Source: Verrucomicrobiia bacterium (lineage in GTDB: Bacteria > Verrucomicrobiota > Verrucomicrobiia > Palsa-1439). From it: a stretch of DNA of 64,000 nucleotides. Positions within the stretch are counted from its first letter, which is position 1. Each line of letters opens with the position of its first letter. The stretch is taken from positions 1,004-65,003 of the forward strand of contig JBEKFI010000001.1 in assembly GCA_050013395.1 (NCBI GenBank), in the 5' to 3' direction. Made by a program: the position numbers and the translations under genes. Shown piece after piece: positions 1 through 64,000 of the stretch. The notes beneath the pieces were generated by a model, which was not told the origin of the DNA, searched no databases, and saw nothing but the letters and a program-made list of their open reading frames with translations.

Positions 1-371
1 CTACGATATGCAACTCCCCGTGGAACGGTTTTCGGCAGCGTCATTCGGAGTTGGATCCGGTGCCGGCAAGAGCGGTCACTAACAGACAGAAACGATCATT
101 CGTGCTTGGGGATCCACTGCATGCCGCGGCGTTCCCAGTTGTTCAGTTTTATCTCCAAGTGGCTGCGGGCGAAATTGTGGTGCATGAAGTGGAGCGCAAC
201 CGCCGCCTCATGGTTCTCAAGCTTTTTTGAGAAGGCGTTCGTCAGACGAGTGAACCGGCGGATACTCAACCCCGGCGCCGAAGGTACCAATTCCTCGGCC
301 AAAAAGGCACGGGGAACCTGATGGACTTTGTGACACCGTAGCTGGCGGACACACGAAGCCGAAGGCACAAG

Positions 372-415
372 AGACCGCGCCCGCCCGCGCCAAACCCGGC
401 GCGGGCGGGGCGATA
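372..415 (-). terminator. GC-rich perfect hairpin downstream of bioB; possible terminator
   Basis: Stem cgcgcccgcccgcgcc, loop aaacc, stem ggcgcgggcggggcg, about 115 bp after the bioB stop. There is no clear U-tract. Confidence 0.3.
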
Positions 416-529
416 GCGAAGCCTCGTTTGGCCGGGGAGGGATTTATTGTCAGAGGTGATACTATGACCGCTCGTCAGACTGAATGGCCCGCGATGGTCG
501 CGGGGCGTAGGTCATATGGGAAATGCCGG

Positions 530-1555
530 CTAAAAAGGATTGCCGTGCAGTTCTGGGCGAGGTGGCTGAGGGGAGAACCCCAGTTCGCCGAGCAAATCCA
601 GATCAGCTTCGCACTCGGGATTCTTCGCCGTAAGGAGTTTATTGCCGTAGAAAATCGAATTGGCTCCCGCGAAGAAGCACAGCGCCTGAGCTTCCCGCGA
701 CAGCCGCGTGCGGCCTGCTGAGAGCCGCACTTTGGAGCGCGGCAGGGCAATGCGCGTCGTGGCCACCAGTCGAATCAACGGAAAAATGCCCACGAGCGGT
801 TGATCCTCCAGCGGCGTGCCTTCCATGGCCATAAGACAGTTGATCGGAACACTCTCGGGCGGCGGGTCGAAACCCACGAGCACTGCCAACATTTTCAGGC
901 GATCCAATTCGCTCTCTCCCATCCCGATGATTCCGCCGCAGCACACCGAGATGCCAGCCTTCTGGACGGCACGAATCGTTTTCAACCGATCCTCGAATGT
1001 GTGCGTGGTGACAATGTTCGGATAAAACTCAGGACTCGCGTCGAGGTTATGGTTGTACGCGGTGACACCCGCGCGCTTCAACTCGTGCGCCGCCGTTTCG
1101 CTGAGCTGCCCCAAGGTGACACAGACTTCCATGCCGAGCTTACTCACTTCGCGAACCGTCTGGAGGACTGCCTCAAACTGTGGCGTGTTTTCGCGGACGC
1201 CCTTCCACGCCGCGCCCATGCAGAAACGTGTCGCACCATTTTCCTTCGCTCGTCGCGCCACTTCCATCACTGCTTCGGTTGGCATAAGCTCCTCGGCGTT
1301 CACCCCGGTGGGGTACCGGGCGCTTTGCGCGCAGTAGGAGCAATCCTCGCTGCAGCCGCCGGTCTTGATGCTCAGCAACGTGCAGAGCTGGATTTCGTTG
1401 TTCTTCCAGTGCTTCAAATAAGTGTTGCGCGCCTCCTGGATCAGGTCAAAGAACGGTTGGAAGTAAATCCTCCGGAGGTGATCCAGAGTTGTAACCTCCA
1501 TATCACCAAGCACTTTTATTCCTGAATTTGCGGCCATCCTCAATGTACCCCCCAT
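530..1555 (-). CDS. bioB: Biotin synthase (radical SAM)
   Basis: CxxxCxxC motif (GGCSEDCSYC), an YNHNLD motif and a BioB-like C-terminus in the translation. Confidence 0.9.
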   Translation of the reverse strand: MGGTLRMAANSGIKVLGDMEVTTLDHLRRIYFQPFFDLIQEARNTYLKHWKNNEIQLCTLLSIKTGGCSEDCSYCAQSARYPTGVNAEELMPTEAVMEVARRAKENGATRFCMGAAWKGVRENTPQFEAVLQTVREVSKLGMEVCVTLGQLSETAAHELKRAGVTAYNHNLDASPEFYPNIVTTHTFEDRLKTIRAVQKAGISVCCGGIIGMGESELDRLKMLAVLVGFDPPPESVPINCLMAMEGTPLEDQPLVGIFPLIRLVATTRIALPRSKVRLSAGRTRLSREAQALCFFAGANSIFYGNKLLTAKNPECEADLDLLGELGFSPQPPRPELHGNPF

Positions 1556-1631
1556 TTCGGCTTAGATGCTACAGGAAGGCCTGTTGCATTGCAAGCCGCT
1601 GGCCGTTTTGCTAGTGTATGCGGTATATTTT

Positions 1632-3311
1632 ATGGATCGAACCGTCCAGAGAATCTGCGATCTGTTGCAGAGTCCCGATGGCATGCGACGTTGCGCGGCT
1701 GCGATGGTGCTGGCTGAACTCGCCCCAAAAGACGCGCGCATCGTCAAGGCCCTTGGCGAATCTCTCAAAGATGCCAACCAGCTTCTCACCCGCTATGTTC
1801 TCGAAGCCTTCGACGCGATCGGCACGCGCGCCGTCGTACCTTACGTGCTGCCGCTGCTCGATGCGGAGGACATGGAAACGAAGCTCCGCGCTGCTGCCAT
1901 CGTCGCGCGCGCGGGCGGCGACATCTTGCCCGAACTCAAACGGCAATTTGAAAAGTCGAGCGTTCAGCAGAAGCGCGTCCTCGTGGACATCGTGGCCCGC
2001 ATTCACACCCGCGAGGCCATGCAGATCATCCTCAACGTTTTGTTCGATCCAGATTTCGAACTCGTGAAGGAAGCCTGCCAGGCAGTTCGACGCCACATTG
2101 GCGATGCCACGCCCAAAGAGCGTGCCATGCTCCACAAACAGGTCGCGAAGTTCACGAATTCCTCGCGCGTCAAAAAGAATGACCGTGTGTTGAGCTCCTG
2201 CTTGCTGTTGGTTGGCAACATCGGCGCTCCCAACGCCCGCAACATTCTGCTCAAACACACAACGCTCAGGAACCTCGGCTACATCCGCCGCAACGCATTG
2301 ATCGGCCTCAAAGGCTTGGAACTCACAGGCGCTGCGGCCAAGGCGACCGCCCGCCAGATGCTGAAGTATCTGGCGGACTCTGACACCATGGTTGCGCAGC
2401 ATGCGTTGGACATTCTTGAGAAGCTTCCATTGTCTGGCTCGTACGACTCGCAGTGGCGCAAGCTGTTGAAGAACAAACATCCGGTCGTCCGAGGGTTCGC
2501 TGCTCGCAGGCTCGCGGTCAGCGACAACGCCGCCACCAACCGATTGATGATGACGCTGCTGAACCACGAGGACGCGCAGGTCGGTGAGATCGCCGCCGGC
2601 GCGCTCGCTCGTCACAAACGCGCCACCAAGCTGTTGCTCGCCGCACTGGCGCGGGAACGCAAAACCGAAGCGGCTTGGCGACTGGCAAAAATCCTTAAGC
2701 CTCACAGCGAGTCTGTGGACAAGAAGATGCTCAAGAAATTCGCCGCGCTCGCCGCCCGCGATCTCGAGTCGGGGAATCCGCGCTACGAAGCACTGTTTTA
2801 CTTCCTGTGCAACATCGATCCGAAGGTGGCGGATGGGGTGGTGCGCGACGTCGGCTTGAAATTCAAGAAGGTAAAGAGATGGTCGAAGGCAGTCGAATGC
2901 CTGCGGCAACTGGCGCGGTCCGAAAGTTTCGACCGGGAACTGCGCTACGAACTCAGCGTTTGCAACCTGAAACAGTCGCAAAAGGATCTCGCCCAGCATT
3001 TGCGTGCCGGAGATCAGGCTCTGCGTGGTTTTCAGGCGTTACTGCCGGACAAATCGTTCAAGCTGCTGGAGCGATTGAAGAAAGAAAAAGTCCTCGATGC
3101 AGCCGATCTTTATTATGTCGGTTTCCACTTTAGCGAAGGCACAGGCGACGAGCAAAAGTTCGGTCAGAAGCTGCTCGAGCACGTGGCGAAATGCTGGCCC
3201 AAGACCAAGGAAGGCAAAGCCGCCCGCAGCAAGCTGAAGCTGGCGACCCAGCCGCCGGTTGTGACGCGAACTGCCCTGCCGACCACGGAACCTAAGGAAT
3301 CGCAAGAGTAG
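1632..3311 (+). CDS. HEAT/armadillo-type repeat protein
   Basis: Repeated ~35-40 aa helical units rich in leucine and alanine. The start is assigned to MDRTVQ inside the longer tracked ORF. Confidence 0.6.
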   Translation: MDRTVQRICDLLQSPDGMRRCAAAMVLAELAPKDARIVKALGESLKDANQLLTRYVLEAFDAIGTRAVVPYVLPLLDAEDMETKLRAAAIVARAGGDILPELKRQFEKSSVQQKRVLVDIVARIHTREAMQIILNVLFDPDFELVKEACQAVRRHIGDATPKERAMLHKQVAKFTNSSRVKKNDRVLSSCLLLVGNIGAPNARNILLKHTTLRNLGYIRRNALIGLKGLELTGAAAKATARQMLKYLADSDTMVAQHALDILEKLPLSGSYDSQWRKLLKNKHPVVRGFAARRLAVSDNAATNRLMMTLLNHEDAQVGEIAAGALARHKRATKLLLAALARERKTEAAWRLAKILKPHSESVDKKMLKKFAALAARDLESGNPRYEALFYFLCNIDPKVADGVVRDVGLKFKKVKRWSKAVECLRQLARSESFDRELRYELSVCNLKQSQKDLAQHLRAGDQALRGFQALLPDKSFKLLERLKKEKVLDAADLYYVGFHFSEGTGDEQKFGQKLLEHVAKCWPKTKEGKAARSKLKLATQPPVVTRTALPTTEPKESQE

Positions 3312-3517
3312 TTGCCGCAATCGTGGCCGGCGTGCGGGTGGAACTTCGTCCTCCAGAGAGATGCGGTGTTCCCACAAAACATGGAGGGCTTGGCTCCAGC
3401 CAAGCCGTGCTGTCAGGTTTTTTTCAACGCCCTGCGGTGGGGTCAAGGGAGAGCACCCAGGCATTGGCGCGGCCGCCTCCTGCGACAGACGGACGGCCTC
3501 GTCGTACCGCCCGGCCT

Positions 3518-3772
3518 TCATGAGTCCGGCCAGCCAGTGTCCCAGTCGGGCCAACCCTGCACGGCGACCTTCCGGTCGTCGGCACTCGGGCCACGAAGTT
3601 TTTCCCAGATGTTGGCGACCGCCTGCTGAATCTGCGTCGCGTCTTTAGTGTCGATCTGCTGGCCAATCGGGTTCGCTGGAGTTGACCCCGACACAAGTGT
3701 CGGGGCCGCCCAGCCAACCGTCCCCGCGCCCAAGAGTGCCACCGCCACAAGGTTCAAGCTCCATTTTCTCAT
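3518..3772 (-). CDS. Small secreted protein with signal peptide; a partial paralogue lies at 6608-7076
   Basis: MRKWSLNLVAVALLGAGTVGWA signal peptide. The coding continuation shifts frame at ~3518-3554 (GHWLAGLMKAGRYDEA). Confidence 0.5.
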   Translation of the reverse strand: MRKWSLNLVAVALLGAGTVGWAAPTLVSGSTPANPIGQQIDTKDATQIQQAVANIWEKLRGPSADDRKVAVQGWPDWDTGWPDS

Positions 3773-3904
3773 CGTTGTAACCTCCTGTCCCGTCGGCCGT
3801 CTGTCGCGCAAAACTGACGGCTGAGAGCCGACAGATGAAGGCAATCCCCTCTTAATCGTAACGGCCTCCGTTTTCGCAACTGCTTACTCAACCCATTTAC
3901 AGAA

Positions 3905-6607
3905 TCAAGAGATGTGACCCCGACTGCCTTTTGTCTTGATCGGAACCTTTACCGGCTGCGTAGTGCCTGCGGGCCAGTAAGTCCAAAATGATGAATAGTT
4001 AGATGTGACCCCTAGAGCTAACGGTGGTTCGATGTGTCTCGGTCGCCCTTCCTTCTCGAGAGCCTGTTTCAACGCCTGGACGCGCTCGTCGGAGCCGACA
4101 AAGACATTCTCGGGGAACCGGTAATAGCGGAGCATCCCGGCCAGAATCTCCGTGCCCAAATAGGAGTTCAACCACATGCCGGCCAGGTATTGCAGACGCA
4201 GGTTCGAGTCCGTGTTGATTTGCGCGTGTTTGCTCCACTCCTGTAGATCGGCTGCCTGCCCGGCGTAGGTGGCGAGCAAATCAACCGCGACTCCCGGCCC
4301 GTCCACTTCCTTTCCGCCGCGCCACTTTTTCCCGCCGAACCCCGCCTCTTCGAGCGAGGCTTTCACGCGCTGGTAGTCGTCGCGGTCGAGCCGCTGCTGC
4401 AATTCGTCCACGTCGATCCTCGTCGGCCCGACCTGACCGAACAAAACCGCGTCGTAACCTTCCCCCTTGGCATCGTTGCTCCAGAGAATCCCGTTCGGGA
4501 ACACCTTGAAGAAGGTCGCAATCATGCTCTTCGCCGTGTCCGAATTGCTCTCGTAGAGCGGAATCCACAAGCTCATCACGCCGCCCGGATTCAAATGTTC
4601 CTTGCACCACGTGTAATACTCCACCGTGTTCAGCGCGGCGCAGCCTTTGACCCACGGATCAATCGGGTCGGACGTGATGATGTCGAAGTTCTCGCGCGTC
4701 GTGCGGACGAAATGCCGCCCGTCGTCGAGAATCACCTGCGTCCGCGGATCGTTCACCACCCCGTAGTTCTCTTTCGCAAACATCGGTGCCACGAATTTCG
4801 GGACCAACGGTTCGATGTCGCAGATGACGATGCGTTTCACGCTCGGGTACAAGGTAAACGTGCCCGCTGTCACCCCCGCGCCGCAGGCCACCACCAGCAC
4901 CGACTTCGGGTTCTTGTGCGCCAGCGCCGAGATGTGTCCCAGCATCCGCTGCAACCGCATATCGCGCGGGTCGTTCGACGCCTGCACCTTGCCCGCGCCG
5001 TGGAAACTGCGAACGCCCGCCGTGGACATCGTCACGGCAACCGACACGTTCATTCCCTCGCCCACATAGGTGCAATACACATCCGTGGGACCGGCTTCAA
5101 ACGGAACGTCATCCTCCTGGACAATCCCCGGCATGATTTGACCCGCCCAGGTCGCCATGTGACGTCCATAAGCGACCAGACCCCAGGGAATCGGGAACAG
5201 ACTCCATGCGAGCCAGGCGGCAACGCCCACCGCACCCACCAACGCAACGGCAACTCCCGCAGCAAACTTCCTCGTCTCACCACCGGAGGTTTCGGCAACA
5301 CGCGACCAAAGGAATGGCGACAATGCCACCAGCATCGCGACGGTTGACAACCCGATTAACACCCGCTGCGACCATTGCGTCCCCACCGCAGGAATCAGCA
5401 CCATGCTGAAAGCGAGCGCGCCAATGATCGCACCCACGGTGTTCGCGGCATACACTCCGCCGACCAACCGCCCTGGATCCTGCCCGCGAACCGCAACCGC
5501 CGCCAGCGCCAGCGGAAAACTTGCCCCCCAGAGAACCGTCGCCGGCAGAATCGCCCACAGGCAACGCGCCAGATCGAGTTGGAACGTGTACCACGGGCTG
5601 CGCGAGATAGACAGATCGATCGGCCAATAAGGAATCGAGTCGGAGATCATGTGCGCCGTCCAGGCAATTGCCGCGGCGAGCAACATTTGGCAGATTCCCA
5701 AAGCAATCCGGCGCGACATCGTTCCCCGCGCCAGAAACGATCCAACGCTGCTGCCGATCCCCAGTCCCACCAGGAACACAGCCAGGATGATCGAAAACGT
5801 GTACACCGTCCCGCCGAGCATTAGCGAAACCAGCCGGGTCCAAACCACCTCGGCGCCCAGTGCCGACATGCCCGACAACGCGATCGTGACGTACACGCCC
5901 CGTGCTCCCGACGCGCGAGCCGTGCGGCTCTGTGCTGGTTCATCGGCAGGCGCCCGATGCGGCGATTCACTCGCCAAACTCAAAGCGATCAACGTCACCG
6001 TCGCGTTAATTGCCGCGGCGACATACGTGGCCGTCGGCATGTCGTGAACCTGCAACAAATAAAACCCCGCCAGCAAACAGCCGAACACGGCCCCGGCAAT
6101 GTTGCCTCCGTAAAAGAACCCCAACCACGACACTCCCTGCGGCGTCGTTTCCACCCAGCGCGCAATGGCCGGCAACGTCGCCCCCATCAACATCGTCGGC
6201 GCCAGCAAGCACACGGCACTGACCAAGCCGCGCAGCAGAATGTTCTGGAATCCGTGCCCGACATGCGCCGTGTAAATCTGGCCGACAAACGGCATAACGA
6301 ACAGTTCCACGATCCCGATCACGCCGATCCCCAACTCCAGCAGCGCGTAAACTCTCATTGGATGTCGCCGCGCTGGAATTACCCGCGCCAGCAACCAACT
6401 CCCCAGGCACATTCCTCCCATGTAGGTTCCCAGCAACACGCCGAGGGAGACCGCCGTTGACCCGATGACGAGTTGCAGCAACTGGAGCCAGACGATTTCA
6501 TAAATCAACGCCGCACACCCGCTGCCGAAGAACAGCACCACCAACACAGGAAGAAACCGAGGGGATGCAGGAAGATTCGTCGTCTGGTTTAAGTCTTGAC
6601 CGGTCAT
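3905..6607 (-). CDS. Fused polytopic membrane domain plus spermidine-synthase-like aminopropyltransferase
   Basis: N-terminal multi-TM region, then the VLVVACGAG...DIITSDPIDP...GGVMSLW class-I methyltransferase/spermidine synthase fold and a C-terminal soluble domain. The true start is taken at MTGQDL. Confidence 0.75.
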   Translation of the reverse strand: MTGQDLNQTTNLPASPRFLPVLVVLFFGSGCAALIYEIVWLQLLQLVIGSTAVSLGVLLGTYMGGMCLGSWLLARVIPARRHPMRVYALLELGIGVIGIVELFVMPFVGQIYTAHVGHGFQNILLRGLVSAVCLLAPTMLMGATLPAIARWVETTPQGVSWLGFFYGGNIAGAVFGCLLAGFYLLQVHDMPTATYVAAAINATVTLIALSLASESPHRAPADEPAQSRTARASGARGVYVTIALSGMSALGAEVVWTRLVSLMLGGTVYTFSIILAVFLVGLGIGSSVGSFLARGTMSRRIALGICQMLLAAAIAWTAHMISDSIPYWPIDLSISRSPWYTFQLDLARCLWAILPATVLWGASFPLALAAVAVRGQDPGRLVGGVYAANTVGAIIGALAFSMVLIPAVGTQWSQRVLIGLSTVAMLVALSPFLWSRVAETSGGETRKFAAGVAVALVGAVGVAAWLAWSLFPIPWGLVAYGRHMATWAGQIMPGIVQEDDVPFEAGPTDVYCTYVGEGMNVSVAVTMSTAGVRSFHGAGKVQASNDPRDMRLQRMLGHISALAHKNPKSVLVVACGAGVTAGTFTLYPSVKRIVICDIEPLVPKFVAPMFAKENYGVVNDPRTQVILDDGRHFVRTTRENFDIITSDPIDPWVKGCAALNTVEYYTWCKEHLNPGGVMSLWIPLYESNSDTAKSMIATFFKVFPNGILWSNDAKGEGYDAVLFGQVGPTRIDVDELQQRLDRDDYQRVKASLEEAGFGGKKWRGGKEVDGPGVAVDLLATYAGQAADLQEWSKHAQINTDSNLRLQYLAGMWLNSYLGTEILAGMLRYYRFPENVFVGSDERVQALKQALEKEGRPRHIEPPLALGVTSNYSSFWTYWPAGTTQPVKVPIKTKGSRGHIS

Positions 6608-7076
6608 GGCGTGATTACGACTACCGGAACCGGAGCCAACGCGCCAGCGCAAAGCGTCGCGCCGAAACCGACGGTCTCGCGGGGGCACCGCCAACCTGTA
6701 CCTCAACCCAAATCGATTGCCGCTTTCAGATTCCGAGGCAGGGGTCAAGGCAGGGGTCAGGCAGGGGTCAGCTCGATTTTCATAATGCCGCGCAGGTTGA
6801 ACTAAGAACAATCGAACTGACCCCTTCTCGGCCTCGTCATACTGCTGCGCCTCCATGAGTTTGGCCAGCCAATGCCCCTCCCGGGTTGGTCCCAGCACCG
6901 CGACTCTCCGGTCCCGGTGATTCACCGCCTGCAATTGCTGCCGGACGTTTGCGATCGCCTGCTGAATCTGCGTTGGATCTTTGCTGTTGAGCTGCTGGGC
7001 AATTAGGTCCGTCGAACACTGGCTTTTGCCACGGCGGTCGCGCCGCGTGATTTCGCGCAGTGACTCCGGATAGAGA
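6608..7076 (-). pseudogene. Partial duplicate of the small secreted protein gene, fused in-frame upstream of the aminopropyltransferase gene
   Basis: cgcctgctgaatctgcg is shared with 3621. The translation ...DPTQIQQAIANVRQQ...RDRRVAVLGPTREGHWLAKLMEAQQYDEA parallels ...DATQIQQAVANIWEKL...DDRKVAVQGWPD/GHWLAGLMKAGRYDEA. It lacks a signal peptide and begins directly after a stop. Confidence 0.45.
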
Positions 7077-7128
7077 TCAGAAACTCAACTGACAATTTGG
7101 CGGTGAAGCGGCGGCATCTGACAGTTTG

Positions 7129-8274
7129 TCATCGTTCACCGCCTGTTTGTTGCGGATGCGGCACGCCATAGATGTCGATATGATACGGGCGGCCGCCGAA
7201 CGTGGTGTTGCGCTCGGAGAAATAGCCCAGCAGGCCGAAGACGAGCGCCAGCACCAAAGCGGCCACACCGATGCTCACGGCAACGGGGCGCTTTTTCGGA
7301 TGACGCTCGGGACTTCGGTCGAGGAATGGCCAAACCAGCAACAGCAACGGCGGAATCAGGGACACAAACAGGCCGAGCGTCTTTGGAAAATACTTCAGCA
7401 ACTGATACGTGGACAGGAAGTACCACTCCGGCTTGATGCCTTCGGGCGTCACGAACGGATCGGCTTTCTCTCCCAATTCGACCGGCCAGAGCACGATCAA
7501 CGTTACCAGCGCGCCGACGAGCAGGCTGAAGACCACGCCCTCCTTCAAGACGTGGTGGGGGAAAAACGGGACGCCGTTCTTCTTATCGATCGGTTTTTCT
7601 TCACCGACCCGCTCCAACGTGGCCAACCCCTGCACGCGCATCAGGAACAGATGCGCGACAATCAACATCGTCAGCACCCACGGCAGGATCACGACGTGCA
7701 ACACGTAGAACCGGGCCAGCGTCTCGCCCGTGACGCCTTCGCCACCGCGCAGCAGCAGCTTCATATACTGGCCTGCCAGCGGAATCGCGCCGGTGATTTC
7801 GGTGCCGACGGTAGTGGCCCAATACGAAAGCTGGTTCCACGGCAGCAGGTAGCCGGTAAAACCGAACGTGATGGTGCAACCAAAGATAAACACGCCCAGC
7901 ACCCAGGTCAGCTCCCGTGGTTTCTTGTACGCGCCCATGAAATAGGTGCGCATCATGTGCACCAGCACGCACAGAATCATCAACGTCGCCCCCCAGGCAT
8001 GCAGCCCGCGGATCAGCCAGCCGAAATGCGCCTTGGTCATGATGAAACGCACGCTCTCGAACGCGGTGTTCGTCGTCGGCCGGTAGTAAATCATCAGCAG
8101 AATGCCGGTGACGACCTGGTTGACGAACAGAAACAGCGACAGGCTGCCGAACGTATGCCAGAAGCCCGTTTCCTTGGGCAGCGGTTTGTGCACCTGCTCA
8201 TCGACGAACTTCTCCACCACGCCGATGTCAACGCGTTGGCCCAACCAGGCGCGGAGCTTTGGGTAGAGACTCAT
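7129..8274 (-). CDS. Cytochrome b (bc/b6f-type, fused b6 plus subunit IV)
   Basis: Multi-TM protein with conserved haem-ligand His helices and the PEWY-like motif IKPEWYFL. Confidence 0.85.
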   Translation of the reverse strand: MSLYPKLRAWLGQRVDIGVVEKFVDEQVHKPLPKETGFWHTFGSLSLFLFVNQVVTGILLMIYYRPTTNTAFESVRFIMTKAHFGWLIRGLHAWGATLMILCVLVHMMRTYFMGAYKKPRELTWVLGVFIFGCTITFGFTGYLLPWNQLSYWATTVGTEITGAIPLAGQYMKLLLRGGEGVTGETLARFYVLHVVILPWVLTMLIVAHLFLMRVQGLATLERVGEEKPIDKKNGVPFFPHHVLKEGVVFSLLVGALVTLIVLWPVELGEKADPFVTPEGIKPEWYFLSTYQLLKYFPKTLGLFVSLIPPLLLLVWPFLDRSPERHPKKRPVAVSIGVAALVLALVFGLLGYFSERNTTFGGRPYHIDIYGVPHPQQTGGER

Positions 8275-8295
8275 CGCGGTGTCGTTGTAGCCGCG

Positions 8296-8330
8296 CTTCC
8301 CTGCCCCGAAAGCTTTCGGGGTGAATGAAG
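8296..8330. repeat. Hairpin repeat module CCCCGAAAGCTTTCGGGG (inverted copy of 12015-12048)
   Basis: cttccctgccccgaaagctttcggggtgaatgaag is the reverse complement of cattcaccccgaaagccttcggggcagggagatg. Confidence 0.7.
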
Positions 8331-8413
8331 CGCGGGCCGTTCGGTTGCGGCGGGCGTTCGGCGCTTCGCAGAAGCGCCGCTACACGAGCAATGATTGCGT
8401 TCGCGCGTGCGGC

Positions 8414-8851
8414 TCATGCGGATTTCACCATCACTTCCCCGTTGACGACCATCACGCCCTGCTTGGCCAGCGGTCGCGGCGGCGGACCGGAAACGGGGCG
8501 GCCGTTGGTGTCGAAGAATCCCGCGTGACACGGACAAGCAATTTGCCGCCGCTGCGCATCCCAGCCAACGATGCAACCGAGGTGCGTACAGATGGCCGAG
8601 AACGCACCAAAACCCTGTGGCGTACGGATCACAATGACCGGATGCCCGTTGACGGCAACGATTTTCGTCTGCCATTCAGCGAAGTCCGCTGCCTTGCCCG
8701 CCGAAACCGTCTGCACACCGGGTCCTCGGCGCTGCGCCGGCCAGACGTAGCTGAGCACCGGCGCGGCGAACGCAATCGCCCATGCGATCAGGCCGCCGGT
8801 TAACAGCCAGTCCAGAAACGTGCGACGCGAAATCTTTTGATTCTCGTTCAC
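8414..8851 (-). CDS. Rieske [2Fe-2S] protein with Tat signal
   Basis: SRRTFL twin-arginine motif; CTHLGC...CPCHAG cluster-binding boxes. Confidence 0.85.
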   Translation of the reverse strand: MNENQKISRRTFLDWLLTGGLIAWAIAFAAPVLSYVWPAQRRGPGVQTVSAGKAADFAEWQTKIVAVNGHPVIVIRTPQGFGAFSAICTHLGCIVGWDAQRRQIACPCHAGFFDTNGRPVSGPPPRPLAKQGVMVVNGEVMVKSA

Positions 8852-8861
8852 GACATCAGTG

Positions 8862-8942
8862 TTCGCATTGTAGCCGCGAAACTTTTTCGCGGCATCCTCC
8901 CGCGACCCACGCCTCGGCCGCGAAAAAGTTTCGCGGCTACAG
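8862..8942. repeat. REP-like palindrome TGTAGCCGCGAAAC...GTTTCGCGGCTACA
   Basis: Long inverted repeat between the Rieske and cytochrome c genes. The same arm sequence occurs at 43740-43768 and inside hypF at 63874-63935. Confidence 0.7.
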
Positions 8943-10172
8943 TCATTTCTTCTCCTCTATTTGCCGCCGTTTCGCCCAGAACAGCACCGCCATCACTATG
9001 GGGAACCCCCAAATCGGGCCGAGTGCGAGTCGTTTCCAGCGCTCGAACCGCTCCAAGCCCGAGATGTCCGTGAGCGCTTGGTTGAGAATCTCTCCGGAAT
9101 GCGCGGCCACAGGCTTCAGTTGTTGGAGAGAGAGCGTGTGCTGGAGCGCTTCCAGTTGCGTGACCTGCGTCTTGGCTTCCTGCAATGACAGTTGGTCATC
9201 GTCCGTCGCCAGACCACGCACAGTGGCGCCGTGGACTGTGGCGACCGCGTGTTCGTAGGCGCTTTGCTCTTTGCGGATCAGACCGGCCACCGCATCGCGC
9301 ACGCCTAGTTGTTTGGGGTTATTGGCGTGACACTGCACGCAACTCTCATCGAACAACGCGAGCGACGCTTTCTGGATTCCGTGATTGCCGTGGCAACTGA
9401 CGCATTCGCTGAACAACCCGGCTGTGGCCGCCTCTGCGTGAGGGCTTTTCTCGAACAACTCGCGCTGGCGGATGTGGCACTTGCCGCAGACTTGGCCGAC
9501 TTCCTTGGTGCCCGGCGGCGTCGCGCCGTGGTTGCCGTGGCAGGTGACGCAGGTCGGCGCGCTCAGGTCGACCTTCTCGAAGAGTAATTGGGCGTGATAA
9601 CTGGTCTTGTACTGCGTCACGACGTCAGCGGGCAGTTGATACTGCGCCATGAGCTTCGCGTCGCTGTGGCAGCGGCTGCAAGTCTGCGGAACGTTGGTTG
9701 GGTAGGTGCGGCTGGCCGGTGCCTTCGAGGAGAGAATATCGTGTACGCCGTGGCAATCGGTGCAAACGGCCGCGTTCTGGTCGTTGTGCTCGAACAGTTG
9801 CTCGCCGTGCTTGCTGGTCTTGTAACGGTCGAGTTGGTCGGTAGGCAGGCCGTACGGATTCATCCGGCGCACATCGCTGTGACAACTGGCACAGAGTTCA
9901 GCGATGCCGCGTTTGTTATCTGGCCGCTTAAAGTTGTCGGTAGCGTGCGCGGTCTCGTCGTTCACCTTGGGATCGCCGCCGTGGCAATCCACACACGTCA
10001 GCCCGGCCTGCGCGTGCCCGCTTTGCGCATAGAGCCCCTGCTCCTTGCCGTGGCATTTGAGACAAGAGATCTCTGCCGCTGGCGCGGCCATGACGGCAGC
10101 CAGCAACACCAGCGCCACGCCGATCACATCGAGCCGCCGTTGTGGCAGTCGCTGCATTTTTGACCTTTCCAT
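8943..10172 (-). CDS. Multihaem c-type cytochrome (about 9 CxxCH) with C-terminal membrane anchor
   Basis: Nine CxxCH motifs counted in the translation, an N-terminal signal and a C-terminal hydrophobic helix. Confidence 0.8.
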   Translation of the reverse strand: MERSKMQRLPQRRLDVIGVALVLLAAVMAAPAAEISCLKCHGKEQGLYAQSGHAQAGLTCVDCHGGDPKVNDETAHATDNFKRPDNKRGIAELCASCHSDVRRMNPYGLPTDQLDRYKTSKHGEQLFEHNDQNAAVCTDCHGVHDILSSKAPASRTYPTNVPQTCSRCHSDAKLMAQYQLPADVVTQYKTSYHAQLLFEKVDLSAPTCVTCHGNHGATPPGTKEVGQVCGKCHIRQRELFEKSPHAEAATAGLFSECVSCHGNHGIQKASLALFDESCVQCHANNPKQLGVRDAVAGLIRKEQSAYEHAVATVHGATVRGLATDDDQLSLQEAKTQVTQLEALQHTLSLQQLKPVAAHSGEILNQALTDISGLERFERWKRLALGPIWGFPIVMAVLFWAKRRQIEEKK

Positions 10173-11635
10173 GCGTCGGCTAGATCCTCCGACGGATGTT
10201 GAAATTCAAATCCCTGGGCGCTGAGCGTTTTCAAGTCCGTCCCCGCTCCCTGGGCGATAATCGTATGGCAACTGTTGCAGTCAACAGAAATCGTCTTGCC
10301 CTCGGCACTGGCGTGCTGGCCGTCGTGGCACCGGAAACAGCCGGACCATTCAAGGTGGCCAATGTTGTTGGGATAGACCTTCCAGCGCGATTTCATTTCG
10401 GGGAAGAAGTTCGCCTGGTAGATCTTCTGGAGTTCGGCGATGGCGCGCTGGACGGTCGCGGGGTTGGCCGACGCGTACTTCTTCGTCAGCAGGTCGGTGA
10501 TTTTCTGCAGGGCCTCGGTGGTGGTCTGGTACTCGGCGGCCAGCGCGTCGACGGCGTTTTTCTTGATCGAGGGCAACGCCGGATCAATCCGCCCCAACGC
10601 CATCGCGGAGTCCACCGCCTCGTCGGGCGAGCGGAAGATGTGCGTGGGCCGGTTGTGGCAGTCAATGCAGTCCATCCGCCGCACGGATGCGCCGGCCAAC
10701 TGTGCAGGCTTCAGTTTGTTCTCTTTCGCCTCGTACACGGTGGCGTTGCCCTTGGAATCCGTGAAGCGAATCCAAGCGATCTTCTGCCGCGCTTCGTCTG
10801 TCGCGATGTACTCAACCTTGTTGGCGACGTTCATGTGCCAGTGGATGCCGCCGACCGGCCCATGCGTCGGATCGCCGCCGCCCACCTTGAGCAACAGTTC
10901 CACCGTCCACGGGCTGTTCTTCTCGTCGTACTTGAAATGCGTGCTGACCTTTTCGACGGCGCCGTAGAATTTCTGCGGCCAGTGGCATTGTTCGCAGGTC
11001 TCCTGAGCCGGGCGGAGGTTTTTCACAGGGATCGGAATCGGCCGCGGATACTTGTCAAACAGAGTCGCATAGACCTGGTAACTGCCGGACAATTTGGAGC
11101 GCACGAACCACGTCGCACCGGAACCGATATGACATTCCGTGCAGGTGACGCGTGTGTGTGGCGAGTTCTGGTAGGCGGTGAACTCGGGCCGCATCACCGC
11201 GTGACAGGTCCGTCCGCAGAACTGCGTCGATTCGGTGAAATGATAACTGCGATAGCTGCCAATGGCTGTCAGCAGGAAAAATACGACCGCGAATCCGCCC
11301 AAGCTGCCGAGCAGTTTGCGGTGCCGGGGCCGGTTCAGATCGATGATGGGAAACAGTGTCAGTGCGACGCGGCCACGCTGCACCAACCGATGGCGTTCCA
11401 TGATGATGCCGACAACAACCAGAATGAGTCCGGTAATCAAAAAGAAGGGGGCGACGAAGTAGGTCAGGATGCCCATGTACGGATTGCTGAACTGGGCAAA
11501 GAAATCCATCGCCAACAGACAAAGAACAGCGAAAAAACTGCCGGCCGCCACAATCAACCCCAGCAGACTCAGCCAATTGTGAATCAGCGATGGTGCCTTG
11601 GGCGGCCACGGGCTCGTATTTGCGCTGTCATCCAT
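10124..11635 (-). CDS. Membrane-anchored multihaem cytochrome c (NapC/NirT/NrfH-like, about 7 CxxCH)
   Basis: Two N-terminal TM helices followed by seven CxxCH motifs. Confidence 0.75.
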   Translation of the reverse strand: MDDSANTSPWPPKAPSLIHNWLSLLGLIVAAGSFFAVLCLLAMDFFAQFSNPYMGILTYFVAPFFLITGLILVVVGIIMERHRLVQRGRVALTLFPIIDLNRPRHRKLLGSLGGFAVVFFLLTAIGSYRSYHFTESTQFCGRTCHAVMRPEFTAYQNSPHTRVTCTECHIGSGATWFVRSKLSGSYQVYATLFDKYPRPIPIPVKNLRPAQETCEQCHWPQKFYGAVEKVSTHFKYDEKNSPWTVELLLKVGGGDPTHGPVGGIHWHMNVANKVEYIATDEARQKIAWIRFTDSKGNATVYEAKENKLKPAQLAGASVRRMDCIDCHNRPTHIFRSPDEAVDSAMALGRIDPALPSIKKNAVDALAAEYQTTTEALQKITDLLTKKYASANPATVQRAIAELQKIYQANFFPEMKSRWKVYPNNIGHLEWSGCFRCHDGQHASAEGKTISVDCNSCHTIIAQGAGTDLKTLSAQGFEFQHPSEDLADAWKGQKCSDCHNGGSM

Positions 11636-12014
11636 TGTCTATGGTTTGAATTGGCCACTCCTGTTCCGTCACGCTTCAACCGGAAGCGCGCGTTGCGCCA
11701 CGCCGCCCTGGCCACGCCAATGCCACCGAGAGTCGCTGGCTCGGCAAACGACTACCGCAAAAAGATTTGGGATGCAATCCCCGAAACTCTCGCCTCCGGC
11801 CAACGCCTGACACTAACCTACCGCGCCAGTCAAATCCGCATCCTCAACCGCGCTCGCCTACAGAGAATCGCCGCAGGCGACGAGAGAATCTGAGTAGCGC
11901 GGGCGTCTCGCCCGTTCCTTGGCGTATCTGGACATCATCACCGTCGTCGCGACTCTGACCGGTGTAGCGGTGGCTCTGCGAGCCGCCGAAACCCTTTGAT
12001 CAACGCCTCGGCGT

Positions 12015-12048
12015 TTCATTCACCCCGAAAGCCTTCGGGGCAGGGAGA
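12015..12048. repeat. Hairpin repeat module, inverted partner of 8296-8330
   Basis: cattcaccccgaaagccttcggggcagggagatg. Confidence 0.7.
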
Positions 12049-12171
12049 TGCCGCTACATCGGATATCGCAGTTTATTGGTGGCAGTGCCCAGATGCCGCC
12101 CCCGTTCACCGCGGCGCTTGTTCTCGCTTGTTCCCATCACCGCCACCCGGTAAACTTCTCTCATAGGCAAA

Positions 12172-12500
12172 TGACCACGCGACGGCAGATCAAGGCGTAC
12201 GCAACCGAGGTGGCGCGGCGGTTCCGGCCCCAGCGCATCATCCTGTTCGGCTCGTACGCCTACGGCAACCCAACCAGGGACTCCGACGTCGATTTGCTCG
12301 TCGTCCTGCGGCACAAAGGGCGCAACGTCGAGAAGGCCATCGAAATCCAGCTCACGGTGCAGCCCGCCTTTCCGCTCGATCTCCTCGTGCGGACTCCCGA
12401 GAAGATCACGCAACGGCTGGCGTGGGGCGGTTGCTTCCTCAAAGAGATCGTTACCAAGGGTCAGGTGCTCTATGAATCCACTGACCGGCGGAGGAAGTAA
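12172..12500 (+). CDS. Minimal nucleotidyltransferase (MNT/Pol-beta fold)
   Basis: GSYAYGNPTRDSDVDLLV matches the GS...DxD nucleotidyltransferase motif. The start is set at MTTRRQ. Confidence 0.7.
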
Positions 12501-12624
12501 CGGTCGTGGCACAAACTTCGTCTGCAAGTCAGGCGACGCGAAAACCTCAATGACATTGATGTTGACCCGCGTCAATTTGCGACCGACAAGAGCGATATAA
12601 CGTCATCTTGAAAGGAGCGCCATT

Positions 12625-13236
12625 ATGAAAACAGTCTTCAGATTGATCTGCCTGATCGCGGCCACTTTGCTGTTGACCTTCAACTCAGCCCGCGCCCATT
12701 GCGACACCATGGACGGGCCGGTCGTCACAACGGCGAAGGCCGCGCTCGAAAAGGGCGACGTCAGCCCCGTGCTCAAGTGGGTGAAGCCCGAAGGCGAAGC
12801 TGAAATTCGCGACGCGTTCAAGAAAACGATTGCCGTTCGCAAGCAAAGTACCGAAGCGAAAGAACTCGCCGACCGTTACTTCTTCGAAACGCTCGTCCGC
12901 GTCCACCGCGCCGGCGAAGGCGAACCGTTCACCGGTCTGAAACCGAGCGGGACACCTCTCGAACCGGGCATCGCTGGCACCGACAAGGCGCTGGAGAAAG
13001 GTTCTGTGGACGACCTGGTGAAAGAGCTGACCGGGGCCGTTTCCGACGGCGTCAAGAAACGGTTCACTCGCGCCGCCGAGGCGAAGAAGCATGCCGACCA
13101 GAACGTTGAATCCGGCCGCGAGTACGTCGAAGCGTACGTGGAATTCGTCCACTACGTCGAGAACCTCCACGCCGCTGCCGCGATTTCATCCGTCCACAGC
13201 GGCGCGGCACAGCCCGAAATCGCACACCATCACTAA
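12625..13236 (+). CDS. Secreted protein of unknown function (signal peptide; mature N-terminus HCDTMDGP; C-terminal HHH)
   Basis: Signal peptide followed by a charged helical domain. Confidence 0.5.
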   Translation: MKTVFRLICLIAATLLLTFNSARAHCDTMDGPVVTTAKAALEKGDVSPVLKWVKPEGEAEIRDAFKKTIAVRKQSTEAKELADRYFFETLVRVHRAGEGEPFTGLKPSGTPLEPGIAGTDKALEKGSVDDLVKELTGAVSDGVKKRFTRAAEAKKHADQNVESGREYVEAYVEFVHYVENLHAAAAISSVHSGAAQPEIAHHH

Positions 13237-13250
13237 TCAGAGAAGCGGAT

Positions 13251-13598
13251 ATGAAAGACAGCAAGAAACCCAAAACCACGACCGCGCTCGCCGCGCAAGC
13301 CGCTTGGGCAGCCGACCTGGTGGATTACCAGTCCGACGCGATCGTCAGCCGCGAGGTGCTGAAGAAGAAAACTGGTTCAGTCACGCTGTTTGCCTTCGAC
13401 GCCGGGCAGGGATTGAGCGAACACACCGCGCCGTTCGACGCCCTGATCCAGGTGCTCGACGGCGAGGCTGAGATCACCATCGCCGGCAAGCGCCACCGTG
13501 TCCGGGCGGGTGAGTTGATCCTGATGCCCGCAAACCGGCCACACGCCCTGAAAGCCGTCCAACGCTTCAAAATGATGCTGATCATGATCCGGTCGTGA
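13251..13598 (+). CDS. Cupin-domain protein
   Basis: GxxxxHxH-like cupin core (GQGLSEHTAP...GELILMPANRPHAL). Confidence 0.6.
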   Translation: MKDSKKPKTTTALAAQAAWAADLVDYQSDAIVSREVLKKKTGSVTLFAFDAGQGLSEHTAPFDALIQVLDGEAEITIAGKRHRVRAGELILMPANRPHALKAVQRFKMMLIMIRS

Positions 13599-14040
13599 AG
13601 AATGACCAGCTTGCCCACTAACAAAGGCTCGTGACGAATGCGAGTTTGGGCGGAGCGCTGACGTGAAGAATGAAGACGGAAGGATGAGGGATGAAGACCG
13701 AGGACGGAAAACTGACGACCGAAACACTTCGTGGGAGCGGCCACGTGAAACGTGCTAAACATTCCTGCCGCGACCGGACAACAATTCTCTCCGAGCAATC
13801 GATATCCCAACCGTCATGCTCGTCAGATACCTAGTAGTACGAGGTATCGCACGCACACAAGCGGTAGATGAACGGAGAGGCATCGGAAGACGCGACGCAG
13901 CCCGATAACGATTTCACGTTTCAAGTTGCCCTCGCTACCTCTAATCATGCTCTCTCAGTCTTCAGAATCGAAGTGCAGCGTTATCGCTGGCGGTGGAGGC
14001 GGGCAACGTGGTACAACATGGGCACGACGGGAAAAAACCG

Positions 14041-15597
14041 ATGAGCGGCAAACGAAGAGTGTTCGCCATGACTGGTGTCACCGCAATCGCGGCATTGATG
14101 ATCCTCGCTGCGGCTTGCGACGGACAACGTGCGCCGGAGAAACAGGCAGCCGCACCGGCTGCCTCAAAACGGATCCGTGAGCCTGCTGTCGCCGGGCTGT
14201 TCTATCCGAAAGATCAAGCTACGCTGTCGCAAACCCTCGACGCGTTGCTGGCCCAGGCGAAGACGCACACGATCGACGGTGAACTGCGCGCTTTGATCTG
14301 TCCGCACGCCGGGTATCCGTATTCGGGGCCGGTCGCGGCGACGGCGTACCGGTTATTGTCGGGTCACGATTTCCAAACGGTTGTGCTTTTGGCGGTGAGC
14401 CACTACGCGGGATTTGCCAGCGCGTCGGTGGCCAATGCGGATGTGTACCGCACGCCGCTAGGCGACGTGCCGGTCTCGCCGAAGGCCCGGGAACTGGCGA
14501 AATCCAATCCGTTCGTGCTCGAACCGCGCTGCTTGGTACAGCGACCGCCATGGTCGTCGCAGGCGTCGCACCCCGTACCGCCCCCGGGCGAGGACACACC
14601 GGAGACGTGGGAGCATTCCGGTGAGGTGCAGGTGCCGTTCCTCCAAAAGACGCTGAAGAATTTCGCGCTCGTGCCCGTCGTTACCGGTGAAGCCGACCCG
14701 GAGAAAATGGCGCGCGTCTTGGCTGGTCAAGTGGACGACAAGACGCTGGTATTGGCGAGCACCGACCTGAGCCACTATCACCCGTACGACGAAGCGCGCG
14801 CGAAGGACAAGGTCACCACCGATGCCATCGTCAATCTCGACATCGACCGCATGAAGTCGTCCGGCGACGCCTGCGGCAAGACGCCGGTGCTGGCGTTGAT
14901 GTATCTCGCCAAACAAAAAGGCTGGAAAGCCACTCTGCTCGATTACCGCAACAGCGGCGATACCGCCGGCAACAAGGACGCCGTTGTCGGTTACGCCGCG
15001 ATCGCCTTCTACTCGCCGCGACAACAGAGTTTCATAAAACCGGAACGCAAACTTCTGTTGGATCTGGCGCGGCGGTCTCTCCGCGAAGTTGTGAAAACCG
15101 GCAAGCTGCCCGAGGTCGCCACCGACGCGTATCCCGCCAAGTTCACCGAGAAGAAAGGTTGTTTCGTCACATTGACCGAGCGCGGCCAGTTGCGCGGTTG
15201 CATCGGTCATATCCTGCCGCAGGAACCGCTGTACAAAGCGATCATGGACAACGCGCAAAGCGCGGCGCTGCACGACTACCGGTTCAGCCCCGTCCGGCCC
15301 AACGAACTCGACAAGATCGAGATCGAAATCAGCGTGCTGACCGTGCCCGAGCCGCTGACGTTCAGTTCACCCGACGACCTGCTGAACAAGCTCCAACCGC
15401 ACAAGGATGGCGTCGTCCTGCAAATCGGTAGACGCGGTGCAACGTATCTGCCACAGGTCTGGGAACAGATCCCCGACAAGGTACAGTTTATGAATTCCCT
15501 TGCCGAAAAAGCCGGTTGCCCGCCCGACGCCTGGCGCGGCCCCGGCACCAAAGTCCTCATCTACCACGTCGAATCCTTCAAAGAATCGGAGATGTAA
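14041..15597 (+). CDS. AmmeMemoRadiSam system fusion: Memo-like protein B plus AMMECR1 protein A, with lipoprotein-type signal peptide
   Basis: LICPHAGYPYSGPVAATAY (Memo family) then KGCFVTLTERGQLRGCIGHILP (AMMECR1). The N-terminus MSGKRRVFAMTGVTAIAALMILAAAC ends in a lipobox-like LAAAC. Confidence 0.8.
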   Translation: MSGKRRVFAMTGVTAIAALMILAAACDGQRAPEKQAAAPAASKRIREPAVAGLFYPKDQATLSQTLDALLAQAKTHTIDGELRALICPHAGYPYSGPVAATAYRLLSGHDFQTVVLLAVSHYAGFASASVANADVYRTPLGDVPVSPKARELAKSNPFVLEPRCLVQRPPWSSQASHPVPPPGEDTPETWEHSGEVQVPFLQKTLKNFALVPVVTGEADPEKMARVLAGQVDDKTLVLASTDLSHYHPYDEARAKDKVTTDAIVNLDIDRMKSSGDACGKTPVLALMYLAKQKGWKATLLDYRNSGDTAGNKDAVVGYAAIAFYSPRQQSFIKPERKLLLDLARRSLREVVKTGKLPEVATDAYPAKFTEKKGCFVTLTERGQLRGCIGHILPQEPLYKAIMDNAQSAALHDYRFSPVRPNELDKIEIEISVLTVPEPLTFSSPDDLLNKLQPHKDGVVLQIGRRGATYLPQVWEQIPDKVQFMNSLAEKAGCPPDAWRGPGTKVLIYHVESFKESEM

Positions 15598-15650
15598 CAG
15601 ATAGGAAATTGCCTTTGGTGCGCAGGGGAGACGGGGTTCGACCAGCAGCG

Positions 15651-16439
15651 TTAAAGACCGTTTTGGGGCAATTGTTTCTTTCGATACTCGTCAATGTAGA
15701 TCGTCATCGGCTCGGGCGTCACGTCACGATACAGTCCCATCTTGAAATAAAAACGGCTGGGGTTGGCATATCCGGTCCGGTCATTCTCGGGATAGGCGTT
15801 GAGGCCTTTATAATCAACAATCTGTTTGTCGCCAAGCCACGCTCTGATTCGCCCGTTTTCGGTGGTCGAAAAACGAATCTGAAACTTGAAATCGAGCCAT
15901 CTGCCCCGCAGGTCTTCTTTGGTTTCAAAAAGAGTCGTTCGATGGGGGCCGATCTGATGGGTGATTCTGAGCACGCCGGAAACGTATCGGATGGCAACCA
16001 CCGGACTGTCGTCCGAACAATTGCCGCCGGGACAGTATTGCTTCCATTGCGCGATGACCAGCCGCGTCGGCACGATTGGAAAATTCGTCGGGATGAACAT
16101 GCTGAAGGAAAACTCGTAAGCTTCGTTTTCCTTCGAGGTCAGCTTTCTCGCCTCCAACAATTCCGCCCGCTCGCTATCCCGGCTGCCGTTAATTCCCGCT
16201 TCAAATTTATCATGGGTGTGAACAGTTATTCTTGCCGCGCCGCGGCCTGTGCGGAAAATGTTCGTCTGCATCTGCACCGCGCCGGGAACGAATCTGTCGG
16301 TGTCCCAAACCTTGCTCAAGTAGGACGTTTCAAAACCGTCTTAAACATCAAGGGCCGGCACGGACGCAATGGTGTCCTGGGCGCGGGAAATGCCGCCTGA
16401 TAGAAGCGAAAGGCCGGCGACCAACCAGAAAATGAAATT
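15651..16439 (-). pseudogene. PL7-like (beta-jelly-roll) polysaccharide lyase gene with in-frame TAA between signal peptide and mature domain
   Basis: RAEL, QWKQ and YFKMGLYRD motifs. The signal-peptide ORF MLKLNFIFWLVAGLSLLSGGISRAQDTIASVPALDV is in the same frame as the catalytic domain and separated from it by TAA at 16341-16343. Confidence 0.5.
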
Positions 16440-17053
16440 CAACTTCAACATAATTCGGTTTTGATTTTTTCGATTGTAACTTCGCCATGCGTATCATGCA
16501 ATGGACGATGACTAATAGGAAACTGTTTTTGGAGCGCAGGGGAGCGAGACGGGGTCCGAACAGGGGGGTTATCAAAACGAAAAAGAGAGGCCGGTAACTG
16601 TGATCCTAGAATGTCCTCCGACTCCTGGCCCACGAGGTAACTGTCTCTGCCATGTAGGCGTCGGTGACTAACCGCGTCCATTTCCTCTCCCTGGTCGTGG
16701 TGTATAAACCCCGTGAGGTCGGGACAGCAAGCAGAAAAAGACCAAGAAGACCAAAGCGGGATGACCCGACCGTGCGTTTGCACTGAGGTTTTGGCGGACA
16801 ACTCAGCCGCCTTGAAGAAACCGCCGGGCTGCTTGGAGAAACTCGCGGGCAGTGCGCGGACATCTCGGCGCCATCACCAGCGGAGACACTAACCAATTTT
16901 CGTCGCAGCTTCGTCTGCAATCCGCTATTCGTTTAAGATGTTACCCTGAGTGGAGTGAAGGGTCTCGGTCGTCGGGAGGTTCGGAAACGGCAGAGATTTG
17001 CCGTCACACGACGGACGGCCCGCAGCGGTTTCGCCCGCCACTGGGGGATCAGA

Positions 17054-19645
17054 ATGACAAACAGTAGACAAGTTGCGGCCCGGTCCAATGGACGACTCAT
17101 CATCTTGGCAGTCGGCGCGCTCGGTTTCTCTTCCGTCATTACGCAGTTGGCGTTAATGCGGGAGATGCTGGGAGCGTTTGCGGGCAACGAGATGGCGTTG
17201 GGAATCATTCTCGGCAACTGGCTGCTGTTGACGGGAATCGGCGCGTGGCTCGGCCGGACCAGCAACCGTCTCCGCAATCCACGACTCTTGCTCGTACTCT
17301 TACTCTTGCTCGTCGCTCTCCTGCCGCTGGCGCAGGTGTATCTGCTTCGAACATTGCGCGATGTGGTGTTCGTCCGGGGCGCATTGGTCGGCGTGACTGA
17401 GACGATCCTGGCAAGTTTTGTCCTGTTGTTGCCTTACTGCATCGTGTCCGGATTTCTGCTGACGCTGGCGTGCGCGATTGTGGGAGCGGCGTCCCCGCCG
17501 CGATGTGTAGGGGCCGGTCGCGGCGGGGACGCCGCTCCCACGAGTACAGAGGAAATTGGGGCGTCCGGTATTGGCCGGGTGTATGTCGCGGACAGCGTCG
17601 GCAGCATTGCCGGTGGTGTGCTGTTCAGCTTCGTCCTCGTCCGATGGTTGGATCATTTCGCCATGCTGTATCTGCCGGCCCTGCTGAATCTCATGATGGC
17701 GGGAGTTCTGGCGTGGAACTACAGTGGCGACGAACGAATTGTTGGCCGCGAAGCCGAAGACGCCGCTCGTCGTGAAGCGGCAAAGGCACAAGAAGACGCA
17801 AAAGGAAGCATTGCCTCTTCCGTTTTTGCGACACTTTGCGCCTTTTTGCGGCAATTGATCTGTCGTCGATGGTTGCTCGTTTGTGTTGTGACGGTCATCA
17901 CGCTGGCGGTAGTGGCACTGATGTTCCTCACCGACATGGATGCAGTTTCGACGGCGCGGCAGTTTGCGGGACAGAAGATTGTTTTCAGGAAGAATTCGCC
18001 TTACGGCAAGCTCATCGTGACGGAATCGGCGGGACAATTCAACTTCATCGAGAACGGCCTGCCGATCATCTCGACGCACAACGTCGAGCAGGTGGAAGAA
18101 ACCGTTCACTACGCCATGGCGCAGCGGCCCGACGCGCGCAAGGTGTTGCTGGTGTCGGGCGGCGTGTCGGGAACGGCGAAAGAAATCCTGAAGTACGGTG
18201 TGAGCGAGGTGACCTACGTGGAACTCGACCCGCTCATCATCGAGGCGGGACGGAAGTACCTGCCGGACAGCCTGGCCGACCCGCGGATCAAGGTGGTCAA
18301 CACGGATGGACGGCTGTTTGTGAGAGAGGTAGGGCGCGACCGCCGGGCGCGCCGTGGTCCCGACGAAAGCGGGCGGCCCGGCGGTCCGCCCCTACCGGAA
18401 GTGGGTTGCGATGTGGTGATTGTGGACGTGCTTGCGCCGTCCACATCGCAGATCAACCGGTTCTATACCGCCGAGTTTTTCGGCGAGGTCAAACTAATAT
18501 TGACGCCGGGCGGCGTGCTTTCTCTGTCGCTGGGGCGTTACGAAAACTACGTCAGCAAAGAACTGGCACGAATGCTGGCATCGGCTCATGCGACGTTGAG
18601 GCAATCGTTCCGAAACGTGCTCGTGATTCCGGGCGGACGCGTTTTCTTTCTGGCATCGGATGGCGAACTCTTTCCTGATATTGCGGCACGAATCGAGCAA
18701 CGGCGCATCCCGACGCAGTTGGTGAATCGGCATTACCTCGATGCGATGTTGACGCCCGACCGGATAAGCGATCTGCAGCGGGCGATGGCGCAAACTGCAG
18801 CCGTGAACAGGGATTTCAGCCCGGTCTTATACTATTACCATTTGATGCACTGGATGAGCCAGTTCAAGGTCAGGTTCGGTGTTCTGGAGACGGCGTTGCT
18901 GGTCGCGCTCGCGGTTTATCTGTTCACGATTCGTCCGGTGCCGCTGGCAATCTTCGTGTCGGGATTAGCGGCGTCGGCGCTTGAGGTCGTGTTGTTGCTC
19001 GGTTTCCAGATTCTTTACGGCTCGGTCTATGGGCAATTGGGAATCATCGTCACGATGTTCATGGCAGGGTTGGCGGTCGGAGCGTGGGTGGGAAACCGGG
19101 GCCTGATGCGCAACGACACGAACCCTCACCCTGGCCCCCGGTCGCCTCTGGCGCCGCCTACGGCGGGTAAACCTCTCCCTTCGCGGAAGGGAGAGGGAAA
19201 TTTCTCTCCCACGTCATCGGGGGAGAGGATCAAGGTGAGGGGGCAAGCTGTTCATACCGGAGATTGGGAGGCGATGCGTCTTTTGGCCGTGCTCGCCTTC
19301 GCCATTGCCGGGTTGTCGGTGCTGGTGCCGCTGGTGTTGATGGCGCTGGGACGACTGGGCGGGACGACAACCGGCCTTGTGACGGTGCGGGTGGTGATTG
19401 CTTTGTTGACGTTTGTTCTGGCAATGTTGGTCGGCATGGAGTTTCCAGTCGCTTCTCAAGTGGAGTTTGTCGGTCGTGCCGCCACTGCGTCGCGGTTGTA
19501 CACGGCCGATTTCGTCGGCGCATCTCTGGGTGCGTTGCTGGCGAGCACGTTTCTGATTCCGTTGATCGGCGTGACGGCGGTGTGTCTGCTGACGGCGGGA
19601 CTGAACGTCATCGGCGGAGCGGTCGTTTTGTTGAGAAGACAATAG
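17054..19645 (+). CDS. Spermidine-synthase-like aminopropyltransferase with N- and C-terminal polytopic membrane domains, carrying three in-frame repeat insertions
   Basis: VLLVSGGVSGTAKE...VVIVDV...GGVLSLSLG methyltransferase fold flanked by many TM helices. Confidence 0.75.
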   Translation: MTNSRQVAARSNGRLIILAVGALGFSSVITQLALMREMLGAFAGNEMALGIILGNWLLLTGIGAWLGRTSNRLRNPRLLLVLLLLLVALLPLAQVYLLRTLRDVVFVRGALVGVTETILASFVLLLPYCIVSGFLLTLACAIVGAASPPRCVGAGRGGDAAPTSTEEIGASGIGRVYVADSVGSIAGGVLFSFVLVRWLDHFAMLYLPALLNLMMAGVLAWNYSGDERIVGREAEDAARREAAKAQEDAKGSIASSVFATLCAFLRQLICRRWLLVCVVTVITLAVVALMFLTDMDAVSTARQFAGQKIVFRKNSPYGKLIVTESAGQFNFIENGLPIISTHNVEQVEETVHYAMAQRPDARKVLLVSGGVSGTAKEILKYGVSEVTYVELDPLIIEAGRKYLPDSLADPRIKVVNTDGRLFVREVGRDRRARRGPDESGRPGGPPLPEVGCDVVIVDVLAPSTSQINRFYTAEFFGEVKLILTPGGVLSLSLGRYENYVSKELARMLASAHATLRQSFRNVLVIPGGRVFFLASDGELFPDIAARIEQRRIPTQLVNRHYLDAMLTPDRISDLQRAMAQTAAVNRDFSPVLYYYHLMHWMSQFKVRFGVLETALLVALAVYLFTIRPVPLAIFVSGLAASALEVVLLLGFQILYGSVYGQLGIIVTMFMAGLAVGAWVGNRGLMRNDTNPHPGPRSPLAPPTAGKPLPSRKGEGNFSPTSSGERIKVRGQAVHTGDWEAMRLLAVLAFAIAGLSVLVPLVLMALGRLGGTTTGLVTVRVVIALLTFVLAMLVGMEFPVASQVEFVGRAATASRLYTADFVGASLGALLASTFLIPLIGVTAVCLLTAGLNVIGGAVVLLRRQ
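17481..17540. repeat. Perfect 23-bp inverted repeat with 14-nt loop (60 bp) inside the CDS
   Basis: tgggagcggcgtccccgccgcga / tcgcggcggggacgccgctccca; the length is a multiple of 3. Confidence 0.7.
18328..18396. repeat. GGTAGGGCGCGACC...GGTCCGCCCCTACC palindromic element, 69 bp, in-frame in the CDS
   Basis: Same family as 60779-60848; partial copies at 49338-49376 and 54046-54060. Confidence 0.75.
19140..19244. repeat. Composite NPHP/GEG/GERIKVRG hairpin repeat, 105 bp, in-frame in the CDS
   Basis: gaaccctcaccctgg...cctctcccttcgcggaagggagaggg...ctcccacgtcatcgggggagaggatcaaggtgaggggg. The same modules flank the DUF559 genes. Confidence 0.75.
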
Positions 19646-20020
19646 AAGACGTTCTTCATCAACCACGAAGTGCACAGCGCGGCAGAGCTGCAACCACAAC
19701 AACTACAATTGCCGCAAAGAGGCGCAAGGAACGCAAGAAACGGCGGGGCGGTTGCGGTCGTTTTCGTTCTTGCTGCTCAAACCCTGCCGGGCGTATTCTC
19801 GGCACCGTGAGGAAAGGAGATTTACCTCATTTTACGAGGCGAACGAACCAGGCGAACCAATAACTCAAAACCACCCCGAGAACTTTCGGGATGAAATTCG
19901 CGTAGCTTCGGCTGCTGTCCAGAAAGAAGCTTGGAGCTTTGTGACAACAAGCAGCGATGGAAGTGCGCCCCACTTTGTTTGGGCACAGGTGAACCCCACA
20001 AGTGCCAGAGGAGAACGGAT

Positions 20021-21925
20021 ATGAAAGCGCGTTCGAGGCTGATTGCGGCCAGCACGCTCATTTGTCTCATCGGCATTCCGGGTGTTTGTCAGGCTGCGCC
20101 CATACACGACGCGGCAGCGAACGGTGATCTTGCAGAGGTCGCGGAGTTTCTCAAGGCAAACACTTCGGTGGTGAATGCCCGAGATGCCGCTGAGCGGACG
20201 CCCCTGCATTATGCGGCGCTCAAAGGGCACAAGGAAGTGGCTGATCTACTCTTGGCCAACGGTGCTGATGCCAATGCTCGGTCCAGTGACGGCAGCACAC
20301 TGCTTCACTTAGCTGCCGGCAATGGTAATAAAGAAGTCGTAGAGGTCTTGCTCAGCAAGGGCGCTGATGCGCATGCCGAAGACGAATCGGGCAAGACCCC
20401 AGCGGTTCGTGCAGAGCAAGGAGGTCACGGTGATCTGGCCGGTCTGCTACTGGATTGCTTCACATTGAAAGAACTCCCTTCGGAGCGGAAAGAAGAAATT
20501 GATCGAGAACTTAGAAAATATGTCGGGGTCGACAAGGGCGAATCCCAAATCGTCGATGCCACCAATCTGGTATACAGTGTCTTTGGGTATTCCGAACAGG
20601 GTGATGAAGTCGACACGAAGACATACCGTTCGACGGGCAAGAAGGGACAAGTTTTCTACGGATACTACGTATCTATTGAGAAGATAAGGCCCGGCGAATC
20701 GATGGGTATAGTCGACGACAAAGGCGTGTTTCATCCCGCTATGAAAGTCGTGAAACACAAAGCGGTGGTGAGGGAGGACTCCGTGCTTTTTCTGAAGGAT
20801 AGTGAAAGGTATGTGTATCACAATGGACAATGGTATGTTTGTGCTAGGAAGGAGCGCGAGAAATCGAGCGCAGCAGCGCTTGATAGTGCAACTTTACGCG
20901 ACTCTCATCCGACTGGAAATGCAGCGGCGAAACCAATAGAGAAACAGACCGTGACTCTGATTGAGGTTCCTACGGGAATGAACGTAACAGAAGCGATAGG
21001 GTCCGGGGCAGGGAAACGCGAGGTAGGGCAGGCGCAGAGCACACCCAGCCAAGGTCGAACATTGGGCGAGTCCTATCTACTGAAAGGCACTCCCGTACAA
21101 TTGGGAAACCGAGTCTGGTTCAACTGGGTGCGGATACGCAAACAAACAAGCGATCAAGGTGAGCGAGCTTACCGGTTTTCCGTACCCGAAGGGCAGTTGG
21201 CGTACAAGTACCTCCAAGAGCATGATGGGCAGATACAAATAGCTGAGGTTTACCCGGGTGGGCGCAACGTATTCGAGATGCCGGAGATAGTGATCCGGGC
21301 AAAGCAAGTTTCGATCAACATGGAGACCACAGGCTTGAAACAGCAGATGGGACAAGACCTAATGCGCATTTTGAGCGAACAAGGACTGGTCAAGAACAAT
21401 GATCTGCTCGATGATGTGATCTTTGTCGCGGCTCGTTTCGCAAAGGTCGAAACAGACTTTGATGTCACTCACTGGATTCCGAAAGTCTCCCTTTCTTTTG
21501 AGTCGGCCAAACCTACCAGTGGCCTTTGGCCGAGGGATCAGGGACCTGCGGTACAAACCGCGTTCGAAGCGTGGCAGATGAGGTACTTCGGCTGTGCCAA
21601 CTGTCCACAGGCGGCGCCGGATGCCGATCCCGACCGCGACGGGATAAGCAACAGGAACGAATTTCTGGCGGGCACTGATCCGGGCAACGAGGCATCGTCG
21701 CTGCGGATCCTTTCCGCCGTGAGAAACGGCGATGACGTTGTGATCACGTGGAGGACGGTGGGAGGGAGGACCAACGTGTTGCAGGCCACGGCTGGCGACA
21801 CGAACGCGTTTATGGACATCAGCAAAGCTATCATCATCGCTGGCACCGGTGACATCGTGACCAACTACATCGACCGTGGTGGCATAGGTCTTCACAAGTA
21901 TTACCGAATCCGCATCGAACCTTAG
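20021..21925 (+). CDS. Secreted ankyrin-repeat protein with large C-terminal domain (DPDRDG calcium-binding-like motif)
   Basis: Signal peptide, then several ankyrin repeats with the TPLHxAA/GH consensus; the segment is lower in GC. Confidence 0.7.
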   Translation: MKARSRLIAASTLICLIGIPGVCQAAPIHDAAANGDLAEVAEFLKANTSVVNARDAAERTPLHYAALKGHKEVADLLLANGADANARSSDGSTLLHLAAGNGNKEVVEVLLSKGADAHAEDESGKTPAVRAEQGGHGDLAGLLLDCFTLKELPSERKEEIDRELRKYVGVDKGESQIVDATNLVYSVFGYSEQGDEVDTKTYRSTGKKGQVFYGYYVSIEKIRPGESMGIVDDKGVFHPAMKVVKHKAVVREDSVLFLKDSERYVYHNGQWYVCARKEREKSSAAALDSATLRDSHPTGNAAAKPIEKQTVTLIEVPTGMNVTEAIGSGAGKREVGQAQSTPSQGRTLGESYLLKGTPVQLGNRVWFNWVRIRKQTSDQGERAYRFSVPEGQLAYKYLQEHDGQIQIAEVYPGGRNVFEMPEIVIRAKQVSINMETTGLKQQMGQDLMRILSEQGLVKNNDLLDDVIFVAARFAKVETDFDVTHWIPKVSLSFESAKPTSGLWPRDQGPAVQTAFEAWQMRYFGCANCPQAAPDADPDRDGISNRNEFLAGTDPGNEASSLRILSAVRNGDDVVITWRTVGGRTNVLQATAGDTNAFMDISKAIIIAGTGDIVTNYIDRGGIGLHKYYRIRIEP

Positions 21926-22104
21926 CTGACAAGTTAGTCGAATGTCGAAAGGTTATTGTGAAAGAGATCGAGTCAAGCCAACCTCTTTGCATCACAGATC
22001 GTTCTCGGATGCCAGACGGGCGTTTCCTTTTCAGTGACTTTCTCTTGAACGTCCTCATCCACCGTCGCGTCGGCCGGACAGCCGGTTGGTGCGCTCGTTT
22101 TCTC

Positions 22105-22127
22105 TGATATATCGCCTAGCGATATAT
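22105..22127. promoter_or_regulatory. AT-rich palindrome gatatatcgcctagcgatatatc (candidate operator)
   Basis: An identical 23-mer recurs at 24653-24675. Confidence 0.4.
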
Positions 22128-22243
22128 CGTCGCTCAGAAGGTCGAGACAAGGACAAACACGCCTCGTTTTCACAACAGATCGGGCCGGCTCAAGAATTGT
22201 GTTTCGAGCGGATTGGCCCTGTGGCAATCTTGTGCAGGTACAC

Positions 22244-22492
22244 ATGAAAAGATTTGGTCACTATGCGATCAAGACGTTGCGGGTCACCAGTTGGCCGCTG
22301 CTGTTTTTGATGCTACTGTATTTGGTGACCGGATTCGCCATGAGCGGCCGGTTCGGGTTTGGAGTCCTGATGAACGAGAAGACAGCGCTTGCGTTTCACA
22401 AGGCGTTGCATGTGCCGTTGCTGATGTTGTTCCCGGTGCATGCTGTCTGCGCGGTTTATCTGGCGATGCGGAGATGGCGATGGATCAAATAG
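22244..22492 (+). CDS. Small two-TM membrane protein overlapping the start of the radical SAM gene
   Basis: Two hydrophobic helices; overlaps the next CDS by 19 bp. Confidence 0.45.
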   Translation: MKRFGHYAIKTLRVTSWPLLFLMLLYLVTGFAMSGRFGFGVLMNEKTALAFHKALHVPLLMLFPVHAVCAVYLAMRRWRWIK

Positions 22493-23817
22493 GGGAGAAT
22501 CCGAAATCGGAAATCCGAAGCCGAGCCACAGGCGAGACCTGCGCAGCAAATCCGAAACGGGTTGGGATCAGCCGGCGCGAGGCGATCGGGTACGGCGTTG
22601 CTGGTTTGGTCTGCCTGGCGGGAGCGAAAGGGCTGATCGACTATTTCCGGCGGTTCTTTGAGAGTGAGAGCCCCGCCGACATTTTCAAGGGCGACGCGCC
22701 GAGCGACGAAGTATGGGCGCTCTGGCAAAAGCGCGGTTGGACAAAAGAGGGTTACCACTACCTCAAGCTCGACCGCAACGTGCAGTGCAAGATCTGCCCG
22801 AACAATTGCATCCTCGCGCCCGGCGACCGCAGCCATTGCCGCAACCGGATCAACCGCAACGGCACGCTCCACACGCTGGCTTACGGCAACCCGTGCAGTT
22901 TTCACGTTGACCCGGTCGAGAAGAAACCGCTGTTCCATTTCCTGCCGGGCACCGCGTCGTTTTCGTTGGCGACCGCTGGTTGCGTGTTCCGTTGCCTGAA
23001 TTGCCAGAACTGGGAAATTTCGCAGAAGAAACCCGAGGAGACGAAGGACCCGCGCGGCCCGGAGTTTCGTTTGCGTCCGCCGGTCCCGGCGGCGTTGAGC
23101 ATGGAACAGATGGCGCGGCTGAGCATGTTCCCGGAAGACGTGGTGGCACTGGCCGGTGAACTGCGCTGTCCTTCGATTTCCTACACTTACTCCGAGCCGG
23201 TTGCCTTTTACGAGTACACGTACGACACGTGCAAGCTCGCCCGTGAGAAGAAAATCAGGAACATCATGGTGACGTGCGGCTCGATCGAAGAGCGGCCGCT
23301 CCGCGACCTGGCTCAATACGTGGACGCCGCACATGTTGATCTGAAGGGATTCGATGAGGACGTTTACTGGAAGCTGAACACAGGACGGCTCAAACCGATT
23401 CTCAACACCTTGAAGACGCTTCAGGACATGGGCGTGTGGTTTGAGATCATCAACCTCGTTGTCCCAACCTATACCGACAAACCGGACACAATCGCGCGGA
23501 TGTGTGATTGGCTGGTGGCGAACATCGGTCCGGATCATCCGATTCACTTCTCCCGGTTCCACCCCGCGCACAAACTCGAACACCTGCCACCGACGCCGGT
23601 GGAAACGCTGTTGCAGGCGCGCGCCATCGCGCAAAAGGCCGGCCTGCGCTACGTGTACGTCGGTAACGTCCGCGGCGTGCCCGACGTCGAAACCACGTTC
23701 TGCCCCGGCTGCAAACGCGCCATCATCGAACGCGACGTGTTTGCCATCACGAGCTTCAACATCGAAGCCGGCCACTGCAAGTTCTGCCAGACCAAGATTG
23801 CCGGCGTGTGGTCGTGA
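22474..23817 (+). CDS. AmmeMemoRadiSam system radical SAM enzyme with ~88-aa N-terminal extension containing an RR/hydrophobic (Tat-like or anchor) segment
   Basis: YHYLKLDRNVQCKICPNNC...GTLHTLAYGN and ATAGCVFRCLNCQNW (CxxxCxxC). The N-terminus reads SRREAIGYGVAGLVCLAGAKG. Part of the extension is encoded by a GAAATCCGAAA-type repeat. Confidence 0.75.
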   Translation: MAMDQIGENPKSEIRSRATGETCAANPKRVGISRREAIGYGVAGLVCLAGAKGLIDYFRRFFESESPADIFKGDAPSDEVWALWQKRGWTKEGYHYLKLDRNVQCKICPNNCILAPGDRSHCRNRINRNGTLHTLAYGNPCSFHVDPVEKKPLFHFLPGTASFSLATAGCVFRCLNCQNWEISQKKPEETKDPRGPEFRLRPPVPAALSMEQMARLSMFPEDVVALAGELRCPSISYTYSEPVAFYEYTYDTCKLAREKKIRNIMVTCGSIEERPLRDLAQYVDAAHVDLKGFDEDVYWKLNTGRLKPILNTLKTLQDMGVWFEIINLVVPTYTDKPDTIARMCDWLVANIGPDHPIHFSRFHPAHKLEHLPPTPVETLLQARAIAQKAGLRYVYVGNVRGVPDVETTFCPGCKRAIIERDVFAITSFNIEAGHCKFCQTKIAGVWS

Positions 23818-24652
23818 ATGCGACTGCGGGATGGGCCGGTCGGGAGAGACCTTTGTTCTGCTGACAGCGCAATACGATCAATGCCCTTGCTTGGGTGGGA
23901 ATTTCTTGTCCCACTCCGCCGGACCACGGATTCCGGGACGGCCTGCGCCGGGAACATGGCTACCAAAACCACTCCCATTCCATTCGGGCTTGTAGTGATG
24001 AATCAGGTAATCCTCGGCGGCCTCGACCATCCAATCCTCTTTGGTGATGAGGAAGCGGCACTTTAGCCGACGCGGATGGCGGGAGGAACGGGCCGCCGGA
24101 GCCGTTGCTCATTTTCGCGGCGGCGCGTCGCGTGCCGCTGCAGCAGTTGGTGAAGGAATTGAACCGTGCGATGCGTGGCGAATGAAAGGAGGGACAGACT
24201 GGTCGCGGCAAGAATGCTGCTCCCACGGGGGAAGTGACGGCGGAGACGCTTTACAGGCGGTTTGTGGCGGCAGCACCGATCACGATTTTGCGGTTGGGCG
24301 GGTGGCAAGCCGCTCTGCTTCGCAGAAAAACAAAGCCAAGAACCACGAACCGGATAGGAGATTATCTCTTTGCCCGGCGTGTTGCCGCCGCGTTTCTCGC
24401 AATCTCCGCTCGTTGCTTCGCTGCAAGGCTGGCGGCTCTCGCTTTGCCGCCCTTGCTTGCTCCAAGCTTGCAGGCGGCGGTCGGCGGCATTGCAGGGCGC
24501 GTCTTCGCCTCCTGCAATTCCTCGCGAACTCGGTTCGTTCAGTCGATCTGGTGTTCACTGCCGTTGCCGCCCTGCGGACTCCACCACAGCCGGATTCACA
24601 GACACCTGTCACTGGCAGGTATCATGCCCAGACAGCAGGCGCTTTGGTCTTG

Positions 24653-24715
24653 ATATATCGCCTAGCGATATATCAGCGCGAGACGGGCGTTGATACATCG
24701 GTATCCGATGTATCA
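24653..24715. promoter_or_regulatory. Two adjacent palindromes: gatatatcgcctagcgatatatc and gatacatcggtatccgatgtatc
   Basis: Perfect or near-perfect inverted repeats in a noncoding stretch. Confidence 0.4.
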
Positions 24716-24867
24716 TCGGCGGGCGACAAGAGTGGACGGGGTCGCGTGAGGCGCAGCGGTTTCGGGTTTGCCGTTCTCGCTTTTAGGATCCGCGCTGATC
24801 TGCGTTTGCCCGTGGCTGATTTCTTCTTCGTGGTTTTCGTGTGCTCCGCGGTGAAATGGAGGAGCTA

Positions 24868-25050
24868 ATCCCGCTCACGTGCTTGCTGTTTCCGCATCGC
24901 CAAGTAATAGATCACCGGCACAGCCATGCGCGACAACAGAAGCGAAGCGATTTCGCCGGCCATCAACGAGACCGCCAAGCCTTGAAAAATCGGGTCGAAG
25001 AGAATGACGCTTGCACCAACGACCACGGCGGCAGCCGTAGCAATCTCGCC
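24868..25050 (-). pseudogene. C-terminal remnant of an RND efflux transporter
   Basis: The translation ...[50 protein letters not shown] resembles AcrB/CzcA C-termini. It has no start and the upstream part is absent. Confidence 0.4.
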
Positions 25051-25054
25051 TGCG

Positions 25055-25288
25055 TCACTTCGCGTTGGCCGGTGGGGCAGGTTTGTTCAGACAGCAAGCG
25101 CCATTGCCGATGCCGAATTTATACAAGAGACGTTTCATCAGGCACCAGTCCGTGATGCCTGCCACCACCAGGTTCGCGCCGACGAAGGCCGTGAACCAGA
25201 GCCAGTTCACGTTGACCCAATGGGCCAACGCGAGGCTGATGAGGATAAAACTGCCGGCGATGATGCGGATGTAGCGTTCGAGAGTCAT
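25055..25288 (-). CDS. DUF2892 (YgaP-like) small inner-membrane protein
   Basis: [19 protein letters not shown]...[21 protein letters not shown]; a paralogue lies at 32456-32644. Confidence 0.65.
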
Positions 25289-25312
25289 GGGATGCTCCTC
25301 CTGTGTTTCGTT

Positions 25313-25480
25313 AGCGAAAAGAACCGGCGAACAGGTCGCCCAGCAATATGCCGCCCAGTGTGCTGATCCACGGGTTGCTTGTCAACGGGCATGCGCCTGT
25401 CGCGCAGCCAATGAACCGGTAATTGGCAAATCCAATCAACCCACCGACGAGAATGCCTGCGATAATCTTGGTAATCATGG
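25313..25480 (-). CDS. 55-aa membrane mini-protein with CxxxxCP motif
   Basis: Hand translation gives MITKIIAGILVGGLIGFANYRFIGCATGACPLTSNPWISTLGGILLGDLFAGSFR. It is under the 60-aa ORF cutoff. A degenerate paralogue lies at 32660-32770. Confidence 0.5.
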
Positions 25481-25717
25481 TCGATGTGTGTCCTTACAGT
25501 GTTGGCGCAAGGCGGCATGCAAACGGTCGTGGAACTGCGCGGGCAACTCGTACGGCTGACCGTTCTTGTAGAGCGTGATGGTCTTGCGGATGTTGTCCAC
25601 GACGATCTGGCAGGGATTGCAGCCCGCCAGATGTTTCTCGAACTCGTCGCAGATGGCCGGGTCAGCCGTGCCGTCCACGTACTCGTTCAGCAGCGCCAAT
25701 AGTTCTTCGCATTTCAT
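25475..25717 (-). CDS. zf-HC2 (RsrA/ChrR-like) anti-sigma factor
   Basis: HLAGCNPCQ HxxxCxxC zinc motif; 80 aa. Confidence 0.65.
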   Translation of the reverse strand: MKCEELLALLNEYVDGTADPAICDEFEKHLAGCNPCQIVVDNIRKTITLYKNGQPYELPAQFHDRLHAALRQHCKDTHRP

Positions 25718-25926
25718 GGTTCACTCTGCACTGAGCCGCGAAGACGGGAAAGGTTACAGGGAAACATAGAAGATCTTTTGGCAGGGGAACGCGTTTGCCG
25801 GCAAACCAAGAGAGGAGCGCGGTTCTTGGTCAACGACTCGCGGCGAGGGACGCGCGGCCATGGTCGCGCTTGGTATGATTAGCTATCACGAAGCGGACGT
25901 GGACTTTTCCAAGCACGGATGGACAT

Positions 25927-26478
25927 GTGCAGTCCAAACTCTGTGGGAACTATGTAAGTCTGAAACTAGACGACCTCGATCCTGTGTCTCTGAAGGCCAC
26001 GGCGAATCATGCGCGCGCGTGGATCGAGGGGCGTGAGAGGCAGAAAGAGGCTGGTTTCATCTTCGTTTCGTGGTTTGCTTCTCGGCAGCTTTCGCGCGAG
26101 GAAAAGTTGGATCTACAAAGTGCTGCTGCGATCTGGGTTGAAAATAATAGTTCGCACTTTACCGGATCTGTCCTCGCCGTTGCATTGCGCCTGCCGACTG
26201 CGTCGCCGAGAGAAGAAGCCACGCTCTTGTCTCGAGCGCGTTCATGGCTTCAGGCGCACTCGGACAAAACATCCGCAGCTGAGGCTATCACCGCGTTGAT
26301 AGAAAGACCCTGTATAAGTTCGCACCTTCGAGATGAGGCGGTACAGCTCGCTTTGGGTCTCGCTTGGCGCACGAATCCTAATACTGTTCGAAATGCCTTG
26401 GAGGCGGCACGGGAGCTACTTCCGAAAACCAGCCTGATAAGAGAAGAGATTGACAAAGTGCTTGATGCAGGCACCTGA
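25927..26478 (+). CDS. Hypothetical helical protein on a lower-GC patch
   Basis: ORF with no recognisable motifs. Confidence 0.35.
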   Translation: MQSKLCGNYVSLKLDDLDPVSLKATANHARAWIEGRERQKEAGFIFVSWFASRQLSREEKLDLQSAAAIWVENNSSHFTGSVLAVALRLPTASPREEATLLSRARSWLQAHSDKTSAAEAITALIERPCISSHLRDEAVQLALGLAWRTNPNTVRNALEAARELLPKTSLIREEIDKVLDAGT

Positions 26479-26689
26479 AATGGAGTGTGTCGGTTGCTGG
26501 CGTTCTGATGGCGTCTGATCGCTGCCGCATGCTTGGCAAAGGCGATCACAAAGTACATCTCCGAAGCAACGTTGACATTGTGTGGCAGCGAGATCTCACA
26601 AAGAAACGACGGACGCGCCGCTTCACGAAGGTGGCCTACAGGCATTTATGCGGCAGTTTTCAGCAGAGCTGCGGCGGTCATCAATGCCC

Positions 26690-26860
26690 GTGTGGCGTGA
26701 TGCGCTTGTGTTCGTCGCCGAAGGCGCGGGTGAGTTGTTCGCGGAGTTGGAGCCGGGCGCGGAGGAGGCGGACTTTGACGTTGGCTTCGCTCAGGTCAAG
26801 CGCGTCGGCGGTTTCCTTCACGGACAAACCTTCGACATCGCGCAGGAGGAACAATTGGGC
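26690..26860 (-). pseudogene. Fragment duplicating the 3' end (region 4) of the ECF sigma factor gene
   Basis: About 170 bp near-identical to 28742-28890 (tcgccgaaggcgcgggtgagttg...ttgacgttggcttcgct...tccttcac), with no start. Confidence 0.5.
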
Positions 26861-26872
26861 GAGAGGCCTGCC

Positions 26873-28549
26873 CTATCGCCGCTTTGACGCGGGCGAGCGC
26901 AGCTTCTTGCGCAGTTCTTCCTTGATACGTTGGATATGGCCGCGGCCGAGCGCCTTGACTTCGCAGCCCAACTCGAAGTAGCGCCGAATCTTGTCGTCGC
27001 TCAGAATCCCGTAGCAATCGATCACCGCCAGCGGTCCGCCCGCCCACTTGACCACGTCGTCGGGCTGCAACGCCAGATACGCGGCGTGCGGCACGGCGAA
27101 GATCACCGCCTCGGCGTGGTCGAGCACGGCCTTGAGATCCTTCTGGACGCGAACGTTGACCAGCTCGTTTTGGCTGCGGAAAAATCGTTTCCACGAGTGC
27201 CCCGGTGCGGGATAGGTGTCCTGTTTCTCCAACTCGTACCAGTGGTCGACGTACGGATCGTGAACGCGCATCTCGGCGCCCATCTCGGTCAGTTTGCGCA
27301 CGACCATCTCGCTGCCGCTGTAACGCGTGTCGCCCACGTCCTGACGATAACTGGCGCCGCAGATGACTACGTCGGCGCCGGCGATGTAACGGCCCATGTT
27401 CCGCAACGCGTCGCGGGTCAACTCGGCCACGTGCAGGCCGCGCGTGTCGTTTACGTCGATCGCCGTCGGCGTGATCTTGAACACGCTGTCGCCGTCCTCG
27501 AACCCGAGGATGTGCTTGTACGCCCAGTAACCGAGCCCGCCGTCCTTCGGCAAACAGTAACCGCCGATGCCAGGGCCGGGGAAAATGATGTTGCTGTGGG
27601 TGGGGCGCATCTTGATCGCGTTGATGACCTTGATCAGGTCCACGCCGTTGCGCTCCGCGAACACACTCCACTCGTTGAGGAACGCGAGGATCGTGGCCCT
27701 GTACGAGTTTTCGACGATCTTGGTCGTCTCCGACTCGATGGGCCGATCCATAACGGTCAGCGGATAATCCCTCGTGTTCAGCACCTCGTGGAGGAACTTT
27801 CCGACGCGCTGGCGCGCCCTGGTGTTGCAGCCGGCGCAGACCCGCCAGAAATCACGAATGCTCGCGACGTATTCGCGCCCGGGCATGACCCGCTCGAAAC
27901 TGTGAGCCAGCAACGGCTCGGACTTGATGCCCCGCGCTGCAAACGCCTTCTTCAGAATGGGCCACGCCACAAATTCCGTAGTGCCCGGTGCCACAGTGGT
28001 TTCGATGAGCACGAGGCAGTTGGCCGTGATCTTTTCACCGATGGTACGCATCGTCGCTTCCAGCGCAACCATGTCGGCCTCGCCCGTGCGCATGTCGCCG
28101 AGGCTTTGCTTGGCGTAATCGCATTGCACGTCCACCACGACGCAGTCGGCGAGCTTCAGGCAATTGCTGTTGTAAGTGGCCGTCAGCGTCTTTTTCTCCA
28201 GCACGCAGCGGGAAATGATTTGGTCCACCTCGGGATCTTCGGCTTTCACGGGCGATTGTCCCCGGTTCAACAACGCGATTTTCCAGAAGCTGCGCGTGCT
28301 GGGCCGCTGGCAACCGATGACGAACTTGCTAGGCCGCCCTTTCTTGTCCACGGTATCGGCCACGATGGCCGCCATCACCGCGCCGACGAAACCGACACCC
28401 ATCACGACGACGATTTCCTTGCCTTCCTTGCGGGCCCGGCGCGCCAGTTTTTCGAGGCGCGCAAACTCGGGCGGGTAATCCTTTTCCCTGGGAAGCGGAA
28501 TCTTCTCGCCGCTGGGGCTAAGTGAATACTCGATGCTGTTCTCTGCCAT
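26873..28549 (-). CDS. Nucleotide-sugar dehydrogenase (UDP-glucose/GDP-mannose dehydrogenase family)
   Basis: GVGFVGA Rossmann motif; catalytic-Cys region GGYCLPKD. Confidence 0.8.
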   Translation of the reverse strand: MAENSIEYSLSPSGEKIPLPREKDYPPEFARLEKLARRARKEGKEIVVVMGVGFVGAVMAAIVADTVDKKGRPSKFVIGCQRPSTRSFWKIALLNRGQSPVKAEDPEVDQIISRCVLEKKTLTATYNSNCLKLADCVVVDVQCDYAKQSLGDMRTGEADMVALEATMRTIGEKITANCLVLIETTVAPGTTEFVAWPILKKAFAARGIKSEPLLAHSFERVMPGREYVASIRDFWRVCAGCNTRARQRVGKFLHEVLNTRDYPLTVMDRPIESETTKIVENSYRATILAFLNEWSVFAERNGVDLIKVINAIKMRPTHSNIIFPGPGIGGYCLPKDGGLGYWAYKHILGFEDGDSVFKITPTAIDVNDTRGLHVAELTRDALRNMGRYIAGADVVICGASYRQDVGDTRYSGSEMVVRKLTEMGAEMRVHDPYVDHWYELEKQDTYPAPGHSWKRFFRSQNELVNVRVQKDLKAVLDHAEAVIFAVPHAAYLALQPDDVVKWAGGPLAVIDCYGILSDDKIRRYFELGCEVKALGRGHIQRIKEELRKKLRSPASKRR

Positions 28550-28615
28550 GGTTTGGGTTCTCCCGTTCTGTGAGGCGGAAGCTAAGGGATTGGCGGCGGT
28601 TTGTCAGCCAGAATC

Positions 28616-29197
28616 TCATTCTCCCGGCTTCATTTCCTTGTTGCTCTTCGCCTCCTGACTCGTCTTGGCGGAGACCGGGAACTGCGCTCCTCTTGAACTG
28701 GGACCGCTCTGCAATGCTGTCTTCTCAACCTTGGAGAGACGGTGTCGAGTCTCATCGCCGAAGGCGCGGGTGAGTTGCTCGCGCAGTTGGAGCCGAGCGC
28801 GCAGCAGGCGCACCTTGACGTTGGCTTCGCTGATGTCCAAAGCTTCCGCCGTCTCCTTCACCGACAATCCTTCGATATCCCGCAGCAGGAAAACGACGCG
28901 GTGGCTTTCGTCGAGCGCGGTCAACGCGTCGTCGATCAGGCGGGCCGTTTCATTGCGTTGGGCGAGTTGTTCGGGAGATTCGCGCCAGTCGGCAATGTAT
29001 TCGGGGTGCGGAATCGCGCCGCTTTCTTCGCTTGATTCGGTTGCTTCTTCGAGGGAAACGCTCGGCAGACCTTTGCGTTTGCGGATGACCTTTAGCGCGG
29101 CGTGGGTGGCGATGCGCGAGAGCCAGGTGCCAAAACTCGCTTCTTCGCGGAAGTCGGCGAGGCGTTCCAGCGCGCTGAGGAAGGCCTCTTGCGTCAC
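28616..29197 (-). CDS. ECF-type RNA polymerase sigma-70 factor
   Basis: Region 2 and region 4 (VFLLRDIEGLSVKETAEALDISEANVKVRLLRAR). Confidence 0.85.
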   Translation of the reverse strand: MTQEAFLSALERLADFREEASFGTWLSRIATHAALKVIRKRKGLPSVSLEEATESSEESGAIPHPEYIADWRESPEQLAQRNETARLIDDALTALDESHRVVFLLRDIEGLSVKETAEALDISEANVKVRLLRARLQLREQLTRAFGDETRHRLSKVEKTALQSGPSSRGAQFPVSAKTSQEAKSNKEMKPGE

Positions 29198-29383
29198 GTC
29201 TTCGGCGTCCTGTTGGTTGGCCGGTGATGCGGCGCGCGAGCGTGTAGATCCGTCGTTCGTGGCGGTTTGACCAATTCCTCGAACGCGCCGAGGTCGCCCG
29301 CCCGGGCGCGTCCGACCAGCCCGCCATCGTCACTCGGGCGGGCAAGCTCGGCATCTGGGAGGGACTCCATCTCGGAACGCCGA

Positions 29384-30409
29384 TCAATAACTGAATTTTC
29401 CGAGTTGCACCTTGCCGCGGAAGACCCTGTAGATGACCGCGGTGTACGCCAACACGAACGGCATGCCGAGCAGCGCGATGGTCGCCATGATCACCAGCGT
29501 CTTCTCCGATGAAGCCGCGTTGTAAATCGTCAGGCTCCAGTCGGGATTCAGCGAGGAATGAATCAGGTCGGGAAACAGCGCGATCCCGAACAGGAACGTC
29601 AGCGCCGCAATCGTGGCGCACGACGACGCGAACGCGTAGCCCGGGCGGCCGAGGTAAATGGCGCGCGGAATGTTGGCAACGGCGACCACGTTGAGCACGA
29701 CCACAAGCCACATCCACGGATGCACGCGAAAGTTACGCGTTGCCAGTCCCGCCGTGGCGGGATCCACCAGCGTGAAGATGGTTGTGAGCAAGTACAGTAC
29801 GAGAAAGAAACCAAATGCTCGCCACATCCAGCCGTGGATCTTCTTCTGCAGTTCGCCCCCCGTTTTCAGATAGAGGTAGATAGAACCATGCATGGCAAAC
29901 AACGCGACTGTAAAACACCCGACCAGTAAAGCGTACGGAGGCAGCAGGTCAACGAAGCGACCGCTGAACTCGCCGTCAGCACCAATGGGCATGCCGTGCA
30001 TGGCGTTGCCGACAGCCACGCCGAATAACAGAGTCGCGACCGTGCTGGCGACGCAGAATGACACATCCCAAAACATCCGCCACGCTGGCGTATCCAGTTT
30101 GCTGCGAAACTCTATCGAGACCGCACGGAAAATCAGCGCGAACAGCAGCACCATGAACGCGGTGTAAAATCCCGAGAACACCGTGGCGTAAGCATTGGGG
30201 AACGCTGCGAACAGGGCACCACCAAATGTCACCAGCCAGACTTCGTTGCCGTCCCAAAGCGGCCCGATGGAGTCCATCAGGATGCGCCGCTCTTCGTCTT
30301 TGCGCACCGAGAGATGCAGAATGCCGACACCGAGGTCAAATCCGTCGAGGATCGCGTAACCGGTCAGCAGGACTCCCAGCAGAACGAACCAAAGGACATG
30401 GAGATCCAT
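29384..30409 (-). CDS. cydB: Cytochrome bd ubiquinol oxidase subunit II
   Basis: MDLHVLWFVLLGVLLTGYAILDGFDLGVG N-terminus, with multiple TM helices. Confidence 0.85.
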   Translation of the reverse strand: MDLHVLWFVLLGVLLTGYAILDGFDLGVGILHLSVRKDEERRILMDSIGPLWDGNEVWLVTFGGALFAAFPNAYATVFSGFYTAFMVLLFALIFRAVSIEFRSKLDTPAWRMFWDVSFCVASTVATLLFGVAVGNAMHGMPIGADGEFSGRFVDLLPPYALLVGCFTVALFAMHGSIYLYLKTGGELQKKIHGWMWRAFGFFLVLYLLTTIFTLVDPATAGLATRNFRVHPWMWLVVVLNVVAVANIPRAIYLGRPGYAFASSCATIAALTFLFGIALFPDLIHSSLNPDWSLTIYNAASSEKTLVIMATIALLGMPFVLAYTAVIYRVFRGKVQLGKFSY

Positions 30410-30411
30410 CT

Positions 30412-30921
30412 TCAACTTCCTTTCGTGTTCACGTTGGAACCTGATTGTCCCCTCTCCCTTGCGACGCAAGGGAGAGGGTCAGGGTGAGGGTTCCCCGCCG
30501 TCCGTGATTCCAATTCGATCAAGGTCGCGGCCAGCACGCCTTCTTCGTTGTCGTTAAGCTGAAAATTCCAGAAACGTAGCACACGCACCCCCCTGCTTCT
30601 CACGTACGCGTCCATGTTGGTGTCCGCTTCCTTGCGCTGCGGCGCGCCGTGTACATCGCCGTCCAGTTCCACAGCAAACTTCGCCGCGGCGCAGTAGAAA
30701 ACCCGAGACGTAAGGACCGAGCGGATGCTGGCGCCGAAACTTGAAAGCTGCAAACCGCCGATTTCGTAGGAGCCGCCAAAGCCATTGTTCGGCCAAGGTG
30801 GCGTTTCGCCGTAGAGAACGGGCACGAATCGTCGAGGAATTCGGGACATCCCCCTCACCTTGATCCCGCTCTGAGCGGGATTGATCCTCTCCCCCGTGCA
30901 TCGGGGGAGAGGAGACACCAA
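30412..30921 (-). pseudogene. Frameshifted DUF559 endonuclease-domain gene flanked by NPHP/GERIKVRG hairpin repeats, inserted between cydA and cydB
   Basis: The C-terminal half AAAKFAVELDGDVHG...VRVLRFWNFQLNDNEEGVLAATLIEL matches the 59109-59729 paralogue. The N-terminal motif WLWRLLRNRRFAAFKFRRQHPLGPYV is in another frame. Repeats at 30449-30493 and 30850-30915. Confidence 0.65.
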
Positions 30922-30960
30922 GTGCGCGCGCAGGGTGATGGAATGCCTCTAAGTTCTTCT

Positions 30961-32388
30961 TCATTTCTTGTCCTCGGTCAGCGAGGCGCCGCCCGTACCG
31001 GCGCGCAGGCCGGCGACTCCGAGCAACGCGCTCGGTGACGTTGCGGCGGGAATAGCCTCGACCGGCTCCGGGCCGTGCTTGATCCTGCCATCCAAGACAT
31101 ACACCCAAACAGCAAACAGCATGACGTAGATCAGGAGGAAGACGATGATCGAACCGACGACCTGATCCGCGACAATCGCTTTCGACACCGCGTCGCTCGT
31201 GCGCAGCATGCCGTACACGACCCACGGCTGCCGCCCGACCTCCGCCGTCACCCAACCGAGTTGATTGGCGATGTACGGCAGAGGCACGGCGAATACAAAC
31301 ACCCACATCAACCAGCGCTTGGCGAACAACGTTCCGCGCCAACGCAGGCAGGTTGCGAAGAGCGTGATGACGATGAAAAAGATTCCCAGCCACACCATGC
31401 TGTGAAACGAGTGGAACGTCACCGTCACGGGCGGCCAATCTGTGCGCGGGATTTTGTCCAGACCATTGACAGGCTCGCGGAAGTTGCCGTGCACCAGGAA
31501 GCTCAACAGACCTGGAATTGCCAAACCGTGTTCGACTCTTCGCTCGTTCTCGCCGGGCAGCCCGAAAACATACAGTGGCGACGGCCCTGTTCCCGTTTCG
31601 AAGCGCGCCTCCATCGCCGCCAATTTGGCTGGCTGCGTGACCGCAACCTTCTTCGCCTGCAAGTCGCCTTGGACAAGCGCCGCCAGCGACATCACGGTGG
31701 CCAAGGTCAACGCGGAATGGAAACTCTTCTTCGCGAACTCGACGTGTCGTTCCCTCAGAAGGTAATACGCCGAAACACTCATCACGAAGAACGCGCCGAG
31801 GATGTACGCGCCGATCCACACGTGCAGCAGCCGGGGCACACTCGACGGATTGAACACCATCGGCCAGAAGTCGGTGATCTCGGCTCGTGCGCTCGCGCCC
31901 GAGCCGACGATGTGAAAGCCCGCAGGCGTCTGCTGCCACGAGTTGGCCACCACGATCCAGACGGACGAAAAGAGCGCACCGAGCGCCACCATGCAGGTCG
32001 AGAAGAAATGCATTTGTTTTGAGACCTTGTCCCAACCGAATACGAGCACGGCCAGGAAGCCCGATTCGAGGAAGAACGCGAAGATGCCTTCCGCCGCCAA
32101 GGCCGAGCCGAAGATATCGCCCACGTACCGCGAGTAGGTCGCCCAGTTCGTTCCGAACTGAAATTCCATGACGATGCCTGTGGCGACGCCGACGGCGAAG
32201 TTGATGGCGAAAATCTTGGTCCAGAATCTTGCCGCCTCCTCGTACTGGCGATCACCGCTTCTGAGATATTTCCACTCCAACGAAACGAGCAGGCCGCCGA
32301 TGCCGATCGTCAGCGGCGGGAACAGGTAGTGGAACATGATTGTCAGCGCAAACTGGATGCGTGATAAAGTGACAACGTCGAATTGCAT
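30961..32388 (-). CDS. cydA: Cytochrome bd ubiquinol oxidase subunit I
   Basis: [29 protein letters not shown]; Q-loop region. Confidence 0.9.
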
Positions 32389-32455
32389 TGCTCAATCCCT
32401 TCGTTGCTGTGGCGGCGATACTTCGCGCCGCACGCGCCGCCTACGCCAAACTTCT

Positions 32456-32644
32456 TCAGGATGTCTCTCCCATCAGACACCAGCGGGTGATGCCCGCTTG
32501 CAGCAGATTGGCGCCGACAAAGGCGGTGAACCAAAGCCAGCCCCGCTCCGAGCGGGGCCAGTAGGGGCTCACAAAGTGCGCCAGCAAAAGGCTGATGAGG
32601 ACAAAAGACCCGGCGATGATGCGGATGTAACGTTCAAGTGTCAT
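32456..32644 (-). CDS. DUF2892 small membrane protein, C-terminally truncated paralogue
   Basis: Homology to 25055-25288 ends right after ...GITRWCLM. Confidence 0.5.
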   Translation of the reverse strand: MTLERYIRIIAGSFVLISLLLAHFVSPYWPRSERGWLWFTAFVGANLLQAGITRWCLMGETS

Positions 32645-32659
32645 GGCCTCTCCTCCCAA

Positions 32660-32770
32660 CTTGTTTTCAGTGGAACGGACTCGCGATCATCCCGCCGATG
32701 ACCATGCCGTACAATGTGCTCGTCCAAGGATTACTTGTCAATGGACACGCGCCCGTCGGGCGGACAATTC
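32660..32770 (-). pseudogene. Degenerate copy of the 55-aa CxxxxCP mini-protein (no ATG)
   Basis: Translation ...TGACPLTSNPWTSTLYGMVIGGMIASPFH, preceded by a stop and no ATG. Confidence 0.3.
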
Positions 32771-32774
32771 GCCT

Positions 32775-34508
32775 TCAGCGGAAGTAGGCCTTCAGGACGT
32801 ACTGCAGCACCATGCGCTGGGTGTTGAAGAATGAGCCGTTCAGTGCGATGGCGTGGCGCATGACGTCGATGAAACGAGCGCGGTCGCGGTAGAACAACGG
32901 GATGACGATCTGCTCCAACTTGTCGTACAGCGACGCCGCATCGTGCGGGGTGCGATCACCTTCGGCCGGCGCAGTGCTGTCGATCGCCCAGCCGGTCGTG
33001 CCTTCGATGCATCCTTCAATCCACCAGCCGTCGAGGATGCTGAGGCTCGGCACACCGTTGACGGCGGCTTTCATGCCGCTTGTGCCCGATGCCTCCAGCG
33101 GCGGCTGCGGCGTGTTGAGCCACACGTCCACGCCGGCGGTCATCAATTGTCCGAGTTCCCAATCGTAGTTGGCGAGATAGGCGACCTTGACGCGACCCTT
33201 GAGCGCTTCGCTCGCCTGGAAAATCCGTTTGATGAGTTCCTTCCCGCCCTGATCCTGTGGATGCGCTTTGCCGGCGTAGATCACTTGGAGCTTGCCGGTT
33301 TTGGCAGCGATGTTTTTCAACCGTTCCATGTCATGGAACAGCAGGTCGGCGCGTTTGTATGCCGCCGCGCGTCGGGCGAAGCCGAGCGTCAGATCGTGGA
33401 GATCCATGCCCGCATTGGTTTCGCGGTTCACCCAATCAATGAGTTGGCGCTTGGCCTCCATGTGTGCGTTCCAGATTTCCTGCGGCGCGATGCTCAACGC
33501 ATACCGTAAACTGAAACTGTCGCTTCTCCAGCCGGGGATGTGCTGGTCGAACAACGTCTGGAGCGCGGGCGCCATCCACGTTGCCACATGGACGCCGTTG
33601 GTGATAGCGTCGATGCGGTACTGGGCGAACATGTGCTGCGAGACCTCGGCATGCTTCTTCGCCACGCCGTTGACGTAGTGGCTGAGGTTCAGCGCGAGGT
33701 ACGTCATGTTCAACTCACCGTCACAGCAGAACACGTCTTTCATCGCCGCCATCTCGTCGCGGCCGAGGACGCGCGTCACCATGTCCAACGGAAACCTGTC
33801 GTGCCCCGCTGGCACCGGCGTGTGGGTGGTAAACACGCATTTGCGGCGCACTTCCTCCACGTCGTCGCGGTTGAAGACCTTGTGCCCCACCTTCTGCGCC
33901 TGTTCATCGAGCAGGGCGACCGTCAACAGGCTCGCGTGACCTTCGTTCATGTGGAAACGGCCGATGTCGCTGTAGCCCAGCGCTCGCAACATCCGCACGC
34001 CACCGATGCCGAGAATGACTTCCTGACACAAACGATAGTACGAATCGCCGCCGTAAAGGTAATGCGTCAGCGTGCGATCCCATTCGGCGTTCTCCGGCAG
34101 GTCAGTGTCGAGCAGATAGACCGGCACGTAGAAATCCTCCGAGCCGGGCACCTTGTGTTTCCAGGCGCGGACCAGCACGCGCCGTCCTTCCAACGTCACC
34201 GCCACGCGTGGCGACATCTCTTGGAGATGATCTTCCACGACCCACTCGACCGGCTGTTCCGTCTGCCAGCCGCTGGCGTCGAGCCGCTGATAGAAATAGC
34301 CTTTGCGGTGCAGCAACGTTACCCCCACCATCGGCACGCGCAGATCAGCAGCGGACCGGATCGTGTCGCCCGCTAACATGCCGAGGCCGCCGCTGTACGT
34401 GGGAATTGAGGGTTCGAGCGCGATCTCCATCGAGAAGTACGCGACCAGCGGCTGCCGATGAATCGGCGGACTGGACGGCGCCTGAGATTCGGTTTGCGCC
34501 GGGTTCAT
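32775..34508 (-). CDS. glgP: Alpha-glucan (glycogen/maltodextrin) phosphorylase
   Basis: GGLGMLAGD...[12 protein letters not shown] motifs; PLP-binding region. Confidence 0.85.
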
Positions 34509-34556
34509 AATCTTCTGCGCGCCAGCATAAAGCCGGGGCCAGCGGTGGGCAAGCTT

Positions 34557-35705
34557 TCAGCAATCCACCCGCAACCCGTGCAGCGGAAACACATTCTGAC
34601 GAATCTCCTGCACCGCCTCGCGCACCGCCGGCTCGACGGCGGCGCGTTGTTCGGCGCTCACAGGCAACTCGCGGTCGCGCAGTCCACCGAGCCATTCCGC
34701 GCTCTGCAACATCACGCCGCCCATGCCGAGGCTCAAATCGTGTTCGTCTTCTTCGCCGCAGAACGTTTGCCACACCAGCGCCCAGCCGCGCACGGTGTTC
34801 TCGACATTGTAACCGCCGCCACCCGTGGCAATGATCGGTTTGTTGAAACTCAGAAGACGGTTGATGATTTCGGGATAGACGTTGTTGGTCAGGGCGAGAT
34901 GCGTCAGCGGATCGCCGGCCAACGTGTCCATGCCCAACTCCACCATGATGACGTGCGGATCGTACGCTCGCACCAGCGGCAGCACGATCTTCCGAAACAC
35001 CATCAGGTAGGCGTCGTCGTAAATGCCCGGCGGCAGCGGGACATTGACCGTGAACCCGCAGCCCGTTCCCTCGCCGATTTCGTTTTCAAAACCGGTACCG
35101 GGAAACAGCGTGTGGCCGCTCTCGTGTAGGGAAATGACCAGCACATCTCGGCGGTCATAGAACGCGGCCTGCACGCCGTCGCCGTGATGTGCGTCGAGGT
35201 CGAGCGCCAGCACTCGTGGCCAACGCTCGGCTAGTTTCAGGCAGGCGAGCACGACGTCGTTGAGGTAGCAGAAGCCGGAAGCTTTCTCGGCCATCGCGTG
35301 GTGAAAGCCGCCCGACGGATTGAACGCAACACTCGCGCTGCCGTTCATGATCAGTTCTGCGGCAGTCAACGTCGCGCCGCAAGCCCAGCGACCGTATTCA
35401 TACAAGTCGCGAAACACCGGCGTGTCCGGTCCGCCCAGCCCCATGTGCAGCCCCGCGACCGTCAACTCACCCGCCGCCGCGCGCTGCAGCTCATCGAGGT
35501 AACAAGGCGTGTGAAACTTCTCCAACTCGGCGCGGGAGGCCGGTTTAGGCACAACTTCGCATCGGCCTTCGCCGTCGAGCAAACCGAGCGCGGTCAACCG
35601 TTCGCGAAGACGACCGGCGCGTTCGGGCCGAAACGGGCAGTCGGGCGGATAAGTGAACGCCTCGATGTCCGGCGAATGGATGAACGCCAGTCTGCGATTG
35701 TTCAT
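34557..35705 (-). CDS. Histone-deacetylase-family (AcuC/HDAC-like) protein deacetylase
   Basis: GGFHHA...YLNDVVLA...LDLDAHHGDG motifs. Confidence 0.85.
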   Translation of the reverse strand: MNNRRLAFIHSPDIEAFTYPPDCPFRPERAGRLRERLTALGLLDGEGRCEVVPKPASRAELEKFHTPCYLDELQRAAAGELTVAGLHMGLGGPDTPVFRDLYEYGRWACGATLTAAELIMNGSASVAFNPSGGFHHAMAEKASGFCYLNDVVLACLKLAERWPRVLALDLDAHHGDGVQAAFYDRRDVLVISLHESGHTLFPGTGFENEIGEGTGCGFTVNVPLPPGIYDDAYLMVFRKIVLPLVRAYDPHVIMVELGMDTLAGDPLTHLALTNNVYPEIINRLLSFNKPIIATGGGGYNVENTVRGWALVWQTFCGEEDEHDLSLGMGGVMLQSAEWLGGLRDRELPVSAEQRAAVEPAVREAVQEIRQNVFPLHGLRVDC

Positions 35706-35767
35706 TTTTTACAGGTCCCTCGCTGCTGTTGCGGGGCCGGGTTGGAATCGGCTCCCACCGCGCGCCA

Positions 35768-35852
35768 CGAACCCTCACCCTGACCCTCTCCCTTGCACTG
35801 CAAGGGAGAGGGGATTCACTCCTCCGAAAAACAGCTTTCGGAGGAGGATCAA
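35768..35852. repeat. Composite hairpin repeat (NPHPDPLP / CCCTCTCCCTTGCACTGCAAGGGAGAGGG / CGAAAAACAGCTTTCGG)
   Basis: Same modules as at 30449, 51483, 54085 and 59512. Confidence 0.7.
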
Positions 35853-35921
35853 GAGCCTGTCCTGAGCTTGTCGAAGGATGAGGGGCCGCATCAACAAATC
35901 TTCGTTCACGAATGGCTCAGG

Positions 35922-37817
35922 TTACGCGAAATCCATGTCGTAGTGATACACGTCGCCGCTGAGCGCGCTACGGACCTTGCAATTGCTCTTGCTGATGACC
36001 GCCTGCATGGCCCGGTTGTCGCGCAGAACCTCGGCGGTGAACCCGCTGATGCCGTTGCGTCGCGCGATCCGCGCGAGATAATTGAGCAGGAACGTGCCGA
36101 TACCGCGCTTCTGCCATTTGTCGTCCACGACGAAGGCGACTTCCGCGCGGTTGGTTTTCGGGTCGAGATAATAACTGCCCATGGCGATGATGTCTTCGCC
36201 GTGCGCGGCGGGCAACGTGCCGACGATCGCCACTTCATTGCGGTGGTCGATATAGACGAAGTCTTCGATCTGCCGCCGGGGAACGCGCGTCATGTTGCTC
36301 ATGAAGCGGTAGTAAATGGTCTGCTGCGACAGGTTGTAGAACAGGTCCCGCATCAGCGGCTCGTCGGTCGGATGGATCGGGCGGAAGTTGATTTGCGTGC
36401 CGTCGTTCAACAGATAGCTGGTGCGCAGTTCCTTGGGGCCGATGATGATCTTGCCTTCCTTGGCGGCCATCTCGGCGGAGAGGTACTTGGTCTCGATGGC
36501 TTCGCGCAGCAGTTGGGCGCGGAACTTCGGATGGGCGATACTGATCAACGCCATGGCCCGCTCCTTGACGCTCTTGCCATGGAGGTACGCCACGCCGTAC
36601 TCGGTGGCCACGTAATGCACGCCCGCCCGTGTCGTCACGACGCCGGCACCGGGGCTGAGGCGTGTCACGATGCGCGAGACGGTGCCACCGCGCGCGGTGG
36701 AGGGCAACGCGATGATGGCTTTGCCGCCGTGCGCCTTCGCAGCGCCACGGTTGAAGTCCACCTGGCCGCCAACGCCGGAGAAAAACTTCGTGCCGAGCGA
36801 GTCGGCGCAGACCTGGCCGGTGAGATCGATCTCCAAGGCAGTGTTGATCGCCACCATCTTGTGCTGTTGGCTGATGATCGACGGATCGTTGACGTACTCG
36901 GTCGGCCGAAATGAAAACACAGGGTTGTTGTCGATGTAGTCGTAGAGTTTGCGCGTCCCGAGGCAGAAGCTTGCCACGACCTTGCCCCGGTCCAGCGTCT
37001 TGCGGGCGCCGGTGATGACGCCGGCCTTAACCAGGTCCACGATACCGTCGGTGAGCATCTCGGTGTGAATGCCGAGGTCTTTTTTGCACTTCAGAAACTG
37101 CAACAACGAATGCGGGATGCGTCCGATTCCAAGCTCGATCGTGGAACCGTCCTCGATCAGCGCCGCCACGAATTCGGCGATCCGTTCCGCCTCCTCAGTG
37201 TCCTCCACGTAGGGAACCTCGAGGATCGGTTCCTCCGACGGCACCAGCGCGTCCAGGTCGTAGACGTGGATGAACGTGTCGCCCAGCGTGCGCGGCATGT
37301 TGGGGTTGACCTCGGCGATGACGAGCGAGGCGTTTTCCGCTGCGCTCTTGACGATGTCCACCGACACGCCGAGGCTGCACATTCCATCTTCGTCCGGCGG
37401 CGACACTTGGATCAACGCGGCGTCGAGCGGCAACTGCCCGGAGTTGAACAGCCGCGGAATGTCCGACAGGTGAATCGGCGTGTAGTCGCCCAACCCTTCC
37501 TGGATGATGTTCCGCACGTTCTCCGCGATGAAGAAACTGTTCACGCGAAAGTACTGGCTCATCTCCTTGTGCGCGTACGGCGCTTCGCCGAAGGTCAGCA
37601 GGTGCAAAATCTCGGTGTCGGGCAGCTCGGTGGCGCGGTTGGTCAGCGCGCGCACCAGTTCCAGCGGCTCGGCGCAGCCCGTCCCGATGAACACGCGATG
37701 GCCGGGCCGCAGCTTCGCGACCGCTTCCGCCGCCGTCGCGATGGACACCTTGTATTTCTCTTTCCAGTTCGGGTCGTAGCTGGGTCGCTTCTCAGTCATG
37801 GTGATGTCCGTCCACAT
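35922..37817 (-). CDS. Acetyl-CoA hydrolase/transferase-family protein fused to a C-terminal GNAT acetyltransferase domain
   Basis: N-terminal CoA-transferase fold, then a C-terminal GNAT core (VAFVVDDKWQKRGIGTFLL). Confidence 0.75.
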   Translation of the reverse strand: MWTDITMTEKRPSYDPNWKEKYKVSIATAAEAVAKLRPGHRVFIGTGCAEPLELVRALTNRATELPDTEILHLLTFGEAPYAHKEMSQYFRVNSFFIAENVRNIIQEGLGDYTPIHLSDIPRLFNSGQLPLDAALIQVSPPDEDGMCSLGVSVDIVKSAAENASLVIAEVNPNMPRTLGDTFIHVYDLDALVPSEEPILEVPYVEDTEEAERIAEFVAALIEDGSTIELGIGRIPHSLLQFLKCKKDLGIHTEMLTDGIVDLVKAGVITGARKTLDRGKVVASFCLGTRKLYDYIDNNPVFSFRPTEYVNDPSIISQQHKMVAINTALEIDLTGQVCADSLGTKFFSGVGGQVDFNRGAAKAHGGKAIIALPSTARGGTVSRIVTRLSPGAGVVTTRAGVHYVATEYGVAYLHGKSVKERAMALISIAHPKFRAQLLREAIETKYLSAEMAAKEGKIIIGPKELRTSYLLNDGTQINFRPIHPTDEPLMRDLFYNLSQQTIYYRFMSNMTRVPRRQIEDFVYIDHRNEVAIVGTLPAAHGEDIIAMGSYYLDPKTNRAEVAFVVDDKWQKRGIGTFLLNYLARIARRNGISGFTAEVLRDNRAMQAVISKSNCKVRSALSGDVYHYDMDFA

Positions 37818-39903
37818 TGGCCAAGGTCATGCGCGCGTCGGCCAGGTAAGCCCCGGTGCCCACCTCGCCGACAATGAAGGGATTGATGTCCAGCTCCGTA
37901 ATCTGCGGATAGTCGGTTGCCAGTTGGCTGATGCGTTGCAGCCCGCTGGCCACCGCCTCCAAGTCCACCGCTGCCTGACCGCGCGCGCCTTTGAGCAGCG
38001 CGTAGGAGCGCGTGCCCTTCAACATCTGCATCGCCTCCTCGGCGGTGATCGGCGCCAGGTAAAACGTCACGTCCTTCATCACCTCGACGAAGATGCCGCC
38101 CAAGCCGAACATCAGCATCGGCCCGAACTGCGGATCGCGGGTCATGCCGAGAATAACTTCGCGGCCCTGCGACCCCATCTTCTCGACGTACGCGCCGCGG
38201 ATGTGGGCGTCGGGAGCGAGGCGTCGGATGCGCAGCATCATCAGGTCGAACGCGTCGCGCACCTGCTCGGCGTTGGCGAGACTGATCCGCACACCGCCGA
38301 CGTCGGACTTGTGGATGATGTGCGGCGACACGATCTTCATCACCACCGGATAGCCGATCCGGTCGGCGGCGTCCACTGCCTCGTTGGCATTGCGGGCCAG
38401 ATGGCCGGGCAACACGTTGAAATCGTAAGCTCGCAGGATTTCCTTCGCCTCCACTTCGCCGACCTGACGGATGCCCATCTTCACGTGCCAGTTGATCACC
38501 CGGTCCACGCGGTGGCGGTTGACGGGGAAACGCGTGACCACCCGCGGCGGCCGGCGCCGCCACGCCGCGTAATCCTGCATCGCCTGCAGCGCGCCGACCG
38601 CTCGTTCGGCGGACGGATAGCTCGGGATGTTCAGCGCCATCAGCCGCTCCCGCGCCGGAATCACTTCGCTGCCGCCGAGAAACGCGGCCAGCAGCGGCTT
38701 TTGGCCGCGGTGCGCCTTCGCCAGTTTCTCCGCCAGCTCCAGCGGCCGCGTCATGTTCTGCGGCGTCACCACCACGATGATGCTGTCAATCGTGTCGTCC
38801 TCCTGCACGATCTCGAACGCCTTGACGTAGCGGTCGGGATCGGCGTCGCCGATGACATCGATCGGATTGCCGACCGCCGCTGCTGCCGGCAGACATTCGC
38901 GGAGTTTTTTGCGCGTCGGCTCGGCCGGTGTGACCATTTTCAGCCCGGCGGTCTCCGCCGCGTCGGCGGCCATGATGCCCGGGCCGCCGGCGTTGGTGAT
39001 CACCGCCACGCGGTTGCCGCGCGGCAACGGTTGCATCGCCAGCGCGATTGCGTAATCGAACAGCGCCTCGAAGTTCTCGGCACGGATCACGCCCGACCGT
39101 TTGAAGGCGGCACCGTAAGCCATGTCGGCCCCGGCGAGGCTACCGGTGTGCGACGAAGCCGCCTTCGCGCCCGCCTGCGTGACGCCGACCTTCAGGACTA
39201 CGACCGGTTTGCGCGACGCGGCTTGTTCGGCGACCTGCAGAAACTTGTTCCCTTCGGTGATGTTCTCCAGGTAACCGACGATGACACGCGTGTCGTCATC
39301 CTCGGCCAGCGCCTGCAGGAAATCCACCTCATTGAGGTCGGCCTTGTTGCCGAAGCTGATGACTTTGCCGAGGCCCATCTTCAAATTCATCGCCAGGTCC
39401 AGGATCGCCACGCACAGCGCCCCCGACTGCGAGATCACCGAAATCCGGCCGCTGGGCGGCATCATCGGCGCGAACGTGGCGTTCATCTTGTGGCTCGTGT
39501 TGATGATGCCGATGCAGTTCGGCCCCATCAACCGCACGCTGTTCGCCTGGCACAGTTCCGCGATCTCCCGCTCCAGCGCCGCGCCTTCCGGGCCGACCTC
39601 CTTGAAGCCGGCTGTGATGACGACCACCGCCTTCGCCTTGGCGTCAATGGCGCTCTGGATCGCGTCCTTCACCGCCTTCAGCGGCACGACGACGATGCCG
39701 AGATCAACGCGGCCGGGAAAATCCTTCAAATCGTGGTAGCACTTGCGGCCGAGAACCTGGTCGGCATTGGGATTGACCGGCACGATCGTGCCTTGGTAGC
39801 CGCCGTTGATCAGATTGGCAACCACCTCGTGACCGACTTTGCCCGGCGTTCGCGACGCCCCCAGCACCGCGATGGTCTGAGGACTCAAGAGTGATTCAAG
39901 CAT
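37792..39903 (-). CDS. ADP-forming acetyl-CoA synthetase (fused alpha/beta; NDP-forming acyl-CoA synthetase)
   Basis: CoA-binding domain IAVLGAS, succinyl-CoA-synthetase-like and ATP-grasp regions; 703 aa. Confidence 0.8.
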   Translation of the reverse strand: MLESLLSPQTIAVLGASRTPGKVGHEVVANLINGGYQGTIVPVNPNADQVLGRKCYHDLKDFPGRVDLGIVVVPLKAVKDAIQSAIDAKAKAVVVITAGFKEVGPEGAALEREIAELCQANSVRLMGPNCIGIINTSHKMNATFAPMMPPSGRISVISQSGALCVAILDLAMNLKMGLGKVISFGNKADLNEVDFLQALAEDDDTRVIVGYLENITEGNKFLQVAEQAASRKPVVVLKVGVTQAGAKAASSHTGSLAGADMAYGAAFKRSGVIRAENFEALFDYAIALAMQPLPRGNRVAVITNAGGPGIMAADAAETAGLKMVTPAEPTRKKLRECLPAAAAVGNPIDVIGDADPDRYVKAFEIVQEDDTIDSIIVVVTPQNMTRPLELAEKLAKAHRGQKPLLAAFLGGSEVIPARERLMALNIPSYPSAERAVGALQAMQDYAAWRRRPPRVVTRFPVNRHRVDRVINWHVKMGIRQVGEVEAKEILRAYDFNVLPGHLARNANEAVDAADRIGYPVVMKIVSPHIIHKSDVGGVRISLANAEQVRDAFDLMMLRIRRLAPDAHIRGAYVEKMGSQGREVILGMTRDPQFGPMLMFGLGGIFVEVMKDVTFYLAPITAEEAMQMLKGTRSYALLKGARGQAAVDLEAVASGLQRISQLATDYPQITELDINPFIVGEVGTGAYLADARMTLANVDGHHHD

Positions 39904-40032
39904 GGTGTTCGTTCTCCAACATACGGGGAAATGCTATTTAGTGAGAAAAGTCACTTGCTGTCAAGGCGCGCCCGACACTGAACAAAATGTTGGATGCTGA
40001 GTCAGACTCGAATGCTCCTTCTGGCGAGGGCA

Positions 40033-41286
40033 TCACTTGGTGGCGCACTCGGCAACACTGATGGCCAGCACATCTCCACCAACCTCTGGAAGTGCGCCGA
40101 GAGTCGAGCTAGGCAGATAGTTTTGCTTCACCAACAGCGCCGCATACTTCGACCCCATGTGGGTGCGGCTCGTCCACATTCCGCGGCCATTTATTCTTGT
40201 GTAGGGCGGGAAGGTCAGCGGCTGGATGTACCACGCATTCGTGTAGGCGTAAATGATCACGCGATACTTTGATCGCTCTTTGACAGGCAACCTGTAAATG
40301 TTGCCACTGATCTTGGTGGGAGAAAACGCGATCGCTCCGCAGCGTGCGGCCTGCTGAATTTCAATCAGCGGGGGCGGAGAATCGAAGAACGCCCGAACAC
40401 ACGGTTTCATAACCCTGTTCGTGGTCAGGAGGCCCCAGTGGGCTTCCACCTCAACGCCAGAGAACTCCTGTTTCCACTGCTCGTCGTAGGCCTCGAAAAG
40501 AAAGTACGGGACATTGCTGGCCGTAGCAAGGGCCACGAAATCATGGAGAAACCTGCACAGGTTTTCTTCGCTGGGCACAGCGTCCTCTTTGGTATCGCCG
40601 GCGGTAGGCCAGCCGGTTTCACCAATGACCACCGTCTTGTTGGTGTACGTATTTTTCACTTCCTGCCAGCGCCTGTAAACATGCTGCGCCGCATTTTTGA
40701 CCGAGACGCCATCGTGATAGGGGTGGATGTGAACGAGAAGAACATCGACAACGTCGGCGACCTCAGGATGTTCCAGCCACTCGTCCCATGTATCGGCACT
40801 GCCAACAGGCAACGTTGTGGCAGCTTTCACCTGCTTGATAAGGTTGGTGAGTTCCTCGACAGAAGGGTTCCCGCTATACAACACTTCATTGCCGACGATG
40901 AGCGCCGCCGGCTTGCTCCTGTGTGCCACACGGAGCAGCCGCTGAATCTCAACTTGATTCGCATTGGTGTCCGTGCCGACCCAGGCTCCTGCATAACATT
41001 GTAGTCCGCGCTTGCCGGCCAAGCCGGGTATGTCTACGAGCGTGCTAAAGACCGAGTAGGTGCGAACGCGCTGCGTCGGTGGCTTTAGCTGACCGAGATC
41101 TGCGCTGATTTCACTACTCGTTGGATAGACCCCGGTTGGATTTTGCCCGTTTCGGAAAGGGCCGTAGCACAAACCTTGAACACGAAGCACAAGGTTTGTC
41201 AGCTTCTGTTGACCGTCCGCTCGCGGCATCGTGACCAACAAAGTGGCAAGTGCAATCAAAAAGGTCGCGTTGTTCTTCATTGTCAT
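40033..41286 (-). CDS. Secreted glycoside hydrolase family 17 (endo-1,3-beta-glucanase-like) with extra C-terminal domain
   Basis: Signal peptide; VVIGETGWP GH17 catalytic signature; lower-GC DNA. Confidence 0.7.
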   Translation of the reverse strand: MTMKNNATFLIALATLLVTMPRADGQQKLTNLVLRVQGLCYGPFRNGQNPTGVYPTSSEISADLGQLKPPTQRVRTYSVFSTLVDIPGLAGKRGLQCYAGAWVGTDTNANQVEIQRLLRVAHRSKPAALIVGNEVLYSGNPSVEELTNLIKQVKAATTLPVGSADTWDEWLEHPEVADVVDVLLVHIHPYHDGVSVKNAAQHVYRRWQEVKNTYTNKTVVIGETGWPTAGDTKEDAVPSEENLCRFLHDFVALATASNVPYFLFEAYDEQWKQEFSGVEVEAHWGLLTTNRVMKPCVRAFFDSPPPLIEIQQAARCGAIAFSPTKISGNIYRLPVKERSKYRVIIYAYTNAWYIQPLTFPPYTRINGRGMWTSRTHMGSKYAALLVKQNYLPSSTLGALPEVGGDVLAISVAECATK

Positions 41287-41434
41287 TCCTCCATGCTCTT
41301 TGATAGGGAGCGTGAATTTGGGGCCATCTTGTCATCCAACGATTGCTCCGCTTGGGCAACGGCCTTGGCTACACTGCGCTCACGCTGCGCACGGCGCTCG
41401 AACCGTTCGACGGTGGCGCTGACGCTCTTGCCGT

Positions 41435-42192
41435 TCAAGCCTCCGTTTCTTGAATCAGCCGGTAGCGACGAATGTCGAGAACCGACACCTTGGCAAGATC
41501 CGTGGCAGGCTCGAACTCCACGCAAGCGAACAGATCAGGCGCTTGGCGAATGACAGCAATGGGGCGACAGATTAGCTTTGGGTACTTGGCTTTGGCAAAG
41601 AGAGTAAGCGCCACCGCTTTGTCAACGCCGAGCGCCTCGCGGGTATCCTTTGCTTCCATCGGCAACACATAAGCCTGACCGTTCTTGTCGACGCCGACAT
41701 ACAGGTCATCCACTTCGATTTGTCCATGGCCTCGAACTTGGGTACGGACGTGCGACTGGAGGTGAAAGCAGGCCAAGCCGGTGAATACGTCCAGAAGTCG
41801 ATTGTAGCGAACGATTGTGAGAAGCCCTTGTTCATCCTGCGCCAGATTTGCGGCCACAATCTCAGGCACTGCGTAGGGAATCGGATAGATTTTTATGTGA
41901 TCAGGGATTTCGACCGTCGGTGCGCCCTTTACCGCAACGAATGCGTACTTTCCTGGACCCCTCGATGCAATCACCCAATTGCCTTTGGCACGCAACGCTT
42001 CAGGAAGTGCGCTCCGAGATCGGTAGGTGTAAAGAATGTCTGCGATATTCTTGATTCGCAATCCGATCGCCGAGGCCGCGTCGATCAAATCATCCTTTGT
42101 GAACGGGACTTCTTTGCTACCCGCCCGCCAGCGTTTCCCGAATACCGATGTCAGGACTTTATCGTAGGCATTTGAAGGCTGCGATTTGCGCA
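41435..42192 (-). CDS. Candidate Type II restriction endonuclease (PD-(D/E)xK-like)
   Basis: IEVDDLYVGVD...PMEAKD fits the D...(D/E)xK pattern. The ATG overlaps the TGA of the upstream methyltransferase (ATGA). Confidence 0.5.
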
Positions 42193-42194
42193 TC

Positions 42195-43554
42195 AGCGTT
42201 TCTCCAAGATTAGAACCTCTTCGCGTACACGAGTGCCGCTCTTCGTCCCAAAGCGTGTCCTCCACGGGTCACAGGCCATCGTTTTGAATCCGTGCGCCTC
42301 CGCGATCTCGGCCAAGAGCGAGGCTGTGGGAACTGGTACGAGTAGAAACGAAAGTTGGTCGCCGACCACATATGCACAGCGCGACCTTGCCTTCAATTTC
42401 GCCCGAAGCGCCTCGAAGTGGCGAGCCATTCCACCGAAGTAGTGGGCAACGACGCGATGGTACAATCGCTCAAATCCAGAAGTCTTGCCCAACTCCTCCC
42501 GTCTCTTCTCGATGGCATGACAGATTCCCTGAATCCTCGTGTTGCCCTTCACCCATTCGCCATCTTGGTCATCGACAAAAACGTTGCGCGTGTTGCTGCG
42601 CAGCAGCGATTGTTTTACGCTCCGCAGTTGCTTTCGGTCGCGGATCAGGCCTAGCAGCACAGACTCAACGCGCGTCAGTCGAGTGTAATCCTTCTCGTTG
42701 GGGTAAGGAGGAGAGCAGATTACGGCGTCACAACTGTTAGCTTCCAGACCATCAAGAATCCGGGCGTCGCCGTCCAACACACTACACGGGCAAAAACGCC
42801 GGTGAGCGGCTTGGATCTGGCGCAAATCGCGTATCATCGTATCAACCTGCAAGGCGAAATGGCCCAGCACGTCATAATCGTCCTTGGCTTTAGTGCGATA
42901 TATCTCAGGCCCAAAAGCAAAGTTGCCAGCACCATTAACAACGACATGGCAAAGCGCCAGCCGAAAGAAATCCAAAATAGAGTGATCGTGTTCCGCAGTC
43001 TCGTCTTCGATCCCGGCTCGAAGAAATAACAATCGACGCAGGGGTTTCTGACTCAGGAACCCCTCCGGGATTAGCTTTATTTCGTCTTCGGTCAGAATCG
43101 GCTGGTTCGCCACCATTCTCCCGAGAAGGCTTGGAGCGTCGAAGCCTGCCCTCGCCATTTCCCGCCCCGCCCGCCTGTGAATCTTCTGCGCCAATTCGCC
43201 GAGCAAGTCCACTGGCAAATCCCAGCACGTTTTCACCTTTGAGGCCAACACCGCGATCGGGTGAGCGTCAATGCCAATCGCAGAGATGCCGTTCTTGCGG
43301 CACTCCACCAAGGTTGTGCCTGCTCCACAAAACGGATCGAGCATGACATCGTGTTTTCCAACGGAAAACGCTTCGAGGTATTTCCTTACTAGGTGCGGCG
43401 GGTACGAGAGCACAAGCCGATACCAGTCATGGATTGGCCGATCCTCCTTGAGAACAACGTTCGGATTCTCGGTGTCTCCGTTAACTAAGTACTGGGCAGA
43501 AATCTGCACTGCGGTCGCGGGCATTCTCGCTCCTTTGCGAATCGTTGGCAGCAT
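42195..43554 (-). CDS. DNA methyltransferase (FxGxG motif I, SPPY motif IV; N4-cytosine or N6-adenine)
   Basis: DPFCGAGTT and CSPPYPNEKDY motifs. Confidence 0.8.
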
Positions 43555-43916
43555 AGCAAAGCGAAGCGGTCAGAGCAAAAGGAAAAGCCCACACACATTT
43601 CTGCCTGCAGGCTTTTGGAAATTAACCCAGCAGTGACCTGCTCTCGCGCAAGCTGGACAGGCACTACCATCGGCACCGCACGCGCCGTGTGCGATCGTCA
43701 CCGTACTCCTTCTGGTGCCGTTGTGTAGCGGGAGGGACGCACCGCGAAATCGTTTCGCGGCTACAAGCCCGACGCCCGGCCATGGATTCGAGCGTGTTGC
43801 GGCGGATGGGATTGGGAATTGACAGGGCGGGCGGAATTTGCTGGAATGCCGCGCGTAGTTGTCACCCCGGCCCGAAGAATAATCGCAAAATACTAATAGC
43901 AGGAGAATATAAAACA

Positions 43917-45899
43917 ATGACGGAGCAGAAGACCCCAATCTCAACCGCCTCGTTGATGACGGAGAAGCGCACGTTCCCGCCTTCACCCGAAGTCGTGAAG
44001 CGCGCGCACATCAACGCTGCCCAGTACCAGAAGATGTACGAGCGTTCGATCAAAGATCCCGACGGATTCTGGCTCGAACAGGCGCAGACCTTGGACTGGT
44101 TCAAGAAGCCGACGGTCAGCCGCAAGTACATTTGGAACGTCGACGCGCGCAAGGTCGAGCACACCTGGTTTGAAGACGGCACGTTGAATGTCACCGTCAA
44201 CTGCCTTGATCGTCACCTCAAAACGAAGAACCGCAAGAAGGTGGCCATCCTGTGGCAGGGCGAGCCGGAGCAGGACGTGCGCAAGATCACCTACGAGCAA
44301 CTGCACGCCGAAGTCTGCAAGTTCGCCAACGTGCTGAAGGCGCACGGCGTCAAGAAGGGTGATCGCGTGGCGATTTATCTGCCCATGATTCCGGAGTTGC
44401 CGGTGGCGATGCTGGCCTGTGCGCGGATCGGGGCGATTCACTCGGTCGTGTTCGGCGGGTTCAGCGCGGAATCGCTGGCGGGCCGGATCAACGATTCGGA
44501 ATGCAAACTGCTGGTTACCTCGAACGTGTCGCTGCGCGCCGGCAAACATATCAAGCTGAAGGACATCGCCGACCAAGCGGCGGCGAAATCGCCCTCGATT
44601 CAGAAGATCATCGTCGTCCAACGCAACCCGGAGCCGTGCAACATGGTGGCGGGGCGCGACGTGTGGTATCACGATGAAATGGCCAAGGCGAAGACCGAGT
44701 GCCCACCCGAAGTGATGAAGGCCGAAGACATGCTGTTCATTCTCTACACGTCCGGCTCGACCGGCAAACCCAAGGGCGTGGTGCACACGACCGCGGGTTA
44801 CCTGCTGCACTGCGCGGTCAGCCACAAGTACATTTTCGATATCCACGACGATGACACGTTCTGGTGCACCGCCGACATCGGCTGGGTGACGGGCCACAGC
44901 TACATCGTTTATGGCCCGCTGTGCAACGGCGCGACCAGCGTGATGTTTGAAGGCGTGCCGACCTGGCCCGATGCGGGCCGGTTCTGGCAGATCGTGGAGA
45001 AGTTCAAGTGCACGGTATTCTACACGGCGCCGACGGCGATCCGCGCGTTGATCCGCCAGGGCGATGAATGGCCAAAGAAGCACGACCTTAGTTCGTTGCG
45101 CGTGCTCGGTTCGGTCGGCGAACCGATCAATCCCGAAGCGTGGATCTGGTACTACAAGATGATCGGCAAGGAGCGGTGCCCGATTGTCGATACCTGGTGG
45201 CAGACCGAAAACGGCGGCATCCTCATCACACCGCTGCCCGGCGCTCACGTGACCAAGCCGGGCAGCGCCTCGCAGCCGTTCTTCGGCGTGGAGCCGGTGA
45301 TTTTGCGCGACGACGGCACTGAATGCAGTCCGAACGAGGGCGGCAAACTCTGCATCAAGAAGCCGTGGCCCGGCATGTTCCGCACGATGTGGGGCGATCA
45401 CGACCGGTTCATTGACACGTACTTCACGCTGTACAAGAATCTGTACTTCACCGGCGACGGCTGCCGTCTCGACGAAGATGGCGATTACTGGCTGATGGGC
45501 CGCGTTGATGACGTCGTCAACGTCTCCGGCCATCGCATCGGCACGGCGGAAGTCGAAAGCGCGCTGGTCAGCCACCCGAAGGTCGCCGAGGCCGCCGTGG
45601 CGCCGACGCCTCACGACATCAAAGGGCAGGGGTTGTATGCGTTCGTCACGCTGAAAGACGGTGTCAAGGAGAGCGATGATCTCCGGAAGGAACTGGCGAA
45701 CCACGTTCGCAAGGAGATCGGTCCCATCGCCGTGCCCGACAAGATCCAGTTTGCGCCGGCCTTGCCGAAGACGCGATCGGGCAAGATCATGCGCCGCATT
45801 CTGCGCAAGATCGCCGAGAACCAGGTGGACCAGATTGGCGATACCACGACGCTGGCCGACCCGCACGTCGTCGAATTGCTCGTCAAGAACCGCCTGTAA
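43917..45899 (+). CDS. acs: Acetyl-CoA synthetase (AMP-forming)
   Basis: [12 protein letters not shown]-loop; start set at MTEQKTP within the longer ORF. Confidence 0.9.
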
Positions 45900-45926
45900 G
45901 CCGGTCGTCAACAACGAACAACCTGA

Positions 45927-45970
45927 ATGAGCCGGACCGATCCACAAGATGCGCGTCCGGCTCATTCACT
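45927..45970 (+). terminator. Perfect 14-bp stem hairpin after acs
   Basis: tgaatgagccggac ... gtccggctcattca. Confidence 0.35.
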
Positions 45971-45985
45971 TCTGGAGGCATATCG

Positions 45986-47257
45986 ATGTCTGAGCAGAAT
46001 GTGATCGCAGTGGACAAGACCAGCAGTATCCAGCCGGCGGTGAAGAACCTTGGCTGGACCGTGACCTTTGCCGGCATGGGCATCAACCTTGCCCTCGGGG
46101 TTCTTTACACCTGGAGCATGTTCAAGGGGGCAATCGAGAAAGAGTACGGCTGGAAAGGTTCCCAGCTTAACGACCCATATGCCCTCTGTTGCCTGGCCTT
46201 CGCCTTTGCAATGATCCTGGCGGGACGATGCCAGGACAAGCTCGGGCCGCGTCTCACCGCGTCCATCGGCGGCCTGCTCGTGGGCGCGGGGATGGTGCTC
46301 ATTTCGCGCACGACGAGCTACGGCGTCTGGCTGCTGGGCTTCGGAGTGTTGGTGGGTATGGGCATTGGTTTCGGCTACTCGTCCGCCACGCCGCCCGCGT
46401 TGAAGTGGTTTCCGCCGTCGAAGACCGGCCTGATCGCCGGGCTTGTGGTGGCGGGTTTCGGTCTGGCGCCGGTGTACCTTGCGCCGACCTCGCAGTATTT
46501 GCTGAATCATTACCAACTCGGAGGCTCAATGTTGATCTTCGGCATCGCGTTCGTGGTGATTGTATGCGGCCTGGCGCAGTTGCTGGTGAATCCGCCGCCG
46601 GGCCACGGCGCGGGACCGAAGCCGTCGCCCGGAGCGGCCGCAAAACCGGCCGCCGTCAATTCGACGCCGGGCGAAATGCTGCGGATGCCGACATTCTGGC
46701 TGCTCTGGATCATCTACTTCATCGGCGCGGGCGCAGGGCTGATGGTGATCAGCAGCGTCAGCGGCATGGCCAAGAAGAGCATGAAGGACATGGCGTTCGT
46801 GGCCGTGGCCGTGATGGCCATCGGCAACGCTGCCGGGCGTGTCGCGGCGGGCATATTGTCCGACAAGATCGGCCGCCGCTGGACGTTGATGATCGTGCTG
46901 TTGTTCCAGGCCGTGCTGATGTTCATCGCCATTCCGGTGACCGCCTCGATGGACACGGTGCCGGTGGTCATCGTGCTCGTGGCGACGTTGATCGGCTTCA
47001 ACTACGGCGCGAACCTATCGCTGTTCCCATCGTACGCGAAGGATCTGTGGGGCTTGAAGAGTTTCGGGATGAACTACGGCATCCTGTTCACCGCGTGGGG
47101 CGTGGGTGGCCTCGTCCTGAGCCGGCTGCAACAGACGCTCACGGCGGCGAGCAAGGGCAGCTATCATTCATCGTTCGTGGCTGCGGGCGTGTTGCTCATC
47201 ATCGGCGCCGCGTTGACGTTCCTCATCAAGCCGCCGCACCGCGCGGCAGTGGTATAG
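45986..47257 (+). CDS. MFS transporter, OFA (oxalate/formate antiporter) family; candidate organic-acid or acetate carrier
   Basis: 12-TM MFS architecture with an OFA-like N-terminus; lies directly downstream of acs. Confidence 0.7.
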   Translation: MSEQNVIAVDKTSSIQPAVKNLGWTVTFAGMGINLALGVLYTWSMFKGAIEKEYGWKGSQLNDPYALCCLAFAFAMILAGRCQDKLGPRLTASIGGLLVGAGMVLISRTTSYGVWLLGFGVLVGMGIGFGYSSATPPALKWFPPSKTGLIAGLVVAGFGLAPVYLAPTSQYLLNHYQLGGSMLIFGIAFVVIVCGLAQLLVNPPPGHGAGPKPSPGAAAKPAAVNSTPGEMLRMPTFWLLWIIYFIGAGAGLMVISSVSGMAKKSMKDMAFVAVAVMAIGNAAGRVAAGILSDKIGRRWTLMIVLLFQAVLMFIAIPVTASMDTVPVVIVLVATLIGFNYGANLSLFPSYAKDLWGLKSFGMNYGILFTAWGVGGLVLSRLQQTLTAASKGSYHSSFVAAGVLLIIGAALTFLIKPPHRAAVV

Positions 47258-47387
47258 CTCGAAGGTTGTAGCGGCGGTTTGTCGCCCTGACCCCTCGACC
47301 TCTCCCAGAGCCGAGTATGACCCGCCGACGCACATGATTCCGACGCTCACAGAGCGCCGCTACAGCAAGCTACGTCGTGTAAACGCG

Positions 47388-47421
47388 ACGCGGGCTGGTC
47401 GTTCACGACCAGCCCGCGTCT
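47388..47421. terminator. Bidirectional hairpin between the convergent MFS and porin genes
   Basis: acgcgggctggtcg ttcac cgaccagcccgcgt. Confidence 0.4.
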
Positions 47422-47443
47422 GCATTTCGGCCCGAAACCCGTC

Positions 47444-48802
47444 TCAGAACTTGTAGATCAAGCTCAGTTGCTCGCGCACGGAGTCGCCGTCGTCTTCGCC
47501 CTTGCATTCGGTGCGCAGCGTCGAGACTTCGAGTCCGAGGGTGAAGTTCGCCGTGAACGCATACTGTGCGTTGCCGAAGATCACACTATTGAAGGTGCGC
47601 GCCGTACCCAACGACACGTCGGCCTTGGGCACTTTGTCAAATCCACCGCCCACGTTGAACTGCCATTTCGGCGTCGGTTTCAACGTCAGCGCCGCCCAGC
47701 CGCCATCGCTGCGGATCCCTTTCTTGAGAGTTGTATCGTAGCCCTGCCCAATCCCGCCGAGATACGCATCCAGGTCCCGACCAGAGAACGCCTCGCCGGT
47801 CAGGGACAACCACGACGTGATCGGGACGGTCAGGTCGAGGTTGATCGACCACGAATCGACAGTCTGAGGATTAGCGAAGGTGTTCGTATAGTTGATCTCC
47901 TCTTCGGCCCAGTGGCCCGAAACTCCGATCGTCGTCGGCTTGTTGTTGAAGCCGGGCAACGTCAGGCTGGCCCGTCCTTGCAGGCCCGGGATGGACGAAT
48001 CCTGACCGGTATCGCTGTACGCGAAACCGATGACTCGACCGATGTCGCGGGTGGCGGCGGCCTCCAGTTTGAACTCCACATCCTTGGCCAATTCGAAGCC
48101 CTTGGTCAGGCGCAGTTGCGGCCGGCGGTAGCCGATGTTGCCCTGCCACCAACCGACGGTGTAATTGAGGGTCGGCATCCAAAGCGGTGAGATCACGTCG
48201 AACGTCTGACCGGCCAGAATGCTGAACCGCTCCTCCGGCCAATCGAGATTCATGTAGGCGTGACGCATCATCGGGAGGTTTTTGTTCTCGTCGCCACCGC
48301 CATAGAGATCCACCTCGATGAGGCCGCCGCTGTGCATTCCGCCGACCGTGGGGCCGGTGGCTTTCAGATCAAGACGCGTCTGCCGCGCGGTCAGGCTGAA
48401 CTCCCCGTGATCCTTGATCAATTGCTCGGACTCGACCCAGCGCGCGTAGTTACCCACGGAGGTGCGATCCGAGTCGTGGGCGAGGTCGAGTTTCACGTAA
48501 CCGTACAGTTCGATGTCGAAGGCGGACAGAACCGGTTTCTTCTTCGAGTCGGCCAGCTTCTTCAACTGCGCCACTTCGGCCTCGGTGAACCCGACCGGCA
48601 CCGCCACCTTCGGCTCGGCGGGTTTGCCGAGCATCCTCTTGATCTCAGACAACTCGCTTTCGAGAGTGTCAACGCGGTTGCGCAACTTCGCGTTCTCTTC
48701 CTCCAGCGCCTTCAGGCCCTTGTTGTCTTGGGCTGGCGCGCCGCAGACCATGCTGAGGGACAAGACAACGGCGCAAACTACTTGATTGATCCTGAGTGTC
48801 AT
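47444..48802 (-). CDS. Outer-membrane beta-barrel porin with N-terminal coiled coil
   Basis: Signal peptide, a heptad coiled coil, alternating beta-strand pattern, C-terminal ...YKF. Confidence 0.6.
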   Translation of the reverse strand: MTLRINQVVCAVVLSLSMVCGAPAQDNKGLKALEEENAKLRNRVDTLESELSEIKRMLGKPAEPKVAVPVGFTEAEVAQLKKLADSKKKPVLSAFDIELYGYVKLDLAHDSDRTSVGNYARWVESEQLIKDHGEFSLTARQTRLDLKATGPTVGGMHSGGLIEVDLYGGGDENKNLPMMRHAYMNLDWPEERFSILAGQTFDVISPLWMPTLNYTVGWWQGNIGYRRPQLRLTKGFELAKDVEFKLEAAATRDIGRVIGFAYSDTGQDSSIPGLQGRASLTLPGFNNKPTTIGVSGHWAEEEINYTNTFANPQTVDSWSINLDLTVPITSWLSLTGEAFSGRDLDAYLGGIGQGYDTTLKKGIRSDGGWAALTLKPTPKWQFNVGGGFDKVPKADVSLGTARTFNSVIFGNAQYAFTANFTLGLEVSTLRTECKGEDDGDSVREQLSLIYKF

Positions 48803-49337
48803 CTGTTCTTCTCCTCTTTCTGCGTTGGTGGCTGACCTCGGGCAGAGCGATTAACCTCGACCCGAAGGCTCACCGGTCACAGCCGGTTGTTACGGGCGGG
48901 TATTAGCAGCGGCAGTACCGCTTGTCCAGCAAATGTCGCAATTGCGTCTCTGGACACCACCGCCGACACCGAGCCGGCAGCGCAGGAAAGGTTACAGTCA
49001 AACCAGATCGCCTCGAGAATTGTAGGGTACGACCGTTTCCATCCCGCTGTGTTTGAAGAAAGGTTCCGCTCGAAAATCGCGGAGGTGCTCGATGGCTATC
49101 AAGAGGTTGTCGTCGACATTTCCGTGATGTCGATCCGCTTGATTCTTGACACTTTTCCCGGTCGATCAATTCGCGCTCTGCGTTCCCTCCAAACGGCGCG
49201 GCGGGCAAGCATTCGCGGCAAACCTTCTGCGGTGCTTTGCGCCTTTGCCGCCAAACATCGGGCGGCGTCTCGTCCGACTCGGCTTTGCGGCAATTCGATC
49301 CGAGAACATCCGCCACGTGAAGCGCGGCAAGCCGCTG

Positions 49338-49376
49338 GGTGCGCCGAAGCGGACGGCCCGGCGGTCCGTCCCTACC
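49338..49376. repeat. Partial copy (right arm) of the GGTAGGG palindromic element
   Basis: gcgccgaagcggacggcccggcggtccgtccctacc. Confidence 0.6.
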
Positions 49377-49690
49377 GGTGCTGGTGCGGAGTGAGGCGTT
49401 TGCGTTCGTCGCCGAAGGCGCGGTCGAGCGGTTCGACGTTCCGGCTTGTTCTCAAATGCGCGCTGGATGTCGTCCGAAATTGACGTTGCAGAGCAGCGGG
49501 ATTTACTGTAAGTTTTGCCTCCTTCGGCTGGACTGCCTGCAGTACACAGCGAGCAACGACCAACAAGATGATGGAAGGTGTGTATCGTAAAGGCGGAAGG
49601 GTGAAGGATGAAGGCGGAATCCGCCTTCGCTCGATGAGCTATGGCGGACAGGGGCGAAGGGCGGTTGCAGGCCGCCGCAACTAGACGCAT

Positions 49691-50152
49691 ATGAAGATTT
49701 TGGTTATCGGATATGGCAACCAGAGCCGTCGCGACGACGGAGCCGGTTGGCTTGTCATCGAGCGGCTGGCGGCGCTCGGTCTGCCAGATGTTGAACTCCA
49801 GACTGCACACCAGCTCGAGGTAGATGTTGCCGAGACGATTAGTCGGTTCGATGTGGTGATATTCGTGGATGCCGCCGTGACGGATAGCCCGCACGCGGTC
49901 ACCCGGACGTTGGTGCATCCCAATCCGGAGTCCCGCGTTGTGTCGCACTGCCTCGCGCCATCGGATGTGCTGGCGTTGTGTCGCACGCTGTATGGGAAGG
50001 AACCGCAGGGGATGCTGTTCAGCATCCGCGGCCACGATTTCAATTTCGGCATGACGCTGTCGCCCGCGGTCGAAGATGCGGCGAACGCCGTGGTGCAAGA
50101 GATTCGGCAGTTGGTGCCGTTGTTGCAGAGGAGTCAGGCCGTTTATGCATGA
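49691..50152 (+). CDS. [NiFe]-hydrogenase maturation endopeptidase (HyaD/HybD/HycI family)
   Basis: MKILVIGYGNQSRRDDGAG...FVDA motifs. Confidence 0.8.
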   Translation: MKILVIGYGNQSRRDDGAGWLVIERLAALGLPDVELQTAHQLEVDVAETISRFDVVIFVDAAVTDSPHAVTRTLVHPNPESRVVSHCLAPSDVLALCRTLYGKEPQGMLFSIRGHDFNFGMTLSPAVEDAANAVVQEIRQLVPLLQRSQAVYA

Positions 50153-50540
50153 GATGTCCATCGTCGAGGCGCTGCTGGAAGCCGTGCAGCGCGAGTTGCG
50201 CGTCCATTCCGACGCGCGTGTGTTGGCGGTGCATGTTCGCGTCGGTCGGTTGCGTCAAGTCATCCCCGAGACGCTACAGTTTTGCTACCAAGCCGCCACG
50301 CGCGACACACCGCTGGCCGGCTCGCAATTGGAAATCGCGGAAGTACCGGCCACGGCGCGTTGCCGGGAGTGCCGGGCGGAGTTTGCGGTGGAAGAAAATT
50401 GGTTCGAGTGCCCGCGCTGCCAGTCTGTCGGCGGACAGTTGTTGGCGGGCGACGAACTGCAATTGACTGACATTGAGATCGAAAATGTTCCGCCATCTGG
50501 AACGGCGACCCCCAATTCACATGTCCACTGCAACTCATAA
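50145..50540 (+). CDS. hypA: Hydrogenase nickel-insertion protein HypA (copy 1)
   Basis: MHEMSIVEALLE N-terminus; CxxC...CxxC zinc site. Confidence 0.85.
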   Translation: MHEMSIVEALLEAVQRELRVHSDARVLAVHVRVGRLRQVIPETLQFCYQAATRDTPLAGSQLEIAEVPATARCRECRAEFAVEENWFECPRCQSVGGQLLAGDELQLTDIEIENVPPSGTATPNSHVHCNS

Positions 50541-51450
50541 CTCAGAGAGATTTCAAATCATCGAGGCGCGGCTTCTGGCGACTGACGTCAAATTGTTTCG
50601 GGTCGTCGCGCCGCGGATCGCGCGAAAACGCAAAGCTGGCCAGTTCGTCATTGTTCGGGTCCATGCCCAAGGCGAACGTGTGCCGTTGACCATCGCCGAC
50701 TCCGATCCGAAAGACGGCACAATCACGATCATCGTGCAGGGCGTCGGCAAAACGACCCGGCAACTCAACGGCTTGGAGGCCGGCGATCATTTGCCCGACG
50801 TGGTTGGGCCGCTGGGCAAGCCTTCCGAGATCGAGCGCTACGGCACGGTAACGGTCATCGGAGGCGGCGTGGGCACGGCCATCGCCTACCCGACCGCCAA
50901 GGCGCTGAAGTCGGCGGGCAACCACGTCATTTCCATCATCGGCGCACGCAACCGGGAACTGTTGATCCTCGAACCGGAAATGCGCGCCATCAGTGATGAA
51001 CTCTACGTCACCACCGATGACGGCTCCTACGCCGAGAAAGGCTTCGTCACCGATAAGCTGAAGGCGCTGATGGCCGCGGGCCGAAAGATCGACTACGTGT
51101 TGGCCATCGGTCCGATCCCCATGATGCGCGCCGTGGCCGAAGCGACCCGTCCGCACGGGATCAAGACCATCGTCAGTCTAAACCCGATCATGGTGGATGG
51201 CACCGGCATGTGCGGCGGCTGCCGCGTGCTGGTGGGCGGTCGCAGCCAGTTCGCCTGCGTGGACGGCCCCGAATTTGACGCCCACCGCGTTGATTTCGAC
51301 ATACTGATGAAACGCAACGCCATGTACCGCGACGCCGAGCGCGTGGCGCTGGAAAAATTCCTGCAGGACTCCCGGCGCGACGAGAAACCGGCGAACCACG
51401 AGTGCCGATTGGAGCAAAAGCATCCTGAACTGAGCCGGAGACCGGCCTGA
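50521..51450 (+). CDS. nfnA: NfnA/SudB-like FAD/[2Fe-2S] electron-transfer subunit (PyrK family)
   Basis: FNR-like fold; C-terminal CGGCRV cluster motif. Confidence 0.7.
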   Translation: MSTATHNSERFQIIEARLLATDVKLFRVVAPRIARKRKAGQFVIVRVHAQGERVPLTIADSDPKDGTITIIVQGVGKTTRQLNGLEAGDHLPDVVGPLGKPSEIERYGTVTVIGGGVGTAIAYPTAKALKSAGNHVISIIGARNRELLILEPEMRAISDELYVTTDDGSYAEKGFVTDKLKALMAAGRKIDYVLAIGPIPMMRAVAEATRPHGIKTIVSLNPIMVDGTGMCGGCRVLVGGRSQFACVDGPEFDAHRVDFDILMKRNAMYRDAERVALEKFLQDSRRDEKPANHECRLEQKHPELSRRPA

Positions 51451-51482
51451 TTTATTCATGAATTCTCTCCTGTTACGCTGGC

Positions 51483-51590
51483 CCCTCACCTTGATCCTCT
51501 CCCCGTCAACCCCGAAAGCTTTCGGGGCAAGGCCGGGGAGAGGAGGTTTCCCCTCTCCCTTTCAAAGGGAGAGGGTCAGGGTGAGGGTTG
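51483..51590. repeat. Composite hairpin repeat (GERIKVRG-type, CCCCGAAAGCTTTCGGGG, CCCTCTCCCTTTCAAAGGGAGAGGG, GGTGAGGGTTG)
   Basis: Three repeat modules in tandem between nfnA and nfnB. Confidence 0.7.
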
Positions 51591-51646
51591 AGCCGTCTGC
51601 GCGGTGCTGGCGATTGAGCGCTTTATGAATAATCCGGGTTAGCATC

Positions 51647-53077
51647 ATGCCCAACACCCTGAATCCAAAAGAGCGAACCAAGATCCCGCGGCAGAAAATG
51701 CCCGAACAGGAACCGCACGACCGCCGCCGCAATTTCACGGAGGTGAACCTCGGCTTGGATTTCGAACTGGCCAAGCAGGAGGCGATGCGCTGTTTGGAGT
51801 GCGCCAGCCCGAAGTGTGTGGATGGTTGCCCGGTCGGTGTGAAGGTGAAGGATTTTGTCGGGCTGATTCTGGCCGGCAAATATCTGGAGGCGGCGGCCAA
51901 GGTGCGCGAGGACGACGTGTTGCCGGCCGTTACCGGACGCGTTTGCCCGCAGGAGGACCAGTGCGAAGGCGCGTGCGTGCTGAGCAAGAAATTCTCGCCC
52001 CTGGCGATCGGCTACTTGGAACGTTTCGTTGCCGACTACGAACTGCAGGCAGGCCAGGTCGGTTTGCCGCAGAATGCGCCGCCCACCGGCAAACGGGTGG
52101 CCATCGTCGGCAGCGGCCCGGCCGGGTTGAGTTGCGCGGGCGACCTGGTGCAGAAGGGTCATCAGGTCACGGTCCTCGATGCGCTACACGAGATTGGCGG
52201 CGTGCTGATCTATGGCATTCCGGAATTCCGGTTGCCCAAGGAGATTGTGCGGCGGGAAGTTGACAACCTGCACCGCATGGGCGTGGAGTTCGAGACCGAT
52301 GTGGTGGTCGGCCAGACCGTCACGGTGGACGAGCTGTTGAACGAGGAGAGGTACGACGCGGTGCTGGTCGCCACGGGCGCGGGCTTGCCGCACTTTCTGA
52401 ACATCCAGGGCGAACACCTCTGCGGCGTGTACTCCGCCAACGAGTTCCTCACGCGCGTGAACCTGATGAAAGCCTACCGGTTCCCCGAGTACGACCAGCC
52501 CGTGTTCGATTGCCGGGGCAGGGACGTTGCGGTCGTCGGCGGAGGCAACACCGCCATGGACGCCATCCGCAGCGCGTTGCGGCTCGGCGCCAAGAACGCT
52601 TATCTTATCTACCGGCGATCCGAGAAGGAGATGCCCGCCCGCATCGAAGAAGTCAAACATGCTCGGGAAGAAGGCGTGCAGTTCCTGACCTTGACCAACC
52701 CGGTCGAATTCCTCGGCGATGACAAGGGCTGGCTCCGCGCCGCGCGCTGCATCAAAATGGAACTGGGACCGCCCGACGAGTCCGGTCGGCGCCGCCCGGT
52801 ACCCATTAAAGGTTCGGAATTCGAATTGCCTTTGCAGATGGTGGTCATTGCGGTCGGCACCAGTGGCAATCCGTTGGTGCAGTCAACGACGCCGGATTTG
52901 AAGACTAACAAGCACGGATATATCGTGGCCGACTCGGAGACGATGAAGACTTCCAAACGCGGCGTGTTTGGCGCCGGCGACATTGTGACCGGCGCGGCGA
53001 CCGTGATCCTGGCGATGGGCGCTGGCCGCAAGGCCGCCAAGGCGATTGATGAGTATTTGAAGACTGGCAACTGGTAG
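51647..53077 (+). CDS. nfnB: NfnB/SudA/GltD-like NADPH-dependent FAD/[4Fe-4S] oxidoreductase large subunit
   Basis: Two Cys clusters followed by two GxGxxG dinucleotide folds (VAIVGSGPAG, VAVVGGGNTAMD). Confidence 0.75.
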   Translation: MPNTLNPKERTKIPRQKMPEQEPHDRRRNFTEVNLGLDFELAKQEAMRCLECASPKCVDGCPVGVKVKDFVGLILAGKYLEAAAKVREDDVLPAVTGRVCPQEDQCEGACVLSKKFSPLAIGYLERFVADYELQAGQVGLPQNAPPTGKRVAIVGSGPAGLSCAGDLVQKGHQVTVLDALHEIGGVLIYGIPEFRLPKEIVRREVDNLHRMGVEFETDVVVGQTVTVDELLNEERYDAVLVATGAGLPHFLNIQGEHLCGVYSANEFLTRVNLMKAYRFPEYDQPVFDCRGRDVAVVGGGNTAMDAIRSALRLGAKNAYLIYRRSEKEMPARIEEVKHAREEGVQFLTLTNPVEFLGDDKGWLRAARCIKMELGPPDESGRRRPVPIKGSEFELPLQMVVIAVGTSGNPLVQSTTPDLKTNKHGYIVADSETMKTSKRGVFGAGDIVTGAATVILAMGAGRKAAKAIDEYLKTGNW

Positions 53078-53090
53078 CGAGAAGGACATC

Positions 53091-53459
53091 ATGCACGAAA
53101 TGTCCATCGTGGAAGCGTTGCTCGAAGCTGTCGAACGCGAGGTCCGCGCGTACGGCGACGCCCGGGTGGTGTCGATCCGTGTACGCATCGGCGCGCTGCG
53201 TCTGGTCGTGCCGGAGACATTGCGGTTCTGCTACGAGGCGAGTGTCCGGGATACGCCCCTGGCCGGCGCGCAGTTGGAGATCGAGAAATTGCCGGCGACA
53301 GCACGGTGCCGTGAATGCCGTTGGGAATTTGCGGTGGAAGAGAACTGGTTCGAGTGCCCGCGCTGCCAGTCGGCCGGCGCGGAGTTGCTCACCGGTCAGG
53401 AACTGGATCTGATAAGCATTGAACTGGAAGAACTGCAGGAAGTGGAGGCTGCGAAATGA
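53091..53459 (+). CDS. hypA: HypA (copy 2)
   Basis: MHEMSIVEALLEAVEREV...; paralogue of 50145-50540. Confidence 0.85.
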   Translation: MHEMSIVEALLEAVEREVRAYGDARVVSIRVRIGALRLVVPETLRFCYEASVRDTPLAGAQLEIEKLPATARCRECRWEFAVEENWFECPRCQSAGAELLTGQELDLISIELEELQEVEAAK

Positions 53460-54028
53460 CAACCATCCGGGAAACAATCAAATACGACGCCGAACGCGAC
53501 CGCAATTTCCCCAAGGAGATCATGGCGCGTCATGGCTGCGAAAAACTCTATGGGTGCATCCAGTGCGGAACGTGCTCGGCGACCTGTCCGGTCAGTAGTT
53601 ACATGGATCACACGCCACGACAATTGATGGCGTTGACGCGGGCGGGGTTCAAGAAGGAAGTCCTCAGCAGCCTGACAATCTGGCTCTGCGCCTCCTGCTA
53701 CGCTTGCACGGTGGATTGCCCCAAGGAAATCAAGATCACCGATATCATGTACGCACTAAAGCGCCGGGCGATTGAGGAGGGCGTCTATCCGAAACGGTTC
53801 CCGATCCCGATACTGGCGCGCGAGTTCTTCAAGATGGTGAAGAACCGAGGCCGCATCACCGAGAACGAGCTCGCCATGCGCATGTTTCTGCAATCGAACT
53901 GGTTCGCCATGATGAAGACGTGGCGGCTCGGCCTGAACCTGATGCGCACCGGCCGATTCCCCATAAAACCTGAATCGATGGCAAAGCCTGAGAAGCTCGC
54001 GTCGCTCTTCCAAGGAGGCCCGCGATGA
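53456..54028 (+). CDS. hdrC: Heterodisulfide reductase subunit C
   Basis: Two CxxCxxCxxxCP ferredoxin-like motifs. Confidence 0.8.
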   Translation: MTTIRETIKYDAERDRNFPKEIMARHGCEKLYGCIQCGTCSATCPVSSYMDHTPRQLMALTRAGFKKEVLSSLTIWLCASCYACTVDCPKEIKITDIMYALKRRAIEEGVYPKRFPIPILAREFFKMVKNRGRITENELAMRMFLQSNWFAMMKTWRLGLNLMRTGRFPIKPESMAKPEKLASLFQGGPR

Positions 54029-54045
54029 ATTCCGTGACGTCGTTG

Positions 54046-54200
54046 GTAGGGCGCGACAGCGTGAAGCGCAGTTGCGATCCCCTCTCCCTCGTGAGGGAGA
54101 GGGTCAGGGTGAGGGTGCCGGCTGCGTTGCGAGAACACCCCCTCACCTCAGTCCTCTCCCCGAGCGCGTCAGCGCCTCGGGGCGATGAGGAGGTTTCTGA
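54046..54200. repeat. Hairpin repeats (partial GGTAGGGCGCGAC, CCCTCTCCCTCGTGAGGGAGAGGG, GTGAGGG, PLTSVLSPS module)
   Basis: Several repeat modules between hdrC and hdrB. Confidence 0.65.
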
Positions 54201-54203
54201 ACC

Positions 54204-55076
54204 ATGAAATTCACCTATTTCCCCGGCTGTTCACTGAAAGGCTCCGGCCGCGCCTACGAGGAATCGCTGTTGGCGGTCTGCAAACAGCTCGGCGTCGAAC
54301 TGGAGGAATTGGACGACTGGAACTGCTGCGGCGCGACCGCTTACATGGCGGTCAGCGAACGCCAGGCCTTCGGGCTGGCCGCGCGCAATCTCGCGCTGGC
54401 GGAACAACAGCCGCACGAACTGCTCGCGCCGTGCAGCGCCTGTTATATGGTGCTGAAGAAAACCCAGAAGTACGTCGCCGAGTATCCGCTGATTGGGCAA
54501 GAGGTGCACGACGCGCTCAACAGGTGCGGACTCAAGTACGCCGGCACGGCCGGAGTCCGTCATCCGCTCGATGTATTGGTCAACGACATCGGCCTCGATG
54601 CGATCAAGAAGCAGGTCAAGATGCCGCTCAAAGGCTTCAAGGTCGCACCGTACTACGGCTGCCAGATCGTGCGGCCATACGCGGACTTCGACGACCAGCA
54701 CAACCCGGTGCTCATGGACAAGCTATTCAAAGCGCTCGGCGCTGAAGTGGTGAAATACCCGCTGAAGACGCGGTGCTGCGGCGGCAGTCTGACCGGTACG
54801 TTGCCGGAAGCCGGTCTGGGACTGAGTTTCCATCTCTTGCGGGAAGCGCAACGCCGTGGCGCGAACGTGCTGGCGACGGTCTGCCCGCTCTGCCAGTTCA
54901 ACCTCGACGCCTACCAGAGGGACATGTCCAGCAAGTACGAGCCGGTGCACATGCCCATCGTTTATTTCACACAGTTGATGGGTTTGGCGTTCGGGTTGGA
55001 CGCGAAAACGCTGGGTCTGCATCGCGGCATTATTTCCATTGAACCGCTATTGAATAAACAAGAGGTAGCAGCATGA
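54204..55076 (+). CDS. hdrB: Heterodisulfide reductase subunit B (two CCG domains)
   Basis: MKFTYFPGCS...CCG motifs. Confidence 0.85.
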   Translation: MKFTYFPGCSLKGSGRAYEESLLAVCKQLGVELEELDDWNCCGATAYMAVSERQAFGLAARNLALAEQQPHELLAPCSACYMVLKKTQKYVAEYPLIGQEVHDALNRCGLKYAGTAGVRHPLDVLVNDIGLDAIKKQVKMPLKGFKVAPYYGCQIVRPYADFDDQHNPVLMDKLFKALGAEVVKYPLKTRCCGGSLTGTLPEAGLGLSFHLLREAQRRGANVLATVCPLCQFNLDAYQRDMSSKYEPVHMPIVYFTQLMGLAFGLDAKTLGLHRGIISIEPLLNKQEVAA

Positions 55077-57061
55077 AAGAGCAATCCGACGGCGACATTC
55101 GCATCGGGTGTTACGTCTGCCATTGCGGCACGAACATAGCCGGGGTGATCAACGTTAAGGCGGTGACAGAGTACGCCGCCAAACTGCCGTGCGTGGTTGT
55201 GTCACGCGACTACAAGTACATGTGCTCCGATCCGGGCCAGGCGCTGATCCAGCAGGACATCAAGGACCATAAGTTGAACCGCGTCGTCGTCGCGTCGTGC
55301 TCACCACTGTTGCACGAGCGCACCTTCCGCAATGCCTTGGAAGGCGGCGGGCTGAATCCGTTCTGTCTCCAGATGGTCAACATCCGCGAGCATGACTCGT
55401 GGGTGCACGAACCGGGCAAACCAGCGACCGAAAAGGCGCGGGCGTTGGTGCGCGCCGCGATCAAGCGCGTTGCGTTGCACAAACCGCTGGAGAAGAAGGA
55501 GACCAAGATTCATCGCGATGTGCTGGTGGTCGGCGGCGGCATTGCCGGGATTCACGCGTCTCTGACTCTGGCCAACGGCGGCATGACCGTTTACCTCGTC
55601 GAACGCGAGGCGACGATCGGCGGGCACATGGCGAAGTTCGACAAGACGTTCCCGACGCTCGACTGCGCAGCGTGCATTCTTACGCCGAAGATGTCGGCCG
55701 TCGGCGAGAACCCGAACATCAAGCTGTGGACCTACTCAGAAGTCGTGAAGGTCGAGGGCTACGTCGGCAACTACAAGGTGACGGTGAAACGCAAGCCGCG
55801 ATATATTATCGAGGATTTGTGCGTCGGCTGCATGAAATGCGTCGAGGCGTGCGTGTACAAGGAGGGAAAGACCGAGGACGACTTCAACGAAGGTCTCTCC
55901 AAGCGCAAACCCGTGTACATGCCGTTCCCGCAGGCGACGCCGTTTTTGGTGCTGTTTGATCCGGAAGCCTGCATCCAGCTCAAGACGGGCAAATGCAAGA
56001 AGACCTGCGTCGAGGTGTGCGATCGCAAGGCGATCAAGTTCGACCAAAAGGAAGAACTTGTCGAGATCAACGTCGGCACGATCATTCTCGCCACTGGTTT
56101 CCAGACGTTCGACGGGAAACGTTTGCCGCAATACGGCTACGGCGTGCATCCAAACGTGTTCTCCGCGATGCAAGTCGAACGCATGGTCAATGCCAGCGGC
56201 CCGACCGAAGGCCACATCACATTGAAGGACGGCGGCAAACCGAAGGCGGTCGGTATCATCCACTGCGTCGGCTCGCGCGACAACCGCACCAACCGCTGGT
56301 GTTCGCGCGTCTGCTGCATGTACTCGATGAAGCTCGCCCACCTTATCAAGCAGCACACTGATGCCGAGGTGTTCAACTTCTACATCGATATCCGCGCGCC
56401 CGGCAAAGGATACGAGGAGTTTTACGAGCGGTTGCAGGAGGAAGGTGTCCATTTCATCCGCGGCCGCGTCGCCGAAGTCACCGACTGGGCGGCGAGGAAA
56501 GAGGAGGAAGGCAGACTCGTGATCCGCGTCGAGGACACGCTTGCCGGTTTCGTTCGGCGTATCCCGGTTGACATGGTTGTTCTGGCGAACGGTCTCGAAC
56601 CGCAAGCCGACTCCCAGGATGTGCGGCGGATGTTCAACATCAGTTGCTCGACCGAAGGCTGGTTCCTGGAGCGCCACCCGAAACTCGCGCCCGTGAACAC
56701 CTTCACCGACGGCATTTTCCTGGCCGGTTGCTGTCAAGGCCCGAAAGACATCCCCGACACGGTCGCCCAAGCGGGTGCGGCCGCGGCGGAGGCGTATGCG
56801 TTGATCAACGCCGGCGTAATCGAGCTTGAACCGAATACGAGCTACGTCGTGGCTGACGATTGCAGCGGATGCAAGACCTGCATCCCGCTTTGCCCGTACA
56901 CGGCGATCAGCCGCGACGAGGTGAAAAAGAAGGCCGTCATCAACGAGGCGTTGTGCAAAGGTTGCGGCGTATGCGTCGCGGCCTGCCCGAGCGGGTCGAT
57001 TTACCAGAACCTGTTCAGCGACGAAGAAATCTTCAGCGAAATCGAAGCGGTCATCGGATGA
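55073..57061 (+). CDS. hdrA: Heterodisulfide reductase subunit A (FAD, multiple [4Fe-4S])
   Basis: VLVVGGGIAGIHAS FAD fold; several Cys clusters. Confidence 0.9.
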   Translation: MKEQSDGDIRIGCYVCHCGTNIAGVINVKAVTEYAAKLPCVVVSRDYKYMCSDPGQALIQQDIKDHKLNRVVVASCSPLLHERTFRNALEGGGLNPFCLQMVNIREHDSWVHEPGKPATEKARALVRAAIKRVALHKPLEKKETKIHRDVLVVGGGIAGIHASLTLANGGMTVYLVEREATIGGHMAKFDKTFPTLDCAACILTPKMSAVGENPNIKLWTYSEVVKVEGYVGNYKVTVKRKPRYIIEDLCVGCMKCVEACVYKEGKTEDDFNEGLSKRKPVYMPFPQATPFLVLFDPEACIQLKTGKCKKTCVEVCDRKAIKFDQKEELVEINVGTIILATGFQTFDGKRLPQYGYGVHPNVFSAMQVERMVNASGPTEGHITLKDGGKPKAVGIIHCVGSRDNRTNRWCSRVCCMYSMKLAHLIKQHTDAEVFNFYIDIRAPGKGYEEFYERLQEEGVHFIRGRVAEVTDWAARKEEEGRLVIRVEDTLAGFVRRIPVDMVVLANGLEPQADSQDVRRMFNISCSTEGWFLERHPKLAPVNTFTDGIFLAGCCQGPKDIPDTVAQAGAAAAEAYALINAGVIELEPNTSYVVADDCSGCKTCIPLCPYTAISRDEVKKKAVINEALCKGCGVCVAACPSGSIYQNLFSDEEIFSEIEAVIG

Positions 57062-58560
57062 GGAAAATCCGAAATCCGAATATCGAAATCCGAAATGAGC
57101 ACGAAGCCCAAATGACAAAACGCGGCAAACAACGGCAGATGAAACCGCAGATGAACACAGATGGACGCGGATTCACAACCTCAGGTTGTCATTCTGAGCG
57201 AAGCAAAGAATCTCAGTCGTCAGGGCATGGTGGCGCGGGCGTCTCGCCTGCGGTTGTTCCAAGCCGGAAAGGAGACTCGAGATGAATGCGTCCGAGTCAG
57301 GCAACCGTAAGAGTCAAGAGTTGCCCCGAGCAACGACGAGGGGGACATGCTAGACGCGGTCAAATGCCGGATTCTTGGTCACGTGCGAGGGGCTGAATAT
57401 GACCGCACTTCCAAATGCGACAGATGTCATACGATGTTGCCAGACCCGGACAAACTTCGAGAAGTCATCAGGAAACCGCCGAATGACGAGGTTCGTAACC
57501 AAGCCATTGCACTATATAAACAGATTGTTTGTGAAGCACCGTATTCCGCGGGTTGCCCTCAGTGTTCGAAGGCGATCAGTGTTTTACGCTTCTTGGTGAC
57601 GGAGGTGACTCGTTGTAAGCACTGTGGCGCAACAATGGTGTTCCTTGAATGCGGATTCCATGATTACGTAGATGCCCTTCCAATTGAAGAAAAGCTCTCG
57701 GATTTCTATCGGGGATTGATTTCTGCAATCCAAGAAATGAGGCGAGAGGAAGATGTAGAGCACGATGGGACTCGCCTCCGTATCGTACCGGCTGATGTCG
57801 TTCAAGCGGTTCAGACGAGAAATGAGGAAGCGCTACTTCGATATCTCGATGTCCATACCGAACTTGAATGGGATCGAAGTCCATTTGGAGAACTCCAAGA
57901 CTTCACACCATTTGACAAAGGCGCGATGATCCGAGCTGTGGCGGCAAGAGAACTCGGGAGATTAAGGTCGCACAGAGGCGTTGATCAATTGAACGCGATA
58001 TTGTTCAACGATCCCAATGCGGAGGTCAAGCGAAGCGCGGCGATTGCTCTAGGCGAAATAAACTACTACCCCGCCGCCTCCGCTCTCATCGCGGCTCTGC
58101 GAAACTGCTCGGAGGATGTTGGTGTCCGAATAATGGCTGCATTAGCGCTTGGTCAGTACTGCGATGAGGAGAGCGAGGCAGCGTTGAAGGCATGTCTTCC
58201 TGCAACTGGCGTCAAAGAAAACGGCGCTCGGGCCAAACTACGCGCTGCAATAGTAGCTGCTCTGAAGTCGCGCGGTGTCGCAAGTGCCGGCATACTCAAG
58301 ATTTGACTAAATGAATGGGTTAACTTCTGACACATGACAATGATACACACAGCCGCAAGCCGGGACGCTTGCACTGCCATGACAACGACGAAACGACAGA
58401 GATGCTTCGACAAGCTCAGCATGACAGTGGTGAGGAATCCGCGTCCATCCGCGTTCATCTGCGGCTTCACCGGCCGTTGTTTCGGTCATTTGAGTTTTCG
58501 TCATTCGGGTTTGTTTCGGATTTCGAATTTCGTGCTTCGGATTTCGCGGCGGCTCGCCGC
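57062..58560. mobile_element. About 1.5-kb non-autonomous element with ~140-bp imperfect inverted terminal repeats carrying one low-GC passenger gene
   Basis: The left terminal repeat (57062-57200) and the reverse complement of the right one (58395-58560) share cgaaatccgaa...gcacgaa...caaatgac...gcagatgaac.cagatggacgcggattc...gtcat.ctgagc...gaagca. The 57200-58300 interior is visibly more AT-rich. Confidence 0.6.
57347..58306 (+). CDS. Passenger gene: N-terminal Cys-rich zinc-ribbon-like region plus C-terminal HEAT (PBS-lyase-type) repeats
   Basis: CxxC...CxxC...CxxC pattern; repeats AEVKRSAAIALGEI and EDVGVRIMAALALGQY. Confidence 0.55.
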   Translation: MLDAVKCRILGHVRGAEYDRTSKCDRCHTMLPDPDKLREVIRKPPNDEVRNQAIALYKQIVCEAPYSAGCPQCSKAISVLRFLVTEVTRCKHCGATMVFLECGFHDYVDALPIEEKLSDFYRGLISAIQEMRREEDVEHDGTRLRIVPADVVQAVQTRNEEALLRYLDVHTELEWDRSPFGELQDFTPFDKGAMIRAVAARELGRLRSHRGVDQLNAILFNDPNAEVKRSAAIALGEINYYPAASALIAALRNCSEDVGVRIMAALALGQYCDEESEAALKACLPATGVKENGARAKLRAAIVAALKSRGVASAGILKI

Positions 58561-58572
58561 TGAGGAGAATAA

Positions 58573-59112
58573 ATGATAAATCAAACCACCGTACAACCCC
58601 AACCTGCCACCAGCACCGCCGCGTTTGAGCCGCGCATCGTCGCGTTCTTCTGCAACTGGTGCACCTACACCGCCGCGGACCTGGCCGGCGTGTCGCGCAT
58701 GAAATACGCGCCCAACGTTCGCATCATCCGCCTGATGTGCTCAGGCCGGCTGGATCCGCAATTCATCATGGCCGCGTTCGCGAAGGGCGCGGACGGCGTG
58801 CTCATCGGCGGCTGCCACCCCGGCGACTGCCACTACGTCGAGGGCAATTATAAGACGCTCCGCCGGATGGATCTCCTGAAGCGGATGTTGAAAGACCTCG
58901 GCATCGAGGAAGACCGCGTCCGCCTCGAATGGATCAGCGCCAGTGAAGGCGACAAGGTCAAGTGGGCCGTCAACGATATTGTCGAGAAAGTCCGTGCGCT
59001 TGGCCCGTTGAACATGCCCGGGAAATTCAAGGATTGGGACAAGGAGATTGAGGAGCTGGCCGGGGAAGTTCAGGCCCAGGATAAAGAGCAAGCACCGGCA
59101 CACGTCGCATGA
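58573..59112 (+). CDS. mvhD: Methyl-viologen-reducing hydrogenase delta subunit
   Basis: FCNWCTY...LMCSGR...GGCHPGDCHY motifs. Confidence 0.85.
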   Translation: MINQTTVQPQPATSTAAFEPRIVAFFCNWCTYTAADLAGVSRMKYAPNVRIIRLMCSGRLDPQFIMAAFAKGADGVLIGGCHPGDCHYVEGNYKTLRRMDLLKRMLKDLGIEEDRVRLEWISASEGDKVKWAVNDIVEKVRALGPLNMPGKFKDWDKEIEELAGEVQAQDKEQAPAHVA

Positions 59113-59729
59113 ACCACGGAATTCACAGGGATCTGTCTCCTCTCCCCCGTCGTACGGGGGAGAGGATCAAGGTGAGGGGGATGGCCAGAGCGCTCCGCCG
59201 CGAGCCGACTTGGGCCGAACGGACACTGTGGCGTCATCTGCGAAATCACCGTTTCTGCGCGTACAAGTTCCGCCGTCAGCATCCCAACGGTCCATACGTA
59301 TTGGACTTCTACTGTGTGTCGGCGAAGCTGGCCATCGAGTTAGATGGTGATCCTCATGGGTATCCAAACCAGAAGAATCACGATGAGTCAAAGGATCGTT
59401 ACCTCGCTCAGCAGGGCATTCGCGTTCTGCGGTTCTGGAACGATGACCTGAGAGAAAACAAAGACGGCGTGCTGGTGACAATTCTGCAAGAACTCGAACA
59501 GCGAACGGAGGAGAACCCTCACCCTGACCCTCTCCCTTACGCTACAAGGGAGAGGGGAGACAATTTGAAGGAGAACCCTCACCCTGACCCCTGGTCGCCC
59601 CTGGCCGCCTCCGGCGCCGCCAAAGGCGGGCAAGCTTTGGCGCCCCGCTGCTGCGGGGGTAACCCTCTCCCTTCCACTGCAAGGGAAAGGGGAAACAATT
59701 TGAAGGAGATCGCGAACTATGTCCACTAA
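59109..59729 (+). CDS. DUF559 endonuclease-domain protein (Vsr-like fold), flanked by NPHP/GERIKVRG hairpin repeats
   Basis: WRHLRNHRFCAYKFRRQHPNGPYVLDFYC...ELDGDPH...VLRFWN. The repeat-derived N-terminus (SPLPRRTGERIKVRG) and C-terminus (NPHPDPLP x3) suggest the native start is near 59184. Confidence 0.7.
   Translation: MNHGIHRDLSPLPRRTGERIKVRGMARALRREPTWAERTLWRHLRNHRFCAYKFRRQHPNGPYVLDFYCVSAKLAIELDGDPHGYPNQKNHDESKDRYLAQQGIRVLRFWNDDLRENKDGVLVTILQELEQRTEENPHPDPLPYATRERGDNLKENPHPDPWSPLAASGAAKGGQALAPRCCGGNPLPSTARERGNNLKEIANYVH
59512..59700. repeat. Three tandem NPHPDPLP/GEG hairpin repeat units at the 3' end of the DUF559 gene
   Basis: gagaaccctcaccctgaccc occurs twice, with ctctcccttacgctacaagggagagggg and ctctcccttccactgcaagggaaagggg hairpins. 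Confidence 0.7.
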
Positions 59730-60720
59730 ACCGAAAATCGCTTTTTATTGGTGTGCGTCTTGCGGCGGTTGCGAAGAATCCGTCGTCGACCTCGCTGAGG
59801 ACATTCTCATGGTGCTCGATGCCGTGGACATCGTGTTGTGGCCCGTCGCGATGGATTTCAAGAAGAAGGACGTCGAGGCGATGCCTGACAAATCCATCGT
59901 GGCGACCTTGCTCAACGGTGCGATCCGTACTTCCGAACAAGAAGAGATGGTGCGCTTGTTGCGCCGCAAAAGCCAGTATCTCATCGCTTACGGTTCCTGC
60001 GCCCACACCGGTGGCATTCCTAGCCTCGCCAATCAGTTCAGCCGCGAGCAAATTATGAAGTACGTCTACGAGGAAGCGCCCACGGTGGTGAACCCCGACA
60101 ACGCAAGCGCTGTCGGGGCAGGCGCTTTGAAGACGCGGCCGGTAACGGAGTTCCGGGACAACGGCCACACTGCCACACTGCCCGTGTTTCGCAACGTGGT
60201 TCGCGCGCTCGACCAGGTGGTGGAGGTGGACTACTACATCCCCGGCTGTCCGCCCACGCCGAAACTGTTGAAAGAGGCAGTGCTGGCGTTGCTCGCGGGC
60301 AAACTGCCGCCGAAAGGCAGCGTGCTCGCCCCCGACATGGCTCTGTGCGAGCAATGCCCGCGCATTGACAGCAAACCGCAGGACCTGAGCCTCACCGAGT
60401 TCAAGCGTCCGCACCAAGTCATCATTGACCCCGACAAATGCCTGCTGGCTCAGGGCCTCGTCTGTATGGGCCCGGCCACGCGGGGCGGCTGCGAAGCGCG
60501 CTGCATCACGGGCAATATGCCGTGCACCGGCTGTTTCGGTCCAACCAGCCGCGTCCAGGACCACGGCGCAAAAATCCTGAGCTATTTGGCCTCAACCGCA
60601 GCCGGCAAAGAAGACAAGGAGATCGAAAAGATATTGGCCGGGATCCCTGATCCTGTCGGCACATTTTATCGTTACGGTTTGGCGAAGTGCCTCCTACGCG
60701 GCCGCGTGGGCGGCCCGTAG
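59719..60720 (+). CDS. mvhG: [NiFe]-hydrogenase small subunit (F420-non-reducing, Mvh-type)
   Basis: FYWCASCGGCEES...GCPP motifs. Confidence 0.85.
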   Translation: MSTKPKIAFYWCASCGGCEESVVDLAEDILMVLDAVDIVLWPVAMDFKKKDVEAMPDKSIVATLLNGAIRTSEQEEMVRLLRRKSQYLIAYGSCAHTGGIPSLANQFSREQIMKYVYEEAPTVVNPDNASAVGAGALKTRPVTEFRDNGHTATLPVFRNVVRALDQVVEVDYYIPGCPPTPKLLKEAVLALLAGKLPPKGSVLAPDMALCEQCPRIDSKPQDLSLTEFKRPHQVIIDPDKCLLAQGLVCMGPATRGGCEARCITGNMPCTGCFGPTSRVQDHGAKILSYLASTAAGKEDKEIEKILAGIPDPVGTFYRYGLAKCLLRGRVGGP

Positions 60721-60935
60721 GAAATCCGAAACCCGAAACAAGCACGAATGACCAAAGTAGCAACGACCAAGACGCGTGGTAGGGCGCGACCGCCGGGCGC
60801 GCCGCTCTTCACAACGGCTTCGGACGGCCCGGCGGTCCGTCCCTATCGTCTCGCGCCTTGTTTGGAGCATTTCCGTCATTCGAATTTCGGATTTGTTTCG
60901 TGCTTCGAATTTCGGATTTCGAGTTTTCCTCTCAT
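60721..60935. mobile_element. MITE-like element: short inverted repeats of the GAAATCCGAAA family flanking a GGTAGGGCGCGACC palindrome
   Basis: Left arm gaaatccgaaacccgaaacaagcacgaatgac; right arm is the reverse complement of cgaaatccgaaattcgaagcacgaaacaaatccgaaattcgaatgac; palindrome core 60779-60848. Confidence 0.6.
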
Positions 60936-60944
60936 GGAGGTTTT

Positions 60945-62471
60945 ATGAACGAATCAGTCAAGCGCATCTTCAACGAAGCCCACAATAATGCCGGCCAGTC
61001 CTACATGACACGGCGGCACGTCGCCATTGACCCGATCACCCGCCTCGAAGGCCATGGCAAGATCGACATCTTCCTGGACCAGAAAGGCGAGGTCGAGCGG
61101 GCATACTTCCAAGTGCCCGAGATGCGCGGGTTCGAGGTGTTTTCCATCGGACGACCGGCCGAAGACATGCCGCAGATCACATCGCGCATTTGCGGCGTCT
61201 GCCCGACAGCGCATCACATGGCGGGAACAAAAGCGCTGGACGATTTGTACAAAGTCGAGCCGACTTCGGCGGCGAAAAAGATCCGCGAGTTGGTGTACAC
61301 CACGTTTATGCTCGAAGACCACGCGTTGCACGTCTACATCCTCGGCGGCCCGGACTTCATCGTGGGTCCGGATGCGCCTCCCGAACTGCGCAACATCGTC
61401 GGCGTGATCCAAAAGGTGGGCCTTGAGATTGGCAAGCGAGTCATCAGCACGCGCCGCCGCTTGCGCGAGTTGATCACGTACCTCGGCGGCAAGGTGATTC
61501 ATCCCGTGCTCGGTCTGCCCGGCGGCGTCGCGAAGGGGATGTCGCCGGCGGACCTGCCGCAGTTCCAGCAACTGGCCAAGGACGGCCTGGATTTTGCGCA
61601 GTTCACGCTGCAGGTCTTCAAGGACATCGTCCTGAAGAATGAAGCTTACGTGAAGCTTATCACGTCGGACACCTACACCCATCGCACCTACTACATGGGC
61701 ATGGTGGACGCGAACAACAAGGTCAACTTCTACGACGGCAAGATTCGCGTCGTCACGCCGGACGGCAAGGAGTTCGCGAAATTCGCCCCGCAACAGTACC
61801 GCGACTTCGTGGCCGAACACGTCGAGCCGTGGAGTTACATGAAGTTCTGCTACTTGAAACCCGTCGGGTGGAACGGTTTCACCGAGGGCGAGAAGAGCGG
61901 CATTTACTCGGTGGCCCCGCTGGCGCGATTGAACGTGTCCGACGGTCTGGCGACGCCGCTGGCCCAGAAGGCGTACGAGGAATTCTACGCGACGCTGGGC
62001 GGTAAACCCGTCCACCACACGCTGGCCAACCACTGGGCGCGCGTCGTCGAGATGCTGTACGCCGCCGAGCGGATGAACGAACTCATCAACGATCCAGAGA
62101 TCACCAGCAAAGACCTGCGGGTCATCCCGACCGCGAAACCCACGGTCGGCATCGGCGTGGTCGAAGCGCCGCGTGGCACGTTGATCCACCAGTACGAGAC
62201 CGACGACAACGGAATCATTCGCAAAGCCAATCTTATCGTCGCGACACAGGGCAATTCTGCCCGCATGGCGATGAGCGTCGAGAAAGCTGCCAAGGGACTG
62301 ATCCACGGTGGTGAGGTGAGCGAGGGATTGCTTAACAAGGTCGAGATGGCCTTCCGTGCGTACGATCCCTGCTTGGGCTGCGCCACGCATGCCATCGGCC
62401 AGACACCGATGATTGTCACGATCCGCGACGGGTCTTCGGGCCGCGTTTTGCGCACGTTGCGGCGCGATTGA
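60945..62471 (+). CDS. mvhA: [NiFe]-hydrogenase large subunit (group 3c-like)
   Basis: RICGVCPTAHH N-terminal and DPCLGCATHA C-terminal Ni-binding motifs. Confidence 0.9.
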   Translation: MNESVKRIFNEAHNNAGQSYMTRRHVAIDPITRLEGHGKIDIFLDQKGEVERAYFQVPEMRGFEVFSIGRPAEDMPQITSRICGVCPTAHHMAGTKALDDLYKVEPTSAAKKIRELVYTTFMLEDHALHVYILGGPDFIVGPDAPPELRNIVGVIQKVGLEIGKRVISTRRRLRELITYLGGKVIHPVLGLPGGVAKGMSPADLPQFQQLAKDGLDFAQFTLQVFKDIVLKNEAYVKLITSDTYTHRTYYMGMVDANNKVNFYDGKIRVVTPDGKEFAKFAPQQYRDFVAEHVEPWSYMKFCYLKPVGWNGFTEGEKSGIYSVAPLARLNVSDGLATPLAQKAYEEFYATLGGKPVHHTLANHWARVVEMLYAAERMNELINDPEITSKDLRVIPTAKPTVGIGVVEAPRGTLIHQYETDDNGIIRKANLIVATQGNSARMAMSVEKAAKGLIHGGEVSEGLLNKVEMAFRAYDPCLGCATHAIGQTPMIVTIRDGSSGRVLRTLRRD

Positions 62472-62510
62472 CAAGGCGCCGCGTCGCTCCGATGATGTTG
62501 GGTCTTCTTC

Positions 62511-63296
62511 ATGAACGTGAAAGTGCTACGCAACGTTTTGGAAGCCAACGACCAGTTGGCGACGCGCATTCGTAACCAGCTCGCAGCCAAGAAGATCGCA
62601 GCCATCAATCTGATCAGTGGACCGGGCGCTGGCAAGACGTCGTTGCTGGAAAAGACGATTCCCGCCCTCAAACATCATTATCGCATCGGCGTCCTGGAAG
62701 GTGACATCGCCACGACGCGCGACGCCGACCGGATCGCAAAGCTGGGCGTGCCGGTCGTTCAACTCCTTACGGGCGGCGCCTGCCATCTCGAGGCGCCATT
62801 GGTGCAACGTGGGTTGGGCGAACTCGATCTGGATGCGCTCGACTTGCTGTTCATCGAGAACGTCGGCAACATCGCCTGCCCTGCCGAGTTTGACCTCGGC
62901 GAGAAGGCCAAGGTGGGCATCCTCAGCGTCACCGAAGGTCACGACAAACCCGCCAAATATCCGTTGCTGTTTCACGAAATCAGCGCGCTGGTGCTTAACA
63001 AGATGGATCTGTTGCCGCACACCGATTTCGATTTCGACCAGTTTCTCCGCGATTTCCGCAAACTCAACGCTGACGCGCCGGTCTTCCGGGTTTCTTGCCG
63101 GACAGGGCAGGGGATTGAAGAATGGACACACTGGCTGGAGCACGTGGCGGACGGTGAGATCCGCGTCGAGCCGCACACGCACACGCCTTCGCCCGACGGG
63201 CTTCGGCGGGCAAGCGACCATCACGATCTCGATGCTGTCGTCCAGCCGCACCAGCATCCGCACCGGCAACATCATACCGAGGTAACGCGCGGATGA
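62511..63296 (+). CDS. hypB: Hydrogenase nickel-incorporation GTPase HypB with His-rich C-terminal tail
   Basis: GPGAGKTS P-loop...ENVGNIACPAEFD...NKMDL motifs; the tail carries many His. Confidence 0.85.
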   Translation: MNVKVLRNVLEANDQLATRIRNQLAAKKIAAINLISGPGAGKTSLLEKTIPALKHHYRIGVLEGDIATTRDADRIAKLGVPVVQLLTGGACHLEAPLVQRGLGELDLDALDLLFIENVGNIACPAEFDLGEKAKVGILSVTEGHDKPAKYPLLFHEISALVLNKMDLLPHTDFDFDQFLRDFRKLNADAPVFRVSCRTGQGIEEWTHWLEHVADGEIRVEPHTHTPSPDGLRRASDHHDLDAVVQPHQHPHRQHHTEVTRG

Positions 63297-64000
63297 AGAC
63301 GTGCATGCGCGCCAGGATCGTTGGCCGCGTCCAAGGCGTTGGGTTTCGTCCGACCGTTTATCGCTACGCCACGCAACTCGGCCTTGGCGGTTTTGTCTGC
63401 AACGGCCCGCACGGCGTCACGGTCGAAGTCGAAGGCGACGATCTGAAAGTCCGCGCATTCTTTCATCACCTGATCCACGACCCGCCCAAACAGGCAGTGA
63501 TCGCAGACATTCAAAAACAAGTCTTCGCCGAAAAGGGTTACAAGCAATTCGAGGTCATCGAGTCCGAGCCTGAGGGCGACGCGGCCGTGCATATCTCGCC
63601 CGACTTGGCGACGTGCGACGATTGCCTGCGGGAGTTGTTTGATCCTCAGGATCGCCGTCACGGCTATCCGTTCATCAATTGCACGAACTGCGGCCCGCGT
63701 TTCACGATCATCCGCGACTTGCCCTATGATCGTGACAAGACTTCGATGGCCGGTTTCACGATGTGTGCGCCGTGCGAGTATGAGTACCACGATCCGCGCG
63801 ATCGCCGATTCCACGCGCAACCGGACGCTTGCGAGAAGTGCGGGCCGCAACTCGACCTGATTACGCCGGAGGATTGTAGCCGCGAATCCTATTCGCGGCG
63901 GGAGAATGCCCGCGAAGACGCTTCGCGGCTACAATTGATGAGAGTTGTCGATCTTCTTCGACGCGGCGCCATTGTCGCCGTCAAGAGCCTTGGCGGTTAC
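63292..64000 (+). CDS. hypF: Carbamoyltransferase HypF (N-terminal part; runs off the window)
   Basis: Acylphosphatase domain (RVQGVGFRP) and two CxxC...CxxC zinc fingers. The ATG overlaps the hypB stop. Confidence 0.8.
63874..63935. repeat. TGTAGCCGCGAA...TTCGCGGCTACA palindrome embedded in-frame in hypF
   Basis: tgtagccgcgaatcctattcgcggcgggagaatgcccgcgaagacgcttcgcggctacaa lengthens the linker between the second zinc finger and the YrdC-like domain. Confidence 0.55.

Follow-up and report, generated by a model that had tools for sequence, protein, structure and literature searches.

Gene content and order of the Amr locus

The window (the whole stretch of DNA analyzed, 64,000 nucleotides of a Verrucomicrobiia contig) carries the genes of an AmmeMemoRadiSam (Amr) system, in which a fusion of Memo and AMMECR1 domains (AmrAB) is encoded upstream of a radical SAM enzyme (AmrS), with two further membrane proteins between them. 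The features that bear on the argument are these:

14041–15597, plus strand: amrAB, a Memo (AmrB)–AMMECR1 (AmrA) fusion of 518 aa, predicted pre-lipoprotein; homologues share the MSGKR start
14041–14118, plus strand: predicted AmrAB signal peptide, aa 1–25 (KRR n-region, hydrophobic core), and lipobox Cys26 (LAAA-C), from sequence and homologue conservation
14179–15003, plus strand: Memo domain of AmrAB, aa 47–321 (Pfam Memo, E 1.9e-50), with PHAGY, SH, DLSH, and ACG motifs
15061–15579, plus strand: AMMECR1 domain of AmrAB, aa 341–513 (Pfam, E 6.9e-49), with LRGCIGH motif
15651–16319, minus strand: polysaccharide lyase gene, outside the Amr system and interrupting the operon; also in the close relative L168, absent in L169
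16955–19645, plus strand: SpeE-like polytopic membrane protein, with ~7 TM helices, a SpeE-like Rossmann domain (Pfam, aa 382–526), and ~7 TM helices
19931–21925, plus strand: ankyrin-repeat protein with signal peptide, outside the Amr system, between the SpeE-like and small genes
22244–22492, plus strand: small two-helix membrane protein, 82 aa, with invariant H52 and H66 and an almost invariant H56; the end of its gene overlaps the beginning of amrS
22474–23817, plus strand: amrS, the AmmeMemoRadiSam radical SAM enzyme, 447 aa (TIGR04337; AlphaFold model), with a predicted N-terminal export signal
22570–22626, plus strand: putative AmrS twin-arginine motif S33-R-R-E-A-I38 and Gly/Ala-rich h-region A37–A51, ending A-G-A; the RR column aligns with relatives that pass TIGR01409
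22627–22743, plus strand: lineage-specific AmrS segment, aa 52–90 (LIDYFRRFF...ADIFKGDAP..W..W..RGW), found only in Verrucomicrobiota/Planctomycetota relatives
22981–23004, plus strand: AmrS cluster motif C170-x3-C174-x2-C177 (CX3CX2C), invariant in alignments A1–A3

Assignment to the Amr families is clear-cut. AmrAB (plus-strand ORF 13993–15597, with 518 residues from the ATG at 14041) scores 233.5 bits on TIGR04336 (AmrB, cut-off 26) and 199.9 bits on TIGR04335 (AmrA, cut-off 99, aa 338–513), and AmrS scores 340.8 bits on TIGR04337 (cut-off 220). The Memo domain resembles the human MEMO1 structures 3bcz and 7kq8, and the AMMECR1 domain the archaeal structures 1zq7 and 1vaj.

The Amr components lie 7 kb apart in the window owing to two insertions (the lyase and ankyrin-repeat genes; the latter is missing from this position in L005, L006, L168, and L169). 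In relatives, the genes are tightly packed into one operon that runs amrAB, SpeE-like, small His-bearing two-helix protein, amrS; the components are contiguous in L006, L005, L169, and L003, and hence encoded together, the operon genes of L006 overlap, and the order is also kept in L005, L007, L009, L010, L168, and L169. That amrAB and amrS share a conserved operon with two additional membrane proteins goes beyond the first-pass annotation of this DNA, which had remarked on the N-termini of the two enzymes.

A lipoprotein-type signal on AmrAB

The PROSITE lipoprotein rule (PS51257) describes a positive n-region (Lys or Arg in the first seven residues), an uncharged core, and a lipobox of the form [LVI..][AST..][GAS]-C with its cysteine at about residue 15–35. 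The N-terminus of AmrAB (MSGKRRVFAMTGVTAIAALMILAAAC, then DGQ...) conforms, with K4, R5, and R6 followed by uncharged residues I16–I21 and the lipobox L22-A-A-A-C26; behind Cys26 come Asp at the +2 position and a Pro/Ala/Gln-rich linker. Of the 120 closest homologues, 108 show a hydrophobic segment at the N-terminus (73 of these with a lipobox-like Cys), the remainder being eight start-truncated calls that keep the lipobox Cys and four N-truncated sequences. About 116 of the 120 bear a signal, and no full-length AmrAB N-terminus in this set is without one. The type of signal varies (lipobox or cleavable AxA-type) while its presence is constant, and relatives with the cleavable type in place of the lipobox lend the lipoprotein reading further weight. 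Judged from sequence, the AmrAB N-terminus is a conserved lipoprotein-type signal, as the first-pass annotation had proposed.

A twin-arginine-type signal on AmrS

Signal-less AmrS proteins begin ~15–20 aa before CxxCPxxC (73 of ~125 usable representatives), and their alignment with the window AmrS begins only at about residue 91; the window protein therefore has an N-terminal extension of ~90 aa, close to the ~88 residues first estimated. Residues 33–53 of this extension read SRREAIGYGVAGLVCLAGAKG. TatP-style patterns look for RR.[FGAVML][LITMVF] near the N-terminus, which R34-R35-E-A-I fits, as do 76 of the 97 homologues that could be anchored automatically, and the 15 uncharged residues that follow (A37–A51) exceed the threshold of at least 13 after the RR pair. 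Of 121 close homologues, 118 retain the RR pair and uncharged stretch, and the three that do not are N-truncated gene calls. Across homologues, the n-region ahead of RR ranges from 3 to 94 aa, the uncharged core has a median length of 19 aa and a mean hydropathy of 1.5, and net charge averages +3.5 ahead of the core and −1.2 behind it. Signals were classified here by home-made regular expressions and hydropathy scans, and all sequences compared derive from metagenome assemblies.

Dedicated profile models give a divided answer. The TAT signal HMMs TIGR01409 and PF10518 do not match the N-terminus of the window AmrS or of the Verrucomicrobial P0050 (the window motif is RR-E-A-I, not RR-x-F-L-K); the equivalent N-termini of five relatives nevertheless pass TIGR01409 (19.6, 17.4, 19.2, 16.8, and 27.8 bits, cut-off 16.7), one passes the Rieske TAT-signal model PF10399 (24.8 bits, cut-off 24), and hydrogenase small-subunit models also match AmrS N-termini of relatives. 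The concern that predictors would fail to recognize these signals is thus borne out in part, for the window's own AmrS, though not for those relatives that pass. A candidate lipobox in AmrS (G-L-V-C46) was ruled out, because Val at −1 does not fit. In the AlphaFold model, residues 34–65 are predicted to form one long helix, and the lineage-specific segment appears to join the folded domain from about residue 70; a search of solved structures with the AmrS sequence gave no match. No tat genes were found among the ~30 ORFs scanned in the window. On this evidence, the AmrS N-terminus is a conserved twin-arginine motif followed by a weakly hydrophobic core, in keeping with its earlier description as a Tat-like signal or membrane anchor.

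The hydrophobic segments might in principle be an annotation artefact, with translation of both genes beginning 3′ of them so that neither AmrAB nor AmrS would bear a signal. Potential internal starts do exist (a TTG within the AmrS hydrophobic core at ~22606, and a second ATG at 14068 within the AmrAB n-region), and such positions serve as starts in the gene calls of a few database homologues. Initiation at 14068 would, however, leave the AmrAB core and lipobox intact, and the homologues' own starts, MSGKR... for AmrAB and MAMDQ.../MDQ... for AmrS, match the upstream ATGs at 14041 and 22474/22480; over 100 homologues conserve the extensions at the protein level, down to the Met-proximal residues. 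The conserved ADIFKGDAP..W..W ahead of the AmrS core likewise requires an upstream start, there being no ATG between 22480 and that core, and amrS starts before the preceding gene has ended, in relatives as in the window. We regard a downstream start as very improbable. The predicted signals of AmrAB and AmrS are, on this comparison, supported as real, translated, and conserved (the extensions being shared by relatives, as had been asked of them), and as pointing to the same compartment; the sequences flanking them vary.

Two conserved membrane partners

The SpeE-like protein matches Pfam Spermine_synth with an E value of 1.8e-18 (its gene starts at GTG 16955 or ATG 17054), and neighborhood comparison identifies it as a conserved partner of exported Amr modules. 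Its SpeE-like domain is predicted to face outward, to the periplasm, because of positive-inside parity in 36 homologues together with the topology of Pirellulales fusions, in which the SpeE-like domain lies eight TM helices away from a fused FMN_bind domain with a flavinylation motif. The DsbD_2–AmrS fusions, with their CcdA-type termini, were left aside in judging topology.

The small protein, whose loop is also predicted to face the periplasm, is encoded directly upstream of amrS in L003–L013, L015, L016, L168, and L169. A homologue search returned only 32 close, unannotated relatives. One of these has a precomputed match to PF01292 (cytochrome b561/Ni_hydr_CYTB), a model on which the window protein, with only two helices, reaches 16.6 bits (cut-off 30.1). 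Paired haem-ligand histidines mark that family, and the small protein has three strongly conserved histidines (H52, H56, and H66).

Distribution of the predicted exported module and AmrS fusions

A recurrent module, made up in order of signal-bearing Memo–AMMECR1, polytopic SpeE-like protein, in some lineages a small His-bearing two-helix protein, and Tat-type AmrS, is found in Verrucomicrobiota, Desulfobacterales, Bacteroidales, Planctomycetota, Omnitrophota, and others. This spread of the exported type across phyla lay outside the first-pass annotation. In a survey of the neighborhoods of 80 GTDB species loci, a SpeE-like neighbor accompanies 38 of 59 Tat-like AmrS and 6 of 21 signal-less AmrS (Fisher odds ratio 4.5, p = 0.006, a figure of descriptive value only, since the loci share ancestry). 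Of 30 Tat-like AmrS, 29 pair with a Memo that has a hydrophobic N-terminus, and in a rough tree of 210 sequences the presence of a signal holds steady within clades, switching ~11 times.

Other AmrS proteins, also beyond what had been annotated, are fused to extracytosolic electron-transfer domains. The fusions all pass TIGR04337 (362–416 bits) and take the forms signal/TM + FMN_bind + AmrS (no TM helix in between), FMN_bind + NapH-like + AmrS, DsbD_2 + AmrS, and signal + CBM_11 + AmrS. FMN_bind and NapH-like modules are established parts of extracytosolic electron transfer (PMC8238504). A metagenome scan with the FMN_bind–AmrS fusion P0255, seeking its neighbors (ApbE among them), returned only cytoplasmic-type AmrS loci. 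For genome scanning with alignments, A1 was too divergent, and the smaller A2 was used.

An Amr system predicted to act at the cell envelope

Because export signals are conserved on all of its enzymes, this Amr variant most likely acts on the cell envelope: we put at roughly 70% the probability that the window encodes an extracytoplasmic AmmeMemoRadiSam system whose enzymes act on an envelope-located substrate and not on RNA. AmrAB would be exported by Sec, lipidated on Cys26, and tethered facing the periplasm, its Asp at +2 favoring retention at the inner membrane if the E. coli rule applies. AmrS would be folded and loaded with its Fe-S clusters (perhaps also SAM) in the cytoplasm and then exported by Tat, after which its signal would be removed by cleavage at A-G-A or else stay on as an N-terminal anchor. 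The small protein, translationally coupled to amrS, would dock AmrS at the membrane and may pass electrons or metal to it, and the nucleotide-binding domain of the SpeE-like protein would face the periplasm. Jointly, the enzymes would act on a lipid, isoprenoid, glycan, polyamine-like molecule, or protein. Neither SAM nor a low-potential reductant is known to be available in the periplasm; the simplest source of SAM would be a molecule that AmrS already carries when exported and then recycles as a cofactor, the way lysine 2,3-aminomutase does.

The system might instead be membrane-tethered and face the cytoplasm. The AmrS N-terminus could be a vestigial Tat-like motif of the kind seen in NarG, which remains cytoplasmic, or an N-out/C-in anchor, and either would keep the enzyme on the cytoplasmic side of the membrane, within reach of SAM and flavodoxin/ferredoxin. 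The failure of the TAT HMMs on the window's own motif would be in keeping with this, as would the predicted helix 34–65, which is more anchor-like than a cleaved signal, and the triple fusion P0269, in which the positive charges lie behind the hydrophobic segment and not ahead of it. The charge balance across homologues nonetheless predicts an N-in/C-out orientation, the Gly/Ala-rich and weakly hydrophobic core resembles that of Tat signals, and relatives pass TIGR01409. AmrS is moreover found fused behind signal + FMN_bind and signal + CBM_11, and the lipobox or cleavable signals of the partner AmrAB cannot serve as cytoplasmic anchors. A cytoplasm-facing system is in our view unlikely.

A second arrangement would divide the pathway across the membrane, with AmrS acting in or at the cytoplasm on a precursor that then crosses (perhaps carried by the SpeE-like protein) and is completed on the far side by AmrAB; the AmrS signal in this lineage would be a later and dispensable acquisition. 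Four loci (L037, L078, L083, and L084) speak for it: AmrS begins directly at CxxCP, without signal, beside a signal-bearing Memo–AMMECR1 and a SpeE-like protein, and the partners therefore need not share a compartment. In the HXS defence system, a radical SAM enzyme is reported to mature a Tat-exported effector prior to export (PMC13128918). Set against a split pathway are the near-universal pairing of Tat-like AmrS with signal-bearing Memo and the clade-wise stability of the signal; in the window's lineage, RR is effectively invariant, and the AmrS signal is therefore under selection. We judge a divided pathway improbable, slightly more so than cytoplasmic tethering.

Within the extracytoplasmic reading, a more far-reaching and tentative proposal, which we hold to be possible yet short of an even chance, is that this is the first radical SAM system to work outside the cytoplasm, with folded AmrS exported by Tat, radical chemistry in the periplasm, and dedicated membrane proteins supplying its needs. 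Electrons would arrive via the small His-bearing hairpin here, and via the FMN_bind, NapH-like, and DsbD-like fusions in other lineages; the SpeE-like protein, its nucleotide-binding domain outward, would provide the adenosyl cofactor or the substrate; and the target modified together with the lipid-anchored Memo–AMMECR1 would be a lipid, glycan, or protein of the envelope.

Comparison with known systems

The window system shares with the cytoplasmic-type AmmeMemoRadiSam families (TIGR04335/TIGR04336/TIGR04337) well-passed models, the CX3CX2C motif, the Memo and AMMECR1 motifs, and gene linkage. It differs from them in the predicted export signals on all of its enzymes, in the fusion of A and B, in its two extra conserved membrane partners, and in the lineage-specific N-terminal segment and an internal insertion in AmrS.

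The nearest solved fold to the AmrS model is pyruvate formate-lyase activating enzyme, PFL-AE (PDB 3cb8; Foldseek E 1.3e-12, TM-score on target 0.74–0.77 for the predicted structure), and glycyl-radical activases including PFL-AE give weak NCBIfam matches far below family cut-offs. Identity to PFL-AE is only 18%, however, and AmrS has no glycyl-radical enzyme partner and carries extra N- and C-terminal Cys clusters; PFL-AE is cytoplasmic and without signal. With Tat-exported Fe-S proteins such as hydrogenase small subunits and Rieske proteins, AmrS has in common the RR pair, the weakly hydrophobic core, and a cofactor-containing passenger that folds before export, whereas the passenger is here a radical SAM enzyme.

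The SpeE-like partner is akin to the membrane-bound polyamine aminopropyltransferases (PRK03612) and the "fused MFS/spermidine synthase" family (NF037959) in its Spermine_synth match and polytopic membrane domain, yet falls below every NCBIfam cut-off (136.5 bits, the best, against 472; 34 against 40), and its domain is predicted, unlike theirs, to face the periplasm. The catalytic motif of aminopropyltransferases is D-P; the partner keeps the nucleotide-binding Glu and Asp, whereas the window has Ala in place of the D-P Asp, a residue that the family does not conserve. By equivalog models and catalytic acidic residues alike, it does not qualify as a polyamine aminopropyltransferase.

Flavinylated extracytosolic electron-transfer systems combine FMN_bind with NapH-like, NosR-like, or DsbD-like modules, and it is to exactly these modules that other AmrS members are fused; the Pirellulales SpeE-like partner is fused to FMN_bind and Fer4_5. 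The window system lacks these domains and has the small His-bearing hairpin protein instead. The main text of Meheust et al, 2021 (PMC8238504) makes no mention of radical SAM, Memo, or AMMECR1.

Implications for Amr function

Conservation of AMMECR1 and Memo extends from archaea to humans, and both are linked to human disease, their biochemistry being unknown. The standing prediction for the prokaryotic system, and the sole functional prediction found, is RNA base modification (PMC2034487), which agrees with the earlier remark that Amr systems are treated as cytoplasmic. The most likely reading, an extracytoplasmic variant, argues against that function for this subtype: were the three enzymes of this large, multi-phylum subfamily all envelope-bound, as predicted, they could not act on RNA, and the search for a substrate would narrow to envelope molecules.

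Their need for SAM and a low-potential reductant is why radical SAM enzymes are taken to be cytoplasmic. An AmrS exported by Tat, with relatives fused to known outward electron conduits, would, if true, prompt one to ask what drives radical chemistry outside the membrane. The searchable literature held no precedent for an exported or periplasmic radical SAM enzyme or a signal-bearing Amr protein, although Burroughs et al, 2019, on Memo contexts, may already note secreted Memo or the SpeE-like neighbor. The module also occurs in cultivable Bacteroidales and Desulfobacterales, which makes tests tractable.

Both Amr proteins carry conserved export signals

The amrAB and amrS genes are parts of one conserved operon with two further membrane proteins, ordered in relatives as amrAB, a polytopic membrane protein containing a Spermine_synth domain (hereafter the SpeE-like partner), an 82-94-aa two-helix protein and amrS. 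The same order is found in the related loci L005, L007, L009, L010, L168 and L169, and locus L006 has tightly overlapping genes (11635, 13752, 14006); in the window, two further genes interrupt the series.

13993-15597, + strand: amrAB ORF (ATG at 14041, giving 518 aa)
15651-16319, - strand: polysaccharide lyase gene interrupting the operon, common to L168
16955-19645, + strand: SpeE-like partner
19931-21925, + strand: secreted ankyrin-repeat protein gene interrupting the operon, in the window only among the relatives examined
22244-22492: small two-helix protein, with positive ends and two hydrophobic helices
22474-23817, + strand: amrS ORF (447 aa; 340.8 bits against the AmrS model TIGR04337, cut-off 220)

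AmrAB joins a Memo domain (Pfam, aa 47-321) to an AMMECR1 domain (aa 341-513), scoring 233.5 bits against TIGR04336 and 199.9 bits against TIGR04335, both well over cut-off. Its N-terminus (MSGKRRVFAMTGVTAIAALMILAAAC followed by DGQRAPEKQAAAPAASKR) combines a positively charged n-region, a hydrophobic core free of charges and a lipobox-like L-A-A-A-C whose cysteine is residue 26, after which come Asp at +2, a Pro/Ala/Gln-rich linker and the Memo domain. The lipoprotein-type signal claimed for the fusion by the first-pass annotation is thus confirmed: a hydrophobic N-terminal segment is present in 108 of 120 homologues (73 of these 108 with a lipobox-like Cys), the others being start-truncated calls with the Cys still present (8/120) or N-truncated (4/120), and no complete N-terminus among the 120 lacks a signal. 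Some relatives (e.g. the homologues P0214 and P0222, ...APRANA followed by AEAP) use an AxA-type cleavable signal instead of a lipobox; the type of signal therefore varies while its presence is constant, the pattern expected of an export function.

Signal-less AmrS proteins align with the window AmrS only from about residue 91, defining the first 90 residues as an extension with the following parts.

aa 1-32: variable n-region
S33-R-R-E-A-I38: twin-arginine motif
A37-A51: Gly/Ala-rich uncharged stretch, ending A-G-A
after A37-A51: segment LIDYFRRFF...ADIFKGDAP..W..W..RGW

Of 121 close sequences from Verrucomicrobiota metagenome bins (66-89% identity), 118 have RR and then an uncharged core, and the remaining three are N-truncated gene calls. 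The n-region ahead of RR spans 3 to 94 residues. Net charge averages +3.5 ahead of the core and -1.2 over the 15 residues behind it, so that the predicted orientation is N-in, C-out. With a median of 19 uncharged residues and a mean Kyte-Doolittle value of 1.5, the core is typical of Tat signals, not of stable anchors. The proposal that this extension is a Tat-like signal or membrane anchor is hence supported and, judged by conservation, the signals of AmrAB and AmrS are both under selection.

Translation from downstream of the hydrophobic segments, also considered at first pass, is contradicted by the gene starts. Close homologues of AmrAB open with MSGKR... and those of AmrS with MAMDQ... 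or MDQ...; the next amrAB ATG (14068) would still retain the hydrophobic core and lipobox, no further ATG lies between 22480 and the conserved AmrS core, and the amrS ATG and the stop codon of the gene before it overlap, as in relatives. Both start codons are sound.

Curated Tat models gave a divided answer. TIGR01409 (TAT_signal_seq, cut-off 16.7 bits) was passed by positionally equivalent AmrS N-termini of five relatives (L022 19.6, P0289 17.4, P0345 19.2, P0266 16.8, L049 27.8) and PF10399 by that of L018 (24.8 bits vs 24), so that the expected recognition by signal models held for these relatives but not for the window AmrS N-terminus, which, like another Verrucomicrobial example, matched neither model. 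The missing match is the chief weak point in the case of the window's own AmrS. Its motif, RR-E-A-I, agrees with the looser TatP-style pattern RR.[FGAVML][LITMVF] and not with the RR-x-F-L-K consensus. A scan of ~30 window ORFs found no tat genes.

In the AlphaFold model of AmrS (mean pLDDT 80), residues 1-33 are disordered, residues 34-65 (RR, core and juxtamembrane part) form a low-confidence helix, and the model becomes confident from about residue 70, where the helix EVWALWQKRG exceeds pLDDT 90. The closest solved fold is PFL-AE (3cb8); a sequence search returned no solved AmrS structure. The long 34-65 helix is compatible both with a signal cut at A-G-A and with a retained, Tat-inserted anchor, and the enzyme would lie outside either way. 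Separately, a ~25-residue insertion in the radical SAM core (DPRGPEFRLRPPVPAALSMEQMARLS; aa ~192-222, window 23050-23140) is common, among 34 aligned AmrS sequences, only to the window AmrS and the representatives P0242 and P0245.

A probable outward orientation of membrane partners and fusions

Family-averaged hydropathy over 36 homologues gives the SpeE-like partner seven helices, the SpeE-like domain and ~7 further helices, with all strongly positive loops on the side opposite the domain. In two Pirellulales loci, L078 (7182-11126) and L084 (12745-16632), the protein also carries FMN_bind (flavinylation motif GAT) and NapH-like Fer4_5 as an extension; eight helices intervene between the SpeE-like domain and FMN_bind, placing these on the same side. 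The SpeE-like domain thus probably faces outward. The partner falls below every NCBIfam SpeE cut-off and the family, while retaining the nucleotide-binding Glu and Asp, has not kept the Asp of the aminopropyltransferase 'D-P' motif. We therefore treat the domain as a putative nucleotide-binding domain.

In the small protein, H52 and H66 are invariant and H56 nearly so, and the loop is predicted to face the periplasm; the protein scores 16.6 bits against cytochrome b561 (threshold 30.1), and all its relatives are unannotated.

Several representative AmrS proteins, which pass TIGR04337 at 362-416 bits, are fused to other domains.

P0251, P0255: N-terminal hydrophobic segment, FMN_bind (SGAT flavinylation motif) and AmrS, no membrane helix between
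P0256, P0276: FMN_bind, NapH-like Fer4_5 membrane module, one more helix and AmrS
P0259: DsbD_2, FMN_bind, Fer4_5 and AmrS
P0252, P0257: DsbD_2 and AmrS
P0258: signal, CBM_11 and AmrS
P0272: signal, beta-propeller and AmrS

Signal-bearing FMN_bind domains, like NapH-like proteins, are known to belong to extracytosolic electron-transfer systems (PMC8238504, whose main text mentions neither radical SAM nor Memo nor AMMECR1). The fusions support an extracytoplasmic site of action for AmrS domains and the repeated attachment to them, in evolution, of an outward electron supply. Flanking charges are ambiguous in P0269, a triple fusion in which AmrS, Memo and AMMECR1 follow a hydrophobic segment.

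Distribution of the exported type

By our own N-terminal rule, the 150 best AmrS representatives at 50% identity include ~73 short, signal-less proteins, 25 Tat-like, 3 with a strongly hydrophobic N-terminus, 11 long N-terminal fusions and 13 'other extensions', several of these plainly Tat-like (e.g. SRRDFIKK). A survey of one genome per GTDB species returned 80 loci. Analysis of these with our own HMMs showed the module of signal-bearing Memo-AMMECR1, SpeE-like protein and Tat-like AmrS in Desulfobacterales, Bacteroidales, Ignavibacteriota, Omnitrophota, Planctomycetota, Fibrobacterota, Lentisphaerota and two archaeal bins. In place of RR, the AmrS proteins of Bacteroidales and Ignavibacteriota consistently have a K-R variant, e.g. 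ISKREFIKK (K-R loci: L017, L020, L021, L024, L025, L031, L034, L039-L041, L050, L059, L060, L063, L064, L069, L070). A SpeE-like neighbour accompanies 38/59 Tat-like vs 6/21 signal-less AmrS (two of the six being second copies adjoining an exported module), and 29/30 Tat-like AmrS are paired with a Memo bearing a hydrophobic N-terminus, counts that are descriptive only because the loci are related.

About 11 switches between exported and cytoplasmic types are needed on a rough neighbour-joining tree built from 210 AmrS cores. Two genomes hold a signal-less AmrS beside an exported module with Tat-like AmrS (L020, nt 3844-11000; L074, nt 8649-11100), accompanied in L020 by a signal-less Memo; these sets look like paralogues for two compartments. 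A pathway split between compartments is possible in some lineages, and unlikely but conceivable in the window, since the AmrS proteins of L037, L078, L083 and L084 lack a signal, their first residues being (V)KVQCELCP, and yet lie beside a signal-bearing Memo-AMMECR1.

A probable envelope-directed system

The export-signal observation on the Amr proteins is confirmed and the first-pass interpretation supported: the system is most likely an AmmeMemoRadiSam module directed to the envelope. It has membrane partners of its own, is widespread and, as far as checked, has no description in the literature searched. There, AmmeMemoRadiSam received passing mentions only, and no paper spoke of a periplasmic, exported or secreted radical SAM. 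Burroughs et al. 2019 reportedly widened the contexts of Memo to include the modification of nucleotide bases and of isoprenoids. Parts of the Amr neighbourhood may possibly have been described in that work.

For SAM, the most economical idea is that AmrS would bind it before Tat export and regenerate it in cofactor-like fashion; supply through the polytopic SpeE-like partner would be more speculative. In L169, a close relative whose operon is intact, genes for adenosylhomocysteinase and SAM synthetase flank it at ≤10 kb on either side (5424-6692 and 18408-19592), which may be coincidence.

Just upstream of amrAB lie genes for a signal-peptide-bearing DUF6448 protein (12625-13236, +) and a small cupin protein (13251-13598, +); L168 likewise has the cupin upstream, and both are absent from more distant relatives. 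Tat-type AmrS in bins labelled archaeal (L016, Aenigmatarchaeota, also with the small and SpeE-like proteins; L049, Altiarchaeota, with a lipobox-bearing Memo-AMMECR1) may be genuine or reflect a binning error. At a distance from the Amr genes, a second polytopic Spermine_synth membrane protein (1009 aa; 3905-6934, -) adjoins genes for cytochrome b (7129-8274) and multihaem cytochrome c (8943-11635). Cytochrome bd oxidase subunits I and II (29384-32388, -) suggest a microaerobic lifestyle, relevant to an oxygen-sensitive Fe-S enzyme in the periplasm.

Follow-up and report, generated by a model that had tools for sequence, protein, structure and literature searches.

REP dimers of the GTAG superfamily are mobilized in other bacteria by RAYT (IS200/IS605-like HUH tyrosine) transposases. 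Members of this superfamily are recognized by GTAG (or the degenerate GTGG/GYRG) at one end of a GC-rich stem-loop with a stem of 6-9 bp. GTAG-tagged REPs and REP dimers (REPINs) are the closest known elements to those described below (Bertels & Rainey 2011, PMC3116915; PMC3733652). In Opitutus terrae, about 70 intragenic GTAG REP insertions have been described, with some ORFs hit twice (Di Nocera et al. 2013, PMC3733652); they form inserts of 20-30 aa in housekeeping ORFs, and the peptide 'GRDARAT' is among the inserts listed for this species (PMC3733652). The RPEs of Rickettsia are palindromic repeats found in-frame in numerous unrelated genes, at sites that the protein fold can accommodate (Ogata et al. 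2000, reviewed in PMC10969869), and intragenic MITEs (ERIC, Nezha/Anabaena MITEs, and QMITE1) are short non-autonomous inverted-repeat elements that can fuse in-frame with ORFs (PMC10969869).

Here, we analyzed a 64-kb stretch of DNA from a Verrucomicrobiia bacterium (the window) and focused on one gene that contains four palindromic repeats in its ORF, at sites A to D:

17054..19645, + strand: host gene, a fused MFS-like membrane domain and spermidine-synthase domain (863 aa, intact open ORF)
17480..17541, + strand: element 1 (site A), a GTGG-tagged, REPIN-like tail-to-tail REP homodimer (GTGGGAGCGGCGTCCCCGCCGCGA, a 14-nt spacer, and an inverted copy), encoding VGAASPPRCVGAGRGGDAAPT
17729..17863, + strand: element 4 (site B), a 135-nt insert (aa 226-270) forming an imperfect palindrome rich in GCAAA/TTTGC, encoding DERIVGREAEDAARREAAKAQEDAKGSIASSVFATLCAFLRQLIC
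18329..18395, + strand: element 2 (site C), a tail-to-tail heterodimer of two GTAG REPs (GTAG, 6-bp stem, and 9-nt loop on both strands), encoding VGRDRRARRGPDESGRPGGPPLP
19121..19243, + strand: element 3 (site D), a tail-to-tail composite of two units, each a CCCTCACCYTGA head and a CCTCTCCC..GGGAGAGG hairpin, the left unit with a nested spacer, encoding NPHPGPRSPLAPPTAGKPLPSRKGEGNFSPTSSGERIKVRG

A sequence-only reading of this DNA had described three palindromic repeats within one CDS and an ORF that stays open through them; all three are present in the open 863-codon ORF, as ORF translation confirms, and the fourth insert at 17729-17863 had been overlooked. We consider it very likely that the gene accumulated four small GC-rich palindromic mobile repeats of REP-type origin at structurally permissive positions, where they encode passenger peptides.

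The host protein matches PF01564 (Pfam, E = 1.7e-18). Its homologues number 1,444, with lengths of 682-893 aa, and carry the name 'fused MFS/spermidine synthase' in Verrucomicrobiota MAGs. The contig is evidently metagenome-assembled (P0001 is 100% identical; JGI/ENA), and mis-joined or broken assemblies are common at repeats; repeats of the metagenome might have been collapsed into the gene, or the gene might be a decaying pseudogene. However, orthologous inserts recur in independent assemblies or samples (L004 and L005; L002 and L003; L007; L008). Moreover, the ORF is open, all family-invariant residues in the orthologue alignment are retained, and the backbone is identical to orthologues at 0.876/0.916/0.714 of first/second/third codon positions, which is the signature of strong purifying selection. 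An artefact or a pseudogene is therefore extremely improbable, and the 863-aa gene appears to be functional, with a reading frame that the four repeats leave unbroken.

Element 1 has 24-nt arms (17480-17503 and 17518-17541) that are 100% complementary around a 14-nt loop, giving a total of 62 nt and a DNA fold z-score of −10.3; the layout of its REP is GTGG-GA-GCGGCG-TCCC-CGCCGC-GA. The perfect repeat and its loop had been seen before, with the extent set slightly too short (17481-17540, 23-bp arms, and 60 bp). P0003, P0005, and P0009 have no insert at site A, and relative to empty orthologues, the net gain from the 62-nt element is 60 nt. A pattern search detected no second copy of element 1 in the 64-kb window. 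A 20-mer from its arm is present in >116 stretches of other genomes, where it nearly always follows GTAG or GTGG and is often part of the same dimer. The dimer architecture is identical in L027, L061, L099, L045, L047, and L062, and copies of the family occur on >15 contigs of one Thiohalocapsa MAG. In four other genomes (L028, L031, L079, and L083), RAYT homologues lie beside or between REPs of this family. The arm thus represents a multi-phylum REP family. In Verrucomicrobiota MAGs, the REP is read in-frame as VGAASPPR...GGDAAPT in UvrA (twice) and in CusA-like, peptidase-U32-like, UDG, and UbiD-like genes, and in another frame in MutS and a YyaL-like gene; these genes were named by eye from motifs in the translated sequence without a database search. 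Across phyla, 31 of 133 sites of the family are inside a CDS, a fraction that is indicative only because high-GC DNA often has long frames free of stops; for this reason, only the Verrucomicrobiota cases, in which ORF translations were inspected by eye, were used as evidence.

Element 2 consists of a left REP, GTAG-GGCGCG-ACCGCCGGG-CGCGCC, and an inverted right REP, GTAG-GGGCGG-ACCGCCGGG-CCGCCC, which have the loop in common and differ by compensatory stems. Its 21-nt arms are 86% complementary (length 67-69 nt; fold z = −3.4), confirming the repeat reported at 18328-18396. Related copies in the window and in a second gene are as follows:

60778..60848, + strand: second copy of element 2, intergenic, with both arms the same and an unrelated spacer (71 nt)
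49347-49376: half copy of element 2
63873..63935, + strand: in-frame GTAG REP tail-to-tail dimer of the GTAGCCGCGAA family in HypF, from the hairpin census and ORF translation, encoding CSRESYSRRENAREDASRLQ
8867-8943: intergenic sister copy of the HypF REP dimer

The window contains two full copies and one half copy of element 2. The intergenic copy had been given as a full copy at 60779-60848; it exists with both arms, starts one position earlier, and has a different spacer. HypF was identified by a match to PDB 3vth (E = 2e-63). Orthologous copies of element 2 are present in L004, L008, L002, and L007; the site is empty in L001, relative to which the 67-69-nt element gives a net gain of 66 nt between diverged flanks. 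P0005 has no insert at site C either, and neither does any distant orthologue; the distant orthologues read 'KQTNERFDVV' there, and in P0006 and P0009 the site has the peptide 'GRDARAT'. Judged by tag, stem-loop, and inverted-dimer layout, elements 1 and 2 are classical GTAG-superfamily REP dimers of the REPIN type, a kind that was already known. Because REPs lying in-frame had been reported from Verrucomicrobia in 2013 (PMC3733652), the novelty initially assigned to this gene was too high.

Element 4 has an inverted repeat at 17782-17803 and 17824-17845 that is 77% complementary. We rejected it as a strong hairpin because its fold (z = −1.1) was no better than that of shuffles. It is present in P0002, P0003, P0005, and P0007 and absent from most orthologues (P0006, P0009, P0010, and all distant ones). 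Using blastn-short, we found orthologous copies only. By hand alignment, a related module lies just past the stop codon of the host gene:

19709..19746, + strand: intergenic module related to element 4, CAATTGCCGCAAAGAGGCGCAAGGAACGCAAGAAACGG

It matches the reverse complement of 17823-17860 at ~32 of 38 positions, and 49212-49254 is weakly related to element 4 in a further hand alignment. We assign element 4, as a degenerate palindrome, to a further family.

Element 3 is roughly 121-123 nt long, with outer arms at 19123-19133 and 19231-19241, terminal inverted heads CCCTCACCCTG and CAAGGTGAGGG, and a fold z-score of −4.0. A 105-bp composite at 19140-19244 had been proposed; the composite is present, and its span of ~19121-19243 fits the 41-aa peptide given in that same proposal. 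Element 3 is a dimer of a hairpin unit (CCCTCACCCTGA plus hairpin) distinct from elements 1 and 2, and the GTAG/GTGG tag is absent from elements 3 and 4. At site D, L004 and L007 have orthologous variants; L002, L006, and L008 have a different element; and L001 and P0005 have no insert. The only duplication that we saw is ATCAA, which flanks a nested mini-hairpin. Elsewhere in the window, element 3 modules are located at 30450, 35769, 51482, 54080-54161, 59138-59180, and 59513-59693. Element 3 is the most novel lead. Its hairpin units double as inverted termini for two cassettes with a DUF559 endonuclease gene:

59113..59718, + strand: insertion of 606 nt that separates flpD/mvhD from the hydrogenase small-subunit gene and contains a DUF559 ORF at 59181-59516
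30450..30913, − strand: second DUF559 copy, frameshifted (two tblastn pieces in different frames; PF04480, E = 5e-11), with the same flanking units
54080..54170, + strand: two element-3-type units arranged head-to-head without a gene, separated by 23 nt where the DUF559 ORF would be

The first ORF matches PF04480 (E = 4.7e-36) and PDB 3hrl (E = 1.5e-22) and is flanked by inverted element-3-type units at 59138-59180 and 59516-59558, with a further long unit at 59567-59693. Among 74 mapped loci, the insertion is found in the window only: DUF559 is present at the junction in none of 73 related loci, and the two genes that border the insertion overlap by 7-17 nt in 56 of the 73 related loci that have both. 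The two cassettes in 64 kb have imperfect terminal inverted repeats of ~45 bp. Moreover, 95 of 108 DUF559 homologues have an element-3-type unit as their C-terminal tail, in which NPHPxPLP..GERG is conserved. A nuclease ORF, inverted-repeat boundaries, multiple copies, and presence/absence at a conserved locus, the properties proposed for a mobile DUF559 cassette, were all observed. Tentatively, these sequence features suggest that the NPHP/GEG/GERIKVRG modules might be non-autonomous members of a REP-like system in which the autonomous partner is a DUF559 (Vsr-like PD-(D/E)xK) endonuclease gene rather than a RAYT. DUF559 ORFs would be bounded by inverted units of a CCCTCACCYTGA head and a GGGAGAGG hairpin, the source of their conserved C-terminal tail; the cassettes would insert into tightly packed operons, and solo units and dimers would be scattered intergenically and in-frame in genes. 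We considered element 3 as a gene-deleted cassette and rejected this origin, because its units are tail-to-tail and those around the gene are head-to-head. A precedent for a mobile Vsr-like nuclease is I-Bth0305I, a homing endonuclease encoded in an intron of phage recA (PMC3239194).

Comparing orthologue DNA, we found that each of the four sites is empty, has the same insert, or has a different repeat family. Clean indels ending exactly at the repeat ends had been expected: presence/absence is observed at each site, and boundaries agree only within a few nucleotides, next to flanks that are themselves diverged. Likewise, the repeat lengths had been described as frame-preserving, which is true of the net indels relative to empty orthologues and not of the elements themselves (62, 67-69 [71 in the intergenic copy], and ~121 nt). 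Neither the four inserts nor the DUF559 cassettes have convincing target-site duplications. A neighbor-joining (NJ) tree of the orthologues does not fit single gains, since P0003 and P0004 share a 24-nt sub-insert and are not sisters; we attribute this misfit to recombination or weak resolution. Loop length varies in many lineages of this family, in agreement with a possible ancestral origin of the segments as low-complexity linkers that other lineages have lost, in which case their palindromes and repeat likeness would be incidental. However, the same DNA is found intergenically and in unrelated genes; distant orthologues without inserts at sites B and C have short, mutually similar sequence there; and 100 shuffles gave 0 pattern matches for the three repeats. 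Ancestral linkers are thus highly unlikely.

In an AF2 model, inserts A (aa 150-159), C (aa 435-451), and D (aa 689-733) are coil, with pLDDT <50. Insert B is predicted to form two helices (227-249 and 254-270; pLDDT 62-73), i.e., a helical hairpin outside the conserved core. The placement of the three originally described peptides in loops is borne out by these disordered, low-pLDDT segments, and the fourth is different. In shared inserts, identity by codon position is 0.815/0.888/0.855, which indicates that the inserts are without protein-type constraint. Thus, the inserts evolve in a non-coding style, with silent-site conservation higher than in the host gene (0.855 versus 0.714). This higher conservation could reflect a function at the DNA or RNA level, in which case the inserts would not be pure passengers. 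Specifically, the hairpins might act in mRNA or DNA (translational pausing between transmembrane segments, mRNA stabilization, and protein or gyrase binding) or the peptides might be functional linkers, and selection would keep them. In addition to the silent-site difference, such exaptation would account for the still perfect 24-nt arms of element 1, the two-sided stem change from GGACGG/CCGTCC to GGGCGG/CCGCCC that keeps the small hairpin in the right-hand REP of element 2, and the presence of some element at site C in every close orthologue except P0005. However, the same sites are filled by unrelated families, some close orthologues have no insert (P0005 is empty at A, C, and D), and L004 has lost part of the left arm of element 1; alternative-stem sub-families are general in REP populations (PMC3733652), and recent spread or recombination can equally give high similarity. 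We consider exaptation unlikely. A scan of the whole window at the Rfam gathering threshold gave no family, arguing that the hairpins are not known structured RNAs.

For the preferred reading, accumulation of mobile repeats, we propose that insertions would land genome-wide and that, within an essential gene, only survivors would be visible. Survivors would have a net length divisible by three, lack a stop codon, and encode a small or flexible G/A/S/P/T/R-rich peptide in a surface loop or linker, where the peptide would be a passenger. An occupied site could then become a landing pad for further elements, which would explain why one and the same site has different families from lineage to lineage. 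The repeats, their families, their presence/absence, their placement in loops, and their non-coding style of evolution are observed; how the elements transpose, that the peptides are neutral, and that occupied sites attract further elements is what we infer. A RAYT was not found among 20 window ORFs searched using Pfam or by tblastn with three RAYT fragments in the window and the examined Verrucomicrobiota loci.

These observations add a well-resolved case to the known REP-in-protein insertions: one gene with four elements, the relatives of which keep empty sites, decaying copies, and family swaps. They show that mobile hairpins can find a sink in the surface loops of bacterial proteins and in the linkers between helices, and that loop length variation across a protein family can be driven by repeats rather than by slippage or drift. 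In practice, such inserts swell the number of 'novel' peptide segments in catalogues of metagenomic proteins, seed spurious small ORFs, and cause assemblies to break. Confirmation of the DUF559 association would make it relevant to the biology of mobile elements more widely; if the proposed partnership is true, it would define a bacterial mobile element of a new class, and a very large family of unknown function would acquire a role.

The likeness to in-frame RPE insertions noted in the sequence-only reading is supported by presence/absence at the sites, dispersed copies, and placement in low-pLDDT coil. In both systems, insertion is in-frame at fold-compatible positions (here, an open ORF with low-pLDDT coil or an extra helical hairpin); they differ in host clade and GC content, and RPE-1 is ~100-150 bp. 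RPE-4 and RPE-6 are CGTC-tagged and are set apart from the GTAG-class elements 1 and 2 by tag, host, and the absence of an Rfam match. Similar to MITEs, the elements are short inverted repeats within host ORFs. In element 3, we observed terminal inverted heads and units that also flank DUF559 genes. Unlike MITEs, the elements were seen with neither target-site duplications nor a parent IS with a DDE transposase, they are smaller hairpin modules that combine and nest, and the element 3 dimer is tail-to-tail, opposite to the head-to-head units around the DUF559 gene. The DUF559 cassette resembles REPtrons/IS200-IS605 elements in combining a small nuclease gene with inverted hairpin units that also occur solo and as dimers genome-wide, but its predicted nuclease is a Vsr-like PD-(D/E)xK enzyme rather than an HUH tyrosine transposase. 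I-Bth0305I illustrates that nucleases with a Vsr-like fold can be the driver of selfish mobility of DNA (PMC3239194), although it belongs to a family other than DUF559 and is not associated with hairpin repeats. With GTAG REPs and REPINs, elements 1 and 2 share the GTAG/GTGG tag, a GC stem-loop with a 6-bp stem, a tail-to-tail dimer arrangement in which the spacer varies, and alternative-stem sub-families, and the element 1 family flanks RAYT genes in other genomes. REPs are characteristically extragenic; elements 1 and 2, like the dimer in HypF, instead lie in frame within genes, an exception documented for O. terrae and others (PMC3733652); O. terrae is of the same phylum, and its intragenic REPs likewise form inserts of ~20-30 aa, sometimes two per ORF. 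In contrast to these systems, elements 3 and 4 are untagged in a 64-kb window without a detected RAYT, and a single gene here contains four elements of at least three unrelated families, with family swaps at the same sites in orthologues.

The host gene (17054-19645, plus strand) is a fused MFS/spermidine synthase gene that runs from an ATG at 17054 to its end at 19645 as 863 uninterrupted codons. Its product contains a spermidine-synthase domain (PF01564, E = 1.7e-18 in Pfam), and its 1444 strong homologues from Verrucomicrobiota MAGs are annotated 'fused MFS/spermidine synthase' and range in length from 682 to 893 aa. A Memo/AMMECR1 fusion gene lies in the vicinity (13993-15597). Behind the host gene, orthologous loci have an ORF of ~83 aa and then a radical-SAM gene, which makes this a neighbourhood of the AmmeMemoRadiSam type. 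In the window (stretch 19646-21925), synteny is lost right behind an element-4-like module, and an ankyrin-repeat protein gene is found there instead.

A sequence-only reading had placed three palindromic repeats in this ORF. An inverted-repeat search recovered all three within the 863 codons, as well as the proposed intergenic copy of element 2; a fourth insert of 135 nt had been overlooked. The elements are as follows.

17480-17503 and 17518-17541: element 1 (site A), perfect arms of 24 nt each, 14-nt loop, 62 nt in total
17729-17863: element 4 (site B), imperfect palindrome without counterpart in most orthologues
18328-18396: element 2 (site C), inverted repeat within the host gene
60778-60848: further full copy of element 2, arms identical, spacer unrelated
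49347-49376: half copy of element 2
~19121-19243: element 3 (site D), modules repeated at at least 8 other window positions

The earlier coordinates held for element 2, while element 1 spans 62 nt (17480-17541) and element 3 does not coincide with 19140-19244. The repeat search patterns for elements 1 to 3 had no matches in 100 shuffles, and in single-stranded DNA folding these elements had z-scores of -10.3, -3.4, and -4.0, respectively, each beating 200 of 200 shuffles. Short repeats of the TTCGGATTTCG / CGAAATCCGAAA type flank the intergenic element 2 copy (60700-60930); such repeats also occupy the spacer that separates flpD from the hydrogenase small-subunit gene in a number of related metagenome loci (L142, L144, L145, and L182).

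In a protein alignment of 23 orthologues, together with DNA of six close orthologues (82-86% nucleotide identity in the backbone), the host gene has four variable sites. Site A is vacant in P0003, P0005, and P0009, relative to which the window has a net gain of 60 nt; in P0002 the element 1 insert has lost part of its left arm, and P0004, P0006, and P0008 carry another GTAG palindrome, TGTAGGCCGA...TCGGCCTACA. Site B is filled in the window, P0002, P0003, P0005, and P0007 and unfilled in P0006, P0009, P0010, and the majority of more distant orthologues in the alignment. Site C is vacant ('KQTNERFDVV') in P0005 and, with the exception of P0058, nearly all aligned distant orthologues; five orthologues have element 2, two of these with an additional internal 24-nt piece, and P0006, P0007, P0009, and P0010 have a 'GRDAR(A/P)T' REP (short tagged palindromic repeat) in its place. 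Site D is vacant in P0005, contains variants of element 3 in P0002 and P0004, and contains a 'CHPERSEG...RFRSAQNDR' palindrome in other orthologues. Because the same sites are empty, filled, or otherwise filled among orthologues, the segments represent gained repeat DNA. The 'CHPERSEG...RFRSAQNDR' palindrome, GTCACCCTGAGCGAAGCGAAGGG ... CGCTCAGAATGAC at site D of L002, L006, and L008 (window 19100-19260), has a head, (T/C)CACCCTGA, similar to that of the element 3 unit. Its right end (AQNDK) is retained in orthologues with element 3, which suggests nesting or replacement.

The expectation of clean indels was borne out with regard to empty and filled sites, but agreement between the indel ends and the repeats is only approximate, and the flanking sequences have diverged as well. 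Nowhere in the orthologue DNA did the same peptides occur without palindromes. Reading frame is preserved in the net change and not by the elements themselves; since these measure 62, 67-69 (71 in the intergenic copy), and ~121 nt for elements 1, 2, and 3, respectively, frame preservation is a filter on net change rather than an element property. In an AlphaFold2 model based on a 24-sequence alignment (mean pLDDT 75.6, pTM 0.74), inserts A, C, and D form coil at aa 146-164, 435-451, and 687-730 with pLDDT <50, as proposed for loops, and insert B forms two additional helices (227-249 and 254-270; pLDDT 62-73). Identity between the window and orthologues at codon positions 1/2/3 is 0.876/0.916/0.714 in the backbone vs 0.815/0.888/0.855 in shared inserts. 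Thus, the inserts lack the protein-type pattern and are more conserved at silent sites than the host gene, which fits DNA-level elements with passenger peptides and is also compatible with constraint on the DNA or RNA, with homogenisation, or with recent recombinational spread. On an NJ tree, the inserts have a mosaic distribution, which is indicative of recombination or of gains that happened more than once.

Element 2 is built from two inverted units whose tags face outward. In each of them, GTAG precedes a 6-bp stem that carries the loop ACCGCCGGG; the stems show compensatory differences (GGCGCG/CGCGCC in one unit vs GGGCGG/CCGCCC in the other). Element 1 reads GTGG-GA-GCGGCG-TCCC-CGCCGC-GA followed by an inverted copy of the same. 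Scanning one genome per species with a 20-mer from the element 1 arm yielded at least 116 stretches, and the matches listed include Gamma-, Beta-, and Deltaproteobacteria, Acidobacteria, and several Verrucomicrobiota MAGs. GTAG or GTGG precedes almost every listed match, and many belong to a tail-to-tail dimer like that of element 1 but with another spacer. In L028, L031, L079, and L083, homologues of RAYT (REP-associated transposase) adjoin or stand between REPs of this family. The 24-mer GT[AG]GGAGCGGCGTCCCCGCCGCGA is identical in Gamma-, Beta-, and Deltaproteobacteria, Verrucomicrobiota, and other phyla (L009-L124); strictly vertical inheritance of RAYTs and REPINs (REP dimers) would not readily account for such identity.

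Element-1-family REPs also lie in-frame within real genes of Verrucomicrobiota loci. From the translations, we take the hosts in which the REP is mostly read as VGAASPPR...GGDAAPT, the reading it has in the host gene, to be UvrA (two inserts), a CusA-like pump, a peptidase-U32-like protein, UDG, and a UbiD-like enzyme, and those using another frame of the same REP to be MutS and a YyaL-like protein. The window itself contains a second host gene.

63873-63935: in-frame GTAG dimer, tail-to-tail, GTAGCCGCGAA-type REP, in the HypF ORF (63293-64000+)

The peptide encoded by this insert, CSRESYSRRENAREDASRLQ, separates the zinc-finger region of HypF from its YrdC-like domain; the insert has an intergenic sister dimer at 8867-8943.

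Elements 1 and 2 have the same anatomy as the GTAG REPs/REPINs of Di Nocera et al. 2013 (PMC3733652) and Bertels & Rainey 2011 (PMC3116915), which are defined by the tag, including its GTGG variant, and 6-9 bp stems, and which form tail-to-tail dimers with variable spacers, alternative-stem sub-families, and REPtrons (RAYT genes flanked by REPs). In-frame REP insertion in genes is already a published phenomenon (PMC3733652), and the host gene is therefore a further case of a known kind. In that study, more than half of the intragenic inserts were dimers, each adding 20-30 aa, and certain ORFs were struck twice; Additional file 3 lists ~70 Opitutus terrae insertions, UvrA and HypF among them, and the peptide 'GRDARAT', which we also find at site C of host-gene orthologues. 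The Rickettsia elements RPE-4 and RPE-6, of the kind to which the repeats had been likened, were assigned there to a sister CGTC class. Apart from small coordinate errors and the overlooked insert, the observation is real, and its interpretation is supported. What is distinctive here is that a single gene holds four elements, which represent at least three families, and that orthologous sites are reused by different families.

In the element 3 unit, the head CCCTCACCYTGA precedes a hairpin, CCTCTCCC..GGGAGAGG. A mini-hairpin, TCCCGCT(C/G)(A/T)GAGCGGGA, is nested in the ...GGATCAA|GGTGAGG part of this unit upstream of the second DUF559 gene (30858-30884) and in the element 3 copy of P0002 (L004, ~12100-12140); the accompanying ATCAA duplication is the sole target-site-duplication-like feature seen. 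Two further small hairpin families are CCCCGAAAGCTTTCGGGG (four copies at 8304, 12023, 19874, and 51510, one nested in the unit 51495-51544) and TGATATATCGCCTAGCGATATATCA (three copies at 22105, 24651, and 24688 around the gene 22213-23817). The window has two DUF559 endonuclease genes, and each lies between inverted element 3 units (CCCTCACCYTGA head and GGGAGAGG hairpin) with gene-proximal heads.

59113-59718: cassette with DUF559 gene at 59181-59516 (PF04480, E = 4.7e-36; PDB 3hrl, E = 1.5e-22)
30450-30913: frameshifted DUF559 copy at 30490-30850, minus strand, with flanking units
54080-54170: gene-less head-to-head unit pair

The C-terminal tail of the DUF559 protein, NPHPDPLP..RERG, comes from the downstream unit and lies beyond the Pfam domain. 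From the best 120 of 2474 DUF559 homologues, 108 sequences were parsed; 95 of them have such a tail, and 12 are extended at the N-terminus by GERIKVRG or GEGQGEG. Many of the homologues are on contigs <2 kb. Of 80 related metagenome loci kept (L125-L204), 73 have flpD/mvhD together with the gene for the hydrogenase small subunit; 56 of these 73 show an overlap of 7-17 nt between the two genes, and none has a DUF559 gene between them. The 606-nt insertion of DUF559 plus units at this position is specific to the window in this comparison. It terminates in ...CAATTTGAAGGAGATCGCGAACT-ATG, thereby giving a Shine-Dalgarno-like GAAGGAGA to the displaced downstream gene; CAATTTGAAGGAGA occurs again behind the first unit (59559-59572). 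The DUF559 cassette is likely mobile, and solo units, including element 3, could possibly be mobilised by DUF559. Full-text literature searches returned no publication that connects DUF559 with dispersed repeats. The DUF559 lead is the part of the analysis that merits following. The layout of a gene plus flanking repeats is similar to that of a REPtron, but the DUF559 cassette has a Vsr-like nuclease.

Follow-up and report, generated by a model that had tools for sequence, protein, structure and literature searches.

Gene organization of the locus

Three open reading frames (ORFs) lie on the minus strand at positions 40033–43554 of the window, by which we mean the whole 64,000-nucleotide stretch of DNA analysed here. 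They encode a GH17 enzyme, a 252-aa protein and an amino-methyltransferase, and all three are located where an earlier note, made from the sequence alone, had placed them. The public gene calls for the same contig agree on the 252 aa of the second protein, but put the methyltransferase at 443 aa and the GH17 enzyme at 415 aa.

The longest ORF of the methyltransferase gene (M) extends to 43554 and counts 453 aa. The start at 43524 (M11), which yields a gene of 443 aa at 42193–43524 (minus strand), is favoured by the alignment of homologues and by an AGGAG placed 7 nt upstream. The candidate nuclease gene (R) occupies 41435–42193 (minus strand, 252 aa). Its start is the ATG at 42193, according to the family alignment; a 276-aa version with a GTG start was rejected because the homologues begin at the ATG.

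The junction between the two genes (42191–42205, minus strand) was read directly from the sequence. It consists of a GGAG (42202–42205) located 8 nt 5′ of the nuclease ATG, followed by TGATG. The stop codon of the methyltransferase (42193–42195) and the nuclease ATG (42191–42193) have one base in common, the single A in cgcTGATGcgc. The overlap proposed in the earlier note is thus real and 1 nt long, although its form is TGATG and not the ATGA that had been reported. While M and R overlap, the GH17 and nuclease genes are separated by a gap of 148 bp. None of the neighbouring genes encodes a Type I or Type III subunit (HsdS, HsdR, Res), an ATPase or a helicase. The locus thereby presents separate, adjacent M and R genes without specificity, translocase or ATPase subunits, as in a Type II system. 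A controller (C) protein was also considered and discarded, as no plausible small HTH ORF is present 5′ of M.

The methyltransferase

Both motifs previously reported for the methyltransferase were recovered. With residues given alongside the 453-aa ORF, motif I (FCGAG, of the FxGxG form) is at aa 75–79 (43318–43332, minus strand) and motif IV (SPPY) at aa 281–284 (42703–42714, minus strand). Across 15 methyltransferase homologues, DPFCGxGTT and SPPYPNEKDYT are invariant. The Pfam model PF01555 matches aa 51–99 only. Several PADLOC MTase_II profiles match, the best of them being PDLC03224 (E=2.8e-33), and the match to PDLC03306 (E=3.3e-30) covers the full length. The protein is 100% identical to a public entry named ‘MAG: DNA methyltransferase [Verrucomicrobiia bacterium]’ (P0121).

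SPP(Y/F) is typical of enzymes producing N4-methylcytosine (m4C), and (D/N)PP(Y/F) of those producing N6-methyladenine (m6A). The methyltransferase combines a motif IV of the former type with an FxGxG motif I, so on motif grounds its most likely target would be the N4 of cytosine; SPPY favours m4C without proving it. The region of about 200 aa between motifs I and IV presumably recognises the target.

The nuclease

The 252-aa protein matches the PADLOC profile PDLC03404 (REase_II, ‘Type II restriction enzyme’) with E=3.9e-61, aa 7–251 aligning to positions 3–249 of the 260 of the profile. This places it in a recognised family of Type II restriction endonucleases (REases). No match was found in Pfam, NCBIfam or the PDB, the last searched both with the single sequence and with a family profile. 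The family is large (about 1,200 clusters at 50% identity), and its public cluster names are just ‘endonuclease’ or ‘hypothetical protein’; the NCBI name for this very protein is ‘endonuclease’. The earlier description of an uncharacterised endonuclease therefore holds as far as Pfam and NCBIfam models and solved structures are concerned, and fails in that the protein is catalogued in PADLOC and named at NCBI.

An AlphaFold (AF2) model of the protein has a pLDDT of 94.3 and a pTM of 0.89. In its N-terminal part (aa 7–87; 41933–42175, minus strand) the secondary-structure elements follow the order H7–21, E28–32, H33–42, H50–60, E73–77, E82–87. From this topology we infer a winged helix, which is presumed to be the DNA-recognition module. 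Four invariant residues (N49, D52, Y55 and R60) are on or beside its third helix.

The C-terminal domain (aa 111–247; 41453–41863, minus strand) is predicted, on the basis of the model, residue conservation and Foldseek, to be a PD-(D/E)xK catalytic domain. The model shows a helix at 121–130 carrying E121, strands at 141–153, 157–168 (with D162) and 174–182 (with E180 and K182), a helix at 190–203 and a strand at 212–218. This corresponds to an alpha-beta-beta-beta-alpha-beta core with a conserved acidic residue on strand 2 and a conserved (D/E)xK on strand 3. The predicted catalytic codons, all on the minus strand, are at 41831–41833 (E121), 41708–41710 (D162) and 41648–41656 (E180-A-K182). 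The D...EAK motif noticed before is thus real, being D162...E180-A-K182. Among 40 homologues, down to 37% identity, E121, D162 and K182 never vary, and position 180 is occupied by E or Q.

The Foldseek search of the PDB returned AdnA, ACE1/Cas4 (probability 0.98), NucS/EndoMS, EcoO109I and HincII, and nearly all the better matches are PD-(D/E)xK nucleases. These matches are weak (best E=4e-3, best-match TM 0.2–0.27), so what supports the fold assignment is the motif, the topology and the agreement among the hits, and not any single strong match. With this qualification, structure prediction agrees with the nuclease-like fold that had been suggested.

The GH17 neighbour

The third gene (40033–41286, minus strand) is an ORF of 417 aa, or 415 aa from the ATG at 41280, and its product matches PF00332 with 65 bits against a cut-off of 28.2. 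It also matches 4wtp (RmBgt17A, the GH17 beta-1,3-glucanosyltransferase of Rhizomucor miehei) with E=6e-34 over aa 48–297. Both catalytic glutamates of the family are in their motifs, GNEV at aa 132–135 (E134) and GETGWP at aa 222–227 (E223), and the N-terminus, read by eye, resembles a signal peptide. A secreted, beta-1,3-glucan-active GH17 enzyme does therefore adjoin the pair, as had been described. The earlier note called the family mostly eukaryotic; GH17 is nevertheless common in prokaryotes, and many of the 522 metagenomic or genomic homologues found are bacterial or archaeal.

A strain-specific block

The three genes, together with about 160–190 bp 5′ of the methyltransferase gene, form a block of 3,743 bp (39972–43714) that is missing from the closest relative, L007. 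Indeed, blastn of the window’s own contig against L007 shows flanks that are 92–96% identical and, in place of the block, 349 bp of unrelated sequence. The neighbours of the block are the acs gene and the gene of an ADP-forming acetyl-CoA synthetase (ACD), which are adjacent also in L009, a more distant relative.

The AT-rich character of the block noted earlier is real and larger than expected by chance. Its GC content is 0.553, compared to a mean of 0.595 (sd 0.018) in same-sized windows elsewhere in the analysed stretch (z=−2.4). The contrast is much sharper in GC3, which is 0.59–0.66 in the three genes of the block and 0.84–0.86 in the four flanking genes. A search of the edges found no convincing direct or inverted repeats flanking the block and no tRNA gene, and no integrase, transposase or other mobility gene is present within it. 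The block is thus an islet by its absence from the same site in the closest relatives and by its deviant composition, without the hallmarks of a mobile element.

The absence from L007, the adjacency of acs and ACD in L009 and the foreign GC3 support horizontal acquisition of the block. A deletion in L007 instead of an insertion here was considered, and rejected as less parsimonious given the adjacency in L009 and the foreign GC3.

Conservation of the M-R pairing

In all eight other chromosomal loci examined (8/8), M is located directly 5′ of R. The stop and start codons overlap or abut in L003, L087, L088, L089, L091, L096 and L097, and are 17 nt apart in L004. These loci belong to different phyla and unrelated contexts, and never include GH17; the pairing is therefore conserved as a unit across unrelated contexts. 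The possibility, raised in the earlier note, that the methyltransferase is an orphan can be dismissed, as a member of the nuclease family lies immediately 3′ of it at each of these loci. Furthermore, two plasmid loci carry a C5-cytosine methyltransferase directly upstream of a nuclease of the same family, and single polypeptides exist in which the nuclease domain is fused to either type of methyltransferase.

Recognition site and prototype enzyme

We compared Markov-expected with observed counts for all 4- and 6-bp palindromes and several interrupted 5-mers, both in the window alone and in 131 kb of loci carrying restriction-modification (R-M) genes against 1.36 Mb of related control loci. Palindrome under-representation in the 131 kb of R-M-carrying DNA is no different from that in the 1.36 Mb of control. 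CTAG, GTCGAC, CAGCTG, CTCGAG and GGGCCC are depleted equally in the controls, so no recognition site can be inferred from their depletion.

Pfam, NCBIfam, the PDB and the literature on the plasmids, searched by size and accession, gave no name of a characterised prototype enzyme. Oliveira et al. 2014 (PMC4176335) built no Type II REase profiles, so the PADLOC profile must have another origin.

Interpretation

Altogether, we conclude, with a probability of roughly 85%, that the block carries a self-contained Type II R-M module of orthodox layout, with M followed by R and the two translationally coupled. This conclusion draws on how the genes are built and arranged, on their motifs and profile matches, on the predicted fold, and on the observations that M and R stay together across loci and that the block is specific to this strain. 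The candidate Type II system of the earlier note gains its support from the PDLC03404 match, the predicted nuclease fold and the conserved M-R pairing.

In the mechanism that we propose, the methyltransferase would bind S-adenosylmethionine via motif I (DPFCGAGTT) and, via motif IV, would methylate an exocyclic amino group within a short DNA target of defined sequence. The nuclease would read the same target sequence, probably through its N-terminal winged-helix-like domain, and would cut unmethylated DNA with a Mg2+-dependent active site of the PD-(D/E)xK type, made up of E121, D162, E180 and K182, probably as a homodimer on a palindromic site. The methylated base, recognition, dimerisation and cleavage are steps that we infer. 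R starts on the last base of the stop codon of M, so it is translated only downstream of M, an order that would help the host DNA to be protected before any cutting. The module would have been brought by horizontal transfer into the intergenic region between acs and the acetyl-CoA synthetase (ADP-forming) gene of this strain. The GH17 gene is part of the same indel and would be functionally unrelated, and its joint arrival is only a possibility.

One alternative keeps the same R-M module and changes the product of the methyltransferase, which would be N6-methyladenine instead of N4-methylcytosine. PF01555 covers both N6-adenine and N4-cytosine enzymes, and the weak NCBIfam and PDB matches include the adenine methyltransferases CcrM, DpnA and MboIIA; nevertheless, the SPPY of motif IV is invariant in the family, and the alternative partners of the nuclease family are C5-cytosine methyltransferases, which suggests a protective cytosine if specificity is conserved across the family. 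Taken together, these last two points direct the protected base to cytosine, and we consider an adenine product unlikely. A more radical alternative is that of an RNA methyltransferase (tRNA/rRNA guanine-N2, Trm11/RlmKL-like), in which case the pair would not be directed at DNA. We regard this as highly improbable: the matches to PF01170 (E=2e-4, below the cut-off), TIGR01177 and archaeal Trm11/Trm14 structures are weak and all confined to about 20–70 residues around motif I, whereas the profiles matched over the full length are those of Type II DNA methyltransferases, and bona fide C5 DNA methyltransferases can take the place of this enzyme beside the partner nuclease family.

The 252-aa protein, on the other hand, could be something other than a restriction enzyme within the PD-(D/E)xK group. 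It might be a nuclease that depends on methylation, like Type IV enzymes, or one that serves repair or mismatch correction, like NucS, or else a DNA-binding regulator without activity that travels with methyltransferases. Classical restriction enzymes are indeed not its closest solved folds, which are Cas4, AdnA and NucS; every structural match is weak, and no Pfam or NCBIfam family names it. Against this stand a curated Type II REase profile, which it matches strongly over its full length, and its position: at every locus examined it lies immediately 3′ of a DNA methyltransferase, of one chemical class or the other, and it is sometimes fused to one. Moreover, the conservation of the catalytic residues argues against an inactive regulator, and translational coupling of a methylation-dependent nuclease to a methyltransferase would be self-destructive, so we find these options very unlikely as a group. 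Hardly credible is a single functional unit of GH17, nuclease and methyltransferase, such as a glucan-related operon in which the methyltransferase has a regulatory role. The three genes do lie on one strand and within a single indel with respect to the closest relative, and they resemble each other in GC and GC3, but GH17 is missing at all ten other loci with the nuclease family (10/10), a 72%-identical GH17 homologue has unrelated surroundings that contain no R-M pair, and the 148-bp gap between the GH17 and nuclease genes is set against the overlap of M and R. Participation of GH17 in the R-M system was accordingly rejected; it is a neighbour of the pair, not a partner.

The Type II R-M module is a modest gain, consisting of one intact, strain-specific system in an uncultured peat or soil lineage of Verrucomicrobiia; the islet is real yet ordinary, and holds nothing surprising for a specialist. 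Its interest lies in the clean presence/absence difference of the R-M pair between near-identical strains, which is relevant to gene-flow barriers and phage defence in that population. The nuclease is already known as a catalogued family, without a Pfam or NCBIfam model, a solved structure or a traceable recognition sequence. This family is widespread, and occurs on small plasmids that are very common in Klebsiella, Salmonella and E. coli, so one characterised member would annotate many genes, and a useful enzyme with sensitivity to both m4C and m5C might come of it. It is also conceivable, if quite unlikely in our judgement, that the family is a structurally new Type II arrangement, with a compact winged-helix recognition domain and a PD-(D/E)xK core without a close solved relative, and that the Verrucomicrobial clade, with its permuted SPPY methyltransferase, reads an uncatalogued site, which would make it a new prototype enzyme.

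Comparison with known systems

RmBgt17A aligns with the GH17 enzyme of the window over a catalytic domain of about 250 aa, and the latter carries the glutamate motifs GNEV and GETGWP. The window enzyme differs by a bacterial-type signal peptide and by an extra C-terminal domain of about 115 aa without a family match, and its close relatives are prokaryotic metagenomic proteins.

The methyltransferase has motif I FxGxG and motif IV (S/D/N)PPY in common with the beta-class N6/N4 enzymes of PF01555 (2zie, a putative modification methylase of T. thermophilus; M.MboIIA, 1g60; CcrM, 6pbd), and would share with them a SAM-dependent amino-methyltransferase chemistry. Unlike the beta-type PF01555 model, it is circularly permuted, with the order motif I, about 200 aa, motif IV, and its motif I (aa 75–79) aligns to the C-terminal end of the model. 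Only about 50 of its residues align to any solved structure.

The nuclease has the core fold in common with ACE1/Cas4 (9iac), AdnA (6ppr), NucS/EndoMS (2vld and 5gkj), EcoO109I (1wtd) and HincII (1kc6), and here too strands 2 and 3 bear the acidic residues and the lysine. The similarity is remote (E from 4e-3 to 0.5, TM 0.12–0.27, 8–18% identity) and is not visible at the sequence level, even by family profile; furthermore, the winged-helix-like N-terminal domain is found in the window nuclease and not in these solved enzymes. PDLC03404, conversely, has the same length and domain span as the window nuclease, and carries neither an enzyme name nor a recognition sequence.

The plasmid relatives are encoded by ColE1-type plasmids of 4.3–6 kb from Klebsiella, Salmonella and E. 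coli (e.g., NZ_CP083635.1) and by p12374 of Paracoccus seriniphilus, which has in addition a Vsr mismatch endonuclease and an HTH gene. They are found on mobilisable plasmids in proteobacterial hosts, whereas the pair described here resides in a chromosomal islet. They are paired with a C5-cytosine methyltransferase, which has PF00145-type motifs and 3g7u as its best PDB match, unlike the amino-methyltransferase of the window. Their nucleases are 35–39% identical to the window nuclease over 95–100% of the length, and the arrangement is the same as here, with M followed by R and an overlap between the two.

Conserved pairing of the methyltransferase with a PD-(D/E)xK-like nuclease

The islet (window positions 39972-43714) holds three minus-strand open reading frames (ORFs): a GH17 protein (417-aa ORF, 40033-41286), the 252-aa protein (from its ATG, 41435-42193), and a methyltransferase (453-aa ORF, 42193-43554). 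On the public copies of the contig (ENA k141_574967 and one Logan contig), the genes are called at 415, 252, and 443 aa, respectively. The sequence supports 43524 (M11) as the probable methyltransferase start, because homologues start there and AGGAG lies 7 nt upstream. The earlier note described an ATGA overlap between methyltransferase and nuclease genes; the actual junction is cgcTGATGcgc, in which stop and start codons share a single base, and the nuclease ATG is preceded by GGAG 8 nt upstream. The protein motifs it named were located: FxGxG (FCGAG, aa 75-79) and SPPY (aa 281-284) in the methyltransferase and, in the 252-aa protein, D...EAK (D162 and E180-A-K182).

Even at E up to 1, neither Pfam nor NCBIfam had a model matching the 252-aa protein or any of 40 aligned family members, and searching the PDB with the sequence and with a profile gave only chance-level matches. 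Conversely, the PADLOC profile PDLC03404 (“Type II restriction enzyme”) aligned aa 7-251 with its positions 3-249 of 260 (E = 3.9e-61), and NCBI labels the protein “MAG: endonuclease [Verrucomicrobiia bacterium].” Thus, its description as an uncharacterised endonuclease stands for Pfam, NCBIfam, and PDB, but the family was already in PADLOC and named by NCBI. A word-indexed search returned 135 matches, and an exhaustive HMM search of 50%-identity cluster representatives 1,182 (E up to 1e-3) or 808 (E up to 1e-10). Neither public cluster names nor the literature on plasmid relatives led to a named prototype enzyme.

The AlphaFold2 model obtained from the 40-member alignment had a mean pLDDT of 94.3 and a pTM of 0.89. 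Residues 111-247 are modelled as a helix, three strands, a helix, and a strand, the PD-(D/E)xK core, with the predicted active site formed by E121 (first helix), D162 (strand 2), and E180 and K182 (strand 3). Among the 40 aligned proteins, the most distant of them 37% identical, E121, D162, and K182 never vary, and only E or Q occurs at position 180. The order of elements in aa 7-87 (helix, strand, helix, helix, strand, strand) suggests, from topology, a winged-helix-like domain; the invariant N49, D52, Y55, and R60 lie on or beside its third helix. Foldseek neighbours in the PDB were weak (best E = 4e-3, TM 0.2-0.27), and nearly all of the better ones were PD-(D/E)xK nucleases (AdnA, ACE1/Cas4, NucS/EndoMS, Cas4, EcoO109I, HincII, and Exo5). 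The modelled core and these matches argue against a non-nuclease fold, which would have undermined the nuclease assignment.

In the methyltransferase, PF01555 covers only aa 51-99, aligned to the C-terminal (motif I) end of the model, and SPPY follows about 200 residues C-terminal to this region. The motif order is therefore I, insert, IV, permuted relative to this beta-type Pfam model. Strong matches came from PADLOC “Type II methyltransferase” profiles (full-length for PDLC03306, E = 3.3e-30), while tRNA guanine-N2 methyltransferase matches are weak and limited to the SAM-binding motif. Fifteen relatives, with identities as low as 43%, all share DPFCGxGTT and SPPYPNEKDYT unchanged. Among amino-methyltransferases, SPPY points to N4-cytosine, which suggests this base as the target.

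We examined eight other chromosomal loci with a homologue of either protein (L003, L004, L087, L088, L089, L091, L096, and L097), in mutually unrelated neighbourhoods. They come from Verrucomicrobiota and an Ignavibacteriae MAG, and one has a dsr-gene context. A nuclease family member lies directly downstream of the methyltransferase in all eight, which argues against an orphan methyltransferase; in seven, the methyltransferase stop codon overlaps or abuts the nuclease start, and in L004 17 nt separate them. L091, the locus with the dsr-gene context, is the only one examined with a mobility-related gene close by, an IS605 OrfB/TnpB (Cas12f-like) gene (7578-8927) about 0.8 kb downstream of the pair.

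Plasmid relatives of the nuclease (35-39% identity) lie directly downstream of C5-cytosine methyltransferases. The family occurs on very common, mobilisable ColE1-type plasmids of 4.3-6 kb in Klebsiella, Salmonella, and E. coli (64 records in PLSDB, one of them the 4,267-bp L005, NZ_CP083635.1), and the cluster from these plasmids is present on at least 1,000 contigs. Candidate fusions of 686-735 aa, either putative single polypeptides or read-through calls, join an N-terminal methyltransferase, of N6/N4 type in P0384 and P0391 (686-730 aa) and of C5 type in P0389 and P0399 (700-735 aa), to a C-terminal nuclease domain. Such alternation of the nuclease between SPPY amino- and C5-cytosine methyltransferases would be expected if it were a restriction enzyme and cytosine the protected base of its site.

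On the small plasmids, the C5 methyltransferase gene (416 aa) overlaps that of a 269-aa nuclease family member, labelled only “hypothetical protein” or “endonuclease”; the methyltransferase gene spans the record origin and is missing from the gene table. These plasmids thus look like carriers of an under-annotated restriction-modification (R-M) system. On the Paracoccus seriniphilus plasmid p12374 (L006, 1758-4774), the cassette is fuller and includes repair of damage from m5C deamination: an HTH regulator gene is followed by those of a Vsr mismatch endonuclease, a C5 methyltransferase, and a nuclease of the family.

Composition and origin of the islet

The block is more AT-rich than its surroundings, as the earlier note had it: windows of the same size elsewhere average a GC of 0.595 (sd 0.018), and the block has 0.553 (z = -2.4). 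The contrast is sharper in GC3, which is 0.66, 0.59, and 0.63 for GH17, nuclease, and methyltransferase, and 0.84-0.86 for the four flanking genes. Relatives were sought, one genome per species, using as query the 703-aa ADP-forming acetyl-CoA synthetase encoded beside the islet. The closest (L007, Verrucomicrobiia MAG “SPRUCE 690”), with flanks 94-97% identical in protein and 92-96% in nucleotide sequence, has an unrelated 349-bp stretch in place of the 3,743 bp of the block; in a more distant relative (L009), acs and the synthetase gene are also adjacent and divergent. Insertion in the window's lineage is the most parsimonious reading. No integrase, transposase, target duplication, terminal inverted repeat, or tRNA was found at the islet edges. 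Within the 349-bp stretch, L007 9746-9799 matches window 8327-8380 (54 nt, 76% identical), and may be a short dispersed repeat.

By gene content, the islet lies in an acetate/acetylation neighbourhood (35922-39903 and 43917-47257; locus L001), with acs (AMP-forming), an MFS transporter and, further on, a histone-deacetylase-family gene. The gene of the 703-aa synthetase-like protein overlaps that of a 631-aa acetyl-CoA hydrolase/GNAT acetyltransferase, a pair kept across about 80 Verrucomicrobiota loci. A second, equally GC-poor patch (about 0.55, 18600-23500) contains ankyrin-repeat (19931-21925, plus strand) and radical-SAM (22213-23817, plus strand) protein genes, downstream of a spermidine-synthase-domain protein gene (16955-19645), and may be another acquired segment.

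GH17 membership of the neighbour, a putative secreted beta-1,3-glucanase, was borne out: it clears PF00332 (65 bits against 28.2), aligns over 250 residues with the Rhizomucor beta-1,3-glucanosyltransferase 4wtp (E = 6e-34), retains GNEV and GETGWP, and has a signal-peptide-like N-terminus. The earlier note called the family mostly eukaryotic, but metagenome bins of bacteria and archaea contain many homologues (522 matches), making a prokaryotic GH17 unremarkable. Sharing the indel and the foreign composition, it was possibly co-acquired with the R-M genes. A functional link is not supported: the pair was never seen next to GH17 at the other loci examined, and a 72%-identical homologue sits in a different gene context. 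The C-terminal tail of about 115 aa (aa ~303-417, 40033-40380), without a Pfam match, is kept in the closest full-length homologues (P0242 and P0243, 72-77% identity), and may represent a domain, so far undescribed, for carbohydrate binding or anchoring.

Proposed mechanism and comparison with known systems

In the proposed mechanism, the methyltransferase would methylate its own site, probably at N4 of cytosine, and the nuclease would be translated only after it, via the TGATG junction. The nuclease would then bind the same site through its winged-helix-like domain, presumably as a dimer on a palindrome, and cut unmethylated DNA at a putative E121/D162/E180/K182 metal site. A comparison of palindrome avoidance between R-M-carrying and related control loci gave no recognition site. 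The loci recovered by a metagenome scan were too few for statistical treatment.

The predicted fold, the PDLC03404 match, and the pairing agree with the candidate Type II R-M system initially proposed. The pair is an ordinary, probably active Type II module in a small acquired islet, and any gain from it would be limited to novelty in its specificity or in the architecture of its recognition domain. The nuclease is a new member of a family already catalogued among restriction enzymes, yet undescribed in structure and biochemistry as far as we could determine.

Follow-up and report, generated by a model that had tools for sequence, protein, structure and literature searches.

ERIC sequences of enterobacteria are 127 bp long, have no ORF and are confined to a few related families, and MIC231 of Bacillus cereus is a mobile insertion cassette. 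MITEs are non-autonomous elements with terminal inverted repeats (TIRs); REP dimers within long palindromes have precedent, and GTAG-tagged REP dimers have been described in comparable settings in Opitutus terrae (PMC3733652). In REPtrons and TIRtrons a gene lies between inverted repeats, a RAYT in the case of REPtrons (PMC3733652). Intervening sequences (IVSs) with an S23p ORF occur in the 23S rRNA of Leptospira and Coxiella, where they are cut by RNase III (PMC4990558).

The window, by which we mean the whole stretch of DNA that was analysed, is 64 000 nt long and comes from a Verrucomicrobiia bacterium (assembly GCA_050013395.1, contig JBEKFI010000001.1). Block 57062-58560, flanked according to Pfam by hdrCBA and mvhDGA, occupies the spacer between hdrA and mvhD. 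It is an imperfect palindrome of about 1.5 kb with a single orphan gene at its centre. A relative, L124, has arms at the same site and is used below for comparison. The features of the block and its flanks are:

57059-57064, no strand assigned: left flanking direct repeat TGAGGA, consisting of the hdrA stop codon TGA plus GGA
57062-57261, plus strand: left arm, a stack of half-palindromes (repeat search, four-arm alignment and profile HMMs)
57062-57126, plus strand: module A of the left arm, with the 7-nt periodic GAAATCC...GCACGAA...AATGAC
57141-57175, plus strand: module C of the left arm, CCGCAGATGAACACAGATGGACGCGGAT
57188-57214, plus strand: module D of the left arm, GTCATTCTGAGCGAAGCAAAGAATCTC
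about 57228-57261, plus strand: module E of the left arm, GGTGGCGCGGGCGTCTCGCCTGCGGTTGT
57262-58349, plus strand: unique interior with the cargo, 51.7% GC (whole window, 59.4%), with no DNA similarity to the L124 interior by BLASTN
57283-57354, plus strand: upstream ORF of 23 codons, with an AAGGAG Shine-Dalgarno sequence
57347-58306, plus strand: cargo ORF of 319 aa, the sole ORF of the interior, with a Pfam HEAT_2 match
58350-58560, minus strand: right arm, modules mirrored (repeat search, four-arm alignment and nhmmer)
58350-58382, minus strand: module E' of the right arm
58399-58425, minus strand: module D' of the right arm, GAGATGCTTCGACAAGCTCAGCATGAC
58435-58467, minus strand: module C' of the right arm
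58477-58546, minus strand: module A' of the right arm
58546-58560, minus strand: terminal mini-hairpin GCGGCGGCTCGCCGC at the end of the right arm
58561-58566, no strand assigned: right flanking direct repeat TGAGGA, also the mvhD Shine-Dalgarno sequence (GAGGAG; mvhD ATG at 58573)

An earlier note on this DNA, made from the sequence alone, had described imperfect terminal repeats of about 140 bp around an AT-richer interior. The repeats and the GC-poorer interior are present, but the four-arm alignment with L124 carries the inverted repeat farther inward, to a left arm (57062-57261) and a right arm (58350-58560) of about 200 nt, complementary at 137 of 199 aligned positions. Repeat search gave core arms of 48 nt (57127-57174 and 58435-58482) that are 90% complementary and outer arms (57060-57120 and 58496-58546) with a complementarity of 72-78%, and a 28-mer derived from the arms occurs twice at three or fewer mismatches, against 0.00 occurrences expected from shuffles. 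Four or five half-palindromes, nested concentrically, make up the arms, and their order on one side mirrors that on the other (A C D E, gene, E' D' C' A'); neither arm alone makes a complete palindrome. A fold of the two arms connected through a GAAA linker has a predicted energy of -222 kcal/mol and 153 pairs between the arms; relative to folds with a shuffled right arm, z = -17. A second assembly has the block unchanged, as does a Logan contig across 57066-58424. The left arm matched no PLSDB plasmid and no INPHARED phage in BLASTN.

The interior gene had been read as a Cys-rich, zinc-ribbon-like N-terminus followed by HEAT repeats. There is indeed one ORF, with CxxC pairs in its N-terminal half (C70/C73 and C90/C93) and a HEAT_2 match at residues about 190-290 (E = 5.9e-19), but every Pfam zinc-ribbon match fell below threshold. 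Alternative starts are M30 (57434) and M97, the latter being the start of the NCBI annotation, which covers just the last 223 aa. For residues 1-190 no homologue besides the protein itself was found among 1.84 billion representatives; searches with the HEAT cargoes of both the window and L124 returned only themselves or generic HEAT proteins, and PADLOC gave only weak HEAT-level matches. The AF2 model, made with no alignment input, is confident over the helical repeats at 190-290 only (mean pLDDT 47). The 23-codon upstream ORF ends in a stop codon that overlaps the HEAT start codon, so the two may be translationally coupled.

The block resembles an rRNA IVS in that its complementary termini would pair as a long stem enclosing a single small ORF, in its position at a hairpin apex in a region that is probably transcribed, in a GC content below that of the host, in its sporadic occurrence among relatives and in having no transposase. 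It differs in lying in the intercistronic spacer of an mRNA and not in rRNA, in having multilayered arms of about 200 nt where the IVS stem has 28 bp, and in carrying a HEAT/CxxC orphan and not an S23p or four-helix-bundle gene. With mobile insertion cassettes and MITEs it has in common inverted repeats that bound a unit with no transposase, a passenger gene, presence/absence polymorphism, and compact gene-less relatives of its module families; the outer family, however, shows no consistent target-site duplication and has ragged ends, and the arms of these families are conserved across phyla and hold the cargo start codon. ERIC sequences too are imperfect palindromes in transcribed operon spacers that fold in mRNA and may affect its stability, but the window element carries an ORF. 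REP, BIME and REPIN sequences are likewise extragenic palindromes that build mosaics, with REP dimers inside longer palindromes, and the gene-between-repeats layout of REPtrons and TIRtrons is also similar. The arms of the 1.5-kb element, in contrast, are much longer than the 20-40-bp GTAG or CGTC units and unlike them, its families cross phyla whereas REPs are lineage-specific, and what it carries is no tyrosine (HUH) transposase; the scanned window ORFs include no RAYT. Integron cassettes are comparable as promoterless single genes, often orphan, that are co-oriented with upstream transcription; that reading was dropped, as the window has half-palindromes on both sides and no single 3' attC, integrase or array. 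An IS200/IS605-type reading was dropped for want of subterminal-hairpin ends.

Modules A and C each stand for a palindromic family of its own, independent of the other, and both families span many bacterial phyla. Profile HMMs built for each solely from arms of other organisms match the window in mirror orientation with nhmmer (left arm, A at E = 1.9e-10 and C at 1.2e-11; right arm, A at 6.3e-16 and C at 9.4e-12); in all, four A arms were matched at E = 6e-16 to 4e-9 and two C arms at about 1e-11. The repeats are multi-copy, as had been supposed, in the sense that single modules are found at many loci; what were taken for the terminal repeats of one element are inverted repeats, yet they are nested separate modules. 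Family A has at least 120 genome loci, its hosts among the matches listed being Planctomycetota, Desulfobacterota, Verrucomicrobiota, Omnitrophota, Nitrospirota, Patescibacteria, Actinomycetota and other metagenome-assembled genomes (whose labels are fallible), and 87 of the 134 A arms among those matches lie within 320 nt of a partner in inverted orientation (median span 136 nt). Family C numbers at least 120 loci in metagenomes, and its compact copies span 61-274 nt. Among the matches listed, both families consist mostly of compact hairpins of 60-270 nt. Modules D and E may also be independent families; one D-type apex in L124 points that way for D.

Full-length A or C copies are promoterless one-gene cassettes with the start codon within the arm. 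The native cargo of family C is GxxExxY (TIGR04256, E = 1e-34 to 1e-42), which occupies the loop in five elements of that family; that of family A, in the loops of L063 and L253, is a four-helix-bundle gene of the 23S-IVS type (TIGR02436 / PF05635), a further likeness to rRNA IVSs. These two cassettes, L253 (a Logan contig) from the hdr-mvh operon of a close relative and L063 from Pirellulales, align end to end, with arms about 85-90% identical and a gene about 68% identical in nucleotides (an estimate from the alignment) and 72% in protein, and in both the cargo ATG falls in the arm motif AATGAC. The alignment suggests that in family A arms and cargo travel together. Cargo genes are oriented like the upstream host gene at six of seven other loci and in every operon case. 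Some compact A loops retain remnants of the four-helix-bundle N-terminus (as in L085), which suggests that the compact gene-less A copies are deletion derivatives. Five long-span arm pairs (L070, L085, L116, L018 and L097) were rejected as cargo elements, each being two complete palindromes around ordinary genes. Scans of IMG/VR gave eight matches for module A and none for window-type module C, so a phage vehicle for these families is not indicated. The literature on the repeat string, GxxExxY, DUF559 and inverted repeats of IVS proteins yielded no account of these cassettes. To our knowledge there is no cognate IS or transposase for these palindromic families.

The block in the hdrA-mvhD spacer is a genuine insertion, as the earlier note held, since empty sites are present in relatives. 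In most of these, L126-L132 and L254 among them, hdrA and mvhD overlap. In the closest relative, L123, whose hdrA is 95% identical, the site is cleanly empty, with a 15-nt spacer, TAGCAAGGAGACTTGTCCATG, and L253 has the same 15-nt spacer, equally seamless. The more distant L124 (hdrA 86% identical) has orthologous arms at the same site, at 4884-5079 (left, 81% identical to the window arm by BLASTN) and 5771-5990 (right, 75%). In the arm alignment the identity is 80-83%, with 22 left/right asymmetries common to both copies, and between the L124 arms lies another orphan HEAT gene. With W for the window, the hdrA identities give the branching ((W, L123), L124). The interiors of the window and L124 copies are not alignable: BLASTN aligns the arms only, and homology breaks off at their inner ends. 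The two cargoes, both orphan and both low in GC, have a common MLPDPxxLR start and about 31-35% identity across the repeats, and nothing more.

We regard it as an even call that the block is the fossil of a stack of IVS-like cassettes, each of which landed in the centre of another. Among the relatives examined, no intermediate state of such a stack (A only, or C inside A) was found at the hdrA-mvhD site. The complete ACD..dca composite is present only at this site, in the window and L124, and at none of the other loci among about 250 retrieved; because it occurs at one locus only, one unitary element is possible instead of a stack built in place. Such an element would be a non-autonomous TIR transposon (a mobile insertion cassette or MITE with a passenger), a 1.5-kb unit with its transposase elsewhere and TGAGGA duplicated, which we judge unlikely. 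It accords with the long terminal inverted repeats, the clean empty sites of relatives, the multi-copy outer module, an interior free of transposase and the agreement of window and L124 in module order, as well as with the 6-bp direct repeat on both flanks, which is compatible with a target-site duplication and counts against a stack. The flanking repeat of L124 is only GGA, however, and that of the window coincides with the mvhD Shine-Dalgarno sequence. Nor does the outer family have a target-site duplication above chance (observed mean 2.12 nt in 17 compact family-A copies, null 2.09 nt); its ends are ragged and its heptamer counts variable. Further points against a unit are the lack of a second composite at another locus, the occurrence of A and C alone with native cargoes of their own, and the orthologous copies that keep their arms and differ in cargo. 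The element was said to have no transposase, and Pfam finds none in it; about 40 scanned window ORFs gave no transposase, integrase or IS200/RAYT-type match.

The homology breakpoints bear also on whether the HEAT gene could be an old resident of the operon, its arms being independent REP- or MITE-like insertions and the empty site of the closest relative a deletion. A HEAT gene does stand at the same site in two lineages with a common N-terminal motif, and palindromic repeats are found throughout the other operon spacers. Yet the exact mirror order of four or five modules would be very unlikely to arise from independent insertions, a single arm is never a complete palindrome, the window/L124 breakpoints are the inner arm ends, both HEAT genes are orphan and of low GC, and the empty site of L123 and L253 is seamless; we therefore give this account little credence.

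A selected regulatory RNA structure is already disfavoured. Here the stem would insulate or process the message, uncoupling hdr from mvh, and the HEAT protein would work with the Hdr-Mvh complex. The predicted stem is very stable and takes in neither the stop codon of hdrA nor the Shine-Dalgarno sequence of mvhD, and the block has the same orientation as the operon. Between the window and L124 arms, however, one column is compensatory as against 40 paired in one genome only, and no G.U strand bias is seen; with neither covariation nor G.U bias, selection for an RNA or a DNA stem is not supported, and the pairing decays as if neutral. The block is moreover missing from the closest relative and most others, its cargo is not conserved, Rfam in E-value mode gave no match across 56800-61100, and a scan of the locus found no promoter or terminator signals above shuffle expectation. 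Such a role is in our estimate highly improbable.

Further cassettes and repeats in the window are:

59133-59600, plus strand: DUF559 cassette in the mvhD-mvhG spacer (Pfam DUF559, E = 1.1e-35; ATG at 59181)
within 59133-59600, plus strand: left arm of this cassette, CTCTCCCCCG..CGGGGGAGAG, then GATCAAGGTGAGGGGG as Shine-Dalgarno sequence
within 59133-59600, plus strand: right arm of this cassette, CCCTCACCCTGA, then CCCTCTCCC..GGGAGAGGG
30448-30918, minus strand: second DUF559 cassette, in the cydA-cydB spacer (tblastn and alignment; Pfam for cydA and cydB)
60721-60935, no strand assigned: compact module-A palindrome in the mvhG-mvhA spacer, arms 60721-60775 and 60862-60929
60778-60850, no strand assigned: GTAG-type REP dimer at the apex of the 60721-60935 element (repeat search)
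18328-18394, plus strand: GTAG-type REP dimer, in frame inside a spermidine-synthase-like ORF, the same repeat as at the 60721-60935 apex
22496-22558, plus strand: solitary module-A half-arm with an inserted mini-hairpin (nhmmer marginal, E = 0.032)

The block had been placed in the hdrA-mvhD gap of an otherwise canonical operon; the gap is correct, but the first DUF559 cassette lies between mvhD and mvhG. The same cassette is present at this site in L123 and L254, and L253 has there its module-A cassette with the four-helix-bundle gene instead. Both DUF559 cassettes of the window are built on the same plan as the A and C cassettes. Compared with each other, they show 88% identity in the arms and 70% nucleotide identity in the coding regions, so that arms outlast cargo; the coding region of the cydA-cydB copy is diverged and apparently frameshifted. 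The 60721-60935 element is not, as the earlier note had it, a short derivative of the block, since only the outermost module A is common to both and its apex is a GTAG-type REP dimer. Apex turnover is seen here also: L124 has an orthologue at the same site with a D-type module at the apex, against the REP dimer in the window. Palindromic repeats litter other spacers of the hdr-mvh operon.

GTAG-type REP units recur at 18328-18394, at 49350-49374 and at the 60721-60935 apex (GTAGGGCGCGACC...), and the dimers at that apex and within the 18328-18394 ORF are like those of Opitutus terrae. The Pfam Spermine_synth match runs across the latter dimer, with about 20 extra residues. A sub-module of the solitary half-arm at 22496-22558 recurs in the L124 element, at its right end.

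If the block is a stack of IVS-like cassettes, they would have inserted at hdrA-mvhD one after another, each into the centre of the previous one, leaving their arms behind. The stack would be older than the split of the window and L124 lineages, after which the centre would have been exchanged, and the L123 lineage would have lost the block precisely. The block is probably co-transcribed with the hdr-mvh operon. Pairing of its arms is predicted to give a stem of about 150 bp without engaging either the stop codon of hdrA or the Shine-Dalgarno sequence of mvhD, and by analogy with rRNA IVSs RNase III may cut this stem, which would separate the hdrCBA from the mvhDGA messages and free the cargo mRNA. 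Such separation of the messages by stem cleavage would make an insertion within the operon tolerable. As to movement, our preferred guess is that it occurs in trans or by homing-like recombination between arms, because conservation is higher in the arms than in the cargo and the native cargoes DUF559 and GxxExxY are known to have PD-(D/E)xK nuclease folds.

More tentatively, and with real doubt, the block may be a fossil of a class of mobile DNA that is so far undescribed and extends across phyla, namely promoterless one-gene cassettes with long palindromic arms that bear the start signals of the cargo, with four-helix-bundle/IVS, GxxExxY and DUF559 genes as native cargoes, that spread without a transposase. 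Such cassettes would colonize intercistronic spacers and existing hairpin apices, those of each other as well as those of rRNA helices, would spread by homing between arms, driven by nucleases or by recombination, and would now and then pick up a gene foreign to the class, as with the HEAT ORF of the window. Colonization of hairpin apices would explain both the rRNA IVSs and the Russian-doll stacks.

The four-helix-bundle/23S-IVS, GxxExxY and DUF559 genes make up three very common 'hypothetical' families, and we know of no agreed account of the origin or spread of the short palindromes that are ubiquitous in environmental genomes. The locus links these families, since the arms that frame such genes across phyla recur here as concentric layers, the palindrome centres turn over between close relatives, and the cassettes are repeatedly found within tightly coupled operons (hdr-mvh and cydAB). 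In practical terms, the repeats break assemblies and add false N- or C-terminal extensions to gene calls, as in MNADGRR... and the repeat-encoded tail of the DUF559 ORF. Should this class exist, it would place the rRNA IVSs, which have long gone unexplained, in a chromosomal context, and would offer a testable form of transposase-free gene movement in which the arms are the recognition or homology sites and the nuclease cargoes are the drivers.

The insert at 57062-58560 has hdrC, hdrB and hdrA upstream and mvhD, mvhG, mvhA and hypB downstream; the hdrA stop codon and the mvhD Shine-Dalgarno sequence both lie just outside its stem. The earlier note had described inverted repeats around a lower-GC, one-gene interior, and repeat search, alignment, fold and GC bear this out. 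Within the window, the repeat search pairs core arms 57127-57174 and 58435-58482 (48 nt, 90% complementary) and outer arms 57060-57120 and 58496-58546 (72-78%), and an arm 28-mer occurs twice in 64 kb (0.00 expected). Arm length is not the proposed ~140 bp but ~200 nt each (57062-57261 and 58350-58560) in a four-arm alignment with the orthologous element, which has complementary bases at 137 of its 199 aligned positions. Folded through a tetraloop, the arms form 153 inter-arm pairs at -222 kcal/mol (z = -17 relative to shuffled right arms), and the predicted fold is equally good from either strand. The aligned arms of the window and its relative L124 contain no covariation, and thus no sign of selected structure. 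Interior GC is 51.7% (window 59.4%). A second assembly has the block unchanged, as does a Logan contig whose two ends fall inside the arms, which rules out an assembly artefact.

Gene-bearing features of the window
57347-58306: cargo ORF, the sole ORF of the interior
59133-59729: DUF559 cassette in the mvhD-mvhG spacer, with inverted CTCTCCC..GGGAGAG hairpins and GGTGAGGG/CCCTCACC
30448-30918, minus strand: DUF559 cassette in the cydA-cydB spacer

The C-terminal half of the cargo matches HEAT_2 (E = 5.9e-19) and its N-terminal half has CxxC pairs but zinc-ribbon matches below threshold only; the earlier note had described HEAT repeats and a Cys-rich, zinc-ribbon-like N-terminus. A search of 1.84 billion representative proteins gave no homologue for that N-terminal half, and the NCBI gene call covers the last 223 residues only. 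A 23-codon uORF (57283-57354), whose AAGGAG Shine-Dalgarno sequence is strong, stops 5 nt past the HEAT ORF ATG, an overlap that suggests translational coupling. The window's second HEAT_2 ORF (1566-3308, 581 aa) has no similarity to the cargo detectable by tblastn.

Syntenic operons, located through mvhD homologues, include the empty site that the earlier note had proposed to look for. In most relatives (L126-L132) the hdrA and mvhD reading frames share a few bases, as do mvhD and mvhG; in L254 hdrA and mvhD overlap, and a DUF559 cassette lies 3′ of mvhD. The closest relative is L123, with 95% hdrA identity across the 500 C-terminal residues; its spacer is a clean 15 nt, TAGCAAGGAGACTTGTCCATG, and it has a DUF559 cassette at the same site as the window. 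A further close relative, L253, has the same empty spacer, and a module-A cassette with a four-helix-bundle (4HB) gene replaces DUF559 at mvhD-mvhG.

L124 (hdrA 86% identical) carries an element at the exact hdrA-mvhD site. Its arms are 83% and 80% identical to those of the window; module order is the same, and 22 left/right asymmetries are common to both. Its interior has no DNA similarity to the window interior, and its product is another orphan HEAT protein, 202 aa long; the two proteins share an MLPDPxxLR start and ~31-35% identity over the repeats, nothing more. Homology breaks at the inner arm ends. Divergence of the arms is roughly that of the neighbouring coding DNA, so simple divergence in place cannot account for the interior, which was exchanged. 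The hdrA identities give the branching ((window, L123), L124), which fits either a stack older than the window/L124 split with seamless loss in the L123 lineage, or two gains at the same point.

The short mvhG-mvhA palindrome is also orthologous in L124, with a D-type module at its apex against a GTAG REP dimer in the window. Another GTAG-tagged REP dimer (GTAGGGCGCGACCGCCGGGCGCGCC...GGCGGCCCGGCGGTCCGCCCCTAC) lies at 18328-18394, in frame within a spermidine-synthase-like ORF, matching the REPs inside genes described for Opitutus terrae (PMC3733652); a half copy lies near 49350 (49350-49374).

The arms are not a single set of transposon ends. Each is the same series of modules, left and right in mirror order.

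Arm modules, from outside inward
Module A: 7-nt-periodic array, GAAATCC GAAGCAC GAAATCC GAAACAA ... AATGAC
Module C: CCGCAGATGAACRCRGATGGA
Module D: GTCATKCTGAGC...GAAGMATCTC
Module E: GCGTCYCGCCTGCGG

Nested modules A and C, the two surveyed, stem from independent palindromic families. The module A pattern has at least 120 loci in species-representative genomes, including a handful of chance matches; among the matches listed, MAG labels comprise Planctomycetota, Desulfobacterota, Verrucomicrobiota, Omnitrophota, Nitrospirota, Patescibacteria, Microthrixaceae, Hydrogenedentota and others, and for 87 of 134 arms an inverted partner lies within 320 nt (median span 136 nt). Module C has at least 120 metagenome loci, typically compact palindromes of 61-274 nt. 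Profile HMMs trained solely on arms of other organisms recover four A arms (E = 6e-16 to 4e-9) and two C arms (about 1e-11) in the window, and no other match except a marginal half-arm at 22498. This solitary module A half-arm (22496-22558, in an intergenic spacer) contains an inserted mini-hairpin, AAATCCGAAGCCGAGCCRCAGGCGAGACCTGCG, also found at the right end of the L124 element.

Both families have cargoes of their own. Long family C loops usually hold a GxxExxY gene (TIGR04256, E down to 1e-42; L138, L196, L209, L220 and L232) that starts inside the arm (CAG ATG AAC GCA GAT GGA CGC AGA; CAGATGAAC..), giving the MNADGRR start of these proteins. Two family A loops hold 4HB genes of the 23S rRNA intervening sequence (IVS) type (TIGR02436, PF05635).

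Family A cassettes with a 4HB gene
L063, 4560-5060: Pirellulales MAG
L253, 584-1085: hdr-mvh operon of the close relative

The two align end to end, with arms ~85-90% identical and genes ~68% identical in nucleotides (estimated from the alignment) and 72% in protein. Their ATG lies within the arm AATGAC motif, giving an MT(K/N)..YDLEDRT N-terminus, remnants of which persist in some compact A loops (e.g. L085). The arms yield characteristic N-terminal peptides in database proteins, and such start codons make the arms part of the gene cassette. At L094 (3680-3990), an Opitutaceae-type heptamer-palindrome variant (GAATGAC/GAATGTC units) has a further non-standard cargo in its loop, a 72-aa ClpX-type C4 zinc-finger ORF. 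In the left arm of the window, the ATG of the AATGAC motif is in frame with the module C ATGs (57111-57285, MTKRGKQRQMKPQMNTDGRG...); this may reflect the landing of each inner cassette inside the 5′ end of the coding sequence before it, or coincidence.

A third arm type, the CTCTCCC..GGGAGAG hairpin with GGTGAGGG, frames DUF559 genes twice in the window, with arms 88% and coding regions 70% identical. At mvhD-mvhG the Shine-Dalgarno sequence comes from the left arm, and the first stop of the ORF is at 59729; its final ~70 residues therefore derive from translation of the repeat. In this copy, 60 nt are tandemly duplicated between direct repeats of 22 nt (AGGAGAACCCTCACCCTGACCC, 59509-59590), a duplication missing from an otherwise identical ENA assembly (L001 12163-12184), reflecting either true length variation in the right arm or an assembly difference. 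The cydA-cydB copy has a 17-nt mini-hairpin nested in its left arm and a diverged, apparently frameshifted coding region. Families A, C and DUF559 together define the recurring unit as a promoterless single gene with palindromic arms, the arms conserved better than the gene. Cargo direction follows the upstream host gene in six of seven other loci and in all operon cases. A non-exhaustive search of the searchable literature found no earlier description of such arm-plus-cargo cassettes.

The earlier note's reading of the element as a non-autonomous transposon is partly supported: there is an insertion, the scanned window ORFs include no transposase, and TGAGGA on both flanks of the window copy could be a duplication. 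However, this candidate overlaps the Shine-Dalgarno sequence and shrinks to GGA in L124, 17 compact family A copies have no target-site duplication above chance, and the nested modules and the lack of a second composite do not fit. Among ~250 loci from the matches listed, the A-C-D-E composite occurs at hdrA-mvhD only, a confinement that counts against stacked cassettes as well as against a transposon. In form the element resembles a mobile insertion cassette (MIC); in its working it is most like an IVS carrying an ORF. MITEs and MICs differ in having repeated copies (the composite has none among the loci listed), a firm duplication and a cognate transposase (none in the scanned window ORFs); REPs and REPINs have another repeat unit, and the element is not an integron cassette.

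Directly supported are the insertion polymorphism, the mirror-ordered nested modules, the turnover of the centre and the co-orientation with host transcription. Successive cassettes would have landed in the centre of the preceding one, the simplest route to perfect mirror order; REP dimers within long palindromes (PMC3733652) and IVSs at the apices of rRNA helices (PMC4990558) are parallels. Movement may have been in trans or through arm-to-arm recombination or homing, given the lack of a transposase in the scanned window ORFs and of family A duplications, and the nuclease-fold cargoes DUF559 and GxxExxY. Both are PD-(D/E)xK-fold proteins, DUF559 being Vsr-like. With about even confidence, we read the element as a fossil IVS-like cassette, palindromic and multilayered, whose orphan cargo was exchanged. 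By analogy with IVSs, operon transcription would read through the block and RNase III would cut the stem, which may be how the operon tolerates the insertion.
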